From: Hyphomonadaceae bacterium
GTDB taxonomy: Bacteria; Pseudomonadota; Alphaproteobacteria; Caulobacterales; Aquidulcibacteraceae
Assembly: GCA_041917055.1 (NCBI GenBank)
Contig: JAYRYJ010000003.1
Location: forward strand, 153,959-217,958
Length of the DNA: 64,000 nucleotides
Direction of reading: 5' to 3'
This document shows positions 1-64,000 of this stretch, one piece after another; positions within the stretch are counted from its first letter, which is position 1, and the number at the start of each line of letters is the position of its first letter. The translations under genes were made by a program, and so were the position numbers. The notes under the pieces are model-generated. The model saw nothing but the letters and a program-made list of their open reading frames with translations. It searched no databases and was not told the origin of the DNA.

Positions 1-225
1 ATGCGTTGGCGCGCGACCCGCTGAAATATGTTGCGCGCTCAAAAGCCCTAAATCCGCCAAATCACTCATAGTATTGCGGATTGTGGCCGGGGATAAATCA
101 ATCCCATTCATTGATAAAGTGCGCGAGCCGACAGGCTCACCGGTTTCGATATAAGTTTCGACAATGCGCGAAAAAATATCACGCGCGCGTGCATCAAGAT
201 CGCTGAGAATGCTTTTTGAACTCAT
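1..225 (-). CDS. hrcA: Heat-inducible transcription repressor HrcA, N-terminal part only (gene continues beyond window start)
   Basis: Reverse-strand translation from ATG at 225: [62 protein letters not shown]... matches the HrcA N-terminal winged-helix signature ([17 protein letters not shown]). Confidence 0.7.
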
Positions 226-335
226 ATGTTCATAATAAATTGTTTAGCAAATAATTCCAATTGCAAATCCCTTGTTAAGAGAAATTAAACCCAAAAAATT
301 CGATAAAATTTCATTACTGCGAGGTACAATATAGA

Positions 336-352
336 TTGGCAAAAAAATTGCA
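336..352 (+). promoter_or_regulatory. Candidate sigma-54 (-24/-12) promoter TGGC-N7-TTGC upstream of flagellin-family gene
   Basis: Sequence tTGGCaaaaaaaTTGCa at 337-352 fits the TGGCACG-N4-TTGC spacing exactly (GG 338-339, GC 350-351), 22 nt upstream of ATG 374. A sigma-54 enhancer-binding protein is encoded at 12421-13902. Confidence 0.45.
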
Positions 353-373
353 ATAACTCGCAAAAGGCGTAAA

Positions 374-1315
374 ATGGGATTTGGACTGAGCGCATTAACA
401 AATGCTTCGGCTATGGCAGTAAGAAGCCATAATCATGCGCGCGCAAACCTAGAAAAGTCCTCTGCCCGACTTGCCACAGGACAAAAAGTTTCCTCCGCAA
501 AAGACGATGGAGCAGGGTTTATCACCAAAACTACCATGACCAACGAAAGCAATACTTGGGAGTGGCGTAGTTCGGAATTGAAAAGATTTTCCGCAAATTC
601 GGAGCTAAATCAGTTTGTAGTTGAAGAAGGTCTCACTCTTCAAAGAAAGGCGCAACAAATCCTTGCATTTGCGGCAAATACGCAAGCTGGAAGTTCTGAA
701 CGCCAAAAATATGCGCTTGAATGGGCTGAACTTGGTGCCCAGCAAACCGCACTCATAAATGCCCGCAATATGTCACTGGAAAACTATGGCTCTGCTAGTC
801 TTGCCATGACTGGTTATGGCGGCGAGTGGGCATTTGACCCGTATAACACCGATAGTTTGCTAGGAGATGTAACGATTGTCGATGCATGGTGGATGGGCGT
901 AATCACAACAGGTCAGGCGGGGGCGGGCTATACCCCCACAGTGATTACCGTCAATTCTGATTTTTTAAATGCTAGTCAAGCCAATTTAACCCAGGCCGCT
1001 ACCGAAATGTCGGGGTCGGGTGCGGGTATTGCGCGCTCTATTCAAAGAGCTGTACCCGGGATAGCTGGTTCAGTAGATAAAATGGATCGCCTCAAAGCTT
1101 TCTCTGACAAAATGGATGCTATTATTGAAAATGCAAATTCACAGGCTTTTGACACGGATTTGGAAATTGAGTCTGCGAAACTTTCAGCCGCAAAGGCGAG
1201 GATTGAATTATCTCAAAATTCGATTAGCCTATTTTCGAATGCGTTTCGAAGCTATGTGTCAGGGCTCTTGGGCTTTGTTATGAATTCACAGCAATCAATT
1301 ATTAGAACTGTATGA
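374..1315 (+). CDS. Flagellin-family protein (flagellin N-terminal domain; divergent C-terminus)
   Basis: N-terminus LSALTNASAMAV...RLATGQKVSSAKDDGAGF matches the conserved flagellin N-domain (ILTNxSAMxAL...RLSSGLRIxSAxDDAAG). AAGG RBS. 313 aa. Confidence 0.55.
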   Translation: MGFGLSALTNASAMAVRSHNHARANLEKSSARLATGQKVSSAKDDGAGFITKTTMTNESNTWEWRSSELKRFSANSELNQFVVEEGLTLQRKAQQILAFAANTQAGSSERQKYALEWAELGAQQTALINARNMSLENYGSASLAMTGYGGEWAFDPYNTDSLLGDVTIVDAWWMGVITTGQAGAGYTPTVITVNSDFLNASQANLTQAATEMSGSGAGIARSIQRAVPGIAGSVDKMDRLKAFSDKMDAIIENANSQAFDTDLEIESAKLSAAKARIELSQNSISLFSNAFRSYVSGLLGFVMNSQQSIIRTV

Positions 1316-1439
1316 CATAGCGGCACCTTTTGATAATCTATTTATTGACATTAAGTAAAACTCGTTTCGCCAAAAATTACAGCAATTGGTTTAATTTTCG
1401 GTATTTCTGTGATATGAGTAAAAATTCAGGAGGCCATTT

Positions 1440-1853
1440 TTGCCCATAACAGATACAATGATTGAAGAGAAAAAACCAAAAACACCGCGCAAGAGCGCCA
1501 AAAAATCCCCGCCAATTGATCTAAAAGATATACTTATGAAAAGTCTTGATGAAGATAAGGCCGAGGATATTTTATATATTGATTTACGCGGCAAAAGCTC
1601 ACTGGCTGATGATATGATAATCGCATCGGGTCGTTCCGGTCGCCATGTTGCGGCATTGGCGGACAGATTATTGGGCAAATTGAAAGACAATGGCCTTGGA
1701 AAAGCAAAAGTCGAGGGACTAACCAATTCCGATTGGGTTCTTATTGATGCCGGCGACATTGTTGTTCACCTTTTCCGCCCTGAAGTGCGGGAATTTTATG
1801 CCATTGAGCGTATTTGGGCCGAACCGAAAACCGTTTTGGCTGGTCGAAATTGA
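1440..1853 (+). CDS. rsfS: Ribosomal silencing factor RsfS (Iojap)
   Basis: 137 aa. DMIIASGRSGRHVAALADRLL...WVLIDAGDIVVHLFRPEVREFYAIERIW is typical RsfS. AGGAGG RBS 6 nt upstream of TTG start. Confidence 0.85.
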   Translation: MPITDTMIEEKKPKTPRKSAKKSPPIDLKDILMKSLDEDKAEDILYIDLRGKSSLADDMIIASGRSGRHVAALADRLLGKLKDNGLGKAKVEGLTNSDWVLIDAGDIVVHLFRPEVREFYAIERIWAEPKTVLAGRN

Positions 1854-2323
1854 TAATTAGCCTGCTTGCAGTTTCAAAATTCAAAAAAGAAATTCCCGAA
1901 CAGGCGTTAAGCCTTGATTATTTGGCGCGCGCCAAAGCGCAAGGGCGTCCATCGGGCATCAATGAAGTTCGCTTAATCGAAATCGAAGTGAAAAATGGCA
2001 ATTCCAAAGAATTGGAATCGGCGGCAATTCTCCATGAAATCCCTGATAGTGCCTTTGTTATCGCGCTTGATGAACGTGGGAAAAACCTTTCGTCTCGTGA
2101 ATTTGCGTCTTTGATTGAGAAGCAAAAAGACACCGGACGCCGCGAAATTTGCTTTCTCATCGGCGGGGCCGACGGACATTCAGATTCTTTGCGCGACAGG
2201 GCCGATTTTTTATTATCTTTCTCAAAATTAACTTGGCCTCATAAATTATGCAGATTAATGGCTTCAGAGCAGATTTATCGTGCTATTACAATTTTAGGAA
2301 ATTCACCCTACCATCGCGACTAA
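1850..2323 (+). CDS. rlmH: 23S rRNA (pseudouridine1915-N3)-methyltransferase RlmH
   Basis: C-terminal LIGGADGHSDSL...LTWPHKLCRLMASEQIYRAITILGNSPYHRD is the RlmH SPOUT motif (HPYHRE end). Start TTG 1850 overlaps rsfS stop. Conserved rsfS-rlmH order. Confidence 0.8.
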   Translation: MIISLLAVSKFKKEIPEQALSLDYLARAKAQGRPSGINEVRLIEIEVKNGNSKELESAAILHEIPDSAFVIALDERGKNLSSREFASLIEKQKDTGRREICFLIGGADGHSDSLRDRADFLLSFSKLTWPHKLCRLMASEQIYRAITILGNSPYHRD

Positions 2324-3516
2324 TGCCCAAATTCAAAGCAAAACCATTTAATAAACAAATCATGATGGCCACATTCGCGGCAATCATTGCCATGGTTTTG
2401 CCCCCGCAACAAAAACTTGCCTTGGCGCAATCAAATAATTCAAAAGAATTGCAACAATTGGAAAAAGAGCGCGCCGCGCGTGAAAATCGCGTGACAATTT
2501 TGGAAACCACTAAAACCAAAGCCAATAATGAAATCCTGGCACTGCAACAAAAATTGGTTGAGGCGGCGCAAAATCAAAAAAACGCGGAAATAAATGCCGA
2601 AAAAAGTGAATCGCGATTGAAAAACCTCCGCCTTGCAGAACAGCAAGCCACTCAAGATTTCCAATCAAAAAAAACCGCACTGGAAAACATTGTTATCGCG
2701 TTGATTGGTATCGAAAAAAACCGCCCGCCGCCATTAGCTGTGCAGCCCAAAAATGCGACCGAGGCAGCAAGGGTCGCAATTTTAATGCGCATAATTGCGC
2801 CGCAATTGAATGCTAAAGCGCGCGATATTGCAACGCAAATCGGCAATCTAAAGAAAGTGCGGCAGGATTTATTAATGGGTAATGAGGAATATAGGATTGC
2901 AACTGAAAACCTATTAAATTCGCGCAAAACCACCGCGATTCTTATTGCCGAGCGTCAAAAATTCATCGCCCAATTATCACAAGATGCCGACAGGGAACGC
3001 GATATTATTGCCCAAATTGCACAAAAAGCGTCGGGGCTTCGCGATTTGATTCAAAAAATTGGTTCGGCAATTCCAAAAATGGGCGGTGCAATTTCCGAAC
3101 CGTCTTTGGCGCGCGGTTTTGCAAAGGCCCAAGGCAGAATTTTGCTTCCAGTGAATGGGCAATTGGTTGAAAAATTTGGTGACAAAGTCGCCGAAGGCGG
3201 AAATTCAAACGGTATTAAAATCCGAACTCAAAACAGCGCGCAGATTATTTCACCCTATGACGGAAAAATCGAATTTTCTGCACCTTTTCGCGCTTATGGA
3301 AGGGTTTTGATAATAAATGTCGGCGATTCTTATCGCATTGTTCTGGCAGGTCTGGGTGAAACCTTTGTTCAAGCCGGACAGGAAGTTTTGGCAGGTGAGC
3401 CAATCGGTGAAATGTCGCAAGATACGCGCATAGTTCCCGATTTATATATGGAAATTCGCAATAAAGATGCTACATTAGACCCAATGATGTGGCTGAATAA
3501 AGCGAATGGCGGTTAA
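2323..3516 (+). CDS. M23 family metallopeptidase / murein hydrolase activator (EnvC-like), coiled-coil N-terminus
   Basis: Signal peptide MPKFKAKPFNKQIMMATFAAIIAMVLPPQQKLALAQ, long coiled coil, C-terminal M23/LytM-like domain (GIKIRTQNSAQIISPYDGKIEF...GRVLIINVGDSYRIVLAGL). ATG overlaps rlmH stop (TAATG). Confidence 0.75.
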   Translation: MPKFKAKPFNKQIMMATFAAIIAMVLPPQQKLALAQSNNSKELQQLEKERAARENRVTILETTKTKANNEILALQQKLVEAAQNQKNAEINAEKSESRLKNLRLAEQQATQDFQSKKTALENIVIALIGIEKNRPPPLAVQPKNATEAARVAILMRIIAPQLNAKARDIATQIGNLKKVRQDLLMGNEEYRIATENLLNSRKTTAILIAERQKFIAQLSQDADRERDIIAQIAQKASGLRDLIQKIGSAIPKMGGAISEPSLARGFAKAQGRILLPVNGQLVEKFGDKVAEGGNSNGIKIRTQNSAQIISPYDGKIEFSAPFRAYGRVLIINVGDSYRIVLAGLGETFVQAGQEVLAGEPIGEMSQDTRIVPDLYMEIRNKDATLDPMMWLNKANGG

Positions 3517-3528
3517 TTGGAGTTTTTG

Positions 3529-5001
3529 ATGAATAGCGAGATTAAAGAAGTGAAGAAAACTAAGCCGCGCTTTTCCAAAGTTTGGATTATTCCGATGGTG
3601 CTTGGCTCTGTCGGGTTTGGGATTTTTCTTGGTTCGGCAATGTCGGTATCGGCGCGCAACACTTCAAGCCTGACCGATGCCACACGCCAAAACACTCTAA
3701 AACAATTGGATATATTCGCCAATGTCCTTGCCAAAGTCACAACTGATTATGTGGTTGAACCTGAACAAGACAAATTAATCGCGGCATCAATTAATGGAAT
3801 GTTGCAATCCCTTGACCCGCATTCAAGTTTTATGACGCCGAATGATTTCAAAAACATGCAACAGTCAACCAAAGGCGAATATGGTGGTTTGGGCCTTGAG
3901 GTCACTTCTGACGCCGGCGCTGTAAAAGTTATTTCGCCAATGGATGATTCCCCCGGGCAACGTGCCGGCATTATTGCGGGTGATAGAATTATTGCCATCG
4001 ACGGCAAAAATATTGTAGGCGAACCATTAGACGATTCCATCGAAAAAATGCGTGGCAAACCGAATACGACAGTAGAAATAACCATTGTCCGCGGCGAAGA
4101 AACCAAGGTTTTGAAAATTACGCGCGAAATTATTAAATTGCGCCCTGTCAAATTGAAAATTGAACAGGATATCGCCTATATCCGCATATCAACTTTTGTG
4201 AATGAACATACTTCCGAAGAAGTCGAAAAGGCGCTTGATGAGGTGCAATCTAAATTGGGTAATAATGTCAAAGGCATTATTCTTGATTTGCGCAATAATG
4301 GCGGCGGCCTTTTGGACCAGGCGATAGAAGTCACAGATTTATTCATGGATCGCGGCGAAGTTGTCTCGACGCGTGGCCGTAACCCTGACGATATTGAGCG
4401 CTATTATGGCACTGCGGGGCAAAGATTTGCCGGCGTGCCAATGCTGGTTTTGGTCAATGAAGGTTCTGCATCGGCCTCTGAAATCGTTGCTGGCGCATTA
4501 CAAGACAAAAAGCGCGCCATTATTTTTGGCATGACATCTTTTGGCAAAGGTTCAGTGCAGACCATACTGCCGGTTGGAAATGGTAAAGACGGTGCATTGC
4601 GTTTGACCACGCAAAGATATTACACGCCGTCCGGTCGTTCCATCCAAGGGTCGGGCATTGTTCCTGATTATGAAGTATCTGGTTTCTTTCTAACCAAAGA
4701 GGATATTGAACGCCGCAAAGCGGAGTTCCGCTTTGAAGAAGATTTACCGAACGCTTTGAACAATGATTCCGGCGCAAAGCGTGAAGCGCCGCACATGCCC
4801 AAAGACATGGCACCAAAAGATTGGAAAAAAGAGGATGATTATGTCCTAAAACGCGCAATCCAATTCATTTTAGCGGGAATGCCGAAAGACAAGCCATTAC
4901 CACCTTTGCAAATGGCAAATGCCCCCAAAGCGGACCCCAAAAAACCGCAAAACGGTGGCGTTCCGGTTGTCTTTCCAAAACACGAGCCGAAAAAACAATA
5001 A
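3529..5001 (+). CDS. ctpA: Carboxyl-terminal processing protease (S41) with PDZ domain
   Basis: GGLGLEV..., PDZ (SPMDDSPGQRAGIIAGDRIIAIDG), S41 catalytic region (LVNEGSASASEIVAGALQD...GKGSVQT). GGAG RBS before ATG 3529. Confidence 0.85.
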   Translation: MNSEIKEVKKTKPRFSKVWIIPMVLGSVGFGIFLGSAMSVSARNTSSLTDATRQNTLKQLDIFANVLAKVTTDYVVEPEQDKLIAASINGMLQSLDPHSSFMTPNDFKNMQQSTKGEYGGLGLEVTSDAGAVKVISPMDDSPGQRAGIIAGDRIIAIDGKNIVGEPLDDSIEKMRGKPNTTVEITIVRGEETKVLKITREIIKLRPVKLKIEQDIAYIRISTFVNEHTSEEVEKALDEVQSKLGNNVKGIILDLRNNGGGLLDQAIEVTDLFMDRGEVVSTRGRNPDDIERYYGTAGQRFAGVPMLVLVNEGSASASEIVAGALQDKKRAIIFGMTSFGKGSVQTILPVGNGKDGALRLTTQRYYTPSGRSIQGSGIVPDYEVSGFFLTKEDIERRKAEFRFEEDLPNALNNDSGAKREAPHMPKDMAPKDWKKEDDYVLKRAIQFILAGMPKDKPLPPLQMANAPKADPKKPQNGGVPVVFPKHEPKKQ

Positions 5002-5119
5002 TTCTCAATAGAGAATTAAATTAAAGCCCGTAATTTTAATAAAATCCGCGTCTTCCAAATAACCGGAATGAAACCGCAATGTGATATTCAAACCACGCCA
5101 AGAATGTGGCGGGGGCGAA

Positions 5120-8100
5120 ATGAGTATCGTCGATACGAGCGGATTGTTCAATACAATATATAGTGCACGGTCATATTCTGCACCATCTACACCCTCACGT
5201 CCGTCCGATGCCACAACCCAATATGATAAAAATGCGCCTTGGTCGCCCAGCGCCCCAAAAATAAATGAATCTGCTGAATTGAAGCGCGTAATGGCGGCGA
5301 AATCAGTTTTTGACAATGATGCAGTTAAAATAAAAGCCATGAAAATGTCAAAAGAGAGCGACGCAAAAAAACTATTCGCTCTTCATAAAGCAATGAATCG
5401 AGTGAATATCATCGCTAAAGAAGCCGCAAAAACAACAGTTTCGGATTCGCAACGTGCAAATTATGAAAAGCGCTTCAAAGCAGGCATGAAGGAAATCGAC
5501 GAATATATGACCGGTCTGTCGCTTTCAAATGCCGATTTAATCAAAGGGCTAAGAAATAATGTATTGGAAACCCGCGATTTAAAACAGATTTCGGGAATTA
5601 TGTCAGGTGACAGTTTCGAAGTTTCAAGCGCCGATATGGAAGTGTCGCAATTCGAAAATGCCGCACCCTTTGACATTACTTTGACCAATGCCACCAAGAC
5701 CGCGACTATCAATATCGATTTAAGCAAAATGGGCGAAACCCCGCGAACTCTTAACAATGTCGCGGATTTCATAAATGGGGAAATTGCCAAAGAAGGCTTT
5801 AGTTCGCATTTGAATGTTTCAAAGACTTTCAATAATGCCACTTTCACCTATCAATACGGCCTTAGTCTTGCCAAAACCACAGGCGAAGAAATTGTATTGC
5901 CTCAAGGCACTGGCGAACCGTCTGCGACAGGCGGTAATTTACTCAAGAACACGGAGTTTGACCAAAACAGTGCTGTAATTTGGACCGATTCTGTTTCTGC
6001 GCCGAATTATGTTTTAAATGGAGTAAGTTCAACTGACTTTTGGACTACGTCAGACATTGCTGAGGTATGGCACAGTGTGGACAATACACGGTCAGGCTTT
6101 TTCGATACCGACGCGGTCCTTGGTATAGATGCATATTCTCAGTCTATACAAACAATTGTCGGAAAAACATATAATTTGGAGTTCGACTGGGCGGGCCACA
6201 CTGAAAATAATAACGCCACCACTCGTGAAATGGAAGTTGTTTGGAATGGTGCAGTTGTACAAACGCTCGCTCCAACTGATATGGCGGTCTGGCGCGGCAA
6301 TAAAATTAGTTTGGTTGGGTCGGGTGGGACAGATACTTTAACAATTCGTGAAAAAGCTGGAAGCGGTTTAAACGACCATGTCGGCACTTGGGTAGATAAT
6401 ATTCGTCTAACCGAAGCGATCGAACAAACTGCATTCGTTCCTCAATTAGGCGCGAATTTAGTTCAAAATGGTTCGTTTGAAAACACAAACGGCGTTACCA
6501 ATTGGTTCAATAATAGCTCTAACATGACGGGCACCGAGGTGCGCGGGCAAATGGGTGATCTCGCCAATTGGACCAATCCGACTGCTACTCAATTTTCAGG
6601 CGGCTCTGATTTAATCAGGGGCAAAAATGGTGCACAAATCGGAACCGATGGCAATGTGATTGTTGAATTAGACGGTCAACCAGGTTCGCAGGCGGACGCA
6701 TTAGTGCAAAGCGTGCAAACCGAGGCAGGCAAAAATTATCAATTATCATTCGATATCAGCCATTATAATAATGTCGCTTTCAATACTTCAGGCGTGGAAG
6801 TATTATGGAATGGGCAAATCGTCGGCTTAGCCTATCCGGACACAAATGACGGCATCTGGCGCAATATCACCGTCAGTGTTACCGGCACAGGTGGAATGGA
6901 CCAATTACAATTGCGCGAATTGGCGTCCGAAAATGAATCCGGCGGCGCATTAATTGATAATGTCAAATTGCAGGAAATTCAAAACCTTGACCAACTTATG
7001 CCAAACACGGATGCGCCTACGCGCAAATATGGCGCAAATTTAATAAGCGACGGCGGATTTGAAAATTTGGCGGTTAATATTTTTTCGCCCTTAGTTCCGA
7101 CTTCGACAGCTTGGCAATCAAATAATGGCTATGCCGAAGTTTGGTCCCAAGGTTATGAGATGGGTGGGCCGCAATTTGCCAATGGACATTTCATTGAATT
7201 GGATCACGCAAATGCCGTCGATGCGATAAGACAAACAGTCGTTACCGAAGCGGGCGCTTTGTATCAATTCGATTTTTCCCATGCCATACGAAACTTAGAT
7301 AATTCTGGCGGCGCCGTTACCCCAATCGATGTGTCGAACACAATGGAAGTTGTGTGGAATGGTAAAGTGATGGGGACAATAACTGCGACGCCCGATGGAA
7401 AATGGAATTCAAGCAGGTTTGACCTTATTGGAACGGGCGGGAATGACGTAATAGAAATTCGCGAAACCGCCATCGGAAACGATTATCATGGCCCATTCCT
7501 TGATAATATGCAATTGCGGAAAGTTATTTCCGATAGTCCGTCTAATGCGTCGGGCAGCGGAATTGATTTGCTTAATATTGGCCAGAATGCATGGAACCAA
7601 GAAGGTTCTAATCGCCTCGTCGATCTTGCAGGCGTCAAAGCAGGGGATAGTTTCAAAATCAAAGTCGATGACAAGAAAATTGAAACAATAAAAATCACTG
7701 ACACAATGACACTAAGCCAATTGGCATCAAAACTTAGCTCTTTAATCGGCACGGCGGCGGGAACTGCGAAGGTCAAATCAACCGGACTTTCGCAAAAAAT
7801 CGTTCTTGATCCGAAATTGCGCCATCGCATCGAAATCATTGCCAGTGACATTAAAGTCTCGGCACTAGACGAATTAGGTCTTAATGAGGGCGTCGCGCGC
7901 AAACTTGTGACCGGAAAAGATCTAAAGAAAAGCCCCGCACCGAAAACCGGAATAAATTCCAAAGAGATTGCGGCAATTGAGTTCAAAACCGATTATTCGA
8001 TTGATACAAAACTTCATGCCAAAGACGCAACTACCGCCTTAGAAGGAATGATGCGGCGGGTGCGATTGGCTTATAAAACCGATATGGGAGTTCTAAAGCC

Positions 8101-8194
8101 ATCAGCGACCGGAACCCCTGCCCCACAAATCAGCGCCGCCGACGCCGCAAAAATCAATATGTATAAACAAGCATTAGCAAGATTAAGCGGTTGA
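5120..8194 (+). CDS. Large (1024 aa) repeat protein: N-terminal low-complexity region, three tandem ~160-aa beta-sandwich-like domains, C-terminal Lys-rich region. No signal peptide
   Basis: Three internal repeats share the pattern NG(S/G)FE...Y(N/Q)L(E/S)FD...(M/V)EV(V/L)WNG..V.......W.......GTGG.D.L..RE....G....DN(I/V).L. Start assigned to ATG 5120 (GGGGG RBS). Function unknown. Confidence 0.5.
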   Translation: MSIVDTSGLFNTIYSARSYSAPSTPSRPSDATTQYDKNAPWSPSAPKINESAELKRVMAAKSVFDNDAVKIKAMKMSKESDAKKLFALHKAMNRVNIIAKEAAKTTVSDSQRANYEKRFKAGMKEIDEYMTGLSLSNADLIKGLRNNVLETRDLKQISGIMSGDSFEVSSADMEVSQFENAAPFDITLTNATKTATINIDLSKMGETPRTLNNVADFINGEIAKEGFSSHLNVSKTFNNATFTYQYGLSLAKTTGEEIVLPQGTGEPSATGGNLLKNTEFDQNSAVIWTDSVSAPNYVLNGVSSTDFWTTSDIAEVWHSVDNTRSGFFDTDAVLGIDAYSQSIQTIVGKTYNLEFDWAGHTENNNATTREMEVVWNGAVVQTLAPTDMAVWRGNKISLVGSGGTDTLTIREKAGSGLNDHVGTWVDNIRLTEAIEQTAFVPQLGANLVQNGSFENTNGVTNWFNNSSNMTGTEVRGQMGDLANWTNPTATQFSGGSDLIRGKNGAQIGTDGNVIVELDGQPGSQADALVQSVQTEAGKNYQLSFDISHYNNVAFNTSGVEVLWNGQIVGLAYPDTNDGIWRNITVSVTGTGGMDQLQLRELASENESGGALIDNVKLQEIQNLDQLMPNTDAPTRKYGANLISDGGFENLAVNIFSPLVPTSTAWQSNNGYAEVWSQGYEMGGPQFANGHFIELDHANAVDAIRQTVVTEAGALYQFDFSHAIRNLDNSGGAVTPIDVSNTMEVVWNGKVMGTITATPDGKWNSSRFDLIGTGGNDVIEIRETAIGNDYHGPFLDNMQLRKVISDSPSNASGSGIDLLNIGQNAWNQEGSNRLVDLAGVKAGDSFKIKVDDKKIETIKITDTMTLSQLASKLSSLIGTAAGTAKVKSTGLSQKIVLDPKLRHRIEIIASDIKVSALDELGLNEGVARKLVTGKDLKKSPAPKTGINSKEIAAIEFKTDYSIDTKLHAKDATTALEGMMRRVRLAYKTDMGVLKPSATGTPAPQISAADAAKINMYKQALARLSG

Positions 8195-8232
8195 CACCTA
8201 AATTTAAACCAATATTCGCTCGATAATTTTTT

Positions 8233-8252
8233 TAGTTACTTCTCCGTAACTA
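8233..8252 (+). terminator. Candidate hairpin terminator after the large repeat-protein gene
   Basis: TAGTTAC-ttctcc-GTAACTA perfect 7-bp stem followed by GGGGTTTTATATTT. Confidence 0.25.
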
Positions 8253-8482
8253 GGGGTTTTATATTTCAATCACAATATTTTGTGCGATTTGTTACGGTGG
8301 CAACCCCCTTGCTAAAAAGCACATAGGTAATAATAAATAATCAGAAATAATTCCGAAAAAAATTATTCAATAAATACAAAGAGAAAACCAGTATTCTCGC
8401 GTTTTGGTTAATTTTACTGTCGCAATTTTAATAAATCGGTAACCTTGTATCCCTAATCGTCGAAAAACAGACGAGAATTATA

Positions 8483-8869
8483 ATGACAAAAGTCCTAGTC
8501 GCCGATGACGATCAATTACTTCTAAGATATCTTTCGCTACACTTGTCAGCATCCGGGTATCTAGTATCCGAGGCCACAAGCGGAAATGAAACGATAGAAT
8601 TAATAAAGCAAAACCCGCCAGATATATTGATTCTAGACTCTATGATGCCACATGGAAATGGTACAAGTGTTGTTGAATTTATTAGGTCAAGCGCTTCATT
8701 GCAAGATTTACCAATAATAATGCTTACCGCGCGGAAAAGTGGCGACGACAAAATAAGCGCATTTGAGGCTGGTGTTGATGATTATATCGTTAAGCCCTTT
8801 CATTTCGGCGAATTAAAATCAAGAATTGCCCGAATTGTCAGCAGGAGCAAGGTCAAATGGAGCGCATAA
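8483..8869 (+). CDS. Single-domain response regulator (CheY-like receiver)
   Basis: VLVADDDQLL...DILILDSMMPHGNG...LTARKS...GVDDYIVKPF: complete REC domain with phospho-acceptor Asp. Confidence 0.8.
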   Translation: MTKVLVADDDQLLLRYLSLHLSASGYLVSEATSGNETIELIKQNPPDILILDSMMPHGNGTSVVEFIRSSASLQDLPIIMLTARKSGDDKISAFEAGVDDYIVKPFHFGELKSRIARIVSRSKVKWSA

Positions 8870-9639
8870 TAGGCTTTATTATTGCGTCTTTGTTTGTGGC
8901 AACTCCTTCCTTTGGCGCACAATGTTCAGACAAATTAGCAAGATTTGGCTTTGAGACCGGTTATAATCAATTGGGCGCCAATCTAAATAATAATGATTGG
9001 CACACGCAAAGCATTGGATTTTTTTCCAAAAATGAAAACTGCGGAGGAAGCATTTTTGCCCGAATTGACAAAAAAACCAGATATTCAAAAACGGACACAA
9101 GTCTCTCATTAGATTTCAACCAAAAAGCAAATGAAACGGACAGTTTTTCTTTGGTTATGGAAACAGCGGCAGACCCGGAATTTTCGGCAAAATTTTCGGC
9201 AAATTTTGAATATTCACGTCTATTAAAAACCGAATCTGACACTTTTGGCAGTGTAATCTTGGGTGCTTCGATTGGATACGCAAAATATCAATTAACGGAT
9301 CTTGCAAAAATTGGTATTCAGGGCGAAATCTACCCTAAGCACTTTCCTGGTTGGATAAACGGTTCTATTGCGCAAGTTTTTGCATATGATAAAGCGCTTC
9401 CGCTTTCTTTTTCTGCGCGATTAAGCCTACCGGTTTCTGATAAGATTATTGCATCAATAGGCGGCGGGCGATATTTTGAAACCTATGCGCAAGATTATAT
9501 GAAAACCGCCGAATATTCAGCCGGACTTCACATAAAACTTACCGAAAAATTTGATATTCGCCTTAATTATCAAACTCTGGCGAGAGAAGGTTTGCCGACC
9601 TTAAACGGCCTTGGCTTGGCAATTGGTTTAAGCCTATGA
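8857..9639 (+). CDS. Secreted beta-rich protein (possible periplasmic/outer-membrane component of the exopolysaccharide-like module)
   Basis: Signal peptide MERIIGFIIASLFVATPSFGA. Alternating hydrophobic/polar segments. Start overlaps REC gene stop by 13 nt. Confidence 0.45.
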   Translation: MERIIGFIIASLFVATPSFGAQCSDKLARFGFETGYNQLGANLNNNDWHTQSIGFFSKNENCGGSIFARIDKKTRYSKTDTSLSLDFNQKANETDSFSLVMETAADPEFSAKFSANFEYSRLLKTESDTFGSVILGASIGYAKYQLTDLAKIGIQGEIYPKHFPGWINGSIAQVFAYDKALPLSFSARLSLPVSDKIIASIGGGRYFETYAQDYMKTAEYSAGLHIKLTEKFDIRLNYQTLAREGLPTLNGLGLAIGLSL

Positions 9640-10685
9640 GTGATTATAGCGCCCAATTCTTAATGGGACTTGGACTATCATTGATTCTGGTTGCCTATTT
9701 CATAGTAATTTATGTTGGCATTAAGCGCAAAATTCTTACACATCGCGAAAAATCTATCAATTTGCAAAAAGCGAAACTTACTGACGAATTGATTGTCAAT
9801 TCAATGATATTCGAAAATGAAGGGCGCTTTGAGCAATTAGGAATCAATAATTCAATGATTCTAGCTAAAGTTTTCGCAAATATGGTGGCATTCTTGGATG
9901 ATGAAAAAAGCTCCAGAGAATTAGTCGCTTATTGCTCAAAGCTAAAATTAGAAAAAACCTTGATAAAACTTTCCAAATCCAAAAATGAAGAAGATAGGAT
10001 TATGGCGTGCCAAGCATTACGCTTTTTTCGAAATCGCGCTGATGCTTTGATAGAAGTCGCAAAGACTGATTTAAGCCAAAGAGTTCGGGTCGAAGCAATA
10101 TTATCTTTGGTTCATTCTTATAAAAGACCTAGTTTTGAAGAATGGTCCCGATGGATATCACTTGCAAGCCCAACCCCAAATGTTGCCATCAAAAGCTTAT
10201 TCAAACGGTCTGAAATAATCGGCATTCACAATTTAAGAAAAATAATATTGCGCTCGAATTGTGATGATATGACCAAGACTTGGGCTTTGGATGAAGTCGC
10301 AAATCGCGATCCCGCACGCGCAAATTCAATCGTCGAGAAACTTATCAATACTGACAATTTGCCAAAGCCTTATATTCGAACAATGATTAATATCATCAGT
10401 TCGCCACGTTTGCTTTCAATAGCATTTGCGCGTTTTTCAAACTCGCCACATTGGGAATTGCGCGAAGCGTGTTGCAAAACCGCCGCATCTATCTATGCCT
10501 TTGAATTATTGGATTCAGTAATGGCATTGATTAATGATTCCGATTTTCGCGTCCACCGTGCCGCAATGCAAGCAACCAAAATATTGGCCGGAATTGGCGA
10601 ATTTCCAGATCCACGTGCTATTCGCTATGGCGCAAAACCGATTTCCGCCAAAACTTCAAAACCTTTTGTGGTGAAGGCTGCATGA
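9636..10685 (+). CDS. Membrane-anchored HEAT-repeat protein
   Basis: N-terminal TM helix (LMGLGLSLILVAYFIVIYVGI). Repeated HEAT/PBS-lyase-like units (EDRIMACQALRFF; RVRVEAILSL; FRVHRAAMQATKILAGIG). ATGA overlap with upstream gene. Confidence 0.55.
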   Translation: MSDYSAQFLMGLGLSLILVAYFIVIYVGIKRKILTHREKSINLQKAKLTDELIVNSMIFENEGRFEQLGINNSMILAKVFANMVAFLDDEKSSRELVAYCSKLKLEKTLIKLSKSKNEEDRIMACQALRFFRNRADALIEVAKTDLSQRVRVEAILSLVHSYKRPSFEEWSRWISLASPTPNVAIKSLFKRSEIIGIHNLRKIILRSNCDDMTKTWALDEVANRDPARANSIVEKLINTDNLPKPYIRTMINIISSPRLLSIAFARFSNSPHWELREACCKTAASIYAFELLDSVMALINDSDFRVHRAAMQATKILAGIGEFPDPRAIRYGAKPISAKTSKPFVVKAA

Positions 10686-12112
10686 GTATCGATTTTGCCC
10701 TAATTATCGAGGCCATCGCGCTTTTGATAATTTTCTCTGGCATAATGCATGGGGTTTTTGCGACATTGCAATTATTTGTCGCCTATGGCGAATATTATTG
10801 CTTACCGCCTATAAATGAAACCAAGGAGCAATGGCTTCATTATGCCGAATTTGCACCGTCAATTTCAATATTAGTTCCAGCGTTCAATGAAGAAAAAACC
10901 ATTCTTTCGAGTGTTGGGGCATTGCTCGCCAATGAATATCCAGACTTTGAATTGATTGTAATAAATGACGGGTCCATCGATGCGACTTCTCAATTATTGC
11001 GTGAAGAATTTGATTTAACACCAATTGAAAAGCCCGAACTTGGGGTTTCTTTTGCAAATTCTTTGCATCATAGACAAATCAAAGAAATTTATCGTTCGCG
11101 CTCATTTAGCAATTTGACGCTTATTGATAAGGAAAACGGCGGCAAAGCTGATGCATTGAATGCCGGCGTTAATATTGCGAAAGGCGAATATATTTGCGTC
11201 ATTGACGCCGATTCAATTCTCGATAAAGACGCATTATTGCGCGCGTCAAAAGCATTTATTAACTCACCCAAGCAGATTGTTGCGATTGGTGGCGCGATTA
11301 GAGTTGCAAATGGCTGCAAGATTAAGGGTAATGAAATATCTGAAATTGGCCTCCCTAAAACCCTTTTGCCATTATTTCAAACCGTTGAATATCTAAGAAC
11401 TTTCCATATTGCGCGCACTGCTATGAGTACAGCAGGCGCTTTGTCGCTTATTTCCGGTGCATTCGGATTATTTTCGCGTGATATTATTGTGAATGTCGGC
11501 GGCTATTCGCGCAACACTGTCGGCGAAGATTATGAATTGTGCCTTCGCATTCACCGTTATTTAGGCGACAAAGGAATTAATGACAAAACTATGGTTTATT
11601 GCCCCGAGGCAATTTGTTGGACGCAAACCCCCGAAAATCTCTCTAGCCTTCGTAATCAAAGAATAAGATGGCAAAAAGGCGCATTAGAGGCGTTGGGGCA
11701 AAATTCAAGATTAATGCTTAATCCAAAATATGGGCGTACAGGTACAATATCAAGTTTTGAAAGCCTGGTTAGCGACGTGCTTACGCCATTAACTGAGTTT
11801 TTGGGCCATTTAATAACCCCTATTGCCGCTATTTTTGGAATACTTAGCATCAAATATTATCTTGCATATTTTGCAATCTCCGCTGCTTTTGGCGTGCTGC
11901 ATTCTGCGGGTGCAATAGTGCTTGAAGAAATGCGGTTTCGTAGATTCCCCAAGATTTCAGATCTTTTTATTCTTTTCGGAATTTCTTTACTTGAGAACTT
12001 TGGTTATCGGCAATTATGCGGGGTCTGGCGATTAATGGGTTTCATCCAGTATTTACAAGGAAAAAAGGAATGGGGAAAAATAGAGCGGCAAGCATTTCTG
12101 ACTTCCGAATGA
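10682..12112 (+). CDS. Processive family-2 glycosyltransferase (polysaccharide synthase; PgaC/NodC/BcsA-like)
   Basis: N-terminal TM, GT2 core with DGS (INDGSIDAT), DAD (VIDADS), GED (VGEDYELCLRI) and QxxRW (QRIRWQKG) motifs, C-terminal TM helices. ATGA overlap with upstream gene. Confidence 0.75.
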   Translation: MSIDFALIIEAIALLIIFSGIMHGVFATLQLFVAYGEYYCLPPINETKEQWLHYAEFAPSISILVPAFNEEKTILSSVGALLANEYPDFELIVINDGSIDATSQLLREEFDLTPIEKPELGVSFANSLHHRQIKEIYRSRSFSNLTLIDKENGGKADALNAGVNIAKGEYICVIDADSILDKDALLRASKAFINSPKQIVAIGGAIRVANGCKIKGNEISEIGLPKTLLPLFQTVEYLRTFHIARTAMSTAGALSLISGAFGLFSRDIIVNVGGYSRNTVGEDYELCLRIHRYLGDKGINDKTMVYCPEAICWTQTPENLSSLRNQRIRWQKGALEALGQNSRLMLNPKYGRTGTISSFESLVSDVLTPLTEFLGHLITPIAAIFGILSIKYYLAYFAISAAFGVLHSAGAIVLEEMRFRRFPKISDLFILFGISLLENFGYRQLCGVWRLMGFIQYLQGKKEWGKIERQAFLTSE

Positions 12113-12441
12113 AATCGGATGAATTCGAAGCCGAAATAACAAAACTTAGAATCAAATATAAAGCGAAACTTGCAATATCGCGTTGTGAGATTTTGAATTT
12201 TATTGATCAAATAGAAGAATTTCCACACGATTCCATAAATTTCGATCAAATGAAAATATTGATACACACTTTGGCCGGCAATGGCGCGACCCTAGGGTTT
12301 GCAACCATATCAAATGCCGCCTCGAAACTCGATTCCTATCTCCAAGAATTCGCTATCAGAGAATATGATTTGCCGACATTAAAACAAATGTCGCGCGACC
12401 TAACGAAAGCAATCGAAAAATCAATTCGCACCGACTTTTAA
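12109..12441 (+). CDS. Hpt (histidine phosphotransfer) domain protein
   Basis: ILIHTLAGNGATLGFATISNAASKLD matches the Hpt HxxKGxxxxxG signature. ATGA overlap with the GT2 gene stop. The upstream in-frame extension from 12016 is likely not translated. Confidence 0.6.
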   Translation: MKSDEFEAEITKLRIKYKAKLAISRCEILNFIDQIEEFPHDSINFDQMKILIHTLAGNGATLGFATISNAASKLDSYLQEFAIREYDLPTLKQMSRDLTKAIEKSIRTDF

Positions 12442-13902
12442 CAGGTGTTCTTCCAAATCATATTCTTTTAATTTGCGATATAGGGTCGAGCGACCAATCC
12501 CTAAACGACGCGCAATTTCGGTCATGTGGCCTGAATATAAATCAATTGCATATTCGATCAAATCGCGTTCGATTTGTTCAAGTTTGCGCAAATGGCCACC
12601 TGGATCAAAAATCGGAATTTGTTGCGCTGTTTCACCATTTGCCGCCACCATCGGCATTGGCATTGGAAGGGGCGCATTGGCGATTTCTTTGAATTCCATT
12701 TCAAACGAATTTGCAGGTTTCAAATCCGGCATTGCCGAAACCAATTGCGGGAAATCTTCATTGGTAAGGAAATCACCATCTGACAAAACCATTGCACGAT
12801 ATAGCGTATTTTCCAATTGGCGCACATTGCCGGGCCAATCGAAGGCCTGCAACAGTGCTTGGGCATTTGGTGCAACGCCCAAAACTTTTTTACCCATGTC
12901 GGCATTAAAGCGCGAAATGAAATGTTTTGACAAGGCCGGAATATCTTCTTTGCGTTCCCGCAAAGTCGGGGCATCAATCGGGAAAACATTCAAGCGATAG
13001 AATAGGTCTTCGCGGAAACGCCCTTCTTGCACCAAACGCGCCAAATCCTTATTAGTGGCGGCAACAATTCTTACATCAACCTTAATCGGGCGTTTTGAAC
13101 CGATTGGATCAACTTCGGATTCTTGAAGTGCGCGCAATAATTTGACTTGCATTTCCAACGGCAATTCGCCGACTTCATCAAGGAATAAAGTGCCGCCGTC
13201 CGCCTCTTGGAATTTACCCATATGGCGTTCATTCGCGCCGGTAAATGAACCTTTTTCGTGACCGAATAGAATGGATTCGACCAGGTTTTCAGGAATCGCA
13301 CCGCAATTGACAGTAATAATCGGGCGGTGGGCGCGCTCGGATTCGCCATGAATTGAACGAGCAATAACCTCTTTACCAACACCGGATTCACCCAAAATCA
13401 AAACCGGAATATTGGTTGAGGCCGCTTTTTGACCAAGACGAATGACTTGTTTCATGCTAACAGCGCCCGCAATCATATCAGCAAAAGTCATTGAGCCTGA
13501 TGCACGTTTTTTAAGGCGGCGCACTTCATTAGTGAGTTCACCCATTTTAAGGGCGTTTCGGATTGAAACTAAAACCCGTTCGGGTGATGCGGGTTTAACA
13601 AAAAAGTCGTTCGCCCCGCCCTGCATGGCTTTAACCACAGTATCGATGCCACCTGAAGCAGTCAGAACGACGACGGGCAAATCTTCGCGTTTTTGGCGGA
13701 TTTGGGCTAAAGCCTCCATGCCACTTACACCCGGCATAATTAGGTCTAGCAAGACAACATCGACTGCGGCATCATTGGCTTGAGCAATTGCTTGTTCGCC
13801 GTCTTCTGCCATTCTTGTGGCAAAGCCTTGTCTTTCGACCGCTGCTTGAAGCAAGCGACGTTGCGCCGGATCGTCATCGACGATTAAAATAGTCTTTGTC
13901 AT
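12421..13902 (-). CDS. Sigma-54-dependent Fis-family response regulator (NtrC/NtrX/FlbD-like enhancer-binding protein)
   Basis: REC domain ([14 protein letters not shown]...VLLDLIMPG), AAA+ sigma-54 interaction domain (GESGVGKE; GAFTGA-like GSFTGA; ESELFGHEKG), C-terminal Fis HTH ([18 protein letters not shown]). Confidence 0.85.
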
Positions 13903-14024
13903 TCACACCACCATTTGCCGAGTTTCAGCAATTTTGTTTTGCGCCATTTTTGGACACTTATTAATTATTGGGTGTTTTACGGCAAAAAGTTAAAGATACG
14001 GTTTATTTTGGGACAGATTCAACA

Positions 14025-14504
14025 TTACTCCCTGTCCCAAATTGAATTTGGCGGCCTTTTTCTCACAATGATACGTAATTTTTCGGCCTCTGATGGTGAT
14101 TTTTCGACCAAAAGTCTCATTATCTGACTATCATCGTGAAAGACATGGCCCTTAATCCCATCAAGAACCGCTTTTGCAACATTATCGACGTCAATTTTTG
14201 GATATTCTGGATTAAGATAAATCGAAATATCAATTTCAAAATCACCCCATTTCGGTCTAAGCGGCATATAGGTGCGAAAGAATTTATGCAATTCTTGTTT
14301 ATAGACCCTTGCTTGTGAGGTCACTTCATTGATTTCAAATTCCCATTCATTTTCGCCCGCAAAACCGCGAACCACTGCGCCGCCTATATATTTGTTATTC
14401 TCAGTCACGCGTGCAGCTTGCCTGATAATCGCCAAACGCGAGGGCGATGCGGTTTGCATCAGAATCGGTCCATGAATAAATGTCCGAATAATCGTCTTTG
14501 CCAA
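14025..14504 (-). CDS. RusA-like Holliday-junction resolvase fragment (probable phage-derived remnant; start uncertain)
   Basis: KIDVDNVAKAVLDGIKGHVFHDDSQI matches the RusA catalytic signature DxDNxxKAxxDAL...DDxQV. N-terminal ~35 codons overlap the convergent upstream ORF, and the typical RusA N-terminus (LPWPPS) is missing. Confidence 0.4.
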   Translation of the reverse strand: MAKTIIRTFIHGPILMQTASPSRLAIIRQAARVTENNKYIGGAVVRGFAGENEWEFEINEVTSQARVYKQELHKFFRTYMPLRPKWGDFEIDISIYLNPEYPKIDVDNVAKAVLDGIKGHVFHDDSQIMRLLVEKSPSEAEKLRIIVRKRPPNSIWDRE

Positions 14505-15423
14505 GCAATAAATAAAGCGTCAAAGACGGGCGATTATTGCCCAAGGGCCAAACAACGTCGCGCAATCTTAGACGAATATTTTTTGTCCCCAATTTGACAT
14601 TTGCATGGCCACCTTGATCATGGATTTTGAAGTCGGATTTGGTTTTATATTCCTTGCCGTCAAAACCCGATGCCCAACAAGTGAAAATATTTGCCTTTTT
14701 GTATTGGTTTGGGCCGTGATCATAATTGCCGAAAACTTTTTCGCCTTTTTCGTTTTTCGCAATATCAGAAATATGCCAATTCTTAGCTGCTATCGAATGC
14801 GTTTCACCCAAATTCAAAATTTCGCCTTTTTTGGTTTGGATTTTACAAGTTTGCGCATTTATGGCGCCGGTAAAGCCAGCTGCATTAGGTTCGAAAACAA
14901 TATTGCAGCCTTCCAAGGCCGTGAATTCCGAAACTTTTGGCGTTGTATAATTTGCGCCTGCTTTTGGTTCGAATTGGGTAATATTGATTTTACCGCTTTG
15001 ATAATCAGGACTTAGACCCCAAATGCGCGATCGCAAAACATTGCCGTGTTCTGAACCTTCAAAATATTCAATTAATAATGCAAAATCGCCAAATTCTTTG
15101 CTTTCAATAGAACTTAGGACAATGTGAAAACGATTATGGGATTTTTCTTTTGGCGTATCTAATTCAGGTTCAAAAAATACCTGCAACTCATTGTCCCATT
15201 CACCTTTTAAGGTTTCGAACAATTGTTTTGTTTGATTTTGCAGAACTTGTGCACTCAAAGTCACTGGCGCGGGGGAATGTGGCTTTGCATTTGGCGCAAC
15301 ATCTGTTTTTGGGAAAATGACAGGTGTTCCGACCGTTTGCTTTAATTCAGTTTGCGGAAACGGCGGAATATGCGGATTTTCGCCGCCATTCATTCCCAAA
15401 AATAAAGACAAAGCCAAAAGCAT
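14401..15423 (-). CDS. Secreted hypothetical protein (possibly lipocalin/CpcT-like beta-barrel)
   Basis: Signal peptide MLLALSLFLGMNGG. 340 aa, no recognisable catalytic motifs. Family assignment is a guess. Confidence 0.4.
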   Translation of the reverse strand: MLLALSLFLGMNGGENPHIPPFPQTELKQTVGTPVIFPKTDVAPNAKPHSPAPVTLSAQVLQNQTKQLFETLKGEWDNELQVFFEPELDTPKEKSHNRFHIVLSSIESKEFGDFALLIEYFEGSEHGNVLRSRIWGLSPDYQSGKINITQFEPKAGANYTTPKVSEFTALEGCNIVFEPNAAGFTGAINAQTCKIQTKKGEILNLGETHSIAAKNWHISDIAKNEKGEKVFGNYDHGPNQYKKANIFTCWASGFDGKEYKTKSDFKIHDQGGHANVKLGTKNIRLRLRDVVWPLGNNRPSLTLYLLLGKDDYSDIYSWTDSDANRIALAFGDYQASCTRD

Positions 15424-15480
15424 ATTTCACCTATTGGCTAAGATTCGCACGATTTGTTAAACAAATCTTATGCGGCGCAA

Positions 15481-16647
15481 TCAAATTTCTGCCATTAATG
15501 TCAAAGTCATTGTCTGATTGTGCAAACTACAAAGACGCGTCTTTTTATGAGGTGCGATTTCACCATACGAATGGAAGCCTATTAATTGTGAATCCGGCAA
15601 TAATTCTTTGACTTTGGAAATTTCGCGCGAGGTTTCATCGCCCATCAAAAGTCGCCGCCCAACGCAAGAAACGCCCAATGCGATAACTGGTTCGTGACCA
15701 TCACTAATTTCTTTGAAGGCCTCAATCGCTTTTTGCGCACTTTGTGCTGCGCCATTTACCAACATATTATTGGTGGCACGCATTAGACGCGCATTCCAAC
15801 CTTGAGGAACGTCCCCGGCAAAAGTCAATGAGCCTTCTTTTTCGTCACAGGCAAGCAGGGTGCGAACAATATCATGCTCAGGATAAGATGGATGCCAAAT
15901 CCTTAAAGGAAACAAAAGGCCGGACGCAGGAAGGTTTTTACTTTCTTCACCCATTTGTGCAGCATAAGTCGCGAATGCCGATTTACCGCTTAATTCAGTC
16001 ATAATATTGGCATTGGATTTGGTAATCGTCCAAGTATCGCCAAAATCTTCCCAGCCACCATCAGAACCATAAGCAATTCTTAGATTATTGCCATAAAAAC
16101 CAATTGCAATCACGCGGTTTTCGACCGCCTTGCCTTTTTCAATTATCAAAGTCTTGGTAAATCTTGCGCCATCGCCTGCTAAACCGCCACTGACCGGAAT
16201 TCGACCACCAAGGACGGACAAAATACCGCCCACGATGTCGGAGCCATTGACATTCAATCCATCAGAAATGACATAAACGCCCGCTAAGTCAGGTTCTTTC
16301 AATCTAAGGCCTAAGCGCGCACCGACATTAAAACTGTCATTTGGCGAAGTGATAGTCTCGGTGGCCATTTCCAATTTCGTGCTTTCAAAGCCGATCGCAA
16401 TTCCGACACAACCTTTGTCGAGCATAGAATTATTTGAAAACGAGGTTCCGGCAGAACAACCGGTCACGATTGCATTTGGAAATTTCTCCTGCAATTTTTG
16501 CGGAATTTCACAATTTGAAATTTCGTCTGTCGGACCAAAAAGCAATATAAGATTTGGCGGGCACGCCCTGTCGCCGAAATCATTACTCAATAATTCTTCT
16601 GCATTTGAAAAAGTTTGTGACCACATATCATTATCCTTGGGTAACAT
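15481..16647 (-). CDS. FIST-domain (FIST N + FIST C) putative sensory protein
   Basis: 388 aa soluble protein with domain-scale resemblance to FIST signalling proteins. Moderate confidence from pattern only. Confidence 0.4.
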   Translation of the reverse strand: MLPKDNDMWSQTFSNAEELLSNDFGDRACPPNLILLFGPTDEISNCEIPQKLQEKFPNAIVTGCSAGTSFSNNSMLDKGCVGIAIGFESTKLEMATETITSPNDSFNVGARLGLRLKEPDLAGVYVISDGLNVNGSDIVGGILSVLGGRIPVSGGLAGDGARFTKTLIIEKGKAVENRVIAIGFYGNNLRIAYGSDGGWEDFGDTWTITKSNANIMTELSGKSAFATYAAQMGEESKNLPASGLLFPLRIWHPSYPEHDIVRTLLACDEKEGSLTFAGDVPQGWNARLMRATNNMLVNGAAQSAQKAIEAFKEISDGHEPVIALGVSCVGRRLLMGDETSREISKVKELLPDSQLIGFHSYGEIAPHKKTRLCSLHNQTMTLTLMAEI

Positions 16648-16809
16648 TCTGCCCTAAGATTGTTAATTTTTTTTTGAAGCCACTGCGATTGAATTGCATT
16701 ATTATAGCAGAATTTTGCATAAACCATTGCAAAAATACTTGACAGTGCGGTGCAACTAATGCGCCTATTGCAAAAACAAAGCATTTTATACCGGGCGAAA
16801 GAGGAGATT

Positions 16810-17586
16810 ATGGAATTGGCAATCAATAAAAATGTCAATGCGGCAATCGATGTAAAGCAAGTTGCGCGCGACTCCCATTGGGGCTGGATGTCTCGCGGTT
16901 GGGAAACCTTCACGAAGAGCCGTGCACCAAGTTTGAAAATCGGTGCAGGCGTTGTTGTATTTTCCGGTCTTCTGGTTTTCATTCTCTATAAAGCAAACCT
17001 TGGGGTATTTATTCCGGCGGCCTATGGCGCATTTGCTTTAGTTGGGCCTGTGATTGCGACCTTGATTTATGCCATAAGTCGCAAACAAGAAGATGACGGT
17101 AAAGTGCGCAAATTGCGCACTGTCAATCTTAGCCCCACTTCCCCTTCCCAAGTTGGCTTCATCGGCTTTACGCTTTTAGTGATTGTGATGATTTGGGTAC
17201 TTATGGCGCTTTTGATTTACGCTTTGTCGGTCGGCATTGGCGCACCAATGAATGAAAGTGATTTTATCAGATATGTCCTTTCAACACCACGCGGGCTTAT
17301 GATGGCGGTTTTGGGAACAGGTGTAGGCGGCACTTTGGCATTGATTGGTTATGCGATTTCGGCAATTTCAATTCCTTTGGCTTATGAGCGCGATATAGAC
17401 GCATTAAGCGCAATGGCGATTTCGGCCCAAGCGGTGATTAAAAACCCAACTACAATGCTTTCTTGGGCATTTGTGATTGGCGTCGTGGTGGCACTTTCCG
17501 CGCCATTCGCATTTTTGCCAATGATTGTCGCCTTCCCATGGTTAGGTCACACCACATGGCAAGCATATCGCGATTTGATTGATTGA
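16810..17586 (+). CDS. Integral membrane protein, DUF2189-like (paralog 1)
   Basis: HWGWMSRGWETF... then 5-6 TM helices. Paralogous (about 45% identity) to the next gene. Confidence 0.4.
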   Translation: MELAINKNVNAAIDVKQVARDSHWGWMSRGWETFTKSRAPSLKIGAGVVVFSGLLVFILYKANLGVFIPAAYGAFALVGPVIATLIYAISRKQEDDGKVRKLRTVNLSPTSPSQVGFIGFTLLVIVMIWVLMALLIYALSVGIGAPMNESDFIRYVLSTPRGLMMAVLGTGVGGTLALIGYAISAISIPLAYERDIDALSAMAISAQAVIKNPTTMLSWAFVIGVVVALSAPFAFLPMIVAFPWLGHTTWQAYRDLID

Positions 17587-17607
17587 TTTTCCATTGACGG
17601 GGGCAAA

Positions 17608-18387
17608 ATGTCAAAGGATTATATCGCAAATCGTTTAATGGTCGCGACATTACCAAAGGACGCCCATTGGGGTTGGTTGGCGCGCGGTTGGGCGACATTT
17701 AAGAATAGTGTCCGCCCTAGTTTTATTATTGGTACCTATGTTGTCGGCCTTTCATGGGCTTTGATTCTGTTTCTTTATACAATCAAATTTCCGACATTAA
17801 TTCCCGCGGCTTATGGTGGCTTTATCCTGATTGGGCCGATTATTGCGACCTTTATTTATGCTATAAGTCGTGAAGTCGATAAGAATGGTTCGGCAAATAA
17901 ATTTCGCAAAATTGATATGGCGCCCAATTCCAAATCGCAATTGGGATTTATTGGTTTCTCGTTGTTTTTTGTCGTGGTGGTTTGGCTTATTTTCGCGCAT
18001 TTGATTTGGTCCATGGCGGTCGGAATGGGAACAGCGATGGATGAAGCTAAGTTTCTTCGCCTTGTCTTTCAAACCTCGCGCGGCCTGACTATGTTGGTAA
18101 TCGGCACGGCAGTTGGCGGAGTTTTGGCGACCATTTGTTTTTCCATTGCCGCAATTTCATTACCGCTGACTTTTGACAAAGATATTGACGCATTAAGTGC
18201 AATGGCATTTTCAGTTATGAGCGTTTTCAAGAATCCGTTGCAAATGGCGTCTTGGGGTTTTGTTATTCTTATTAGTATTGCGCTTTCGGCAATGGTCTTA
18301 TTCATTCCAATGATTGTGGTCTTCCCATGGCTGGGCCATGTTGCGTGGCAGGCATATAAGGAATTGATTGTCGAAAAGCCGTCATAA
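17608..18387 (+). CDS. Integral membrane protein, DUF2189-like (paralog 2)
   Basis: [12 protein letters not shown]..., same architecture. Ends [16 protein letters not shown] versus FPWLGHTTWQAYRDLI in paralog 1. Confidence 0.4.
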
Positions 18388-18534
18388 AGGCTTATCATCA
18401 TCCTCAATAAGAATGCGGTTTGCCGCCCCATCGGGGTCGTCATATTGCTTTGATTTCACCGTCCAAATAAAGGCCGCAAGGGCAAGGGCCGCGACGAAAA
18501 ATGCAATCGGAATAAGGTAAAGAATAGATTCCAT
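18382..18534 (-). CDS. ccoS: cbb3 oxidase maturation protein CcoS/FixS (50 aa). Not in ORF track
   Basis: Manual translation: [50 protein letters not shown]. Start codon 1 nt after the ccoI stop. Confidence 0.7.
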
Positions 18535-18535
18535 T

Positions 18536-20701
18536 TTATTTCTTCAATTTAACAAGACGCAATGCATTAAGACTTACAATAATCGAAGATGACGACATTG
18601 CAATTGCGGCAATTTGTGGCGTTACCAGACCGATAATGGCAATTGGAACAGTGATTAAATTATAAAGTGCCGAGAACCAAAAATTCTCCAAGACCCTTTG
18701 TTTTGCGAGTTTTGAAATTCTTATCGCTTCCAAAATCGCGCCTAATTCTTGGCCTTGGAAAACCATATCTGCGGCTGATTGGGACGCATCCGCAGCCGCA
18801 CCCGGCGCGATTGAGGCATGGGCTTTGGCAAGGCTTGGGGCATCATTAAGGCCGTCACCAACCATAATCGCCATTTTCCCCTGTGCTTTTAATTCATCAA
18901 GGCGTTTGGCTTTATCAAATGGCGATTGGGCAAAGGCGAATTTTTCAATTCCCGTTTCTTGTGCCACGTATTCAACCGCAGATTTTCTATCGCCCGAAAG
19001 GATTTCGATTTCGTAGCCAAGCTCTCTTAGGGCTTTGACGGTTTTCACCGTATCTTTGCGCAAAGTATCCTCAAAGACAAATCTTTGCGGTGCATTATTG
19101 GCGTGTTTGAACCATAATTCGGTGTCGCTTTCTTCATTAGTTTCGACACCAACCCATTCGGCGCGACCCATTCGTGCAGGCGCGCCATCAATCAAGCCTT
19201 CGACACCGAGTCCCGCATGTTCTGTGACATCCTTAGCAGCCGAACCAGGGCCTGCGAGGCGTGCAATTGCGCGTGCAAGTGGGTGACGTGAAGCGCGCGC
19301 CAAAATCGCCGCATTTTGCAAAACCGATGGCGTGATTTCATCAATGTTTTTGATATTGGGTTGCCCCAAAGTTAAAACCCCGGTTTTGTCAAAAACAATA
19401 TTTGTCGCCTGTGCCACACGTTCCAAAGCATCGCCAGATTTAACCAAAATCCCTGCTTTAAAAAGACGTCCGGATGCCACAACCTGCACCGCAGGTACGG
19501 CAAGACCCAATGCGCAAGGACAAGTTATAATCAAAACTGCACAAGCATTCCAAATCGCTTTTTCAAAACCCGCACCGATTATTAACCACCCAATAAAGGT
19601 CAAAAGCGCCGCACCATGAACAATCGGCACATATAAAGACGCAGCTTTATCGGCAAGACGCACATATTTGCTTTTTGATTGCTCGCCGGTTTCGACCAAA
19701 CGCGCAATTTCGTTTAGGAAACTATCGTCGGATAATTTTGTGGCGCGCATAATCACTTTGCCGGAAATATTCAATACACCCGCGCGAATTGCCTGCCCCA
19801 CGCCGATTTGCACGGGAATTGTTTCGCCGGTTATCATTGAAAAATCGCCTTGCGATGCGCCTTCGGTGATTTCGCCATCGATTGGAAATCTATCCCCCGG
19901 TAAAATTACTAATTCGTCGCCCAAATTTATGTTTGAAACCGCAACCGAAGTGCTTGTGCCGTCTTTATTTAGCCTTTGCGCTGTAACGGCCTGAAGCGCC
20001 AATAATTCTTGTGCCGCAATGCGCGATTTTTGGCGTAAATTATGGTCAAGATAGCGCCCGATTAGCAAAAAGAATTCGAGCATCACAATTGCATCAAAAA
20101 ACGCGTGCTGCCCGCGATTTACGGTTGAATAAAGGCTTAAAGCCGCAGTCAGAAGAATGGCAATCGAAATCGGCACATCCATATTGGCATGGCCCTTTTT
20201 TAAAGTGTTCCAAGCATTTTTGAAAAACGGCATGCCCGAATACCAACCGGCCGGAATTGCGATTGCAGCAGCCAACCAATGAAGGAATGTGCGCGTACCA
20301 TCGCCCATTTCGCCATATTTATGCGCCCACCAAACCGGTTCGGTAAGCATCATAACGAACATAGTTGCCGCACCCGCGACCGTCATAGCATATAATAATT
20401 CGCGCGATTCGCGGTCTTTTTGGGCATTGGCGATTTCGGGCGCGAATGGCATTGCGCCATAACCTAAATCCACAATTTTTTGAACAATCGAACGCGAATC
20501 TAATTTTTCATCATGCCATTTCGCCACAAATCTTCCGGTCGAAAGATTAAGGCGTGCCTCATCAATTCCCTCAATTGCGGCGACACCTTTTTCGATTTTC
20601 CCTAAGCAATTGGCGCATTTAGCGCCGCGCACCAAAAGTTCCAAAACAAAACCACCATCGCGGGATTTCACAAAAGCGCGTGGATCGGCGGCATTTGACA
20701 T
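18536..20701 (-). CDS. ccoI: Copper-translocating P1B-type ATPase CcoI/FixI
   Basis: HMA CxxC (CANCLGKIE), CPC (ITCPCALG), DKTGTLT ([10 protein letters not shown]), GDGxND (VGDGLNDAP). Sits within fixGHIS. Confidence 0.85.
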
Positions 20702-20745
20702 TGGCGCCGCGATTTCAAGCCCTGAAGGGCAGCCCCGATCTATTT

Positions 20746-21243
20746 CTAGCGTATTGATAGCATAGTCTCCGTTTCAAAATCAGGCGCACCCTGTTTTACG
20801 GCTTTGGCTTTAAAATCCCACTTTCCGGGGCCAAGTTTTTGAACATGGGCTGTGTATTCGCCAGGCTTAGTTTCATTGAATGCAAGTTGCATGTCTTCTT
20901 TATTATCGACAGTGCGACCGACCATTCCGGTCATATTTGCGCCTGTTACAGGCTTTTTATCTTTGTCGGTAAGGCTGGCAATGAATAAAGCGTCGCCGCC
21001 CGCACCCCTCTGCATTCCCAATTCCATTTGCCAACCCAAAGCCGATTGCTTGTGGCGTGCGTCAATCTTTTCATTGAATTTCAAACCTTCAACATAGGCA
21101 TGGCCATATTCACCGGGCGCGGTTGTAATCGCTTTATAGGCAAAAAAGACATTTACCGAAATGATTACCCCGAACATTGCCAATAGCACAAAAAGCACAT
21201 GCCAACCTGTCCAAGGTTTTTGAGTTTTCTTAGTTTGTTCCAT
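20746..21243 (-). CDS. ccoH: CcoH/FixH cbb3 oxidase assembly protein
   Basis: 165 aa, single N-terminal TM (WTGWHVLFVLLAMFGVIISVNVFF). Position between ccoG and ccoI. Confidence 0.7.
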   Translation of the reverse strand: MEQTKKTQKPWTGWHVLFVLLAMFGVIISVNVFFAYKAITTAPGEYGHAYVEGLKFNEKIDARHKQSALGWQMELGMQRGAGGDALFIASLTDKDKKPVTGANMTGMVGRTVDNKEDMQLAFNETKPGEYTAHVQKLGPGKWDFKAKAVKQGAPDFETETMLSIR

Positions 21244-21257
21244 GGATTGAGATTAAC

Positions 21258-22781
21258 CTATTCCATACCGGTAATAAAGACCGACTTTTGAATTGCTTTC
21301 TGATTCTTTTCAGAATCATTCACAATAACCCGCACTTTAATCGATTTTGCTTTCTGTTTAGCAGGATCGGCAACCACAAAAACACGCGATTGCGAAACTT
21401 TGTTCGGTTCGGTTTGAAGGATTAATTTATTATCCTTAATTGTTCCGGTTTCAGAACTTAGAACGCCGCCATTAATACCATCGATTTCGATTGTGACATG
21501 GCGTGTCTTACCCGCCATATTTAGGACCTTGATTGTGTAAGCATTGCGAATATTGCCGTCGTCAAGGGTAACAAACAATGGTGCACGGTCGCGAATTACA
21601 TTCACATCCATAGTCTTGCGACTTAAAAGGCCATAGGCCATCAAAGCGCTTACGGCGAAGAAGATTACGCCATAAAAAATTGTCCGACCGCGAATAAATT
21701 TGAATTTATTGCCCAAGCCTTGTTGGCGACGTTTGATATTATCTTCGGTATCGAAAGCCACTAGCGATTTCGGGCGACCCAATTTGACCATGATTTCATC
21801 ACATGCATCAATACAAAGGCCGCAATTGATACATTCGATTTGAAAACCATCACGAATATCAATACCTGCCGGGCAAACTGCAACGCATTGACGGCAATCA
21901 ACACAATCGCCGCGCCCTTCCCATGATTGGCCTTTTTTATGCGGTCCACGCGGCTCACCGCGATCATAGCGATAGGTCACCGACATTGCATTATGGTCAA
22001 TCATTGCCGCCTGAATACGCGGCCACGGGCACATGAATGTGCAAACCTGTTCACGCGATGTGCCCGCAAGCAAATAAGTGGTTGCAGTGAGGGACAGAGC
22101 GAAGACATAAGAAGAAAGCGGCGCTTTTCCGGTCAAAAATCCGCCCAAAACTTCATAGGCGTCATTGAAATACATTACGAACCAACCGCCGGTGAATAAT
22201 GAAATCAAAAGCCAAACAATATGCTTGCCGATTTTGCGCCAGGCTTTGTCAAATGACCATGGTGCTTTATCAAGTCTTATTCTTTGGTTTCTGTCACCCT
22301 CAAAAAGGCGTTCGACATAAATGAATAAATCAGTCCAAACCGTTTGTGGACAGGCATAACCGCACCAAATCCGCCCGAATAAAGATGTCGCAAGGAAAAG
22401 ACCGACACCTGCCAAAACCAATAGACCAGTTATGTAATAAACTTCTTGTGGCCAAATTTCGATTGGCCCGAAATAGAATCTGCGACCCTCAAAATCCGCT
22501 AATACAAATTGATCGGATGCCGAACCAACGCGCGGCCAACGCAAAAGTGGCGCAATGTAATAGACCGCTAAAAGGGCGACTAAGGCCAACCATTTTATGG
22601 TGCGCCATTTGCCGTGAATAATCTTCGGGTAGATTTGTTGGCGCGCATTATACATTTGGCGTTCTGCCGCCGAATTTACGGCTTTTACATCATAACGCAT
22701 GACCCCATCGGCGGCCTGGGTTTTTGCGATTTCCGCGTCGCTTTGTTCATATTGTTGCGAATCTTGCTTTTTTTCCGACAT
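21258..22781 (-). CDS. ccoG: CcoG/FixG 4Fe-4S ferredoxin-type membrane protein
   Basis: CTFMCPWPRIQ, CVDCRQCVAVCP and CINCGLCIDAC cysteine clusters. 507 aa with TM helices. Confidence 0.85.
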   Translation of the reverse strand: MSEKKQDSQQYEQSDAEIAKTQAADGVMRYDVKAVNSAAERQMYNARQQIYPKIIHGKWRTIKWLALVALLAVYYIAPLLRWPRVGSASDQFVLADFEGRRFYFGPIEIWPQEVYYITGLLVLAGVGLFLATSLFGRIWCGYACPQTVWTDLFIYVERLFEGDRNQRIRLDKAPWSFDKAWRKIGKHIVWLLISLFTGGWFVMYFNDAYEVLGGFLTGKAPLSSYVFALSLTATTYLLAGTSREQVCTFMCPWPRIQAAMIDHNAMSVTYRYDRGEPRGPHKKGQSWEGRGDCVDCRQCVAVCPAGIDIRDGFQIECINCGLCIDACDEIMVKLGRPKSLVAFDTEDNIKRRQQGLGNKFKFIRGRTIFYGVIFFAVSALMAYGLLSRKTMDVNVIRDRAPLFVTLDDGNIRNAYTIKVLNMAGKTRHVTIEIDGINGGVLSSETGTIKDNKLILQTEPNKVSQSRVFVVADPAKQKAKSIKVRVIVNDSEKNQKAIQKSVFITGME

Positions 22782-22907
22782 AATTATTCCAATCTAGCGC
22801 GCTTATAAGCTATCTTGAATATATAGCAAATGGACAGTTTGACGCAATTAGAAAAGGCGACGAAATCAATCGCCGCCCTTCCTAAATTCGTATTTAGCAA
22901 TTCGAAA

Positions 22908-23792
22908 TTATTTGCCGCCACCCAAAGAGTGAACATAAACAGTCATTGCAGCAATGGTTTCCGGTGAAAGTTTGCCGCTCCAAGCAGGCATTACGTTTCC
23001 ATTACCATTATGGATTTGATTGTGAATCGCTTCACGTGTACCACCATACAAATATTCTTTATCTGTAAGGTTAGGCGCACCTTGAAGTGGGTCACCGGTT
23101 CCATCAGCTTTGTGGCAGCTTGCGCATTGTTCTTGGAACAATGTAGCAGCACCTGCAGCTTTTGCAGCATCAGCACCGTCAAGTTTTGACAAAGTCATAA
23201 CATATTCGGTCAATCCACCAACTTGGTCAGCACTCAAAAGGCCGTCTTTGCCAAAGCCAGGCATCGCACTTAAACGAGCTTGCTCGTGGCCAGAACGAAT
23301 ACCATAATTAATGGTTTGGCGAATGCCTTCATAGGTACCGTCCCAAAGCCAAACGTTATCAGCTAAAGAAGGATAACCTTTTGCACCCTGACCGCCTGCG
23401 CCGTGGCAGGTTGCACAATTGTCACCAAATGCCGAACGACCGGCCTCTGTGGCAAAGTTCAATAATTCAGGGTTATTTTTCACTTGGTCAATTGGAGTTG
23501 CCAAGAGTTTTTGAAACATTGGCGCGCGTGCAGCTTGCAGAGCTTTAACTTCTGCATCAACACGTACACGGTCAACTTTCACTTCGTCTGAGAATACCCC
23601 AAGACCCTTGGTATAAGAATTCCAAGTAGGCCAAGCAGGCATTACTACCCAGTATGCGATTGCCCAAACAATCGTTGCATACAATACATACAACCACCAG
23701 CGAGGAAGAGGGTGATCAAGCTCTTTAATTCCATCCCACTCGTGACCGGTGGTTTCAACACCGGAGTGGTCGTCCAATTCGCGTTTTGCCAT
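22908..23792 (-). CDS. ccoP: cbb3-type cytochrome c oxidase subunit III (dihaem c) CcoP
   Basis: Two CxxCH (CATCHGAGG, CASCHKADG), N-terminal TM. Confidence 0.9.
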   Translation of the reverse strand: MAKRELDDHSGVETTGHEWDGIKELDHPLPRWWLYVLYATIVWAIAYWVVMPAWPTWNSYTKGLGVFSDEVKVDRVRVDAEVKALQAARAPMFQKLLATPIDQVKNNPELLNFATEAGRSAFGDNCATCHGAGGQGAKGYPSLADNVWLWDGTYEGIRQTINYGIRSGHEQARLSAMPGFGKDGLLSADQVGGLTEYVMTLSKLDGADAAKAAGAATLFQEQCASCHKADGTGDPLQGAPNLTDKEYLYGGTREAIHNQIHNGNGNVMPAWSGKLSPETIAAMTVYVHSLGGGK

Positions 23793-23794
23793 AT

Positions 23795-23974
23795 CTAATT
23801 CTCCACGTGAACAGGGGCATCATCATTAGTTTTATCAAGAGGCATAGACGCCATCTCGTCAAACTTCGCTTTGTTTTTCGGCCAGAAAGCGTAGGCGCAA
23901 ACCGCAATAAACAGGATTGCAAAATACACGCTTCCGCTTGTCTGGGCGAATTTGGCTAGGGCTTCATAAGTCAT
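23795..23974 (-). CDS. ccoQ: cbb3 oxidase subunit CcoQ (59 aa). Not in ORF track
   Basis: Manual translation: MTYEALAKFAQTSGSVYFAILFIAVCAYAFWPKNKAKFDEMASMPLDKTNDDAPVHVEN. Single TM. Lies between ccoO and ccoP. Confidence 0.6.
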   Translation of the reverse strand: MTYEALAKFAQTSGSVYFAILFIAVCAYAFWPKNKAKFDEMASMPLDKTNDDAPVHVEN

Positions 23975-23984
23975 GCCCTATCCC

Positions 23985-24725
23985 TTACCTGATATTATCT
24001 GCTTTTTTGGGTTCATAAGTTGAGAAATCAACCATGGTTCCCAAAACTTGAAGATAAGCAACCAATGCGTCCAATTCAGTGACTTTGGTGGCGTCGCCGT
24101 CGAAGTCACGAATATTGACTTTGCCGCCGTAACGAGCGTTCAAGTCACCGGCATCAGCAGCAGGATCGGCTTGCGCCATTAAATCCTGTGAAGCCATTTC
24201 AACGTCTTTGTCGGAATAAGGAACGCCGACAACACGATTAGCTTTCAAATGCTCAGCTGTATATTTTGGATCGATTACTTTCTTCGCAAGGAAAGCATAC
24301 GGAGGCATAATGGATTCCGGAACAACTGAACGTGGGTCAGTCAAATGGCTGACGTGCCAGTTATCAGAATATTTGCCGCCAACACGCGCAAGATCAGGAC
24401 CAATACGTTTTGAACCCCATTGGAACGGATGGTCATACATTGACTCTGCAGCCAATGAATAATGACCATAACGCTCAACTTCGTCACGAAGAGATCTAAT
24501 CATTTGCGAGTGACAGGTATAGCAACCTTCACGAATATAGACGTTTCTACCAACCAATTCCAAAGGTGTGTAAGGGCGAACCCCGTCAACTTTCTCAATG
24601 GTTGATTCAATTTTGAACAATGGTGCAATTTGAACCAAACCGCCCCAAATTACCGCACCCACGATACCGAGTGCCAAAATCCAAGAGTTTTTCTCAAAGA
24701 CTGCGTGATTTTTCATTAAACTCAT
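23985..24725 (-). CDS. ccoO: cbb3-type cytochrome c oxidase subunit II (monohaem c) CcoO
   Basis: [10 protein letters not shown] haem site, N-terminal TM. 246 aa. Confidence 0.9.
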
Positions 24726-24737
24726 CTTAGCCTCCTC

Positions 24738-26402
24738 TTAGCCTTCAGCAGTTTCAGCAAGTGGTTCTTTGGCGGATACATCACCTTTTGCAGTGCGCCA
24801 TAGGTTATAAGCCATAACCACAGCACCCGAAGTGAATAGCAAGCCACCCAAAGCACGGATGATATAATAAGGTTTCATTGCTTTAACTGTCTCAACGAAA
24901 GAATATTGCAAGAAGCCCAATTCATTATAAGCGCGCCACATAAGACCCTGCATGATACCTGATACCCACATAGAAGTGATGTAGAAAAGGATACCAATAG
25001 TAGATAGCCAGAAGTGTGCCTCAACAAGTTTCATCGAATACAAACGTTCACGACGCCACAACCAAGGTGTTACGCAATACAATGCACCGAAAGAAACCAT
25101 ACCAACCCAGCCCAAAGCGCCGGAGTGAACGTGACCAACAGTCCAGTCAGTGTAGTGTGACAAAGAGTTCACCGCACGAATTGACATTGCAGGGCCTTCG
25201 AAAGTTGACATACCATAGAATGCAACCGATGCGACAAGCATACGAAGAACCGGGTCTGTGCGAAGTTTATCCCATGCACCGGACAAAGTCATAAGACCGT
25301 TAATCATACCACCCCAAGAAGGCATCCAAAGGATGATTGAGAAAGTCATACCCAAGGTCTGAACCCATTGTGGCAATGCAGTATAGTGCAAGTGGTGAGG
25401 ACCGGCCCACATATAAGTGAAAATCAAAGCCCAGAAGTGGATGATTGACAATTGATATGAATAGACAGGACGTTCAGCACGTTTAGGAACGAAATAATAC
25501 ATAATGCCAAGGAAGGCTGCAGTTAGGAAGAAACCAACCGCATTGTGACCATACCACCATTGTGTCATTGCGTTCTGCACACCTGCGAATGCAGAATATG
25601 CTTTTGAAGACCAAGGCGAAGCAGGCCATGCCATATTATTGACAAGGTGCAAAATCGCAACGGTAATCAAGAATGCAAGATAGAACCAGTTAGCAACATA
25701 AATGTGCTGTTCTTTGCGTTTCCAAAGTGTGCCGATAAAGACCACCAAATAAGCAACCCAAACAATGGTCAACCAAATGTCAACAACCCAGTTTGGCTCT
25801 GCATATTCTTGGCCCGAAGTTACGCCGAAAACATAACCGGTCGCAGCAGTAACGATTACAAGATTATAACCCCAGAAAACAAACCAAGGCAAAATCCCGC
25901 CGAACAAACGTGTGCGGCAAGTACGTTGCACAACATAAAAAGCGGTTAGAATAAGAATATTACCACCGAATGCAAAAATCACACCCGAAGTGTGAATTGG
26001 ACGCAAACGACCAAAATTCAAAAATCCAAGCTCTTTAAAATACAAAAATTCCGGAAAAGCTAATTGGGAGGCGATAATAACACCAACCAACATACCAACC
26101 ACGCCCCAGAATGAAGACGCGATAACACCCGCTTTAAGAACCCCGTCCATATAGACAGAATCATCATTCGCGAGTTTCCCTTTTGAACCGGCAAAAGTAA
26201 TGGCAAAAATGCCAAGAGCGAAAGCCAGCATAAAAATATAGGCCAAAACCGTCATTCCCAAATCATGGGAGAATGCGGCGGCGCTAATCGACCATAAAAG
26301 CCCCAAAACGCAAATCACAGAGACAACTAATATGTCAATGCGAGAGCCGGGCTTACCAAAGCCTTTCAACTGCAATGGTGCAGAAGCCGTAGCATCAGTC
26401 AT
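24738..26402 (-). CDS. ccoN: cbb3-type cytochrome c oxidase subunit I CcoN
   Basis: 12-TM haem-copper oxidase. Start set to ATG 26402 ([11 protein letters not shown]...) with AGAGGGGTGG RBS. The ORF-track N-terminal extension to 26606 is rejected. Confidence 0.9.
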
Positions 26403-26873
26403 CGAACCACCCCTCTTAAAAATGTCATTATTGCCAAAAAAGCAAACGGACATCAAGTTTCTTCGAACGTTCCACCCCCAATGGATAGAAAGCACTTCCC
26501 AATGAACGTTTTTTAATGCTTTGCGAACATGACTTAATGTCGCATAGGTGCGCAGATGCATTTCAACTGGACATTTTGTCCACCCTTTTGGGCAAAGATA
26601 GACCAAAGTTTATGCCGCGAAAATAATTCAGAATCAAAAATACAACAAGAAATCCACCGCGAGGATTTTAAAGGTCACAAGATCGGCGCATAGGAATTGC
26701 TTGAGCAACGAGAATCGAAGTTCAAAAGCCTTGCCCCACCCCAAAAAAGCCGACGAAAACCAAATCTTCCGAATGGGGCAATTTAATTTGTGTTATGCCC
26801 GCATTTTCGTTTTAAGGATGCAATAACAGGTGGTAAAAATGGTGGGTGTTTAATAAAGAATGATAGGTGTTAA

Positions 26874-27245
26874 ATGTTTAAAACGAGACGCGAGCTTTTT
26901 GAAGATACAATGAAGCGCTGGCCCGAAAGCGTTGTGATTTCGGAGGAGCAGCCGCGTATCAAACATTGCGTTTTCACAGAGCCGAGCACGAATGAGATTT
27001 ATTGGGAAATTGAAAAATCTATAGATATAAATGATAATTGGCGGCAGGTTTCAACTTGGTCTTTTCATCAGGCTGTGGATGTATTGGGTCGTCGGCTGTA
27101 TAAAAAGGGTGAACGTGTCCTCAAATTTAAGGATGTTTCATTTAAGTCGTTCAACTCAAAGATGTTAGGGAATATGAAAGAGGATGCTCCCATAGATTAT
27201 TGGAAAGAAGAGCGGGAGATTTATCTTCAATTGCCTCTTGGTTGA
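26874..27245 (+). CDS. Hypothetical small protein at the left edge of the RHS cassette array (possible orphan immunity protein)
   Basis: 123-aa ORF, no recognisable motifs. Located immediately upstream of the first cassette leader element. Confidence 0.3.
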   Translation: MFKTRRELFEDTMKRWPESVVISEEQPRIKHCVFTEPSTNEIYWEIEKSIDINDNWRQVSTWSFHQAVDVLGRRLYKKGERVLKFKDVSFKSFNSKMLGNMKEDAPIDYWKEEREIYLQLPLG

Positions 27246-27263
27246 CAATTTATGCAGCAACTT

Positions 27264-27421
27264 ATCAATTACCTAAATTACTTGGGCGGCTCAATTTCTA
27301 CTACTGCTAATGCGTCGCATTCGCGGCCCTCCTTCTCTGCCCGCCACCCAATTCCCCGCTTGCCATTACCCTAAATTGTGTTAGCTTTTGATATGGGTTG
27401 TTTGGCTTTTGAGATTGGGGG
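27264..27421 (+). repeat. Cassette leader element E1 (conserved ~160-bp element preceding an RHS orphan module)
   Basis: ATCAATTACCTAAATTA...GCTAATGCGTCGCATTCGCGG...CCAATTCCCCGCTTGCCATTACCCTAAATTGTGTTAGCTTTTGATATGGGTTGTTTGGCTTTTGAG. Same element at five more sites. Confidence 0.8.
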
Positions 27422-28373
27422 ATTTTTGCCGATTGCGGCGAATGATAATTCATCGGGCGCAACCCTAAGAAAATACGTCCATTCCACGCGTGACGACGAC
27501 CCACAGGTTTGGCTTGAGGGGGTTGGAAACTCTGATATTCGCTATGTTTACGCCAATTATCAAGGCAGCGTGGTTGCCACAACAAATGCCGCCGGAAGCA
27601 CAGTCCAACAATACAAATACGACCCCTACGGCATTCCAAAAGACGCGAGCAATAATGATTCATGGTCGGGCTTTAGATTTCGCTACACAGGCCAACAAAT
27701 CCTCCCCGAAGCCAAGCTATACTACTACAAAGCCAGAGTTTACGACCCCAACCTAGGCACATTCCTACAAACCGACCCAATTGGAACGAAGGATGATTTG
27801 AATCTTTATGCTTATGTGAAAGCGGATCCTGTAAATTTAGTCGATTCAACGGGAACGAAGGTCGTGATTGTTGGAAATCAACGGGCAGCGTTTGTGGCTA
27901 TCCGGATGGCTATGCGTTCTCCCACTTTTGCCGAAAGATACTCTTTTCTCCAATCACATGATGACACATTGACTATCAATGCGTTAAACGGTGTGAAGTC
28001 GTAATATGACCAATTTGCAAAGGAGGCGACATTTGGCACTGATCATGGGATTCAGCTAGGCGATGATGGCGTACTTCCACCATTTGCACAACTTATTCAT
28101 GAAGTAGGAGAGCATGCATTCAATGATTTCAGTGACCACAACAAGTTTTTGACAGATATGGCAACTGGCACGGATGGACTACCTATGAGCTCATCAATAC
28201 AGTATGAAGACGGAACAATTGTTGCAACTCGAAGGAGGGGCGTTACTTCTGTTGAAGAAGAAAATGCAACACAAGGAACCGATGAAATGTTACAGGAAAT
28301 AGGCGATTATCCGAGGCGAGGAGATTATCGGAACGGCACATATTATCAATGTAGGAACGCAATATCATGTTGA
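27378..28373 (+). pseudogene. RHS/YD-repeat orphan toxin module 1: RHS core 3' fragment plus C-terminal toxin domain interrupted by an in-frame TAA at 28002-28004
   Basis: RHS-associated core (RKYVHSTRDDDPQVWLEG...YYYKARVYDPNLGTFLQTDPIGTKDDLNLYAYVKADPVNLVDSTG). The same reading frame is open on both sides of the single stop (…NGVKS*YDQFAKEATFGTDHGIQLGDDGV…HEVGEHAFNDF…). Confidence 0.5.
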
Positions 28374-28837
28374 AGGCAAGTGCTTTAGCGGTGACGTTTA
28401 TTCTTTGCATGCTGCCCAAAGGTAGCCTACCAGAAAAGAAAACTTCTGAATTACTGGAATTATTTAGGACGACGAAAGTGCTTGAGGTTACTTATGCAAC
28501 CGATGTTCACTTGACACCGGTTGGCGACGTTCTCGCGGATAAACGTTTCGGAAAAATCCATTGTAAAAATAATTGTTACACAGACATTCCAGAAATTAAA
28601 GAAATTTTGGAAAAATCGCTAAAGGCGGCAAATAAATCCTGTGAAACAGAATACTCAGGTGGCGTCATTCGCCTTTACGACAATAAAATGAAAAAAATCA
28701 CGCATACAATAATAGTTGATGAGTGGCAGGTTTGTGCAGAAGTCGATGGCAAGGTTTTTATTATTGAACAAGGAATTATTCAACGCCTAAAGGCTGCGAT
28801 CAGGGAACGCGGCACTGTATACACTTTGCCACGATAG
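28367..28837 (+). CDS. Putative immunity protein for module 1
   Basis: 156 aa with N-terminal hydrophobic segment. Overlaps the end of the toxin reading frame by 7 nt, as is typical of toxin/immunity pairs. Confidence 0.4.
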   Translation: MLKASALAVTFILCMLPKGSLPEKKTSELLELFRTTKVLEVTYATDVHLTPVGDVLADKRFGKIHCKNNCYTDIPEIKEILEKSLKAANKSCETEYSGGVIRLYDNKMKKITHTIIVDEWQVCAEVDGKVFIIEQGIIQRLKAAIRERGTVYTLPR

Positions 28838-28882
28838 AGAATCTGACGTCACGTTAGATTTTTGACCTATTTGTGACACCAT

Positions 28883-29040
28883 ATCAATCACCTAAATAAT
28901 TTGCCTGCCTCATTTTTCCAATGCTGCTAATGCGTCGCATTCGTGGTACATCTGCTCCTCCCTCACTCAATCCCCGCTTGCCATTACCCTAAATTGTGTT
29001 AGCTTTTGATACGGGTTGTTTGGCTTTTGAGTTTGGGGAG
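28883..29040 (+). repeat. Cassette leader element E2
   Basis: About 90% identical to E1, including the palindrome AATGCGTCGCATT and the CCCTAAATTGTGTTAGCTTTTGATACGGGTTGTTTGGCTTTTGAG arm. Confidence 0.8.
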
Positions 29041-29949
29041 TTTTTGCCATTTGCGACGAATGATAATTCATCGGGCACAGTCATAAGAAAATACGTCCAT
29101 TCCACGCGTGACGACGACCCACAGGTTTGGCTTGAGGGGGTTGGAAATTCTGATATTCGGTATGTTTACGCCAATTATCAAGGCAGCGTGGTTGCCACAA
29201 CAAACGCCGCCGGAAGCACCGTCCAATTATACAAATACGACCCCTACGGCATTCCAAAAGACGCAAGCAATAATGATTCATGGCAAGGCTTCCGCTTCCG
29301 CTACACAGGCCAACAAATCCTCCCCGAAGCAAAACTCTATTACTACAAAGCCAGAGTTTACGACCCCAATCTAGGTATCTTCCTCCAAACCGACCCAATT
29401 GGCACGAAGGACGACTTGAATTTATATGCGTACGTGAAAGAAGACCCGATAAATCATTCTGATCCAGACGGAAATGGCAGAGTAAAACTTTTTGTTGAGA
29501 CAGTGAAAGGAATATGGAAACGAGTTATACAGAAACAAGCCGTCAATGCAAGGAAAGTCGGAAAAAACGTGGACGTAAAAGGGCCGAAAAGTAACAAAGT
29601 AAGCAAATCAGTCGAAGCAGAAGCGCAAGGAGGTAAAAATAAAGTGGCTAAGCACGATCCCCATGCAACATCTAAGGGCAAGGGAAACAAGCAACCTCAT
29701 TATCAGCCGTCAAAACGAGCGAGTGGTGATGCTGGAAAAGGTCACACTTTTTATGAATCTGCGATTGGGGTTGCCGCGACAGCCAGCGAAGTGGCGAGTG
29801 ACTTGCGTGATAATTTTACAATTGATACAGGTAGCCCCACACTTAACGGTGTTATCGATTTTGTTAATCCTGTGTCCGACGTTTCGGATTTACTTGATTT
29901 AGGGGCTGGAGCGATAACTTTTGGCGTAAACGCTGTGAAGGGCCAATAA
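28996..29949 (+). CDS. RHS/YD-repeat orphan toxin module 2 (RHS core 3' fragment plus Lys/Gly-rich C-terminal domain)
   Basis: The first ~150 aa are nearly identical to module 1 (…YYYKARVYDPNLGIFLQTDPIGTKDDLNLYAYVKEDPINHSDPDG). They are followed by an unrelated 165-aa C-terminal domain. Confidence 0.65.
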   Translation: MLAFDTGCLAFEFGEFLPFATNDNSSGTVIRKYVHSTRDDDPQVWLEGVGNSDIRYVYANYQGSVVATTNAAGSTVQLYKYDPYGIPKDASNNDSWQGFRFRYTGQQILPEAKLYYYKARVYDPNLGIFLQTDPIGTKDDLNLYAYVKEDPINHSDPDGNGRVKLFVETVKGIWKRVIQKQAVNARKVGKNVDVKGPKSNKVSKSVEAEAQGGKNKVAKHDPHATSKGKGNKQPHYQPSKRASGDAGKGHTFYESAIGVAATASEVASDLRDNFTIDTGSPTLNGVIDFVNPVSDVSDLLDLGAGAITFGVNAVKGQ

Positions 29950-30024
29950 ATGACTACTTTGCTTACGCAATTTAAAGTTGTATAGCGCAATATTTTCAGT
30001 AAAATTGATATATATCAAGAGATT

Positions 30025-30399
30025 ATGCCTAGCAAAATAGGCGTGCAAATTCCAGTTTTTGAGAAATCAGCGCCAAATCACGAATTAATTTGGGAAACTG
30101 TTAATTCTTTGACGCCATGTGATCCAAAGAGAATTAAGATAGGAAATAGTGTCGTTGAAAGAAATTTTGCGCACACTGTGAGTTGGGCAACAAATTGGTC
30201 TTTGACAGAAGCGGAATTGCTAAAAGATGAATGGGGCACGGAATCACGGTCGTTTCACACCAGCCTGGTTTTCCAGAAAGATACCTCTATGTGCGGACTC
30301 TTTGTCCATTTGAAAACTAAGGGTCTTCAAGGCTCTACCTCGTATGGTTTGAGAATTTGCCGCGTTGGAGATGATGATTACCTTTGTTGGGAATATTAA
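30025..30399 (+). CDS. Putative immunity protein for module 2
   Basis: 124-aa ORF directly downstream of the toxin C-terminal domain. No known motifs. Confidence 0.35.
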   Translation: MPSKIGVQIPVFEKSAPNHELIWETVNSLTPCDPKRIKIGNSVVERNFAHTVSWATNWSLTEAELLKDEWGTESRSFHTSLVFQKDTSMCGLFVHLKTKGLQGSTSYGLRICRVGDDDYLCWEY

Positions 30400-30451
30400 T
30401 TGTTTCGGATTTTGGGGATTTTGATTTCGGTGTTTATTTCGACGACCATTT

Positions 30452-30610
30452 ATCATTTACCTAAATTATTTGCATAGCTCGTCTTTCTATCTTGCTAATG
30501 CATCGCATCCGCGGCCTTTCTCCTCTGCCCCCCACCTAATTCCCCGTTTGTCAAAACCCTAAATTGTGTTAGCTTTTGATATGGGTTGTTTGGCTTTTGA
30601 GTTTGGGGGT
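30452..30610 (+). repeat. Cassette leader element E3 ('empty' copy, not followed by an RHS core)
   Basis: Carries the left arm, a degenerate palindrome (AATGCATCGCATC) and the right arm, then the alternative junction TTTGTGACGGGGCG shared with E6. Confidence 0.7.
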
Positions 30611-30748
30611 TTTGTGACGGGGCGTGAAGCGAATTGTATCGTTTTGACAAGAAAAACGGTTTTAATTCACATCATGTCCCCATTTTGGGGCATTCGCAAA
30701 TGTCAGCGCAAATGGGAAATTTAATCTTCCAAAATTGTATGATGCAGG

Positions 30749-31048
30749 ATGCAAATGAAGAAATACAACGCACTATTTTGGGTAATCTATCTTGTTTTAC
30801 GAATATTGCCAATTTACGGAATAATAATGGGGATATTCTTTCAGGAGCTTTTGTCTTTCTGGACAGTGTTCTTTCCAATCATTTTCATTGGAGCACCAGC
30901 AGTATTTTATGTTATGAGCCTTAAATGTAATAATTGTGGCAAGCATATTTATACAACCGATCACATTAATAATGTTAAGACAGGATTTCGCAAATTTCCG
31001 CCCGGAGTATACGCCGATTGTCCAGAGTGTCATGCACCGATTGAATAG
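30749..31048 (+). CDS. Small membrane protein with C-terminal CxxC…CxxC zinc ribbon
   Basis: TM helices (VIYLVLRILPIYGIIMGIFF…) and CNNCGKH…CPECHAP. Located after the empty element E3. Possible orphan immunity protein. Confidence 0.3.
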   Translation: MQMKKYNALFWVIYLVLRILPIYGIIMGIFFQELLSFWTVFFPIIFIGAPAVFYVMSLKCNNCGKHIYTTDHINNVKTGFRKFPPGVYADCPECHAPIE

Positions 31049-31093
31049 TTCGGTTCTGCCGCAGTTGCAAACGTTGCAATCTAGGAGTTCAAA

Positions 31094-38537: not shown

Positions 38538-40916
38538 TTATGTGCGCAAAACCGCGCCTTGTTTTGCAGCAGCCGCAAGGATTTTTTGCGACAAAGCGTC
38601 GATTTCGGCGTCGGTCAAAGTGGCATTGCTTGGCGCAATCATAACTTCAATCGCTATTGAAACTTTGCCTTCTTCAACGCCCTTACCGGAATAAACATCA
38701 AAGACATTGACGTTTTTGATTAGGGCTTTGTCGGCATTTTGTACGGCACGAACTAAATCAGCGACATTTTTGTCTTTCGGCACAATGAATGCAAAATCGC
38801 GCGAAAGCGGCATGAATGGCGAAAGTTCCAGTTTCGCGCGCGCTTTTGACGGTTTTTGTTTTGCTTTTGGCAGATTATCAATGAAAATTTCAAAACCGAA
38901 AATGTCCTGGTCAACGCCCAATGCCTTTGCGGTTTTTGGGTGTATTTGACCGAATTCAGCAGCCACGGTTTTCGGTCCCATGGTCAATTTACCCGCACGA
39001 CCGGGATGGAAATGGGCGCTGGCGCCATTGGATAACATAAGGCCACCTGTCGGCACGCCCATATTGGCAAGCACCGACATTAAGTCAGATTGAATGCCAT
39101 AGACATCAGGTTTTTGTTCGCCCAAATGATGACGTTGTTTTCCGGTTGCAATCGCGGCAATTACGGTTTTTTGACCATCGATAGCGTCAGACAAATAAAT
39201 CGGACCCGCCTCGAAAATTGCGACTTTATCGAAGCCTTTGGCAATATTTCGACCCGCCGCCGCAACCAAATTTATAAGTGCTGACGGGCGCATATATTCC
39301 AATTCGTCATTGATTGGATTGGCAAGTTCAAGGGTTTTATTTGCCAAATCGGCACCAAACAGTGCCGCGTGTTCCTTTTTGACAAATGACCAAGTAACCA
39401 CTTCATTATAACCAAATGATGCCAAAGCCCTGCGTCCGATATTAAGGCTTTGTTTTTCGCGCGAAATCAATTGACGATTTTTCGCTGGCGACAATAAAGC
39501 CATTGGCAATTTGTCAAAACCATAAATACGCGCCACATCTTCAACAATATCGGCGCTTTCCTTCACATCGCCGCGCCATGACGGCACTTTGATATGAATA
39601 GTCTCGCCATTATCTTTGCACTCAAAACCCAATTTACCGAGGATTTCAATGATTTCCGCGTTTGATAATTCAAATCCGGTCAGACGAGTAATTTCTTTGG
39701 GGTTGAAATCCAATGGTTTTGGCAATTCGGGTGCGTGTCCTGAGACTTCAATCTCTGAAGCCTCACCGCCGCAAAGTTCAAGTACCATTTGCGTTGCCAT
39801 TTCAAGGCCGCCAACAACGAAATCCGGATCAACACCGCGCTCAAAACGGTATTTTGCATCTGACTGAATCCCTGTCGCGCGTCCGGTTTGGAAAATTGAA
39901 AGCGGCATGAAATAAGCGCTTTCAATGAAGACATCTGTCGTGTTTTCATCACAACCTGTGCTTTCGCCGCCCATAATGCCGCCCAAACCAATTGCACCAC
40001 TATCGTCCGCGATAACGCACATATTAGGTGTCAAGTCGTAAGTTTTGCCGTCAAGGGCCACAAAACTTTCGCCCGCAATGCCATCGCGCGCGCAAATATT
40101 GCCTTTTAGTTTAGCCAAATCATAGACATGCAACGGCCTTGCGCGATCGTATGAAATGAAATTGGTAATATCGACAAGCGTATTAATAGGGCGCAGGCCA
40201 ATGGCTTTCAAACGCGCCTGTAACCAATCGGGCGACGGGCCATTTTTAACCCCCTTCACTACACGACCCGAAAAAATCGGGCAATCAGGCGATGGTGTTG
40301 AGATTTTTACAGGGCAAGCGAATGAACCCTTGTTGGCTTTGATTTCTCTATCATTGAACTCGCCCAGACTGCGCGCCGCAAGTTCGCGTGCGATTGAGTT
40401 TACACCTAACCAATCGGGGCGGTTTGGCGTCACTTCAAAATCAATCACCGCATCATTAAGTCCAAGTGCGACAGCTGCGGGTGTGCCGACTTCGAGGCTA
40501 TCAGGCAATTCAATAATGCCCGAACTATCGCCTTCAATGCCCAATTCTTCGAATGAGCACATCATGCCATTTGACACCACTCCACGCACCGGACGCGCTT
40601 CAAGCGTGATACCGCTCGCGGGGATACAAGTGCCGATTGGCGCAAAAATAGTGGTTAGGCCCGCGCGCGCATTTGGCGCACCGCAAACAATTTCCAAACG
40701 TCCTTGGAAAGTGTCAACCTGGCAAACCCGAAGTTTATCTGCATTCGGGTGTTGAACCGCTTCAATGATTTTGGCTACCGAAAATGCCCCAAGTTTTTCA
40801 CCCGGATTTTCAATATCCTCAACCTCAAGCCCCGCCATGGTCATGGCCTCGTGGATTTCGTCGATATTGGCGTCCGTTGTAAGGTAATCTTTTAGCCAGT
40901 TAATTGTGAATTTCAT
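38538..40916 (-). CDS. pheT: Phenylalanine--tRNA ligase beta subunit
   Basis: 792 aa with tRNA-binding, B3/B4, B5 and FDX-ACB domain order. Directly downstream of pheS. Confidence 0.9.
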   Translation of the reverse strand: MKFTINWLKDYLTTDANIDEIHEAMTMAGLEVEDIENPGEKLGAFSVAKIIEAVQHPNADKLRVCQVDTFQGRLEIVCGAPNARAGLTTIFAPIGTCIPASGITLEARPVRGVVSNGMMCSFEELGIEGDSSGIIELPDSLEVGTPAAVALGLNDAVIDFEVTPNRPDWLGVNSIARELAARSLGEFNDREIKANKGSFACPVKISTPSPDCPIFSGRVVKGVKNGPSPDWLQARLKAIGLRPINTLVDITNFISYDRARPLHVYDLAKLKGNICARDGIAGESFVALDGKTYDLTPNMCVIADDSGAIGLGGIMGGESTGCDENTTDVFIESAYFMPLSIFQTGRATGIQSDAKYRFERGVDPDFVVGGLEMATQMVLELCGGEASEIEVSGHAPELPKPLDFNPKEITRLTGFELSNAEIIEILGKLGFECKDNGETIHIKVPSWRGDVKESADIVEDVARIYGFDKLPMALLSPAKNRQLISREKQSLNIGRRALASFGYNEVVTWSFVKKEHAALFGADLANKTLELANPINDELEYMRPSALINLVAAAGRNIAKGFDKVAIFEAGPIYLSDAIDGQKTVIAAIATGKQRHHLGEQKPDVYGIQSDLMSVLANMGVPTGGLMLSNGASAHFHPGRAGKLTMGPKTVAAEFGQIHPKTAKALGVDQDIFGFEIFIDNLPKAKQKPSKARAKLELSPFMPLSRDFAFIVPKDKNVADLVRAVQNADKALIKNVNVFDVYSGKGVEEGKVSIAIEVMIAPSNATLTDAEIDALSQKILAAAAKQGAVLRT

Positions 40917-40925
40917 TTTATTCTC

Positions 40926-42005
40926 TTATCTTGAAAGGCCGGAAGTTACAGACGGTGCGAAAAATGCTTCAAAACCGAAATGATCAAGCCAACGCACATC
41001 GCTTTCAAACATATTGCGCAAATCCGGAATGCCATATTTCAACATTGCCAAGCGATCGATTCCCAAGCCAAAGGCAAAACCTTGATAGACATCAGGGTCG
41101 ATATTGCATGAACGCAAAACATTTGGGTGCACCATGCCACAGCCCAAAATTTCAAGCCAATCATTGCCGGTTCCGATTTTCAATTCTTTGCCGGAACGGT
41201 CACAACGCACATCAACTTCTGCCGATGGTTCGGTGAATGGAAAATGGTGCGGCCTAAAACGAACGGCGGCTTCTTCAACTTCAAAGAAACGAGCCAAAAA
41301 TTCCATTAACACGCCTTTTAGGTGGCCCATATGAACGCCTTCTTCGATAACCAAGCCTTCGATTTGGTGGAACATTGGCGTATGGGTTTGGTCAAAGTCA
41401 CAACGATAAGTCCGCCCCGGGGCAACGATGCGAATTGGCGGCTTTTGTACACTCATGGTGCGAATTTGCACGGGCGAAGTGTGGGTGCGAAGCAATTTGC
41501 GCTCCCCCACATCATTTGGCTGCATGAAAAACGTATCATGCATATCGCGCGCAGGGTGTTTTTCAGGGAAGTTTAAGGCCGTAAAATTATGGAAATCATC
41601 CTCAATATCCGGGCCTTCTTTGACTTCAAAACCCATATCGGCGAAAATTGTCGAAACTTCTTCAAACACTTGCATAATCGGATGAACTGTTCCCATACGG
41701 CGCAGTATGGACGGTAAAGTAACGTCAATCCTTTCGTCCAAGAGCCGCGCCTCAAGCGCCACTTCGGCGAGCATTGTTTTCTTGGCATTTATCAAATCAC
41801 CAAGCCGATTTTTTAATCCATTCACTTTGGGGCCAAAAGTCTGGCGTTCTTCGGGCGACATGCCGCCCAAGCCCTTCAAAAGTTCGGAAACCGAGCCTTT
41901 TTTACCAAGCGCATTAACCCGTAATTCTTCCAAAGCAGTTTCAGACTGCGCTGCCTCTAGCTCTAATAGGAGGCTTGCCTCTAATTCATCGATATTCTGT
42001 GTCAT
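40926..42005 (-). CDS. pheS: Phenylalanine--tRNA ligase alpha subunit
   Basis: 359 aa. Class II aaRS motifs (…[17 protein letters not shown]…[10 protein letters not shown]…). Confidence 0.9.
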
Positions 42006-42214
42006 AAATTTTTCCGTTAGCGCGAGTGCCTATGGCGGATTTTGTTAGAAATTTCAATTGTGGAGTTGCAAAAACCACGCGTATAAAAGGGTACAATTGA
42101 GTTTTTTCGATTTGTATCAAAATCGCTAATCAAAATTTCTCAGACTTGCTTTGGTGAATTGCCAAATCGAATTCATTTCTGTAAAGGCCAGCTTGATGAA
42201 TTGACTTTAGGGTA

Positions 42215-42634
42215 ATGAATATGAAAAAGATTTTTTCGGGCGCATTTTTAGTTTTTTTGAGCTTGTCTTGCCTCGGCAACTTCGCTTTTGCGCAGGGCGG
42301 TATGAATAATATTGAAAATCGCAATTTGGCGAAAATTTTCTTCGAAACCCAGACAATCGACGCCGGAGTCTTTGCGCCAGAATCGTCAAAAGAAATTGAG
42401 GTAATTGTCAAAAATATAGGTAAAGAGCCATTAATAATTCACGGTGTCTTTTCGACGGCGGCCTTCATCAAAGCCAAATATCCGCAAGAACCAATTTTCC
42501 CGGGGAAAAGCGGGAAAATTATATTGACCATAACCCCCAACTCATCTTTCGGATTCACTAAGACTGTTGAGGTAAAATCAAACGGCGAAAAAAACAGCAC
42601 TTACCTAACTGTAACCGGAAAAGTGACCAATTAA
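42215..42634 (+). CDS. Secreted hypothetical protein
   Basis: Signal peptide MNMKKIFSGAFLVFLSLSCLGNFAFAQ. 139 aa. Confidence 0.35.
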   Translation: MNMKKIFSGAFLVFLSLSCLGNFAFAQGGMNNIENRNLAKIFFETQTIDAGVFAPESSKEIEVIVKNIGKEPLIIHGVFSTAAFIKAKYPQEPIFPGKSGKIILTITPNSSFGFTKTVEVKSNGEKNSTYLTVTGKVTN

Positions 42635-42645
42635 ACTCTTCTGGC

Positions 42646-43494
42646 CTAAACCTCCAATAGGCCTTTCACGCCAATAACGCATTCGCCGCCGATAATAATA
42701 TTGGCGTTTGCGTCAATGTGGGCGAATATTTTGCCATCGCGCCCAATTGCGCGGCCTTGCCTTGCAATATAGCTAAAATCACGACCTATAATGCCGTTTT
42801 CAAGCATAAAGGCACAAACCGCTCCATTGCCGGAACCACAGACAGGATCTTCATCAATATTGTCAGACGGCGCGAAAGAGCGAACTTCGATAAAATCGTC
42901 GCCATTCTGATATTTGCCAAAAATGGTGACACCTGTTGCGCCGATTGATTGTTCAAAGCCTTTCATTGCCGCAAAATCGGGCTTTGCGCCTAAAACCGCT
43001 TCGCCGCTTTCGATTTGACCAATAATCCATTTAGGGCCGACATTGACAATAGCCGCCCCTTCCCCGACTTTTACACCCAAAATGCCCGATAATTCTGCAA
43101 TTTGGTCAGGTGTCAAAGGTGTGAATTGTGCGGCTGGAAGGCAAAATTCTATTTTCTCATCAATCGAAATTTCGACCAAACCAACTTTGCATTCTTGAAT
43201 AATTTTGCCGTTTAGCGGAGTTACAAAATCATTGGCAATCGCGGCATAACATGACCCAATTGTTGGGTGACCCGCGAACGGCAATTCGCTTTTGGGAGTG
43301 AAAATTCGCAGTTTATAATGCGCTTTTGGGTTTTCGGCCTTTTGAATAAACGTGGTTTCCGACAAATTTGTCCAAGCGGCAATGCGCTGCATAGTTTCAG
43401 TTGTTAAATCATCGGCATCAAAAATAACCGCAACCGGATTGCCGAAACCGAATTTATTGGTGAATACGTCAATGTAGAAAATTTTATGTGCCAT
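42646..43494 (-). CDS. PhzF-family isomerase
   Basis: MAHKIFYIDVFTNKFGFGNPVAVIFDADDL… is the PhzF N-terminal signature. 282 aa. Confidence 0.7.
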   Translation of the reverse strand: MAHKIFYIDVFTNKFGFGNPVAVIFDADDLTTETMQRIAAWTNLSETTFIQKAENPKAHYKLRIFTPKSELPFAGHPTIGSCYAAIANDFVTPLNGKIIQECKVGLVEISIDEKIEFCLPAAQFTPLTPDQIAELSGILGVKVGEGAAIVNVGPKWIIGQIESGEAVLGAKPDFAAMKGFEQSIGATGVTIFGKYQNGDDFIEVRSFAPSDNIDEDPVCGSGNGAVCAFMLENGIIGRDFSYIARQGRAIGRDGKIFAHIDANANIIIGGECVIGVKGLLEV

Positions 43495-43562
43495 TCAAAC
43501 CCCCAAAACAAAATTGGCCCGAAACTTTCGTTTCAGGCCAATTTCAAAAACTCTTGCTATTT

Positions 43563-43922
43563 TTATGCCGCTAGAGCGTTCTTGGCCTGATCCACAAGCG
43601 CTTTAAACGCCTCTGGTTGATGCATTGCAAGATCGGCCATAACTTTGCGGTCAACTTCAACATTTGCTTTGGTCAAGCCGTCGATAAGGCGTGAATAAGT
43701 CATGTCGAATTCACGAACCGCAGCATTGATACGCTGAATCCACAAAGAGCGGAAATTGCGTTTTTTCGCTTTGCGGTCACGATAAGCATATTGTCCAGCG
43801 CGCCAAACAGCAGCGGTGGCAGTACGGATTGTGTTTTTGCGACGGCCTTGATAGCCTTTAGCGCGTGAAAGAATGCCATTGCGGCGCGCTTTTGTGGTTA
43901 CACCACCTTTAACTCTTGCCAT
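43563..43922 (-). CDS. rplT: 50S ribosomal protein L20
   Basis: [30 protein letters not shown]…. Confidence 0.9.
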
Positions 43923-43934
43923 TGTTCATTCCCC

Positions 43935-44138
43935 CTATTTAAGACCGTATGGTGTCCAAAGTTTAACGCGTGTAGCATCAGCATCGGCAAGAACCGCAGT
44001 GCCGCGATTATTGCGAATATACTTTGAATTGTGAGAAATAAGACGGTGGCGTTTACCCGCGACACCAGCCAAAACTTTGCCGGTCGCAGTAATTTTGAAG
44101 CGTTTTTTAACGCCCGATTTGGTTTTTAATTTAGGCAT
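43935..44138 (-). CDS. rpmI: 50S ribosomal protein L35
   Basis: [22 protein letters not shown]…[11 protein letters not shown]. 67 aa. The ORF-track upstream extension is rejected. Confidence 0.85.
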
Positions 44139-44386
44139 TTCAATCTCCGAAAAGAATAAAAAAATGATTGTCGAGGTATGCCATTTTAACCAGACAATCG
44201 ATGAAAGACCGCGGCAATAGATGAATAAATCAATATTTGCAAGACATTGACTGAGAAAATTGCCGATTGCCACGCAACTGCAAATAGTTAATTTATCAAA
44301 CTTGCAGCCATTGTAGAACTTATTCGCAATAATTATATTGCATCAAACATTGTTACTTTAAGAATTCAAACAAAGCACAGTGTTTA

Positions 44387-46486
44387 TTGGAGGCCATAAT
44401 GGAACAGCTCGAGGTCGAGCAAATAATATTTTGGGGCAGTATTTTATCTGCTATCTTAATTATTTCAATTATTACTTATTTTTCGGGATTAATCAAATAC
44501 ATACCAAATAATAGAATTGGTATTTGCGAAAAATTATGGAGTACGAAAGGCTCAGTAAAAGAGGGATTTATCGCCCTAAATGGCGAGGCGGGTTTTGAAG
44601 CAGGTGTATTGCGTGGCGGCTTTCACTTTTTCTTTCCTTATCAATATCGCATTCATAAAATGCCTTTGGTGACAATTCCCCAAGGCAAAATCGGATATAT
44701 TTTTGCACGCGACGGTATGCCATTAGGCGCAACCCAAACCCTTGCGTCAAATGAGCAGAACTATAATTATGAAGATGTTACGGGCTTCATCAAAAATGGC
44801 GGTCAAAAAGGGCCACAAAGAAAAATTCTTCGCGAAGGCACTTATGCGATTAATTTGGTGCAATTCGTAATTATCACATCGGATCAAATTTATTCTTTAA
44901 TGCTTGATAGCGCTGAACAAGAACTTTTCGCGCGAATGAATGAATTGATATTGGAACGAAATGGTTTTGAACCGATAGTTATCAAAGATTCTGACGATAT
45001 GATGGGTGTTGTTACCGTTCATGACGGTGATTCTTTGGCAGCAGACCAAATTATTGCGCCAAAAGTTGGTGATGACCCGAATAAAGTCGAAACTTTTCAC
45101 AATAATTTCCAAGACCCAGAGGCATTTTTGCGCGCTGGAGGTCGCCGTGGTCGCCAATTGCAGGTTTTGGTCGAGGGTTCATATTATATCAATCGCCTTT
45201 TCGCGACCGTGGAAATGACACCGAAAACCGTTGTTGAAGTCGGCACGGTCGGGGTTGTGGTTTCATATACCGGTGATTTCGGCTCTGACAAATCGGGCGA
45301 AACCTATCGCCACGGTGAACTTGCCGAAGTTGGCAAACGCGGTGTGTGGGAAACCCCGCTTCTTCCCGGCAAATATGCCTTCAACACTTATGCTGGAAAG
45401 GTCATAATGGTTCCGACCACCAATTTCATTTTGAAATGGGAAACTGCGGCGGTCGGTTCACACAAATATGATGAAAACCTAGCGGAAGTATCACTTATTA
45501 CCAAAGACGCGTTTGAACCGTCTTTGCCATTATCTGTCGTTGTGCATATCGATTATCGCAAAGCGCCACTTGTGGTGCAAAGATTCGGTGATGTGAAACG
45601 CTTAGTCGAACAAACTTTGGACCCAATGGTTTCGGCCTATTTCAAAAACGTCGGTCAAACCAGAACTTTAATTCAATTATTACAAGACAGAAGCGAAATT
45701 CAAGAAACCGCAAGTATCGGTATGAAAGAGAAATTTGCACATTATAATCTTGAACTTGAAGAAGTTTTGATAGGCACACCAAAAGCCGGTGGCGAAGGGA
45801 CAGGCGGCGAACAGATTGAGAAAATCCTCACTCAATTGCGCCTCCGTCAAATCGCCGAGGAGCAAATTGAAACTTATAACCAGCAAGAAAAAGCCGCCGT
45901 CAAAGAACGCGCACTAAGAGAAGCTGAATCGCGTGCCAAGCAGCAAGCAAGCATAACTGAATCAGAATTATCAATCACGGTTCAGGCCAATGAAGGTAAA
46001 GCATCTTTCGCGCGCTCCCAACAAGAGGCGGACAGAATTCGAACCTTGGCCCAGGCTGAATCTGACAAAATCTCACGCCTTGCAGAAGGTGAAGCTAAAC
46101 GTGTTGAACTGATGGCAAATGCCGAAGCCTTGAAAGCAACACGCGTCGGTATCGGTCAGGCGATTGCGATTGAAGAACAAGTGCGCGCTTATGGCGGCCC
46201 GAAATTCCAACTTACTCAACAAGTAATGAACAGATTAGCAGAAGCAATTGAAACTTCAGGGATTGATATTGTTCCGAAAATTTCAATGTCGGGTTCGCAG
46301 GAAAATGGTGGTCAAAATGGCGGAAATACCATGTTTGAATCGCTTTTGGCTTTATTCTTATCCGATAAAATGGGGCTTGATGTTACCAATAAATCGGGTG
46401 CGGCAAGCAAAGAGACGCAAAAAATCAAAAACCGCCTTCGCGCTGAAGCCGCGAAAAGCGCAGATGATGAAGCGGCGGACGAATAA
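44387..46486 (+). CDS. Flotillin-family (SPFH/band-7) membrane protein
   Basis: N-terminal TM, SPFH domain, long Glu/Ala/Gln-rich coiled-coil (…EAESRAKQQASITESE…). YqiK-like architecture. Confidence 0.7.
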   Translation: MEAIMEQLEVEQIIFWGSILSAILIISIITYFSGLIKYIPNNRIGICEKLWSTKGSVKEGFIALNGEAGFEAGVLRGGFHFFFPYQYRIHKMPLVTIPQGKIGYIFARDGMPLGATQTLASNEQNYNYEDVTGFIKNGGQKGPQRKILREGTYAINLVQFVIITSDQIYSLMLDSAEQELFARMNELILERNGFEPIVIKDSDDMMGVVTVHDGDSLAADQIIAPKVGDDPNKVETFHNNFQDPEAFLRAGGRRGRQLQVLVEGSYYINRLFATVEMTPKTVVEVGTVGVVVSYTGDFGSDKSGETYRHGELAEVGKRGVWETPLLPGKYAFNTYAGKVIMVPTTNFILKWETAAVGSHKYDENLAEVSLITKDAFEPSLPLSVVVHIDYRKAPLVVQRFGDVKRLVEQTLDPMVSAYFKNVGQTRTLIQLLQDRSEIQETASIGMKEKFAHYNLELEEVLIGTPKAGGEGTGGEQIEKILTQLRLRQIAEEQIETYNQQEKAAVKERALREAESRAKQQASITESELSITVQANEGKASFARSQQEADRIRTLAQAESDKISRLAEGEAKRVELMANAEALKATRVGIGQAIAIEEQVRAYGGPKFQLTQQVMNRLAEAIETSGIDIVPKISMSGSQENGGQNGGNTMFESLLALFLSDKMGLDVTNKSGAASKETQKIKNRLRAEAAKSADDEAADE

Positions 46487-46532
46487 TTTTACTGGCGAAA
46501 AAAGGATTGGGGCGCAGGAAATTGCGCCCCTT

Positions 46533-47594
46533 TTATATGCCATAAATCTCTTTAAATTCCGAGTCTTTTGATGCCACCAATTTTGCGGTATCAACCATTA
46601 CTTTGGCCTGTTTCCAGGTCGCATCGTCTTGCATTTTGCCGTCAAGCATTGCTACTCCCGAACCGTCGGGCATGGCTTCAAGAATGCGTTTGGCGAATGC
46701 GACTTCGGCGGGGTCTGGGCTAAAAACACGTTTTGCAATTGCGACTTGATTGGGGTGTAATGACCAAGCGCCGGCGCACCCCATCAAGAACGCATTTCGG
46801 AATTGTTGCTCACAGGCGTCCAAATCGGCAATATCACCGAATGGGCCATAAAATGCCTTAATGCCCGCCGCTTGGCAGGCATCAACCATTTTCGCAATTG
46901 TATAATGCCATAAATCTTGTTGAACCGAACCACGCGCCGAACCATCTTCATTGGCGTCAGATAAAACGCGATACATTGGGTGACCACCGCCGACGCGTGT
47001 TGTTTTCATGGCACGGCTTGCCGCCAAATCAGCAGGGCCAAGTGAAATGCCCTGCATTCTCGGCGAGGAAAGCGCGATTGCATCGACATTTGCCACACCT
47101 TCGGCGGTTTCCAAAATCGCGTGAAGCAAAATCGGTTTTTTAACGCCTGCTTTAGCCTCTAATTGTGCCAATAATTGATCGACATAATGAATGTCCCAAA
47201 CGCCTTCGACTTTGGGAATCATAATTACATCCAATTTATCGCCCACTGCAGAAACGATTTCGGTCAAATCGTCCAGAAACCAAGGGGAATTAAGGCAATT
47301 CACACGCGTCCAAAGGCCTGTTCCGATTGCGCGAAAATCCGTTGCCTGTGCCATTTTTATGAAGCCCGCTCTCGCGTTTTCTTTTTCTGTTGCCGGAATA
47401 GCGTCTTCAAGATTGCCCAATATGACATCGACGGTTTTGGCAATTTCCGGCACTTTTGCGACCACTTTATCCAAGTGTGGCGGCACAAAATGTATCATTC
47501 TTTGCACTTCAATCGGTAGTTCACGATATGGCATTGGCGCACCAATTGCCAGAGGCTTATAAAAAGAACGCGGCGTTTTCATAGCTTTCCCCAT
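46533..47594 (-). CDS. HpcH/HpaI-family CoA-ester lyase (L-malyl-CoA/beta-methylmalyl-CoA lyase-like)
   Basis: [10 protein letters not shown]…[10 protein letters not shown]…[11 protein letters not shown]… matches the malyl-CoA / citrate-lyase-beta fold signature. Confidence 0.55.
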
Positions 47595-47612
47595 CTTTTC
47601 GCAAGTGCGAAA

Positions 47613-48581
47613 TCAAGTCTTTTTACCAAGTGGGTGTTTGGTTTCAACTAAATTCTTTAGTTTTTGATATGCGACATGAGTATATATTTGGGTTGTTGAA
47701 ATATCGGCATGGCCCAACATTGCCTGCACCACTCTTAAATCCGCCCCGCCGTCCAATAAGTGAGTGGCAAAAGCATGGCGCAACACATGCGGTGACAATT
47801 TTTCGGGATTTAGCCCTGCCATGATTGCGATTTTATCTAATAGGCGCGCAAATTGCCGCCTTCCGAAATGGCCCTCTTTGGTATTTGCCGGAAAAAGGAA
47901 TTGTACCGCTTTTTGTGCGCGAAGGGAATTTTTGGGAAGTGAAATCTCGCGCACTTTCAACCATTCACGCAATGCCGCGCGCGATGGGCCGCCAATTGGA
48001 ATAAGGCGTTCTTTATCACCTTTTCCACGAATTATTATGGCTTCTAAAGTGTCGTTTTCCAATTCGCGTAAATCTATTGCTTTTATCGGAAGCGAAACCA
48101 ATTCCGTGACACGCAGACCTGCGCCATAGCATAATTCCAACATGCAATTAGCGCGCATGGCCTCTATGCCGTCCAATTCGTCTATTGCGCACAAAAGCGC
48201 TTCGATTTCGTCTTGGGAAACCAATTTTGGTAATGGGCGCGCGGCCTTTAATGCTTCCCACCGCGTTGTCGGGTCAATTTCGCAAATACCTTCTCGCAAT
48301 GCGAAAAGGAATAATTGGCGTAAGGCGCTACGTCGTCTTTGAATTGTGGCTTCGCTCAATCCACGCGTGCTTAAGTCAATGGCATAAGCATTTATAGTTT
48401 CATGATTGATTTGTTCCAAGTTTACAATGGATTTGAAATTTTGTGCCAAGAAATCGCTAAAATCTTCAAAATCACGGGCATAGGCGGCGATTGTGTTTTT
48501 ACTTGCGCCTTTTTCAACGCCTTGCATTTCCAAAAATTGTCGAAAAATTTCAATCAATTGGCTTGCCCCAATCAGGAACAT
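47613..48581 (-). CDS. Tyrosine site-specific recombinase XerC/XerD
   Basis: C-terminal catalytic HVLRHAFATHLLDGGADLRVVQAMLGHADISTTQIYTHV (R-H-R-Y). Start chosen at MFLIGASQLIEIFRQFLE. Confidence 0.8.
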   Translation of the reverse strand: MFLIGASQLIEIFRQFLEMQGVEKGASKNTIAAYARDFEDFSDFLAQNFKSIVNLEQINHETINAYAIDLSTRGLSEATIQRRRSALRQLFLFALREGICEIDPTTRWEALKAARPLPKLVSQDEIEALLCAIDELDGIEAMRANCMLELCYGAGLRVTELVSLPIKAIDLRELENDTLEAIIIRGKGDKERLIPIGGPSRAALREWLKVREISLPKNSLRAQKAVQFLFPANTKEGHFGRRQFARLLDKIAIMAGLNPEKLSPHVLRHAFATHLLDGGADLRVVQAMLGHADISTTQIYTHVAYQKLKNLVETKHPLGKKT

Positions 48582-50394
48582 CCGATTTCGGTTTGGGTTC
48601 GGTTTTTGGTTTTGACTTCGCCACAGGGGTAGGCTTAGAATCACTTTTCACAACCGGCTTTGAAACCGATTTTGGGGTTTCAATTTTTGGTGCCGCTTTA
48701 GACGCATCAGGTTTTTTTGCCTCTGGCGCTTGGGTTTTGGGCTTTGTAATAGGCGCTTTTTCAGAGGGTTTCGGTTTTGAAACTTCCGGGGTTTTCGGTT
48801 TTGTTGGTGGCGCAATTACCGGCGGTGGTTTTGGTTGAGTAAATGAAATATTTTGCGAAATTAAACAATATATTGCAAGCTCTCTTGCCTCGCTCTTAAA
48901 GCCTACTGAATTAAGCGCACCGACAATCCGTGACAGGCTGATTGGGTCAATAGTTGTGGGCCTTAGGTTTTGTGTCGCCAAATGCGCCAATAATGCGGTT
49001 TGTGCGCGCGCTTTTTCATTTGCGGCATCCTCCATCGCCATTAGGATTTGCGCAACGCCATCACCACTCGACGGCAAAATCGCCTCTATCGGCGAAAAAT
49101 TCTCAATCTCAATACCCAATTTGGACGCAATAATTAATTCGCCAATCGCTTTAAAATAATCTTTTGATCCGGTATCAAGACCCATTAAACGCGATTTTGC
49201 ATCAAGTGTTTTGGGATTTTTCGCAATGTCTAAGGCGAATTTTAGCGATGGATTGATAGCTTCATTTAGATTGACGAATTTTTGAGCCGCCACCAAGTCA
49301 GAAGCTAACAAGGCCGCCGCACCAAATAATGGCGCGTCATCAATCGAAACGATGCGGGCATTTTGGAACTCAGATTTATATGAATTAGCAATCGCATAAA
49401 AATCAGTGATTTCGACCGCTTTTTTCAAATTGAATGCCATGGTTTCTTCAAATGAAGGTTCTATTGGCGACTCACCTTCAACTGGATTAATTGGCGGCGG
49501 CGGATTGATATGCTCAATCGAATCCGCGTCAATCGCGCCAAAGTTTGCGGCGGCTATTGAGGCATCAAATCCCAATTTTTCATTTGATAGTTTGATGGCA
49601 TTTGCGGTCTTGTAATAGAAATGCGAAAACCCTTCGGCTTTGGGTTTCAAATTCGCGGCATTGGAAATCGCATAAGCCATTCCGCTATCGCTATTAAAAT
49701 CAAGGGAAACCGCAGGTGCGCCGCCGGATTTCAAAGATGACAAATAAATAATGGCATTATTCATCCAAATATTTGGCGACGCGCCAATCTGATTTGCAAT
49801 ATCAATATTCAAAAGCGCTGCCGATTTTTCATTGTTCAAAGCATAGCATCCGGCCCGCATTTCCAAAAATTTCTTGTTAGGCTTTTCGGGTTTGGTTGCA
49901 TCTATCAGCGCGCAAGCGTCTTCATTTTTGGATTCATAAAAAAGATTATCGATATATTTATTGGCAAAATCCTCCCCCGCTTTTTCCAAATCATAATTCG
50001 CGGCAAGGCGGTTTGCAGTTTTGATTTCGCCGATCTCGATGGCCGCTAAAAACCGCGCCTCTGACAATTTTGGATAGGCTTTTGCGGGTGGAAGGCCGCC
50101 CGAAAACACTAATGATTGCGATAAATGTAGAAGCGGAAGAAATTTGTTTTGCGCCTTAATTTTTAAAAGCGCGAGTTCGAGAGTTTTAGTATCCGAATTA
50201 AGCCAGATATCGCTTTTTTGCGCCTTTAAATATGGTAAATCTTCATAAATTCCCCAATAGCCATTCTCTTTCAATTCACTCTTGGTAATTTTTGAGATTG
50301 CAGGAAGTGCGGACTTATTGGCATCTTGCGCCGATGAAACTTTGCCAATAAGCGAAAGCCCAATTAGAAAATAGATTGATGAGTGTTTAATCAT
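48550..50394 (-). CDS. Secreted hypothetical protein with Pro/Lys-rich C-terminal tail
   Basis: Signal peptide MIKHSSIYFLIGLSLIGKVSSAQ. C-terminus KPKTPEVSKPKPSEKAPITKPKTQAPEAKKPD…. Confidence 0.45.
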   Translation of the reverse strand: MIKHSSIYFLIGLSLIGKVSSAQDANKSALPAISKITKSELKENGYWGIYEDLPYLKAQKSDIWLNSDTKTLELALLKIKAQNKFLPLLHLSQSLVFSGGLPPAKAYPKLSEARFLAAIEIGEIKTANRLAANYDLEKAGEDFANKYIDNLFYESKNEDACALIDATKPEKPNKKFLEMRAGCYALNNEKSAALLNIDIANQIGASPNIWMNNAIIYLSSLKSGGAPAVSLDFNSDSGMAYAISNAANLKPKAEGFSHFYYKTANAIKLSNEKLGFDASIAAANFGAIDADSIEHINPPPPINPVEGESPIEPSFEETMAFNLKKAVEITDFYAIANSYKSEFQNARIVSIDDAPLFGAAALLASDLVAAQKFVNLNEAINPSLKFALDIAKNPKTLDAKSRLMGLDTGSKDYFKAIGELIIASKLGIEIENFSPIEAILPSSGDGVAQILMAMEDAANEKARAQTALLAHLATQNLRPTTIDPISLSRIVGALNSVGFKSEARELAIYCLISQNISFTQPKPPPVIAPPTKPKTPEVSKPKPSEKAPITKPKTQAPEAKKPDASKAAPKIETPKSVSKPVVKSDSKPTPVAKSKPKTEPKPKSDVPDWGKPID

Positions 50395-50521
50395 AACGCT
50401 TTATGTCCGGGATTTGTCGCCAAAATATGGCACAAATGTCAATTTATTTGCAATGGTTTTGCAACAGTAGCTATGGACTAAAGGTATTCTATTAATCTAT
50501 TATAAATTCGAAGTCTAAACC

Positions 50522-51145
50522 ATGCCGCAGCAAACCAAAACCAGTAAAACCGCGATGAATTTTTCGCCAAAACTCAAAAAGACCGTCGCTTTGGTCGGGC
50601 TAATGGGTGCAGGCAAATCGACTGTCGGGCGCAGGCTTGCCAATGCTTTGGGCGTCAAATTTTGTGACGCCGATGATGAAATTGTAATTGCAGCGGGAAG
50701 ACCAATTCCCGATATTTTTGCCGAACGCGGTGAAGAAGAATTTCGTGCCGGTGAAAGACGCGTGATTGCACGGCTTTTGGACGGCGAACCTCATATTTTG
50801 GCAACAGGTGGCGGGGCATTTATGAACCCTTTGACCAGAATTTTGATGCGTGAAAAAGCGGCGACAATTTGGTTGAGGGCGGATTTAGAGACCCTTTTAC
50901 ACCGCGTAGCACGCCGCAATGATCGTCCGCTTTTACAAAACACCGATCAAAGAAAAACCATGGAAAAACTTATTTCCATTCGCTACCCGATATATAAACA
51001 GGCCGATATTATTGTCGATTCCATGGATGGGCCGCATCAATTAACAGTTAATAATGTCATTCGCGCATTGCATAAAAATGATATTATCGAGGGTGTCGGC
51101 GATAATATTGACGAATTTATTAGCCTTTTCGCGACGAAGGATTGA
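50522..51145 (+). CDS. aroK: Shikimate kinase
   Basis: Walker A GLMGAGKSTVGRRLA, ~200 aa. Adjacent to aroB. Confidence 0.85.
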   Translation: MPQQTKTSKTAMNFSPKLKKTVALVGLMGAGKSTVGRRLANALGVKFCDADDEIVIAAGRPIPDIFAERGEEEFRAGERRVIARLLDGEPHILATGGGAFMNPLTRILMREKAATIWLRADLETLLHRVARRNDRPLLQNTDQRKTMEKLISIRYPIYKQADIIVDSMDGPHQLTVNNVIRALHKNDIIEGVGDNIDEFISLFATKD

Positions 51146-52254
51146 TGATGGACATTATTAATATCAATCTTGGCAATCGCAAATATGACATAAAACTTGG
51201 CAAAGGCCTTTTGCAATTTGGCGCAAGTGAAATCGCGCCATTCTTGGGGCGCAATAAAGTCCATATTATTGCAGACGACAAAGCATATTCAATGCATGGA
51301 AGCCAATTCCACGAAAGCCTTAATCACGCAAAAATAGCGACAAATTTGATTATTGTTTCGGGCGGCGAAAAAACCAAAAGTTTTGCGGTTTTCGAAAACG
51401 TAATTGAAAATCTATTACAAAATGGCACTGAGCGCGGTGATTTGATTATTGCCTTTGGCGGCGGCGTTGTTGGGGATTTAACCGGGTTTGTTGCGGGTGT
51501 GGTCAATAGGGGCATAGATTTCATTCAAATCCCCACCACACTTTTATCACAAGTCGATTCATCTGTTGGCGGCAAAACCGCAATTAACGCAAAGGCGGGT
51601 AAAAACCTTGTTGGCGTTTTTCATCAGCCGCGATTAGTTCTTATTGATACGCAAGTTTTGGACACTTTGGACAGGCGCGATATATTGGCGGGCTTTGCCG
51701 AAATATTCAAAATTGGTCTGATTAATGATGCCGAGTTCTTTGAATATTGCGAAACCCACTTCGCAAAAATTATCAATGAAAACCAAGACGAACGCCATTA
51801 TGCAATCAAAAAAGCCGTCGAAGCCAAAGCAAAAATCGTTATTGAAGACGAGACCGAAAAAGGCGTGCGCGCTTTATTAAACCTTGGTCATACTTTCGCC
51901 CATGCAATTGAGGCGGCGGTCGAATATGATGAAACCAAATGGCGACATGGTGAGGCGGTTGCCAATGGCATTTATTTAGCCGCACGATATTCAATGCGAA
52001 TTGGCATTTTGGCGGCGGCGGTTTGCGAAAGGATTTGCGACTTCATTAAAAATTGTGGCTATAAAACCGGGATTGATAATTCGTTTGACGCGACACATAT
52101 GATTGAAACTATGTTAAAGGACAAAAAGGCATCAAATAGCCAAATCAATCTTATTCTTTTGAAAGACATTGGCGCGGCCTATATTCATAAAAATGCTGAT
52201 GCTGAAGATTTGAAGGCGTTTTTACAAAGCGAAATCGAATTAGGTTTGAATTGA
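51142..52254 (+). CDS. aroB: 3-dehydroquinate synthase
   Basis: GGGVVGDLTGFVA, …HTFAHAIE… motifs. 370 aa. Confidence 0.85.
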   Translation: MMMDIININLGNRKYDIKLGKGLLQFGASEIAPFLGRNKVHIIADDKAYSMHGSQFHESLNHAKIATNLIIVSGGEKTKSFAVFENVIENLLQNGTERGDLIIAFGGGVVGDLTGFVAGVVNRGIDFIQIPTTLLSQVDSSVGGKTAINAKAGKNLVGVFHQPRLVLIDTQVLDTLDRRDILAGFAEIFKIGLINDAEFFEYCETHFAKIINENQDERHYAIKKAVEAKAKIVIEDETEKGVRALLNLGHTFAHAIEAAVEYDETKWRHGEAVANGIYLAARYSMRIGILAAAVCERICDFIKNCGYKTGIDNSFDATHMIETMLKDKKASNSQINLILLKDIGAAYIHKNADAEDLKAFLQSEIELGLN

Positions 52255-53534
52255 TGGACGGACTTTTAATCACTTTTTCGATTGTTATGGTCTTAATTGC
52301 CCTTAATGCGTTTTTTTCATTGGCGGAAACGGCATTGACCGCCGCGTCACGGGCGAAAATGGCGACCCTCGAAAAAGAAGGGGACACCAAGGCCGCGCGC
52401 GTAAACCAATTATTGGAAGAACGCGCCGAAATGATTGGTGCAATTCTTTTGGGTTCAAACCTTGTTACAATCGGTGCATCGGCTATTTCAACCGCAATTT
52501 TGACCAAGACTTATGGCCCTGCGGGGGCGGCAATTTCAACCCTTATCCTCACGCCCTTGCTTCTGATTTTTGGGGAAATATTACCAAAGTCCATGGCAAT
52601 CAATGGTGCAGACGATATAGCGCGCGGTGTCTCATTTCCAGTGCGCATTATGGTGAAAATCCTTGCCCCTATCATGTGGGTTATCACCGGTCTTGTTAGT
52701 CTTTTGATGAAAATTATGGGGATTCAAGGCGAAGTTTACACCACAGAACAGGCGCTTGCCGAAATTCGTGGCGCAGTGGAATTGGGCCGTCAATCGGGCC
52801 ATATCGAAAAAGAAGACCAGGCGCGTTTGGGCGGTATCTTGGATTTGCAGGAATTAGATGTCTCCGACATTATGGTGCATCGCAAAAATATGAAGACTCT
52901 TGATATTTCGCTACCGCCGCGTGAAATATTGAACCAAATTATTTCAACCCCGCATTCGAGAATTCCTTTATATCAAGATGAGGCGGAGAATATCGTCGGG
53001 GTTTTGCACACCAAGGATTTATTGCGCGCACTTGCCGATAATGACGGTGATGTTGAAAAAATTTCGATTGACGCAATAATGAAGAAACCGTGGTTTGTGC
53101 CGGATACCACAACATTAAAAGAACAATTGGAAGAATTCCTAAAACAAAGAAACCATTTCGCGATTGTGGTCGATGAATATGGTGTTTTGCAAGGTCTCGT
53201 GACGCTTGAAGACGTCTTAGAAGAAATCGTTGGTGAAATTGTTGACGAGCATGATATTGCCAAGCAAGGCATAAGGCCACAAGCAGATGGTTCAATTAAT
53301 GTCGATGGTTGGGTTCCAATTCGTGACGTAAATCGCCACATGGATTGGGAATTGCCGGATGAAGACGCGGTTACAGTGGCAGGATTAGTTCTGCATGAAG
53401 CGCAAACGATTCCCAATATTGGCCAAAGTTTTTCGTTTCACGGTTTTAGATTTGTAATCCTGCGCCGCCAAAGAAACCAAATAATGGCGATAAGAATTAT
53501 TCCCGAACCAAAGAATGAAAGCGATGAGGATTGA
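52254..53534 (+). CDS. HlyC/CorC-family transporter (DUF21 + CBS pair + CorC_HlyC)
   Basis: N-terminal 4-TM DUF21, two CBS domains, C-terminal transporter-associated domain. Confidence 0.8.
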   Translation: MDGLLITFSIVMVLIALNAFFSLAETALTAASRAKMATLEKEGDTKAARVNQLLEERAEMIGAILLGSNLVTIGASAISTAILTKTYGPAGAAISTLILTPLLLIFGEILPKSMAINGADDIARGVSFPVRIMVKILAPIMWVITGLVSLLMKIMGIQGEVYTTEQALAEIRGAVELGRQSGHIEKEDQARLGGILDLQELDVSDIMVHRKNMKTLDISLPPREILNQIISTPHSRIPLYQDEAENIVGVLHTKDLLRALADNDGDVEKISIDAIMKKPWFVPDTTTLKEQLEEFLKQRNHFAIVVDEYGVLQGLVTLEDVLEEIVGEIVDEHDIAKQGIRPQADGSINVDGWVPIRDVNRHMDWELPDEDAVTVAGLVLHEAQTIPNIGQSFSFHGFRFVILRRQRNQIMAIRIIPEPKNESDED

Positions 53535-54117
53535 GTTTGACGAACTTTTCACGGGCAAAGATATGCGTATGGCAAATGGCGCAATTGAGGCCCTTGATAT
53601 CTGTCTTACAAATCCCGAACGCATAAGTGAATTGATTGAATTGATACGAACAGGCACACCTAAACACAAAATGTGTGCTGCCGATGCGTTGGAAAAAATA
53701 AGCGCCCAGTCGCCGCAATTATTGGATAGGTTCAATCTCGAATTGCTCGAAATTTCGAAAATTGAAACTCAACAAGAAGTTAGATGGCATATTGCGCAAA
53801 TTGCACCGCGCCTGACTTTTGGTGAAATTGAGGCGCGTGAATGGGTGGCGGTTTTCAAATCCTATCTCAAAGACAAAAGCCGAATTGTCGTAACTTTTGC
53901 CATGAATGCGATTTGGGAAATCTCCAAAAAACACAATTTACCCGGCGCGCGCGAAATTGTTGAAGAATTGGCAACAAATGGCGCACCGAGTGTAAGGGTG
54001 CGGGCCAGAAAGATTCTAAATTCTAATAAATCGCGGGCGTATCCAATTTCAAAGCCATCGCATGTACGACTTTCATTTCGTCGCTTAATAAGTCCAAAAC
54101 CATTCTTTGGCGATTAA
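53515..54117 (+). CDS. Hypothetical helical-repeat protein (possibly DNA alkylation repair AlkD-like HEAT fold)
   Basis: 200 aa all-alpha. Assignment weak. Confidence 0.3.
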   Translation: MKAMRIEFDELFTGKDMRMANGAIEALDICLTNPERISELIELIRTGTPKHKMCAADALEKISAQSPQLLDRFNLELLEISKIETQQEVRWHIAQIAPRLTFGEIEAREWVAVFKSYLKDKSRIVVTFAMNAIWEISKKHNLPGAREIVEELATNGAPSVRVRARKILNSNKSRAYPISKPSHVRLSFRRLISPKPFFGD

Positions 54118-54340
54118 GCCTTGAAACGCCTGCGAATTTTTCTGAAATAATGCGCACACTAAAATGGCTTTCGGCGGGGCCTTCATATCCCTCGCCCATT
54201 TTTTCAAAAAATTCGCGAACGCCGCCGTGTGTTGAATGGCCCGCACTATCATTGACAATTTCCAATAAAATTGGTTGAAGGGCGTCTTCTAGTTTTTGCC
54301 TTATTTTGGCTTCTATCGGTCCCAAAATTTGCTCCCACAC
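54023..54340 (-). CDS. BolA-family protein
   Basis: …HSTHGGVREF…SHFSVRIISEKFAGVSRLNRQRMVL… is the BolA signature. Confidence 0.7.
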   Translation of the reverse strand: MWEQILGPIEAKIRQKLEDALQPILLEIVNDSAGHSTHGGVREFFEKMGEGYEGPAESHFSVRIISEKFAGVSRLNRQRMVLDLLSDEMKVVHAMALKLDTPAIY

Positions 54341-54376
54341 TTGTTAAATTGATAAAACAGCACCATAATATTAAAT

Positions 54377-55000
54377 ATGTCAGATTCCTATTCTTACCGT
54401 CCAAAATTCACTGATATTCGCATTCGTAAGCCAATGAAATTATCGGCTGCCAAGGAAGAACCAAAGCCTTGTGAGTGGGAAGGTTGCGTTGCCGACGGCA
54501 AATGCAAAGCACCAAAATCGCGTGATAACCCGGGCGAATTTCATTGGTTCTGCGAAAAACACGCCGCCGAATACAATAAAAACTGGAATTTCTTTGAAGG
54601 TATGAGCGATGGTGAACAACGCGCTTTCCAAGATGCCGCAAAACATGGTCATAGGCCGACCTGGAATTTTGGCGCAAAAGGCGGTTCGCGTGAAAGTGCG
54701 ACCATAACCCGCAATAATCGCTTTGGTGCAAAAAGTTCAGAGACCTATCACGAACGCCGCACCCGCGCGCGCCGCCAATATGCCGCTGAAGCGTCTTATG
54801 CAGCCTCCGAACCCATTAAAAAAGCCTATGAGGAAATGGATTTGAACGTGAAAGCAACGCCACAAGAAGTTCGTGCCAAATATGCCGAATTAGTGCGCCG
54901 CTATCACCCGGATTCCAACGGCGGCGACAGATCGGCAGAGGCGAGATTAAGTTCAGTGGTCAAAGCCTATAAAGTTCTAAAAACCGCGAAACGGGCGTGA
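54377..55000 (+). CDS. J-domain-containing protein
   Basis: C-terminal J domain with HPD (…YAELVRRYHPDSNGGD…KAYKVLK). Confidence 0.6.
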   Translation: MSDSYSYRPKFTDIRIRKPMKLSAAKEEPKPCEWEGCVADGKCKAPKSRDNPGEFHWFCEKHAAEYNKNWNFFEGMSDGEQRAFQDAAKHGHRPTWNFGAKGGSRESATITRNNRFGAKSSETYHERRTRARRQYAAEASYAASEPIKKAYEEMDLNVKATPQEVRAKYAELVRRYHPDSNGGDRSAEARLSSVVKAYKVLKTAKRA

Positions 55001-55012
55001 GGAATTAGTCCT

Positions 55013-56050
55013 CTAACAAATTCGCGGTAATTGCTCACCGACCAACATATCAATAACGCGCGCGCCGCCGAATGCGGTTTTCATTTCGACATGGCCTTTG
55101 TCGTGCGCTTTTACTTCGCCAATGACGCATGAATTTTCGCCAAATTCGCATTGGCGCATTGCCGCGACCACTGCATCGGCATCTTCGCGCGGAACAAAAA
55201 GCACCAAAGTTCCTTCATTGGCAAGATAAAGCGGATCGAAACCCAAAATTTCGCAAAACCCACGAATTTCGGGTTTTAATGGCAATGTGCCTTCGTCCAA
55301 AGTGATGCGGGTTTTTGAATGTTCGGCAATTTCATTTAAAGCCGATGCCAAACCACCACGCGTTAAATCACGCGCGCAACGCACATTTTTTGACGCGCCC
55401 ATGGCAGCAGCCATAATTTCATGCAAAGGCGCACAATCGGATTTTATTTCGCCTTCAAGCATTAAATCACCGCGCGCCTGTAAAATCGCCGCGCCATGAT
55501 GACCAAGAAATCCATTCACAATCGCGACATCACCTTCGCGCACATTTTTTGCGGCTAAATCAATGCCTTGCGGAATAAGGCCAACGCCCGAAGTGGTTAT
55601 GAAAACTTTATCAGCCGCGCCGCGCGCCACCACTTTGGTGTCGCCGGTAACAATATTGACACCCGCGCGCACTGCTGCAGCTTTCATTGAGGCAGCGATT
55701 TTACGAAGGGTTTCGGTTTCCAAGCCTTCTTCAATAATAAAGCTTGCGGAAAGCCATTTTGGAATGGCCCCGCCGACCACCAAATCGTTCACTGCGCCAT
55801 AAACCGCCAATTTGCCAATATCGCCACCATTGAAAAACAAAGGATCGACAACAAAACCGTCTGAAGTAAATGCCAAGCGTGCACCAATTAATTCGTGCGG
55901 GATTTCCAATCGCGCTTGATCTTCCATATCGCCGGTTTCATTGGTGAAAAATTCGCGCACAAAGACATCTTCAATTAAATCGCGCATCGCTTTGCCACCG
56001 CCGCCATGCGCAAGCGTGACGATTTTGGCATTGGTCTTATGAAAATTCAT
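55013..56050 (-). CDS. hypE: [NiFe]-hydrogenase maturation protein HypE
   Basis: AIR-synthase-related fold. N-terminus MNFHKTNAKIVTLAHGGGGKAMRDLIE. 345 aa. Confidence 0.85.
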   Translation of the reverse strand: MNFHKTNAKIVTLAHGGGGKAMRDLIEDVFVREFFTNETGDMEDQARLEIPHELIGARLAFTSDGFVVDPLFFNGGDIGKLAVYGAVNDLVVGGAIPKWLSASFIIEEGLETETLRKIAASMKAAAVRAGVNIVTGDTKVVARGAADKVFITTSGVGLIPQGIDLAAKNVREGDVAIVNGFLGHHGAAILQARGDLMLEGEIKSDCAPLHEIMAAAMGASKNVRCARDLTRGGLASALNEIAEHSKTRITLDEGTLPLKPEIRGFCEILGFDPLYLANEGTLVLFVPREDADAVVAAMRQCEFGENSCVIGEVKAHDKGHVEMKTAFGGARVIDMLVGEQLPRIC

Positions 56051-57198
56051 TGCGCCGCCTCATTCCTTCTGCCGCCATATTGGTAATATGCCGCGCACGC
56101 GCCTTCTGAAGATACCATCAGAGCACCAAGTGGGTTTTCTGGCGTGCATTCAATACCGAATTTCGGGCAATGAACGGGTTTTAAGACGCCTTTGATAACT
56201 TCGCCACACAAAAGACCCGCAGGTTCGCGCCCCGCGCCTTTTCCTGCGCCATAACCGACTTTGAATTTGATTTCGGCATCAAATTCAGCATATTCGTCAC
56301 GAATGCGCACACCTGATGAATCAATTTCACCGAGGCCGCGCCAATCAAAAGTCGGGCGCGGTTCATAGATTTCATTTACCGCCGCCATCGCATTGTCATT
56401 GCCATTTTCCGGCACAACCCGACCATATTGATTGCCTATTTCAGCGCGTCCATCACGGATTTGTTCCAAAACCATTGCGACGGCTTGCAATAAATCGGTT
56501 GGTTCAAAACCTGCAATTACCACCGGCTTGTGAAACTCTTGCGCAACAAAATCATAAGGCTTTGTGCCAATCACCATTGAAACATGCCCGGGGCCGACAA
56601 AGCCATCAAGAACAACATTCTTATCACTTAAAAGTGCGCGAATGGGAGGTGGCACAAGAACGTGATTACAAAACATTGTGAAATTTTTCACATTATCCTT
56701 TTTCGCGCGTTTAATGGTCAATGCAGTGGGCGGCATTGTGGTTTCAAACCCAAGGCCAAAGAAAACCACGTCTTTATCGGGGTTTTGTTTGGCAATCGCC
56801 AAAGCGTCCAAAGGCGAATAGACCATGCGAATATCCGCGCCTTCGGCCTTTGCCTGTAAAAGCGATTTTTTGGTGCCGGGAACGCGCATGGCATCACCAA
56901 AAGTGCAGAAAATCACATTTTCTTTTTCGGCGATTTCAACGCAATCATCAACCCTGCTCATGGGCAAGACACAGACCGGGCAACCGGGGCCATGAATGAA
57001 TTCAAGGTTTTTAGGTACAAGTCTATCAAGCCCATAGCGGAAAATTGCATGCGTATGACCGCCGCAAATTTCCATTATATAAATCGGTTCTTTGGCTTTT
57101 TCGGGGATTTTTTCGGCAATTTCGGCGCATAAAACTTCAATGCGCGCCAATAGAGATTTAACCAATGCGGGGTCACGAAATTCGTCCATAAATCTCAT
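56047..57198 (-). CDS. hypD: [NiFe]-hydrogenase maturation protein HypD
   Basis: CGxH / GPGCPVC / FETT motifs (ICGGHTHAI; GPGCPVCVLP). 383 aa. Confidence 0.85.
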   Translation of the reverse strand: MRFMDEFRDPALVKSLLARIEVLCAEIAEKIPEKAKEPIYIMEICGGHTHAIFRYGLDRLVPKNLEFIHGPGCPVCVLPMSRVDDCVEIAEKENVIFCTFGDAMRVPGTKKSLLQAKAEGADIRMVYSPLDALAIAKQNPDKDVVFFGLGFETTMPPTALTIKRAKKDNVKNFTMFCNHVLVPPPIRALLSDKNVVLDGFVGPGHVSMVIGTKPYDFVAQEFHKPVVIAGFEPTDLLQAVAMVLEQIRDGRAEIGNQYGRVVPENGNDNAMAAVNEIYEPRPTFDWRGLGEIDSSGVRIRDEYAEFDAEIKFKVGYGAGKGAGREPAGLLCGEVIKGVLKPVHCPKFGIECTPENPLGALMVSSEGACAAYYQYGGRRNEAAQ

Positions 57199-57476
57199 GG
57201 CATTAATTCCTTAGAACGCTCAATTGCCGCCATTTCTTCATGTGCTTCATCGAGCCCTTCGAGCGCTTTTAAGGTGGCGTGTGCCTCTTCCTCATCAATC
57301 ACGCTCATTGCGAAACCGACATGAACCAAAACCCATTTGCCGACTAAATCATCAAGATTTTCACCCGCGACACAGGCCAAATCGACAATGCGCGAAACAC
57401 CCGAAAAATTCACACGCCCTAAAAGCGCTTCTTTATCAGTTATGGCGGTAATTTGCCCCGGTAATCCTAGACACAT
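57195..57476 (-). CDS. hypC: [NiFe]-hydrogenase maturation chaperone HypC
   Basis: Starts MCLGLPGQI (essential N-terminal Cys2). 93 aa. Confidence 0.75.
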   Translation of the reverse strand: MCLGLPGQITAITDKEALLGRVNFSGVSRIVDLACVAGENLDDLVGKWVLVHVGFAMSVIDEEEAHATLKALEGLDEAHEEMAAIERSKELMP

Positions 57477-57589
57477 TCTGATTTCCCCATCCACCTATTT
57501 ATTACTACTCTTCGCCTTATCCAAAAAGTCTGCAACTTTTTGGGGCTCATCGGCACGGTCCCCCTTCCCCGTGAACGGGGAAGGATTAA

Positions 57590-58519
57590 TTACATAGCAC
57601 TTTTTAATGCCGCGATTTTTGCTTCTTGGGCATTGATTGCTTCGTTCAAAATCTCTTCGCGCATTGAATTTATTTTTGATAACCAAACATCAAATCCTTC
57701 GCGGGTTTTTGCGCTTATTTTTATGATTTCAATATTTGGATTTATGCGTTTGGCGTTTTCTTCACACGCCGCAATATCAAAATCGAGATATGGCGCGAGG
57801 TCGACTTTATTTAAAAGTAAAACCGAAGAAGCAGCAAACATATCCGGATATTTCAAAGGTTTATCTTCACCCTCTGTAATCGATAAAACCGCAATTTTGC
57901 ATTTTTCACCCAAATCAAAGGCAGCGGGGCACACCAAATTGCCGACATTTTCAATAAAACATACCGCACCACTTTCAAGCGCCAAATGTTCCAAGGCATG
58001 ACCGACCATATGTCCATCAAGATGGCAACCTTTTCCGGTATTGACCTGAATTGCCTTCACACCGGTTTCCCTAATACGATCGGCATCGTTTGATGTCTGT
58101 TGGTCGCCTTCAATAACCGCCATTTGGAATTTGTCGCCAAGGGCCTTTATGGTTTCAACCAATAAAGTGGTTTTGCCCGACCCCGGACTTGAAACCAAAT
58201 TAAGCGCCAAAATGCCCTTTTCGGCAAAGAAATCACGGTTTTGATTGGCATAGGCATCATTTTTGGAAAGAATATTTTCTTCAATCTCAATCATGCGCGC
58301 TTGCGATAGCCCAGGGGCATGGGCGCGCGCAGGACCCGCCCCATAATCAAGATTATCACCATGATGATGGTGACCCTCATGGTCGTGGTGATGTCCATCG
58401 TGATCATGATGATGGTCATGGTCATGGTGATGACCATCATGATCGTGGTCGTGATGGTGGGAATGTTTCCCGCCTTCAATCTTGGCACCATCACCGGAAC
58501 AACCGCATACTGTGCACAT
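57590..58519 (-). CDS. hypB: [NiFe]-hydrogenase nickel-incorporation GTPase HypB with His-rich N-terminus
   Basis: His-rich stretch ([37 protein letters not shown]). GTPase motifs [10 protein letters not shown]…. Confidence 0.85.
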
Positions 58520-58860
58520 TATTCAATCTCCAAAGTTTTTATTCTTAAGGCGTCGCCGCCTGAAACCATTAATCTTACACTATTGCATTTTGGGCATTCG
58601 GCAAGTCGTGATGTGATTTCAAACACATTTCCGCATTCAAAACAATTCGCCGTTCCGTTTTCATCTATAATATCAAGGCGCGCACCTTCGGCAATTGTGT
58701 TTTTTGTAACCGCATCAAAACAAAAGCGCAAAGCCTCATTTTCAACACCAGCAAAACAACCGATTTCAAGCGAAACTTGTGTCACTTTCTTTGCGCCTTC
58801 GCGCGCGGCAATATCCTCAAGGCTTTGAATGACACTTTCACAAATCGACATTTCATGCAT
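58519..58860 (-). CDS. hypA: [NiFe]-hydrogenase nickel-insertion protein HypA
   Basis: [10 protein letters not shown]… with CxxC…CxxC zinc site (CFECG…CPKC). Confidence 0.8.
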
Positions 58861-59740
58861 TGGCCTGCCCCCATTCGATTTGGGTTTCAATACACGGGTC
58901 AAAGGTCGCCAAAGTAAGTGCGAACGCCGCTTTCGCATCATTCGTTTTCAAAGCCTGTCCGAGCGCGTTCGCCAAAGTTTTGCCCGCACCCAAAATCGTG
59001 TTTGTCGGAGTTGTGATTTGGCAATTTGAGACTTTGTCATTTTCAAACTCATAAAAATGGCGCAATTCGCCGCGCGCCGCCCAAACCCAAGCGCCTTTAT
59101 GATCAATGCCAAACATTGTTGGAAAGGCATTGCTTTTTAATGCCAAAATCAAATTGGCAATTTCCCACAAGCGCGCCCAAAAACGTGATAAAATATGATC
59201 ATAAGCGCCGACAAATGGATTATCACCAAAAGCATTGGCACGTGCGTAATATGTCGGGTCATTACCGTTCGCTAATTCAATCACTTCGGTCTCAATCTGC
59301 CCGATTTTTTCCAGAAGCGTCAGTGCGAATGCGCCATCGCCCATTTCATGCGGCGTTGTCAAAAAACCGTGTGCCGGCATTTGAAACAAAGCATTTTCGA
59401 TTTTCTCAAGACGCGCGACGTCCAAATTATGAATACCAATCAAAGCGTCGCGCGCGATTTCCAGACCAAAACCCAATGGCAAATCACGAAAAATCACCAT
59501 TAAATGTTCACGCAATATCTCTTGCGCCAGCAACGTATTGGCGCCTTCCCCGATAGTTTCGCCCATTGCCAAGCAGGCCGCAGTTTTGTGTGCGGTGGGG
59601 CAAAGATTGAATATCAATGGCAAAAGCCGCAAAACTTCGTCTTTAGATTTCCCTAATAAAATTAGGGATTTATCGAGGAATTTTGGCAATTCAAGGGAAA
59701 CGCTTTGGTCTTTAATATTTATTTTAAGCGCGTTTTGCAT
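58853..59740 (-). CDS. Hydrogenase accessory protein, HupK/HoxV-like (large-subunit-like scaffold)
   Basis: Position between hupI/J-like gene and hypA as in Rhizobium hup clusters. C-terminal …FDPCIE… remnant of the large-subunit DPC motif. Confidence 0.4.
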   Translation of the reverse strand: MQNALKINIKDQSVSLELPKFLDKSLILLGKSKDEVLRLLPLIFNLCPTAHKTAACLAMGETIGEGANTLLAQEILREHLMVIFRDLPLGFGLEIARDALIGIHNLDVARLEKIENALFQMPAHGFLTTPHEMGDGAFALTLLEKIGQIETEVIELANGNDPTYYARANAFGDNPFVGAYDHILSRFWARLWEIANLILALKSNAFPTMFGIDHKGAWVWAARGELRHFYEFENDKVSNCQITTPTNTILGAGKTLANALGQALKTNDAKAAFALTLATFDPCIETQIEWGQANA

Positions 59741-59772
59741 GCCTTTAATTGTGGCCTTATATTAGAAACTTC

Positions 59773-60555
59773 TTATACATTGCCCGAACCGGTAAATAAA
59801 GCGCGACGTGATAACGCAGGGGGCAGTTCTTTGGCTTCTGTGATTGGTTTTTCGTCTTCACTGGTTTCGGGGGGCGCAAGTTCTTTTTCGCGCAATTCCT
59901 TTATTTCATCAGCTTTGTCATTGGCCTCGATATTATCTTTATTGAATAATTCGCCCATAATTGCACGCGCGGTTTCAATTGCCTGCAAATGAGAATTAAA
60001 TTCTTCCATTGGTGAAAACAGTGAGCAGGCAAAATACGGCCCGACACCTTCACGAGTATTGAAAATAAATTCATAATCGCCGGATGGGAAATTTATTACC
60101 CGTTTGTCACCGATTTTCAAACTGTCCCAATTATCCTTTGCACCTTTGGTGACGATAAGATTCATACACCAAGGCGTGACCAAAACCCCGATTATGCGCG
60201 CCCCATAATATTGAAAACCCACAGTTTCAACATGAATTGAACGGTTACAAAACGGCATATCTTGCATTTTGGTTTTGTGAATATCGCTGAAAACATCTTT
60301 AAAATCGTGCGCGACTTGCGCAGGTGTTAGACCCGCACCTTCGTCAATCACCATGAATTGATTTTTCTCACCATCGCAATTTGGGCAGTGCCAATCATCG
60401 GGCAATTGGGAAAACGGCGTATTGGGCGCAATTTGGCGCATTTCATCGCCTTCCTCGGGGTCATAGACGTGCCAACAGATTTTGCATTCAAGTTTCGCGT
60501 CGGGCGCAATGCGCGATGCATCACCCAAAAAAGAGCCTTCAAAACGACCGCTCAT
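59773..60555 (-). CDS. Rubredoxin-domain hydrogenase accessory protein (HupI/HupJ-like)
   Basis: N-terminal rubredoxin CKICWHVYDPEEG…LPDDWHCPNC followed by a 200-aa domain. Confidence 0.55.
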   Translation of the reverse strand: MSGRFEGSFLGDASRIAPDAKLECKICWHVYDPEEGDEMRQIAPNTPFSQLPDDWHCPNCDGEKNQFMVIDEGAGLTPAQVAHDFKDVFSDIHKTKMQDMPFCNRSIHVETVGFQYYGARIIGVLVTPWCMNLIVTKGAKDNWDSLKIGDKRVINFPSGDYEFIFNTREGVGPYFACSLFSPMEEFNSHLQAIETARAIMGELFNKDNIEANDKADEIKELREKELAPPETSEDEKPITEAKELPPALSRRALFTGSGNV

Positions 60556-61373
60556 TGCATCGCCTCTGCAATATCTTTCAGGCGCTTTTGGGTGTCTTGA
60601 ATATCTTCGGGGGCCGCCATAGCAACATCGGGAATATCAGTGATTTCGATTGTATCCAAAATTAATTGATCTTGGGAATTATAATAGCGCACCCACCAAA
60701 TATAAGGATGCGCGCATCTTTCAATGCGGCAATTGCCATAGCCGCGCGAAAGAATTGTGACGCCCCCCTTGCCCAATGCGCTTTCGAGATATGCCAAATC
60801 CTCCATAGAATGAGGCAAAAGCGTTAAATTAATTACGTATTTCTCATCACCTTTTTGCCAATGTTCGAGATTATCGACCAATTCAGTCAATAAAGATGGG
60901 GCGTTCAAAACACCGTCATTCATGGGCGGTGGCACGGGTAATGGTTTTAATGGAACATTTTGCACCGCTGTTGGAATTACGCCGATTTCGAGAGTTTCCT
61001 TCCCCTTTTCGGCAATGCGCCAAAGGCCGGTAAAAACGCTTTCTTGAATATCAAGGCGCGGGGTTTCAATCATTATTGAAACCTCCCCCTCGCCCATAGT
61101 TTCGCCAAGCGTTTTTGCATTAAATTCATCAAGATGCGAAAAATCGTATTTCCGGTTTTCACCGCTTTCATTGCAAACACCGGCAAGGCGCGACAATTCA
61201 ATCATTGAAGCGATTGTTCCCTTAATGGTTTCGGTATCTTCAACATAGGGAATTTTTGGCTCAAATGTCTGCATGCCAGATGGCATTGCGACATAATCCA
61301 ATTCTTCATCTTCGCCTTCTAAGACTTGTGAACCGGGGCCAAAACCTTTGGGCGGGAATATAAAATTTTGCAT
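60552..61373 (-). CDS. Hydrogenase expression/formation protein HupH (HyaF-like)
   Basis: 273 aa. Position in cluster after the HupG-like gene. Weak sequence recognition. Confidence 0.45.
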   Translation of the reverse strand: MQNFIFPPKGFGPGSQVLEGEDEELDYVAMPSGMQTFEPKIPYVEDTETIKGTIASMIELSRLAGVCNESGENRKYDFSHLDEFNAKTLGETMGEGEVSIMIETPRLDIQESVFTGLWRIAEKGKETLEIGVIPTAVQNVPLKPLPVPPPMNDGVLNAPSLLTELVDNLEHWQKGDEKYVINLTLLPHSMEDLAYLESALGKGGVTILSRGYGNCRIERCAHPYIWWVRYYNSQDQLILDTIEITDIPDVAMAAPEDIQDTQKRLKDIAEAMQ

Positions 61374-61380
61374 TTTAACC

Positions 61381-61761
61381 TCAATTCACAGACAGATTTT
61401 TGCTTAATAGGCCGCTTATTTCTTTGACATAATCGGCCCAATCCTGGACCTTTGGAATGGCGTGAATAAGTGCGCCATTATTTACAAATAACAGACTTGG
61501 CGTGGGCCAGACTTCGAATTTATTCTGCACCAATTTTTCGGCATCCGGCATAACAACACCGATTTTGAAATGGTTTTTGAAGGCTTTATCCAATTGTGGC
61601 AGGATTATTGCGACATCATTGGTTTCAAGATTGCGTTCGGGGTTTCCCGTAACAAATAGCAATAAATCCCCCGATTGCGCCAAAAATTCATCAAGACTTG
61701 CCGCCGTAATTGGCGCATAAAGATTTTGTTCTAATAATTGTTTGATATATTTATCAGGCAT
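61381..61761 (-). CDS. Hydrogenase accessory protein HupG (HyaE-like, thioredoxin-like fold)
   Basis: 126 aa. Position between the HypC-like hupF and hupH. Confidence 0.45.
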   Translation of the reverse strand: MPDKYIKQLLEQNLYAPITAASLDEFLAQSGDLLLFVTGNPERNLETNDVAIILPQLDKAFKNHFKIGVVMPDAEKLVQNKFEVWPTPSLLFVNNGALIHAIPKVQDWADYVKEISGLLSKNLSVN

Positions 61762-62074
61762 TTTTTAACCCAGCGTCATAAGCGTTTTGAAGGTGCGGCG
61801 GCAATTGAGGTTTGCGCTCAATAAGGTCCTTGAAAAATTCGTCGGGGTTTTCACCATCAAAAACCGCGCGAAGGCCGTCAAGCGCATTCGCGATTTCGAG
61901 TGCCTCTTGCGGCTCTAATTTATGGCGCGCGGCACCAAGAAAAACCAAAACAAAATCATTGATTTGCGGATTTTCTATCAAAGAAATATCGATTTCATGG
62001 CGCACGCCATTATCTGTCGCGATAGCAAGCATTTCGCGGATTTCGATAATTTGCATGGGAATGCCGACGCACAT
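61754..62074 (-). CDS. HypC-family hydrogenase chaperone HupF
   Basis: Starts MCVGIPMQII (HypC/HupF Cys2 N-terminus). 106 aa. Confidence 0.7.
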   Translation of the reverse strand: MCVGIPMQIIEIREMLAIATDNGVRHEIDISLIENPQINDFVLVFLGAARHKLEPQEALEIANALDGLRAVFDGENPDEFFKDLIERKPQLPPHLQNAYDAGLKNA

Positions 62075-62700
62075 TATTCAGACCCCCGAAATTGCAAAAA
62101 TCTGTCATCACCATGGCGAAATGCGGTTTCTTCATCAGGTCGCCCAGTTTCATAAGCGGTTTTTGCCAATGCGTCAGCAGTTAGGTTTTCATGGATTTCG
62201 CGCGGCTTTGGTTGAATACCCAATTTCGCCAATTCCGAAAGTGCAGCCGCAATTGCGGGTTCAATTTGCGCCTCAGTTAATGGACGTAAAGACCCGCCAT
62301 AATCTTCGATTTCAACAGGTTGAACGCCAATAAGAACCACGCGTTCGGGTTTCCAACCCATGAATTGCGCACTTGCCAAAACCTCTTGAAAACCGGTTTG
62401 GTGCAAAGACACTTTTTTTGCGCCCATATAGGACGGCACTTCCTCGTCACAAATGATTTTCATCGTGCCGGGTTCGAGGCCATAATCGATTGCGTCAAAA
62501 ACTATTAGAATTTCGCATTCTTGCACGGAAGGGATTAAATATAGACCCTGTGTGCCACCATCCATCAAAGTGACGTTTTCGGGGAATTCGTATTTTGCAT
62601 TCATGGCCTCTAGCGCGCGGACGCCAAAGCCTTCATCGGCCCATAATAAATTGCCAATCCCTAAAACTAGAATATTTTTTTCCAATTCCCACCCACTCAC
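62074..62700 (-). CDS. Hydrogenase maturation endopeptidase HupD (HyaD/HybD family)
   Basis: ILVLGIGNLLWADEGFGVRA…DAIDYGLEPG… matches the HyaD protease signature. Confidence 0.8.
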   Translation of the reverse strand: MSGWELEKNILVLGIGNLLWADEGFGVRALEAMNAKYEFPENVTLMDGGTQGLYLIPSVQECEILIVFDAIDYGLEPGTMKIICDEEVPSYMGAKKVSLHQTGFQEVLASAQFMGWKPERVVLIGVQPVEIEDYGGSLRPLTEAQIEPAIAAALSELAKLGIQPKPREIHENLTADALAKTAYETGRPDEETAFRHGDDRFLQFRGSE

Positions 62701-62765
62701 GCGAAACCTTTGGAGTTTTTGAGCAACCTACTCTCTAACCCCAAAGGTCCAGCTATTTTTATTTT

Positions 62766-63509
62766 TTAGTTCGGATCATCATCCTTAAAGGTTCTGTCAC
62801 CGGAAATCATTGTGGAAACAATAGATTGGCGTGACATAATATCTTCACGAAAAGCAGCATAAATATGGATTATCATAAAGACAATAATGAACCACATTCC
62901 CAAGTGATGCAAAGTATGCACCATTTGGCTTTGACCCAATGATGGAAGAACCCAACCGAAAAGGAAATCAAGGATGCCGCCACGGCCTTTGCCTTCGGAA
63001 TAAAGGGCAAATCCGGTCAATATCATAAAGCTTAGGCCGATTGTCATGAAAAAGAACATTGCCAATTGCGCCAAAGGATTGTGGCCGACATATTTTTTCG
63101 GGCGTTTTTCCAAGAATAAATACCAGCGGATTTCAAACAGGACCTCATCCCACCATTGTTTTGACGCGAATGGCAGTCTGAATAATTGTTTGGCATGGTG
63201 ATTACCGACAAAGGCCCAATAAATGCGCCCCAAAAAGCCGATAAATATTACCCAACCCGCACTAAAATGGACAAAACGTATATAGCCCATCAAAAAGTGC
63301 GAACTTGCTTCACCGGAAAGACTTGGTAATGGCGAACCAATAAAATAGCCGGTGACCATTAAAGTCATAATTGCAAGCGCATTTACCCAATGCCAAAGCC
63401 TCAATGGCGCTTCATAGACATGGACGGCATGGACCCCCGCGACGGGTTTGCCCAATTCGTCTTCCATATCCGGGGAGATTTCAACTGCCTCAAAATGAGA
63501 TGCTGTCAT
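62766..63509 (-). CDS. Ni/Fe-hydrogenase b-type cytochrome subunit HupC (HyaC)
   Basis: 4 TM with conserved His ligands (RLWHWVNALAI…; HTLHHLGMWF). 247 aa. Confidence 0.8.
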   Translation of the reverse strand: MTASHFEAVEISPDMEDELGKPVAGVHAVHVYEAPLRLWHWVNALAIMTLMVTGYFIGSPLPSLSGEASSHFLMGYIRFVHFSAGWVIFIGFLGRIYWAFVGNHHAKQLFRLPFASKQWWDEVLFEIRWYLFLEKRPKKYVGHNPLAQLAMFFFMTIGLSFMILTGFALYSEGKGRGGILDFLFGWVLPSLGQSQMVHTLHHLGMWFIIVFMIIHIYAAFREDIMSRQSIVSTMISGDRTFKDDDPN

Positions 63510-63518
63510 TTTACCCTC

Positions 63519-64000
63519 CTATGACGCGAACATGAAAGCGCCCAAAAGCGCCATTATGCCACCCAAAATCGGTGTTGCTTTGCGAATTTGTGCAAATTTC
63601 AAACCGATTAAAGCCCCGAATAAATGCATTATGGCGGTGGAAATTAATGCGCCAGCCATAAAGCCGATTGTTAAATGGGTTGCCTCAGAGCCATGGGCGT
63701 GACCATGGAATGTCCCGACTAAAAGTGCAAAACCAGCGGCTGCAAGGCTTGGGATCCTGTCTTTTAGGGCCAAAGCCAAACCACCGAAAATGACCGACAA
63801 AGCAATCACACTTTCAGTAAATGGCAGTGAATAACCCAAATATGCCAAAAACATACCGATAATCATGCCACCAACAAAACCAAAAGGCAAAACAAAGGCT
63901 TTGCGATTTTGGTAATTTGCCGCCCAAAGTCCAATAGCAATCATAAAGATTGTATGATCAAGCCCAATCAATGGATGCGCCCACCCTTCGGCGAAATTCG
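63519..64000 (-). CDS. HupE/UreJ-family nickel transporter accessory membrane protein (partial; runs off window end)
   Basis: HGHAHG motif, multi-TM. ORF continues past 63971 to the window edge. Confidence 0.6.
   Translation of the reverse strand, partial: NFAEGWAHPLIGLDHTIFMIAIGLWAANYQNRKAFVLPFGFVGGMIIGMFLAYLGYSLPFTESVIALSVIFGGLALALKDRIPSLAAAGFALLVGTFHGHAHGSEATHLTIGFMAGALISTAIMHLFGALIGLKFAQIRKATPILGGIMALLGAFMFAS

Follow-up and report, generated by a model that had tools for sequence, protein, structure and literature searches.

A divergent FlaY/FlaEY-family protein carrying DUF642/CBM-like repeats in place of the central beta-propeller

The locus and its coding features

The gene under study lies in a 64-kb window, by which we mean the whole stretch of DNA that was analysed, and its features are collected in Table 1. 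It encodes a protein of 1024 amino acids, as the initial annotation had proposed, and an identical protein (database entry P0001) is known from an NCBI record as well as from a separate, independent Logan assembly. In the program-made list of open reading frames the same frame opens upstream, at GTG 5081. We place the start at ATG 5120, which follows a GGGGG stretch, because the resulting N-terminus, MSIVDTSGLFNTIY, aligns with those of the homologues, MAIDNSYLLSLFG and MVISFDPNILVGYY. The protein contains no cysteine. Its highest Kyte-Doolittle mean over any 19-residue window is 0.96, and no signal peptide, hydrophobic or transmembrane segment was seen in such windows along the 1024 residues; the absence of a signal peptide noted earlier is confirmed.

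Table 1. Positions of the features within the window, with the evidence for each
Feature	Position	Strand	Evidence
Divergent flagellin-like gene	374..1315	+	Flagellin_N 27.6 bits (cut-off 26.6); PDB flagellins E 5.6e-4 to 0.05
Target ORF, FlaY/FlaEY-family protein (DUF642-type variant)	5120..8194	+	ATG start, 1024 aa by translation
N-terminal family domain, aa 1-268	5120..5923	+	BLASTP to P0002-P0004; profile search; pLDDT
DUF642/CBM-like repeat 1, aa 270-436	5927..6427	+	Repeat HMM; TIGR04362 stretch; 34-35% identity to repeats 2 and 3
DUF642/CBM-like repeat 2, aa 441-623	6440..6988	+	Repeat HMM; Pfam DUF642 match
DUF642/CBM-like repeat 3, aa 636-805	7025..7534	+	Repeat HMM; BLASTP E ~1e-18 to other repeats
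C-terminal family domain, aa 807-1024	7538..8191	+	phmmer; BLASTP to P0002-P0004; pLDDT
C-terminal family motif ISAADAAKINMYKQALARLSG	8129..8191	+	Tails of 95 family members, 840-1100 aa

The gene is flanked upstream by ctpA and downstream by a REC-YaiO-HEAT-GT2 operon. A flagellin gene with a sigma-54-type promoter had been noted 3.8 kb upstream, and both the gene and the distance are real. The gene is preceded by a -24/-12 site of the form TGGCA-N6-TTGC (TGGCAAAAAAATTGC, positions 337-351), a pattern that occurs at chance level over the whole window (5 observed, 5.5 expected). However, this flagellin-like gene is divergent, scoring only just above the Flagellin_N cut-off, and its link to the target is weak because four housekeeping genes intervene (rsfS, rlmH, an M23 peptidase gene and ctpA). 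The tblastn searches of the window with FlgE, FlgK, FlgL, FlbT, FlaF, FlaG and flagellins yielded this weak flagellin-like gene only, and no other flagellar gene was found among the window ORFs scanned. The pattern search found no sigma-54 site upstream of the target gene itself, and the sigma-70 and terminator scans gave scores not above those of shuffled sequences.

The GC content is about 44%. Both GC and GC3 are even along the whole target gene, and the longest DNA word shared by the repeats does not exceed 12 nt; on these grounds, a recent acquisition of the central region was rejected.

The flanks identify a divergent FlaY/FlaEY-family member

The protein had been described as novel. Our analyses of its N- and C-terminal regions instead place it in the FlaY/FlaEY family, as a divergent member sharing 21-26% identity with canonical ones. 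The Pfam model of this family, PF27198 (FlaEY_3rd), matches P0001 and every homologue; these matches are taken from precomputed annotation, the model having not appeared in our own hmmscan of a local Pfam copy. A word-indexed homology search with the full-length protein returned four proteins, and the exhaustive HMMER profile search that followed retrieved 529 family clusters, mostly of about 900-950 aa. In BLASTP comparisons with P0002-P0004, aa 38-235 and 810-1024 align and the central regions do not, with E-values of 4e-26, 5e-18 and 6e-17 for the N-terminal domain of P0002, P0003 and P0004, respectively, and of 3e-6 to 2e-7 for the C-terminal domain. Each flank also recognises the family by itself in phmmer searches: aa 1-270 match 150 of the 152 retrieved members, and aa 806-1024 alone match 73 family members.

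Residues that are near-invariant in the family are kept in both domains (P40, W41, L85, F86, F119, G122, G143, F184, L201 and N219 in the N-terminal one; L815, G819, L820, G842, F845, L868, G909, L916, L919, G920, L953, Y1015, L1019, R1021 and L1022 in the C-terminal one). The chain ends with a divergent form, INMYKQALARLSG, of the family consensus PAYLxxQIANYQAALxRLxGG. The absence of cysteine is likewise a family trait, observed in 99 of the 102 full-length members, including a relative of 2560 aa. The target thus resembles FlaY/FlaEY of Caulobacter crescentus in having an N-terminal domain of about 270 aa and a C-terminal domain of about 215 aa with the same order of elements and an NYQAAL.RL.GG-type terminal motif, in lacking a signal peptide and cysteine, and in its alphaproteobacterial origin.

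The AlphaFold2 (AF2) model is of high confidence in both flanks, with pLDDT above 90 for aa 80-260 and about 90-97 in the C-terminal domain, and of low confidence in the N-terminal 40 or so residues. A flexible N-terminus is followed by two helices (79-102 and 109-132) and by a beta/alpha subdomain that holds an IN-motif-like segment (aa 184-224). The C-terminal domain consists of beta/alpha subdomains (844-955) and two helices (964-988 and 1006-1023). What had been read as a polar, low-complexity N-terminus and a Lys-rich, helical C-terminus are the conserved, flagellin/FliD-like flanks of the family. For the C-terminal part, the lysine content stands (11.5% K over about 220 aa), but the model shows a mixed beta/alpha region that ends in two helices, not an all-helical one.

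Foldseek searches with the flanks returned flagellin and FliD at probabilities of 0.9-0.99, showing that, as modelled, the flanks have folds similar to those at the two ends of flagellin and of FliD, the filament cap protein. Any packing of the N- against the C-terminal domain would have to be taken from the full-length model, whose central part is poor because propeller rows were misaligned. At the sequence level, hhalign comparisons of the flank profile were not significant against either flagellin (E 0.014, probability 3%) or FlgL (E 0.59). The target has no match to Flagellin_N/C, FliD_N/C or Flg_bb_rod in Pfam and NCBIfam, and one relative, P0121, has a sub-threshold Flagellin_IN match. 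Searching PDB sequences with the protein and with the family profile brought up CylK alone, through the canonical propeller, and no solved structure related to the flanks. The cysteine-free architecture of conserved termini around a swappable middle recalls those flagellins whose outer domains are variable or giant, although the target flanks hold extra beta/alpha subdomains that are absent from flagellin D0/D1. It differs from the FliD (HAP2) cap in the size and nature of its central module.

The central module and its clade

The middle of the protein holds three repeats in tandem, each of about 170 aa. They are 34-38% identical in pairwise comparisons (BLASTP E ~1e-18), and their HMM boundaries fall within 10 residues of those first proposed. 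All elements of the motif scaffold described earlier (NGSFE, Y.L.FD, EVxWNG, W, GTGG.D.L..RE and DN..L) were found in the alignment. Repeat 2 matches Pfam DUF642 (PF04862) at 35.3 bits, above the cut-off of 27, and PF04862 is also precomputed on P0001. The NCBIfam choice-of-anchor C model, TIGR04362, matches all three stretches with a total of 62.3 bits, which is below its curated cut-off of 120. The repeats are thus beta-jelly-rolls of the DUF642, galactose-binding-domain-like or CBM type, in agreement with the fold suggested by the initial annotation, and by analogy with their fold neighbours they may bind carbohydrates. They resemble DUF642/TIGR04362 domains and the jelly rolls of CBM4, 16, 22, 35, 36 and 61 in their HMM match and in the conserved NGSFE ... 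DN motifs. Unlike those modules, they sit between flagellar-type flanks rather than on an enzyme or a cell-wall or PEP-CTERM anchor, and neither PEP-CTERM nor any other sorting anchor was found in the target protein, despite the "choice-of-anchor" domain type.

In canonical family members, the corresponding position is taken by a CylK/SBBP-like beta-propeller (E 3e-61 for the canonical central region against the CylK propeller), with a median length of 422 aa as compared to the 538 aa of the three jelly rolls. The propeller HMM matches 97 of the 102 full-length members, and the five without a match, the target among them, are exactly those that carry DUF642 repeats. The DUF642 type is therefore a rare variant, with a swapped domain, of a flagellar family that is already known. 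On flank sequence alone, these five members form an exclusive clade, showing at this level a single origin of the swap. Members of the clade have between 2 and 12 repeats and reach 2560 aa. Two scans of metagenome contigs, with the N- and C-terminal alignments of the clade, gave no confirmed relatives.

The retrieved loci of the two types differ in genomic setting. Canonical genes follow flgE and adjoin flgK/flgL (L001), come after a che operon (L087), or close a flbT-flaF-flagellin-flaG-flagellin array (L088), according to precomputed annotations. A scan of genome contigs gave 80 canonical loci, mostly from Caulobacterales (Caulobacter, Brevundimonas, Phenylobacterium and Asticcacaulis). In contrast to these canonical genes, the target gene lies, by the window ORFs scanned, outside a flagellar or chemotaxis cluster, and the three sister DUF642-type loci retrieved (P0043, P0133 and P0052) have housekeeping contexts too.

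Export and possible functions

FlaY of Caulobacter crescentus is reportedly a substrate of the flagellar export apparatus and is said to help flagellin polymerise at the tip of the filament. Caulobacter is not known to have FliD. C. crescentus FlaY is described as facilitating flagellin polymerisation analogously to FliD (bioRxiv 10.1101/2024.09.25.614892), and the primary FlaY reference, as cited in PMC11608315, is Kint & Viollier (Cell Rep 2023;42:112890). We found no account in the literature of the role of the large central domain of FlaY.

Among the roles that had been considered for the target, we favour that of a flagellum-associated protein and substrate of the flagellar type III system, which is its most likely export route. 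The protein is a divergent FlaY/FlaEY member that is probably exported in this manner and whose propeller has been exchanged for CBM-like domains. The lack of cysteine, of a signal peptide and of a transmembrane segment, and the low-confidence N-terminal 40 or so residues of the model, lend such export indirect support. According to this explanation, the flexible N-terminus would target the protein to the flagellar type III apparatus for export. Helices from both termini, together with the adjacent beta/alpha subdomains, would dock on the growing axial structure like the "legs" of FliD, and the central module would face outward, with the protein acting at the filament tip. With the propeller replaced by three jelly rolls, the exposed part would therefore consist of probable glycan-binding modules in tandem. 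The location of the target gene and of its retrieved sister loci outside flagellar clusters argues against this explanation, and so does the lack of sequence-level similarity to flagellin and FlgL in the hhalign comparisons. Moreover, the target lacks the propeller present in 95% of the family, and the polymerisation function may be lost if the propeller is needed for it. Such variation in repeat number as the clade shows would be less expected of a stoichiometric cap than of an adhesin.

An alternative is a neofunctionalised FlaY paralogue that retains flagellar type III export through the kept flanks but has lost the filament role, and that acts as an adhesin or lectin for glycans, either released or attached to the tip. 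This would be the secreted adhesin of the initial annotation built on a FlaY framework. The position of the retrieved DUF642-type loci away from flagellar and chemotaxis clusters, the variable repeat number with the resulting very long proteins, and the rarity of the clade all speak for such a paralogue. On the other hand, the near-invariant residues and the C-terminal motif are kept in the flanks, which indicates continued selection for the ancestral interaction, and we regard this alternative as rather unlikely. The absence of a signal peptide, the modular repeats and the non-flagellar neighbourhood would also agree with a CBM protein that is secreted or displayed at the surface without any tie to the flagellum, leaves the cell by type I or another secretion system, and resembles flagellar proteins only by coincidence. 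Yet both flanks are homologous, with high significance, to a family embedded in flagellar operons, and the anchor that such a protein might carry is absent. Type I secretion, which had been suggested for the target, finds no support here: the protein has no RTX repeats or HemolysinCabind match, and no T1SS genes (ABC/MFP/TolC) were found among the window ORFs scanned. We consider this non-flagellar explanation highly improbable.

The legacy names "regulatory protein FlaEY" and "transcriptional regulator", the latter borne by one NCBI family member, would imply a cytoplasmic regulator of flagellin gene expression. Older genetics indeed indicated that FlaE/FlaY modulate flagellin expression, and a mutant of a Sphingomonas homologue showed altered fliC expression (PMC8921679). 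However, neither a DNA- nor an RNA-binding domain was found with Pfam and NCBIfam, the flanks are flagellin/FliD-like, and the absence of cysteine across the family, together with the CBM or propeller middles, fits an extracellular protein. Failed assembly feeds back on expression through flagellar checkpoints, and the reported expression effects would be expected as such feedback, leaving a regulatory role for the target with very little credibility.

If the favoured explanation of a tip-docking family member is extended to the repeats, the target might be a flagellar tip lectin, that is, a polysaccharide-binding probe on the tip of the rotating flagellum. Binding to host glycans is also known for FliD of some pathogens. 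We put this proposal forward only as a speculation that is more likely wrong than right; if true, it would imply attachment, for example to algal or particle glycans, and would mean that FlaY can do without its central propeller in polymerising flagellin. The swap clade offers a natural experiment in this respect, with a variable number of carbohydrate-binding-type modules between two conserved flanks. Should filaments still grow with the help of the DUF642-type proteins, the polymerisation activity would reside in the flanks alone and the middle would serve as a free display platform; otherwise, the clade is a record of how a flagellar export substrate came to be used as a secreted adhesin. 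In either case, re-annotation would be due for many database entries now named "hypothetical protein" or "transcriptional regulator".

Membership in the FlaY/FlaEY family and the exchanged central domain

Full-length homology searching gave three informative relatives (P0002–P0004), which can be aligned to the window protein only at aa ~38–235 and ~810–1024, have unrelated middles, and carry precomputed Pfam PF27198 (FlaEY_3rd). When the N-terminal alignment was used for an exhaustive HMMER search, 529 clusters (50% identity level) were recovered at E up to 1e-3 and 193 at E up to 1e-30, with members mostly ~900–950 aa long. The near-invariant residues of the N and C flanks are kept in the window protein, and the strongly conserved C-terminal end of the family, PAYLxxQIANYQAALxRLxGG, reads ..AAKINMYKQALARLSG. 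Because both flanks and PF27198 match while the commonest central domain is not found, the window protein is best classed as a domain-swap variant within a family already known, which the initial annotation had not recognized in the termini, rather than as a canonical member or a new kind of system.

The whole-family profile matches the CylK beta-propeller (E 3e-61). When the middles of canonical members (median 422 aa) were used to build a propeller HMM, it matched 97 of 102 family representatives no shorter than 750 aa. The remaining five are precisely those that carry DUF642 repeats: the window protein (1024 aa, three repeats), P0133 (762 aa, two partial), P0043 (1721 aa, at least six), P0052 (2050 aa, at least six) and P0046 (2560 aa, 12); a sixth sequence, the fragment P0055, is outside the five. 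Since these five form one exclusive clade in a neighbour-joining tree of the flanks alone, the propeller was most likely replaced once, and repeat copy number diversified later. The swap offers a natural way to ask what purpose the central domain of FlaY serves.

The initial annotation described the repeats accurately, and every motif that it listed is common to all three. They share 34–38% pairwise identity (BLASTP E ~1e-18); repeat 2 exceeds the gathering score of Pfam DUF642, and all three stretches match NCBIfam TIGR04362 (choice-of-anchor C) below its curated cut-off. The repeats are old, being neither a recent duplication nor an assembly artefact, because GC and GC3 are even along the whole gene and DNA words shared among the repeats do not exceed 12 nt. 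The identical protein occurs in an NCBI assembly and in an independent Logan assembly. A mechanical ORF list starts the gene at an upstream GTG (5081); the ATG at 5120 has a G-rich ribosome-binding site 5' of it, and the resulting MSIVDTSGLFNTIY aligns with the family consensus N-terminus M-x-x-x-x-x-D-x-S-x-L-x-x-x-Y.

Coordinates of the features (nt of the window unless marked aa)
Feature	Position	Strand	Remarks
Divergent flagellin-like gene, 313 aa	374-1315	+	N-terminus ...RLATGQKVSSAKDDGAGF
Window protein ORF	5120-8194	+	Intact, 1024 codons
Repeat 1	aa 270-436	+	HMM built from the three repeats
Repeat 2	aa 441-623	+	Same HMM; DUF642 match
Repeat 3	aa 636-805	+	Same HMM
Sigma-54-like site TGGCAACCCCCTTGC	8298-8312		Second in window; 5' of four-gene operon
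Single-domain response regulator	8483-8869		Operon gene 1
YaiO-type outer-membrane beta-barrel	8857-9639		Operon gene 2
HEAT-repeat protein	9636-10685		Operon gene 3
Family-2 glycosyltransferase	10682-12112		Operon gene 4; chitin- or cellulose-synthase-like matches
Sigma-54 activator (REC-AAA-HTH)	12421-13902	opposite	Convergent to operon

Predicted structure and proposed function

A full-length AlphaFold2 model, computed from an 84-sequence family alignment, is confident at aa 40–260 and 810–1024 (mostly pLDDT >90). Its middle is poorly modelled, since the alignment set propeller sequences wrongly against the repeats. The N flank comprises a flexible N-terminus, 24-residue helices at 79–102 and 109–132 and a beta/alpha subdomain; after the middle module, the C flank comprises beta/alpha subdomains (844–955) and terminal helices (964–988 and 1006–1023). 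As modelled, the flanks are flagellin/FliD-like; no sequence-profile link of the flanks to flagellin or FlgL was found. We also observed that hhalign places the second long FlaY helix and the next turn (SQRANYEKRFKAGMKEIDEYMTGLSLSNADLIKG; aa 109–143, nt 5444–5548) on flagellin ND1 (SARSALNEDFKSLRDQIAKTTANADFDGSNMIK); the segment recalls the flagellin motif "EIDRIA..T.FNG..LL.G", and the alignment is not statistically significant (E 0.014, probability 3%).

Near-absence of cysteine is typical of flagellar axial proteins. Cysteine is absent from 99 of 102 full-length FlaY-family representatives (maximum one), proteins of 1721–2560 aa included, and from the full sequence of the window protein, which also has no signal peptide and a Kyte–Doolittle mean of at most 0.96 in every 19-residue stretch. 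The primary FlaY paper, by Kint and Viollier in 2023, reportedly describes secretion dependent on the flagellar apparatus and transfer between cells. Caulobacter crescentus FlaY is described as facilitating flagellin polymerization by a mechanism analogous to FliD (bioRxiv 10.1101/2024.09.25.614892), and a passage of a flagellin sialylation preprint places cap proteins, or factors that play a like part in polymerizing flagellin, at the distal filament end, in wording that does not name FlaY (bioRxiv 10.1101/2023.12.03.569772). Such a role fits the flagellin/FliD-like flanks, the absent signal peptide and the near-total lack of cysteine, and because of this fit we propose that the window protein would be exported via the flagellar type III system, that its flanks would dock on the distal axial structure, and that three CBM-like modules would be displayed where canonical FlaY displays its propeller. 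Among the roles offered by the initial annotation, that of a flagellum-associated type III substrate is the best supported. Given the swap, a flagellar tip that binds glycans is conceivable.

Genomic setting and competing readings

The 80 loci from the genome scan come in the majority from Caulobacter, Brevundimonas, Phenylobacterium and Asticcacaulis. Canonical members lie directly after flgE and beside flgK/flgL (L001), at the end of flbT-flaF-flagellin-flaG-flagellin (L088), or after a che operon (L087). The window gene lies outside any flagellar cluster, between rsfS, rlmH, an M23 peptidase gene and ctpA upstream and the REC-YaiO-HEAT-GT2 operon downstream. Across the whole window, tblastn with flagellar seeds found only the divergent flagellin-like gene; other scanned ORFs encode cbb3 oxidase, pheST, aroKB, hydrogenase maturation proteins and similar.

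The three sister loci retrieved (P0043, P0133 and P0052) are also in housekeeping contexts. These settings, and repeat numbers that range from 2 to 12, sustain the reading that the clade has lost filament assembly and become a secreted or tip-bound adhesin, which we regard as possible, if clearly the less probable course. Older genetics, summarized in PMC8921679, called FlaEY a "regulatory protein" on the ground that flagellin expression is altered in its mutants, and one NCBI family member is still named "transcriptional regulator"; a purely regulatory cytoplasmic role is very unlikely for a protein with such flanks. Type I secretion of an adhesin, the other export route raised initially, is just as improbable.

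At the locus of P0043 (L085, 1–15166), this protein lies within ~10 kb of an rsfS-rlmH-M23-ctpA block, as compared with window 1440–8194; the block is inverted, with other genes between it and P0043, and suggests a remnant of shared locus ancestry. In L001 (1–12736), the canonical FlaY homologue P0002, together with flgE, flgK and flgL, lies within ~1.6 kb of genes for a TrwB/TraG coupling protein and a TrwC relaxase; a conjugative element may carry this set of flagellar genes.

Other features of the window

The flagellin-like gene scores just over the cut-off for Flagellin_N and has no Flagellin_C match. A canonical sigma-54 -24/-12 element, TGGCAAAAAAATTGC, lies 22 nt before its ATG (span 337–1315), and the gene is isolated between a divergently oriented gene and rsfS. 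The region 8298–13902 looks like a sigma-54-controlled unit for exopolysaccharide synthesis and export; GC falls to 39.8% within 8–12 kb of the window. Further along, on the forward strand (27378–34673), ORFs at 27378–28004, 28367–28837, 28996–29949, 32693–33406 and 33570–34673, all without a Pfam match, surround an RHS-repeat ORF (31599–32834), and a locus for polymorphic toxins or RHS proteins may lie here.

Follow-up and report, generated by a model that had tools for sequence, protein, structure and literature searches.

Processive GT2 synthases of the BcsA, hyaluronan synthase (HAS), chitin synthase, and PgaC type convert nucleotide sugars into a polymer that is threaded through the enzyme's own channel, and most of the known synthase-dependent systems, Bcs, Pga, Alg, and Pel included, are gated by c-di-GMP. 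In the PNAG systems (PgaABCD of E. coli, HmsHFRS, and IcaADBC), the membrane GT2 synthase has a small obligatory membrane partner (PgaD or IcaD), PgaA combines TPR repeats with a barrel porin in the outer membrane, PgaB is a CE4 deacetylase, and c-di-GMP acts at the PgaC–PgaD interface. In the Syp system of Vibrio fischeri, the Hpt domain of SypF feeds both the sigma-54 activator SypG, through which a polysaccharide locus is transcribed, and a second, post-transcriptional response regulator, SypE. In Myxococcus xanthus, the single-domain response regulator EpsW is reported to activate EPS synthesis by direct interaction with a biosynthetic enzyme rather than with DNA (PMC12802240).

The locus examined here lies in a 64-kb stretch of DNA (the window) and comprises five ORFs on the plus strand (8483–12441), as the initial annotation had proposed, followed by the convergent sigma-54 response regulator gene that it had placed at the 3′ end of the operon.

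8298–8313, + strand: candidate sigma-54 (−24/−12) promoter, TGGCAACCCCCTTGCT (consensus match)
8483–8869, + strand: single-domain response regulator (REC), 128 aa (Pfam Response_reg)
8857–9639, + strand: YaiO-family secreted barrel protein, 260 aa (NCBIfam TIGR04390)
9636–10685, + strand: TM and HEAT-repeat protein, 349 aa (Pfam HEAT_2)
10682–12112, + strand: GT2 synthase, 476 aa (Glyco_tranf_2_3 and motifs)
12070 (or 12109)–12441, + strand: Hpt protein, 123 or 110 aa (Pfam Hpt, below cut-off)
12421–13902, − strand: sigma-54 enhancer-binding response regulator, REC-AAA+-HTH_8 (Pfam)

The five ORFs overlap at every junction. When the sequence was read directly, the REC/barrel junction was a 13-nt overlap (ATG at 8857, TAA at 8867–8869), the barrel/HEAT and HEAT/GT2 junctions were 4-nt ATGA overlaps, and the GT2/Hpt junction was also ATGA (12109–12112) if the Hpt start is at 12109. 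Of the earlier description of 4- to 13-nt overlaps with ATGA junctions, the overlaps thus stood, whereas the REC/barrel junction is not ATGA and the GT2/Hpt overlap is possibly 43 nt. Gene callers placed the Hpt start at 12070 (123 aa, 43-nt overlap with GT2); the alternative at 12109 gives a protein of 110 aa. We think that 12070 is at least as likely a start as 12109, because in the closest relative (L083), the orthologous gene also overlaps GT2 by 43 nt and its product also begins with MGKNR, but the stretch from 12070 to 12109 is also under constraint from the conserved GT2 C-terminus, which weakens this argument. L083 kept the order of all five genes although its genomic surroundings are unrelated, and its GT2 was 75% identical. 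Among the 80 related loci compared, which represent about 17 phyla, the HEAT-GT2 pair occurred in essentially every locus examined. Because of this shared gene order and this recurrence, the five-ORF arrangement is far beyond chance.

The GT2 protein matched Glyco_tranf_2_3 (Pfam, E = 8e-27) and contained the motifs D96 (DGS), D175xD177 (DAD), G281-E-D, and Q326-R-I-R-W. Together with a confident AlphaFold (AF2) model (pLDDT 88, pTM 0.88), these motifs bear out its description as a QxxRW-type processive enzyme. A check set beforehand concerned its topology; a TM helix was found at the N-terminus and a helical bundle at the C-terminus, indicating a membrane-embedded enzyme rather than a soluble GT. 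The best Foldseek matches of the model were hyaluronan synthases, BcsA, and chitin synthases, with the BcsG-BcsA structures 9fmz and 9b8v (PDB) among the matches, and the phmmer alignment with BcsA covered residues 56–429. These comparisons identify the GT2 as a processive synthase of the inner membrane, belonging to the BcsA/HAS/chitin synthase/PgaC type. No curated family model (NCBIfam) reached its cut-off: the best, PgaC_IcaA, reached 151.6 of the 422 bits required, CelA scored 57 bits (cut-off 699), and NodC scored 37 bits. The locus had been said to match no named EPS system; all curated models were indeed below cut-off, and neither a published name for this gene system nor an experiment on any of its members was found in the literature searched.

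The protein encoded immediately upstream matched HEAT_2 (Pfam, 43.7 bits against a cut-off of 27.7) and has a single TM helix at residues 9–27 with a predicted N-out, C-in orientation and a cytoplasmic HEAT solenoid, in line with its description as a membrane-anchored HEAT-repeat protein; it had no NCBIfam match and no PDB sequence match. An N-terminal TM helix was present in 58 of 59 HEAT-family members, and the positive-inside rule gave the N-out, C-in orientation in 57 of the 59. In one relative (L032), a CE4 deacetylase is fused N-terminally to the TM helix of the HEAT protein, which fits the N-out topology. When only loci with at least 1.2 kb of upstream sequence were counted among the 80, the HEAT gene was present in all 73 and immediately adjacent to GT2 in 70. 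A natural HEAT-GT2 fusion occurs in L068, and L049 probably contains a second. On these grounds, the HEAT protein is the obligate partner of the GT2 synthase.

The 260-aa protein, earlier described as secreted and beta-rich, has a signal peptide at about residues 1–20 and passed the YaiO-family model TIGR04390 (NCBIfam, 35.4 bits; cut-off 32); its match to Pfam YaiO was under the cut-off (E = 0.0015), and the homologues found from it matched Pfam YaiO at 2.6e-51 and carried TPR repeats. By these profile matches, it belongs to the YaiO outer-membrane (OM) barrel family. The protein in the window consists of the barrel only, the TPR arm of most relatives being absent. In the structure prediction suggested as a check for an OM barrel, the AF2 model showed a signal helix followed by 12 strands, and all of its Foldseek matches were OM barrels, KdgM among them, but the confidence was low (pLDDT 56). 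PgaA and BcsC barrels have 16 strands, and a barrel of 12 would be narrower than either.

Such narrowness may be taken to mean that the product is not a secreted exopolysaccharide but is a periplasmic or envelope-retained glycan (osmoregulated periplasmic glucans are an example), a short oligosaccharide, as made by NodC, or a glycolipid, and that the barrel has some other role. NodC has the same motifs and TM layout as the GT2, and in the Bacteroidota relatives, a sulfatase-family transferase adjacent or fused to GT2 resembles OpgB as much as BcsG. We nevertheless regard this reading as highly doubtful. Most relatives combine TPR repeats with a barrel in the manner of PgaA, BcsC, and PelB, an architecture that is the hallmark of synthase-dependent export; the YaiO porin, usually TPR-fused, was present in 30 of 46 diderm loci and none of 16 monoderm loci, a strict limitation to diderms; the barrel gene is translationally coupled within the operon; and 12-strand barrels of the KdgM type do pass oligosaccharides. 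The tests of the GT2, HEAT, and barrel proteins favor the original proposal of a synthase-dependent exopolysaccharide module, a function predicted from sequence.

Among the described systems, the module is, in our best reading, closest to the PNAG systems. Both have a membrane GT2 synthase, with PgaC_IcaA as the nearest named model, and an obligatory membrane partner, here the HEAT protein, and relatives of the module carry TPR-YaiO porins and recurrent CE4 deacetylases. Unlike those systems, the GT2 scores far under the equivalog cut-off, the partner is a HEAT solenoid of 350 aa rather than the two-TM PgaD, the porin is of the YaiO family and not PgaA, there is no deacetylase in the 64-kb window, and control appears to lie with REC and Hpt rather than c-di-GMP. 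The module resembles BcsA-BcsB (with BcsC and BcsG) in its processive GT2 fold with the QxxRW motif, in being gated through a dedicated regulatory element in the cytoplasm, and in having a TPR and barrel exporter, and the Bacteroidota transferase recalls BcsG, the BcsA-binding pEtN transferase; in contrast, it has neither a PilZ domain nor BcsB, falls far short of the CelA model, and has a separate receiver protein as its regulator. The uncharacterized yaiS-yaiP-yaiX-yaiO locus of E. coli likewise combines a YaiO barrel gene with genes for a deacetylase and the GT2 YaiP, which suggests that YaiO barrels may generally be exporters for GT2 products. However, YaiP is only 26% identical to the GT2, over the GT-A core only, no pairwise similarity was detectable between YaiO and the barrel protein in the window, and the yai locus lacks the HEAT partner, REC, and Hpt.

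REC (Response_reg, E = 2.9e-27, Pfam) has no output domain and retains the phosphorylation residues, namely the acidic pocket D8–D10, phospho-acceptor D51, T82, and K104. Of 63 related loci, 42 had a receiver gene upstream in the same orientation. The median score against the window REC was 66 bits for the module receivers that precede HEAT-GT2 in other phyla and 32 bits for the remaining receivers of those loci (Mann-Whitney p = 7e-11); a dedicated subfamily of phosphorylatable receivers co-travels with the HEAT-GT2 module. An adjacent receiver was missing in about a third of the related loci, including that of Henriciella (L084), where a large divergent MASE1-PAS sensor adjoins the module instead, and none of the related loci showed a fusion of REC to HEAT or to GT2. 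Conservation of the neighborhood, on which the initial annotation was to stand or fall, was thus found to differ by component: universal for HEAT-GT2, two thirds for REC, and diderm-only for the porin.

The Hpt protein scored just below the Pfam cut-off (E = 1.1e-4; 22.8 bits against 24.6) and contains the motif IHTLAGNGATLGF. An iterated profile found Pfam-passing Hpt domains in four relatives (L013, L057, L051, and L058), all of which share H-x-x-x-G-x-x-G-x-x-G; in L083, the orthologue retains the His motif at 28% identity. Related loci repeatedly encode Hpt domains, hybrid kinases, or Hpt-REC-GGDEF proteins. The order in Stutzerimonas (L058) is Hpt-REC-GGDEF, CHASE3 hybrid kinase, REC, TPR/YaiO, HEAT, GT2, so that a complete phosphorelay is, by its predicted domains, encoded beside the synthase, and in L085, HEAT-GT2 adjoins two hybrid kinases, one Hpt, and one REC. 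The 64-kb window contains no histidine kinase, and the relay is incomplete here. The stand-alone receiver and Hpt do bracket the synthase operon as first described, and the recurrence of phosphorelay parts in relatives is consistent with a relay function.

The same relatives raise the question of whether c-di-GMP is the true allosteric activator, through a receptor in HEAT or GT2, with the phosphorelay controlling only a distant diguanylate cyclase. An Hpt-REC-GGDEF(-REC) protein adjoins the module in Bacillaceae and Stutzerimonas, GGDEF proteins occur near GT2 in 7 of the 80 loci, the MASE1-PAS sensor lies beside the Henriciella module, and c-di-GMP gating is common among synthase-dependent systems. 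Yet PilZ, GIL, MshEN, and degenerate GGDEF/EAL domains are absent from all five proteins, the 64-kb window lacks a GGDEF gene, the receivers in most loci have no cyclase domain, and the GGDEF variants still end in an extra C-terminal receiver beside the HEAT gene. We consider this reading improbable; in lineages whose receiver protein includes a GGDEF domain, the proximate signal could be c-di-GMP.

The convergent gene, which overlaps the Hpt gene tail to tail by 21 nt, encodes a sigma-54 activator (Sigma54_activat, E = 8.7e-72; Response_reg, E = 1.6e-30; HTH_8; Pfam) that carries a GSFTGA loop and reaches no NCBIfam equivalog cut-off. Within the 288-nt gap upstream of the operon, TGGCAACCCCCTTGCT has one mismatch to TGGCAC-N5-TTGCW and GG-N10-GC spacing; two such −24/−12 sites occur in the 64 kb, both intergenic and correctly oriented, a number not above chance (3.4 expected), and 8298–8313 is only a candidate promoter. 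These elements allow signaling to be purely transcriptional, from Hpt through the activator to the −24/−12 promoter, with REC as a phosphate sink or competitor and the synthase untouched. The activator has REC, AAA+ (with GSFTGA), and HTH_8 domains, it and the small REC are the sole receivers in the window, and single-domain receivers as phosphate sinks are well established, for example CheY2 in Sinorhizobium. We judge this exclusively transcriptional route rather unlikely, given that L083 keeps REC and Hpt with neither the activator beside the module nor an equivalent site upstream of the operon, and that the receiver subfamily accompanies HEAT-GT2 across phyla both with and without a sigma-54 activator in the vicinity. 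The activator lies outside the conserved module and is possibly a lineage-specific transcriptional arm, and a transcriptional route is compatible with direct control of the synthase.

We favor, as the more probable reading of the domain and neighborhood evidence, that the five genes specify a synthase-dependent exopolysaccharide machine with phosphotransfer as its switch, in place of or alongside c-di-GMP. An unlinked hybrid histidine kinase would phosphorylate Hpt, from which the phosphoryl group would move on to D51 in the stand-alone receiver; phosphorylated REC would then dock on the HEAT solenoid or the GT domain and release the synthase from auto-inhibition, by analogy with c-di-GMP acting via PilZ in BcsA or PgaD in PgaCD. 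A direct REC-HEAT contact is pure inference. EpsW is likewise a single-domain receiver reported to act on a biosynthetic enzyme, but its target, a phosphoglycosyl transferase, performs the initiating step of a Wzx/Wzy pathway and is not a processive synthase with a HEAT partner (PMC12802240). The nascent chain would cross the periplasm and exit via the YaiO barrel. The most likely product is a PNAG-like homopolymer that is beta-linked and contains GlcNAc, as suggested by PgaC_IcaA being by far the best named model and by the CE4 deacetylases in relatives; sequence cannot tell the sugar specificity itself. In this genome, the neighboring sigma-54 activator may be a second target of phosphotransfer from Hpt and would drive the upstream −24/−12 promoter. 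The position of Hpt between a sigma-54 activator and a small receiver, with a candidate −24/−12 promoter upstream, recalls Syp, although Syp is an 18-gene Wzx/Wzy-type locus and the Hpt link here is inferred and not conserved in L083. The module core is spread over about 17 phyla yet matches no named polysaccharide system that we found, and if Hpt feeds both the activator and REC, the synthase would be under combined transcriptional and post-translational control.

The five consecutive + strand genes proposed in the initial annotation were recovered by an ORF scan at the same coordinates:

8483–8869 (+), receiver (REC), 128 aa
8857–9639 (+), YaiO-type barrel, 260 aa
9636–10685 (+), transmembrane (TM) HEAT-repeat protein, 349 aa
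10682–12112 (+), GT2 synthase, 476 aa
12070 or 12109 to 12441 (+), Hpt protein

There are no intergenic gaps among the five genes, whichever start of the Hpt gene holds, and a 288-nt gap lies upstream of REC. The overlapping ATGA junctions previously described were found between the barrel and HEAT genes and between the HEAT and GT2 genes, and one is possible between the GT2 and Hpt genes (ATGA at 12109–12112), whereas REC and the barrel gene are joined by a 13-nt overlap (ATG at 8857). Gene callers placed the Hpt start at ATG 12070 both in the window and in L083, the closest related locus, giving a 43-nt overlap with the GT2 gene and a common MGKNR N-terminus; the start is unsettled, because the stretch 12070–12109 is also constrained by the conserved GT2 C-terminus. 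In L083, whose GT2 is 75% identical to that of the window (the closest among the relatives listed), REC, the barrel, HEAT, GT2, and an Hpt homologue are encoded in the same order with overlapping junctions, and the flanking genes, encoding an ABC-F protein upstream and PrmC downstream, are unrelated to those of the window. Because the order is kept within unrelated flanks, the five genes appear to move as a unit. Furthermore, the operon is the G+C minimum of the window (0.38–0.41 at 8001–12000, versus approximately 0.45), which, together with the unrelated context of the five genes in L083, suggests that the cassette is horizontally mobile.

The GT2 carries the motifs D96 (DGS), D175xD177 (DAD), GED (281–283), and QRIRW (326–330). 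Its description as a membrane-embedded, QxxRW-type processive enzyme held, since it has a TM helix at the N-terminus and a bundle of helices at the C-terminus, so that it is not a soluble glycosyltransferase. The structure model (pLDDT 88, pTM 0.88) consisted of a GT-A domain flanked by these membrane elements, and its best structural matches were the Chlorella-virus and Xenopus hyaluronan synthases, BcsA, and fungal chitin synthases; the sequence alignment with BcsA spanned residues 56–429. From its sequence and model, the GT2 is thus predicted to be a processive-type membrane synthase. Its relatives number in the thousands; the best 120 were all full-length, with 43–75% identity once the window's own sequence is set aside, and many were from Alphaproteobacteria.

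A scan of species-representative genomes yielded at least 80 related loci, spanning approximately 17 phyla, monoderms included. Among these were Pseudomonadota, Gemmatimonadota, Bacteroidota, Bacillota, Actinomycetota, Nitrospirota, Myxococcota, Acidobacteriota, Verrucomicrobiota, and Spirochaetota; one related contig was binned as a haloarchaeon and was treated with caution. Searched with profiles iterated from the window proteins, these loci showed a conserved gene neighborhood. A TM-HEAT gene occurred in all 73 loci with at least 1.2 kb upstream of GT2, being directly adjacent in 70 and a few kb away in three Nitrospira loci; a same-strand upstream receiver occurred in 42 of the 63 loci with sufficient flank; and a YaiO-family gene occurred in 30 of 46 diderm loci versus none of 16 monoderm loci.

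The membrane anchoring claimed for the HEAT-repeat protein was confirmed by a single N-terminal TM helix (residues 9–27), which is followed by basic residues and then by HEAT repeats (HEAT_2, 43.7 bits). This order predicts an N-out, C-in topology with a cytoplasmic solenoid. An N-terminal TM helix was present in 58 of 59 HEAT partners, 57 of which obey the positive-inside rule. The protein matched no NCBIfam family and, by sequence, no PDB entry. A word-indexed homologue search returned only 2 matches. Owing to the fast divergence of the solenoid, an exhaustive profile search returned only 23, and iteration of profiles inside GT2-anchored loci was what recovered the family. Proteins fused in one genome tend to cooperate in others (the Rosetta-stone logic), and in a low-GC Bacillota locus (L068), one 973-aa reading frame encodes the TM-HEAT protein followed by the whole GT2. 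The same arrangement was found in L049, but in a high-GC genome, which makes it weaker evidence. Taken by its conservation, the HEAT protein appears to be an obligate synthase partner.

Other proteins are fused to, or recur beside, the synthase in relatives. In Chryseobacterium (L071, 7785–11252) and Pedobacter (L075, 2672–6208), the GT2 is fused to an approximately 650-aa sulfatase-family domain, and in L046 (9267–11312) a sulfatase-family protein (PF00884), 35–41% identical to the L071 and L075 domains, is encoded by a separate gene after GT2. BcsG is a phosphoethanolamine transferase that binds BcsA, and by analogy with the action of BcsG on cellulose, these enzymes suggest that the polymer of the Bacteroidota relatives is decorated with phosphoethanolamine or phosphoglycerol. 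A CE4-type deacetylase region is fused to the N-terminus of the HEAT protein in L032, which fits an extracytoplasmic position of that terminus, and CE4 proteins recur in seven related loci. An approximately 740-aa membrane-anchored protein is conserved upstream of REC/HEAT-GT2 in mostly monoderm loci (L027, 4416–6641, and 22 others); sequence comparison with Pfam, NCBIfam, and the PDB gave nothing significant for it, and it may be an extracytoplasmic partner that replaces the porin in monoderms.

The 260-aa protein has a signal peptide at its N-terminus by sequence reading and passed the NCBIfam YaiO family (TIGR04390, residues 44–259) with 35.4 bits against a cut-off of 32, while remaining under the cut-off of the Pfam YaiO family (PF19413; 19 versus 23.9). 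A profile built from the window barrel and its related-locus homologues retrieved proteins with PF19413. Most homologues run to approximately 420 aa and combine TPR repeats at the N-terminus with a strong Pfam YaiO domain (E = 2.6e−51 in L046); unlike in most relatives, the TPR repeats are absent from the window barrel. The suggestion that this secreted protein is an outer-membrane barrel agreed with a structure model in which 12 long strands come after a signal helix, but the model, built on an 11-sequence alignment, reached a pLDDT of only 56 and was used for topology and strand count only. All top Foldseek matches of the model were outer-membrane barrels, including OmpG, NalP, FapF, OMPLA, and KdgM, and a PDB sequence search returned nothing relevant. 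Assignment as an outer-membrane barrel is therefore well supported, and the count of 12 strands is a tentative reading of the model. That the product is not secreted at all is a rival reading of very low probability.

A processive membrane GT2 and, in diderms, an outer-membrane barrel exporter that usually carries a TPR scaffold are both features of the synthase-dependent class, and the operon encodes a protein of each kind, the barrel without the TPR repeats. The original view that the operon is none of the named systems was upheld for Pga, Bcs, and NodC by failed curated cut-offs and missing partner genes, and for alginate and Pel because none of the five proteins matched a corresponding Pfam or NCBIfam model. 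In a profile search of curated families, the nearest to the GT2 was the PgaC/IcaA synthase (TIGR03937), at 151.6 bits over two partial stretches, far under the cut-off of 422.3, and the operon has no PgaD/IcaD, PgaB/IcaB, or PgaA, nor a CE4 domain. BcsA scored 56.9 against 699 (TIGR03030) and 28 against 992 (PRK11498), with no PilZ domain and no BcsB, and NodC (TIGR04242) scored 36.8 against 550. Promonan of Sphingomonas is Wzy-dependent and hence unrelated. In the Xag-like clusters of iron oxidizers, XagB is paired with a BcsB-like protein, which the present family lacks. The yaiP-yaiO genes of E. coli were also rejected as the same system, with YaiP 26% identical over the GT-A core only and HEAT, REC, and Hpt absent.

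The nearest functional analogies are PgaCD-PgaA in architecture, BcsA-BcsG in the sulfatase-like accessory enzyme of relatives, and, as regards the porin, the yaiS-yaiP-yaiX-yaiO locus of E. coli. That locus (L086; E. coli K-12, NC_000913, 380069–384616) encodes in one string the YaiS deacetylase, the YaiP GT2, the YaiX acyltransferase disrupted by IS2, and YaiO; this content hints that it is a degenerate polysaccharide export module. The machine of the window probably works like those of the Pga, Bcs, Alg, and Pel class, and by its profile scores it fails membership of each named system tested. In the full-text literature, with most subscription journals outside its coverage, no paper describing the module was found. 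By comparison with Pga/Ica, Bcs, NodC, alginate, Pel, and E. coli yaiP-yaiO, the module is a widespread and apparently uncharacterized synthase-dependent family with a new partner subunit.

REC matched Response_reg of Pfam (E = 2.9e−27) and has no output domain. The acidic pocket (D8–D10), the phospho-acceptor D51, T82, and K104 are conserved across the module receivers, and since all are present, REC should be phosphorylatable. Compared with the window REC, the module receivers scored a median of 66 bits and the other receivers in the same loci 32 bits (p = 7e−11), and the best-scoring of these "other" receivers were themselves proteins adjoining the HEAT gene. The module receivers thus appear to be a coherent subfamily co-traveling with the module.

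The putative Hpt protein scored just under the Pfam cut-off (22.8 versus 24.6 bits, E = 1.1e−4); its motif H-x-x-x-G-x-x-G-x-x-G (IHTLAGNGATLGF) aligns with the Hpt domains of relatives that pass Pfam, and an Hpt domain was found in 9 of the 80 loci listed. The window contains this one Hpt and only two receivers, REC and that of the sigma-54 activator. A phosphorelay had been described as apparently wired directly into the operon: REC and the putative Hpt gene do bracket it, but a hybrid kinase is absent within the 64 kb, which contain no histidine kinase (HisKA/HATPase) ORF and no GGDEF gene. Hybrid kinases are encoded beside the module in L058, L085, and L071. In the Stutzerimonas locus L058 the genes of a complete relay stand in a row with the synthase, namely those for an Hpt-REC-GGDEF protein, a hybrid kinase of the CHASE3-PAS type, a receiver of 129 aa, TPR/YaiO, HEAT, and GT2; in L085, HEAT-GT2 has an Hpt, a receiver, and two hybrid kinases for neighbors. 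In Bacillaceae loci, an Hpt-REC-GGDEF-REC protein is encoded directly upstream of HEAT, and in some other lineages REC-REC or Hpt-REC-REC proteins occur. The Henriciella locus has no receiver and carries a divergent MASE1-PAS sensor. The common denominator of these signaling variants appears to be a terminal receiver adjoining the HEAT gene, and phosphorelay control of the module is probable. To our knowledge, nearly all known synthase-dependent systems are switched on by c-di-GMP, and GGDEF domains occur in the Stutzerimonas and Bacillaceae relay proteins; with neither a GGDEF gene in the window nor a PilZ domain in the five proteins, it is improbable that c-di-GMP is the real ligand here.

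Transcription is the other level at which the signal might act. The convergent sigma-54 enhancer-binding response regulator noted at the 3′ end of the operon (12421–13902, −) was verified as REC-AAA+-HTH_8 with a GSFTGA loop, and it fell under the cut-off of every NCBIfam equivalog. A candidate −24/−12 site, TGGCAACCCCCTTGCT, lies at 8298–8313 in the gap upstream of the operon, with one mismatch to the consensus and correct spacing. It is one of only two such sites in the window, both intergenic and correctly oriented, a total count not above chance. L083 has no −24/−12 site of this type upstream and no activator next to it, and because the activator is absent there, it is placed outside the conserved module. 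A repeat search of the upstream gap gave no convincing activator binding site, and generic sigma-70 and terminator scans of the sequence performed no better than on shuffled sequence. A lineage-specific sigma-54 transcriptional arm is plausible but unproven. The reading in which signaling acts on transcription only, through this activator and its candidate site, is unlikely. The HEAT partner is universal in the family and sometimes fused to GT2, and the receiver subfamily co-travels with the module; either might activate the synthase post-translationally.

Several neighboring features were also observed. The Hpt and activator genes overlap tail to tail by 21 nt (12421–12441) without a terminator-like site between them, so that transcription continuing past the end of the operon would run antisense to the activator gene. 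The second −24/−12 box, TGGCAAAAAAATTGCA at 337–352 (+), precedes a flagellin-like ORF (Flagellin_N; 374–1315, +) by 22 nt, which fits the sigma-54-dependent flagellin expression of Caulobacter-like Alphaproteobacteria. Directly upstream of the operon, 5081–8194 (+) encodes a 1037-aa protein with three DUF642/choice-of-anchor-C repeats and, in the precomputed annotation, a FlaEY_3rd match; a link with the modification or regulation of flagellin is possible. At 14025–18387 lies an odd series of genes, for a resolvase resembling RusA, a member of the CpeT/CpcT family (here outside cyanobacteria), a stand-alone protein of the FIST sensor type, and a tandem pair of DUF2189 membrane proteins. The cbb3 oxidase cluster at 18536–26606 (−) is complete (ccoNOP, accompanied by a FixG-like ferredoxin and a P-type ATPase resembling FixI); though ordinary, it supports a proteobacterial origin of the window. 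An RHS-repeat ORF followed by an overlapping ORF (31599–33406, +) and a tyrosine recombinase of the phage-integrase family (47613–48644, −) may represent a toxin or mobile element.

Our best explanation is an exopolysaccharide synthase machine gated by phosphotransfer. A hybrid kinase encoded elsewhere would pass phosphate to Hpt, and phosphorylated Hpt would pass it to D51 of REC; phosphorylated REC would then bind the cytoplasmic HEAT solenoid or the GT domain, opening the synthase, and the polymer would exit through the YaiO barrel. For the relay logic, Vibrio fischeri SypF, SypG, and SypE offer an analogy. For the action of the receiver, the analogy is Myxococcus xanthus EpsW, reported as a stand-alone receiver that directly activates a polysaccharide enzyme (PMC12802240). 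The polymer itself may be GlcNAc-based and PNAG-like, a weak best guess that rests on two points: no named family is nearer than PgaC, and relatives carry CE4 deacetylases. More broadly, we tentatively propose, as a possibility somewhat short of even chances, that REC-(YaiO)-HEAT-GT2 is an unrecognized pan-bacterial synthase family in which a single-pass HEAT subunit, an obligatory partner of the processive synthase, docks phosphorylated REC, so that gating occurs by His-Asp phosphotransfer and not by c-di-GMP.

If this is true, direct gating of a processive polysaccharide synthase by His-Asp phosphotransfer would be without precedent. The novelty would lie in the control and in the partner, namely, a phosphorelay ending in a stand-alone receiver and a HEAT solenoid. 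With only five genes in a compact cassette, the system lends itself to heterologous expression. The module also suggests a physiological role for orphan YaiO barrels as exporters of GT2-made polymers, which bears on the uncharacterized E. coli yai locus. Exopolysaccharides made by synthase-dependent systems (cellulose, PNAG, alginate, and Pel, for example) play a central part in biofilms, and the present module would add to these systems a widespread, apparently unstudied family that occurs in lineages of soil, sea, and gut, as well as in nitrifiers, Gemmatimonadota, Bacteroidota, and Bacillota.
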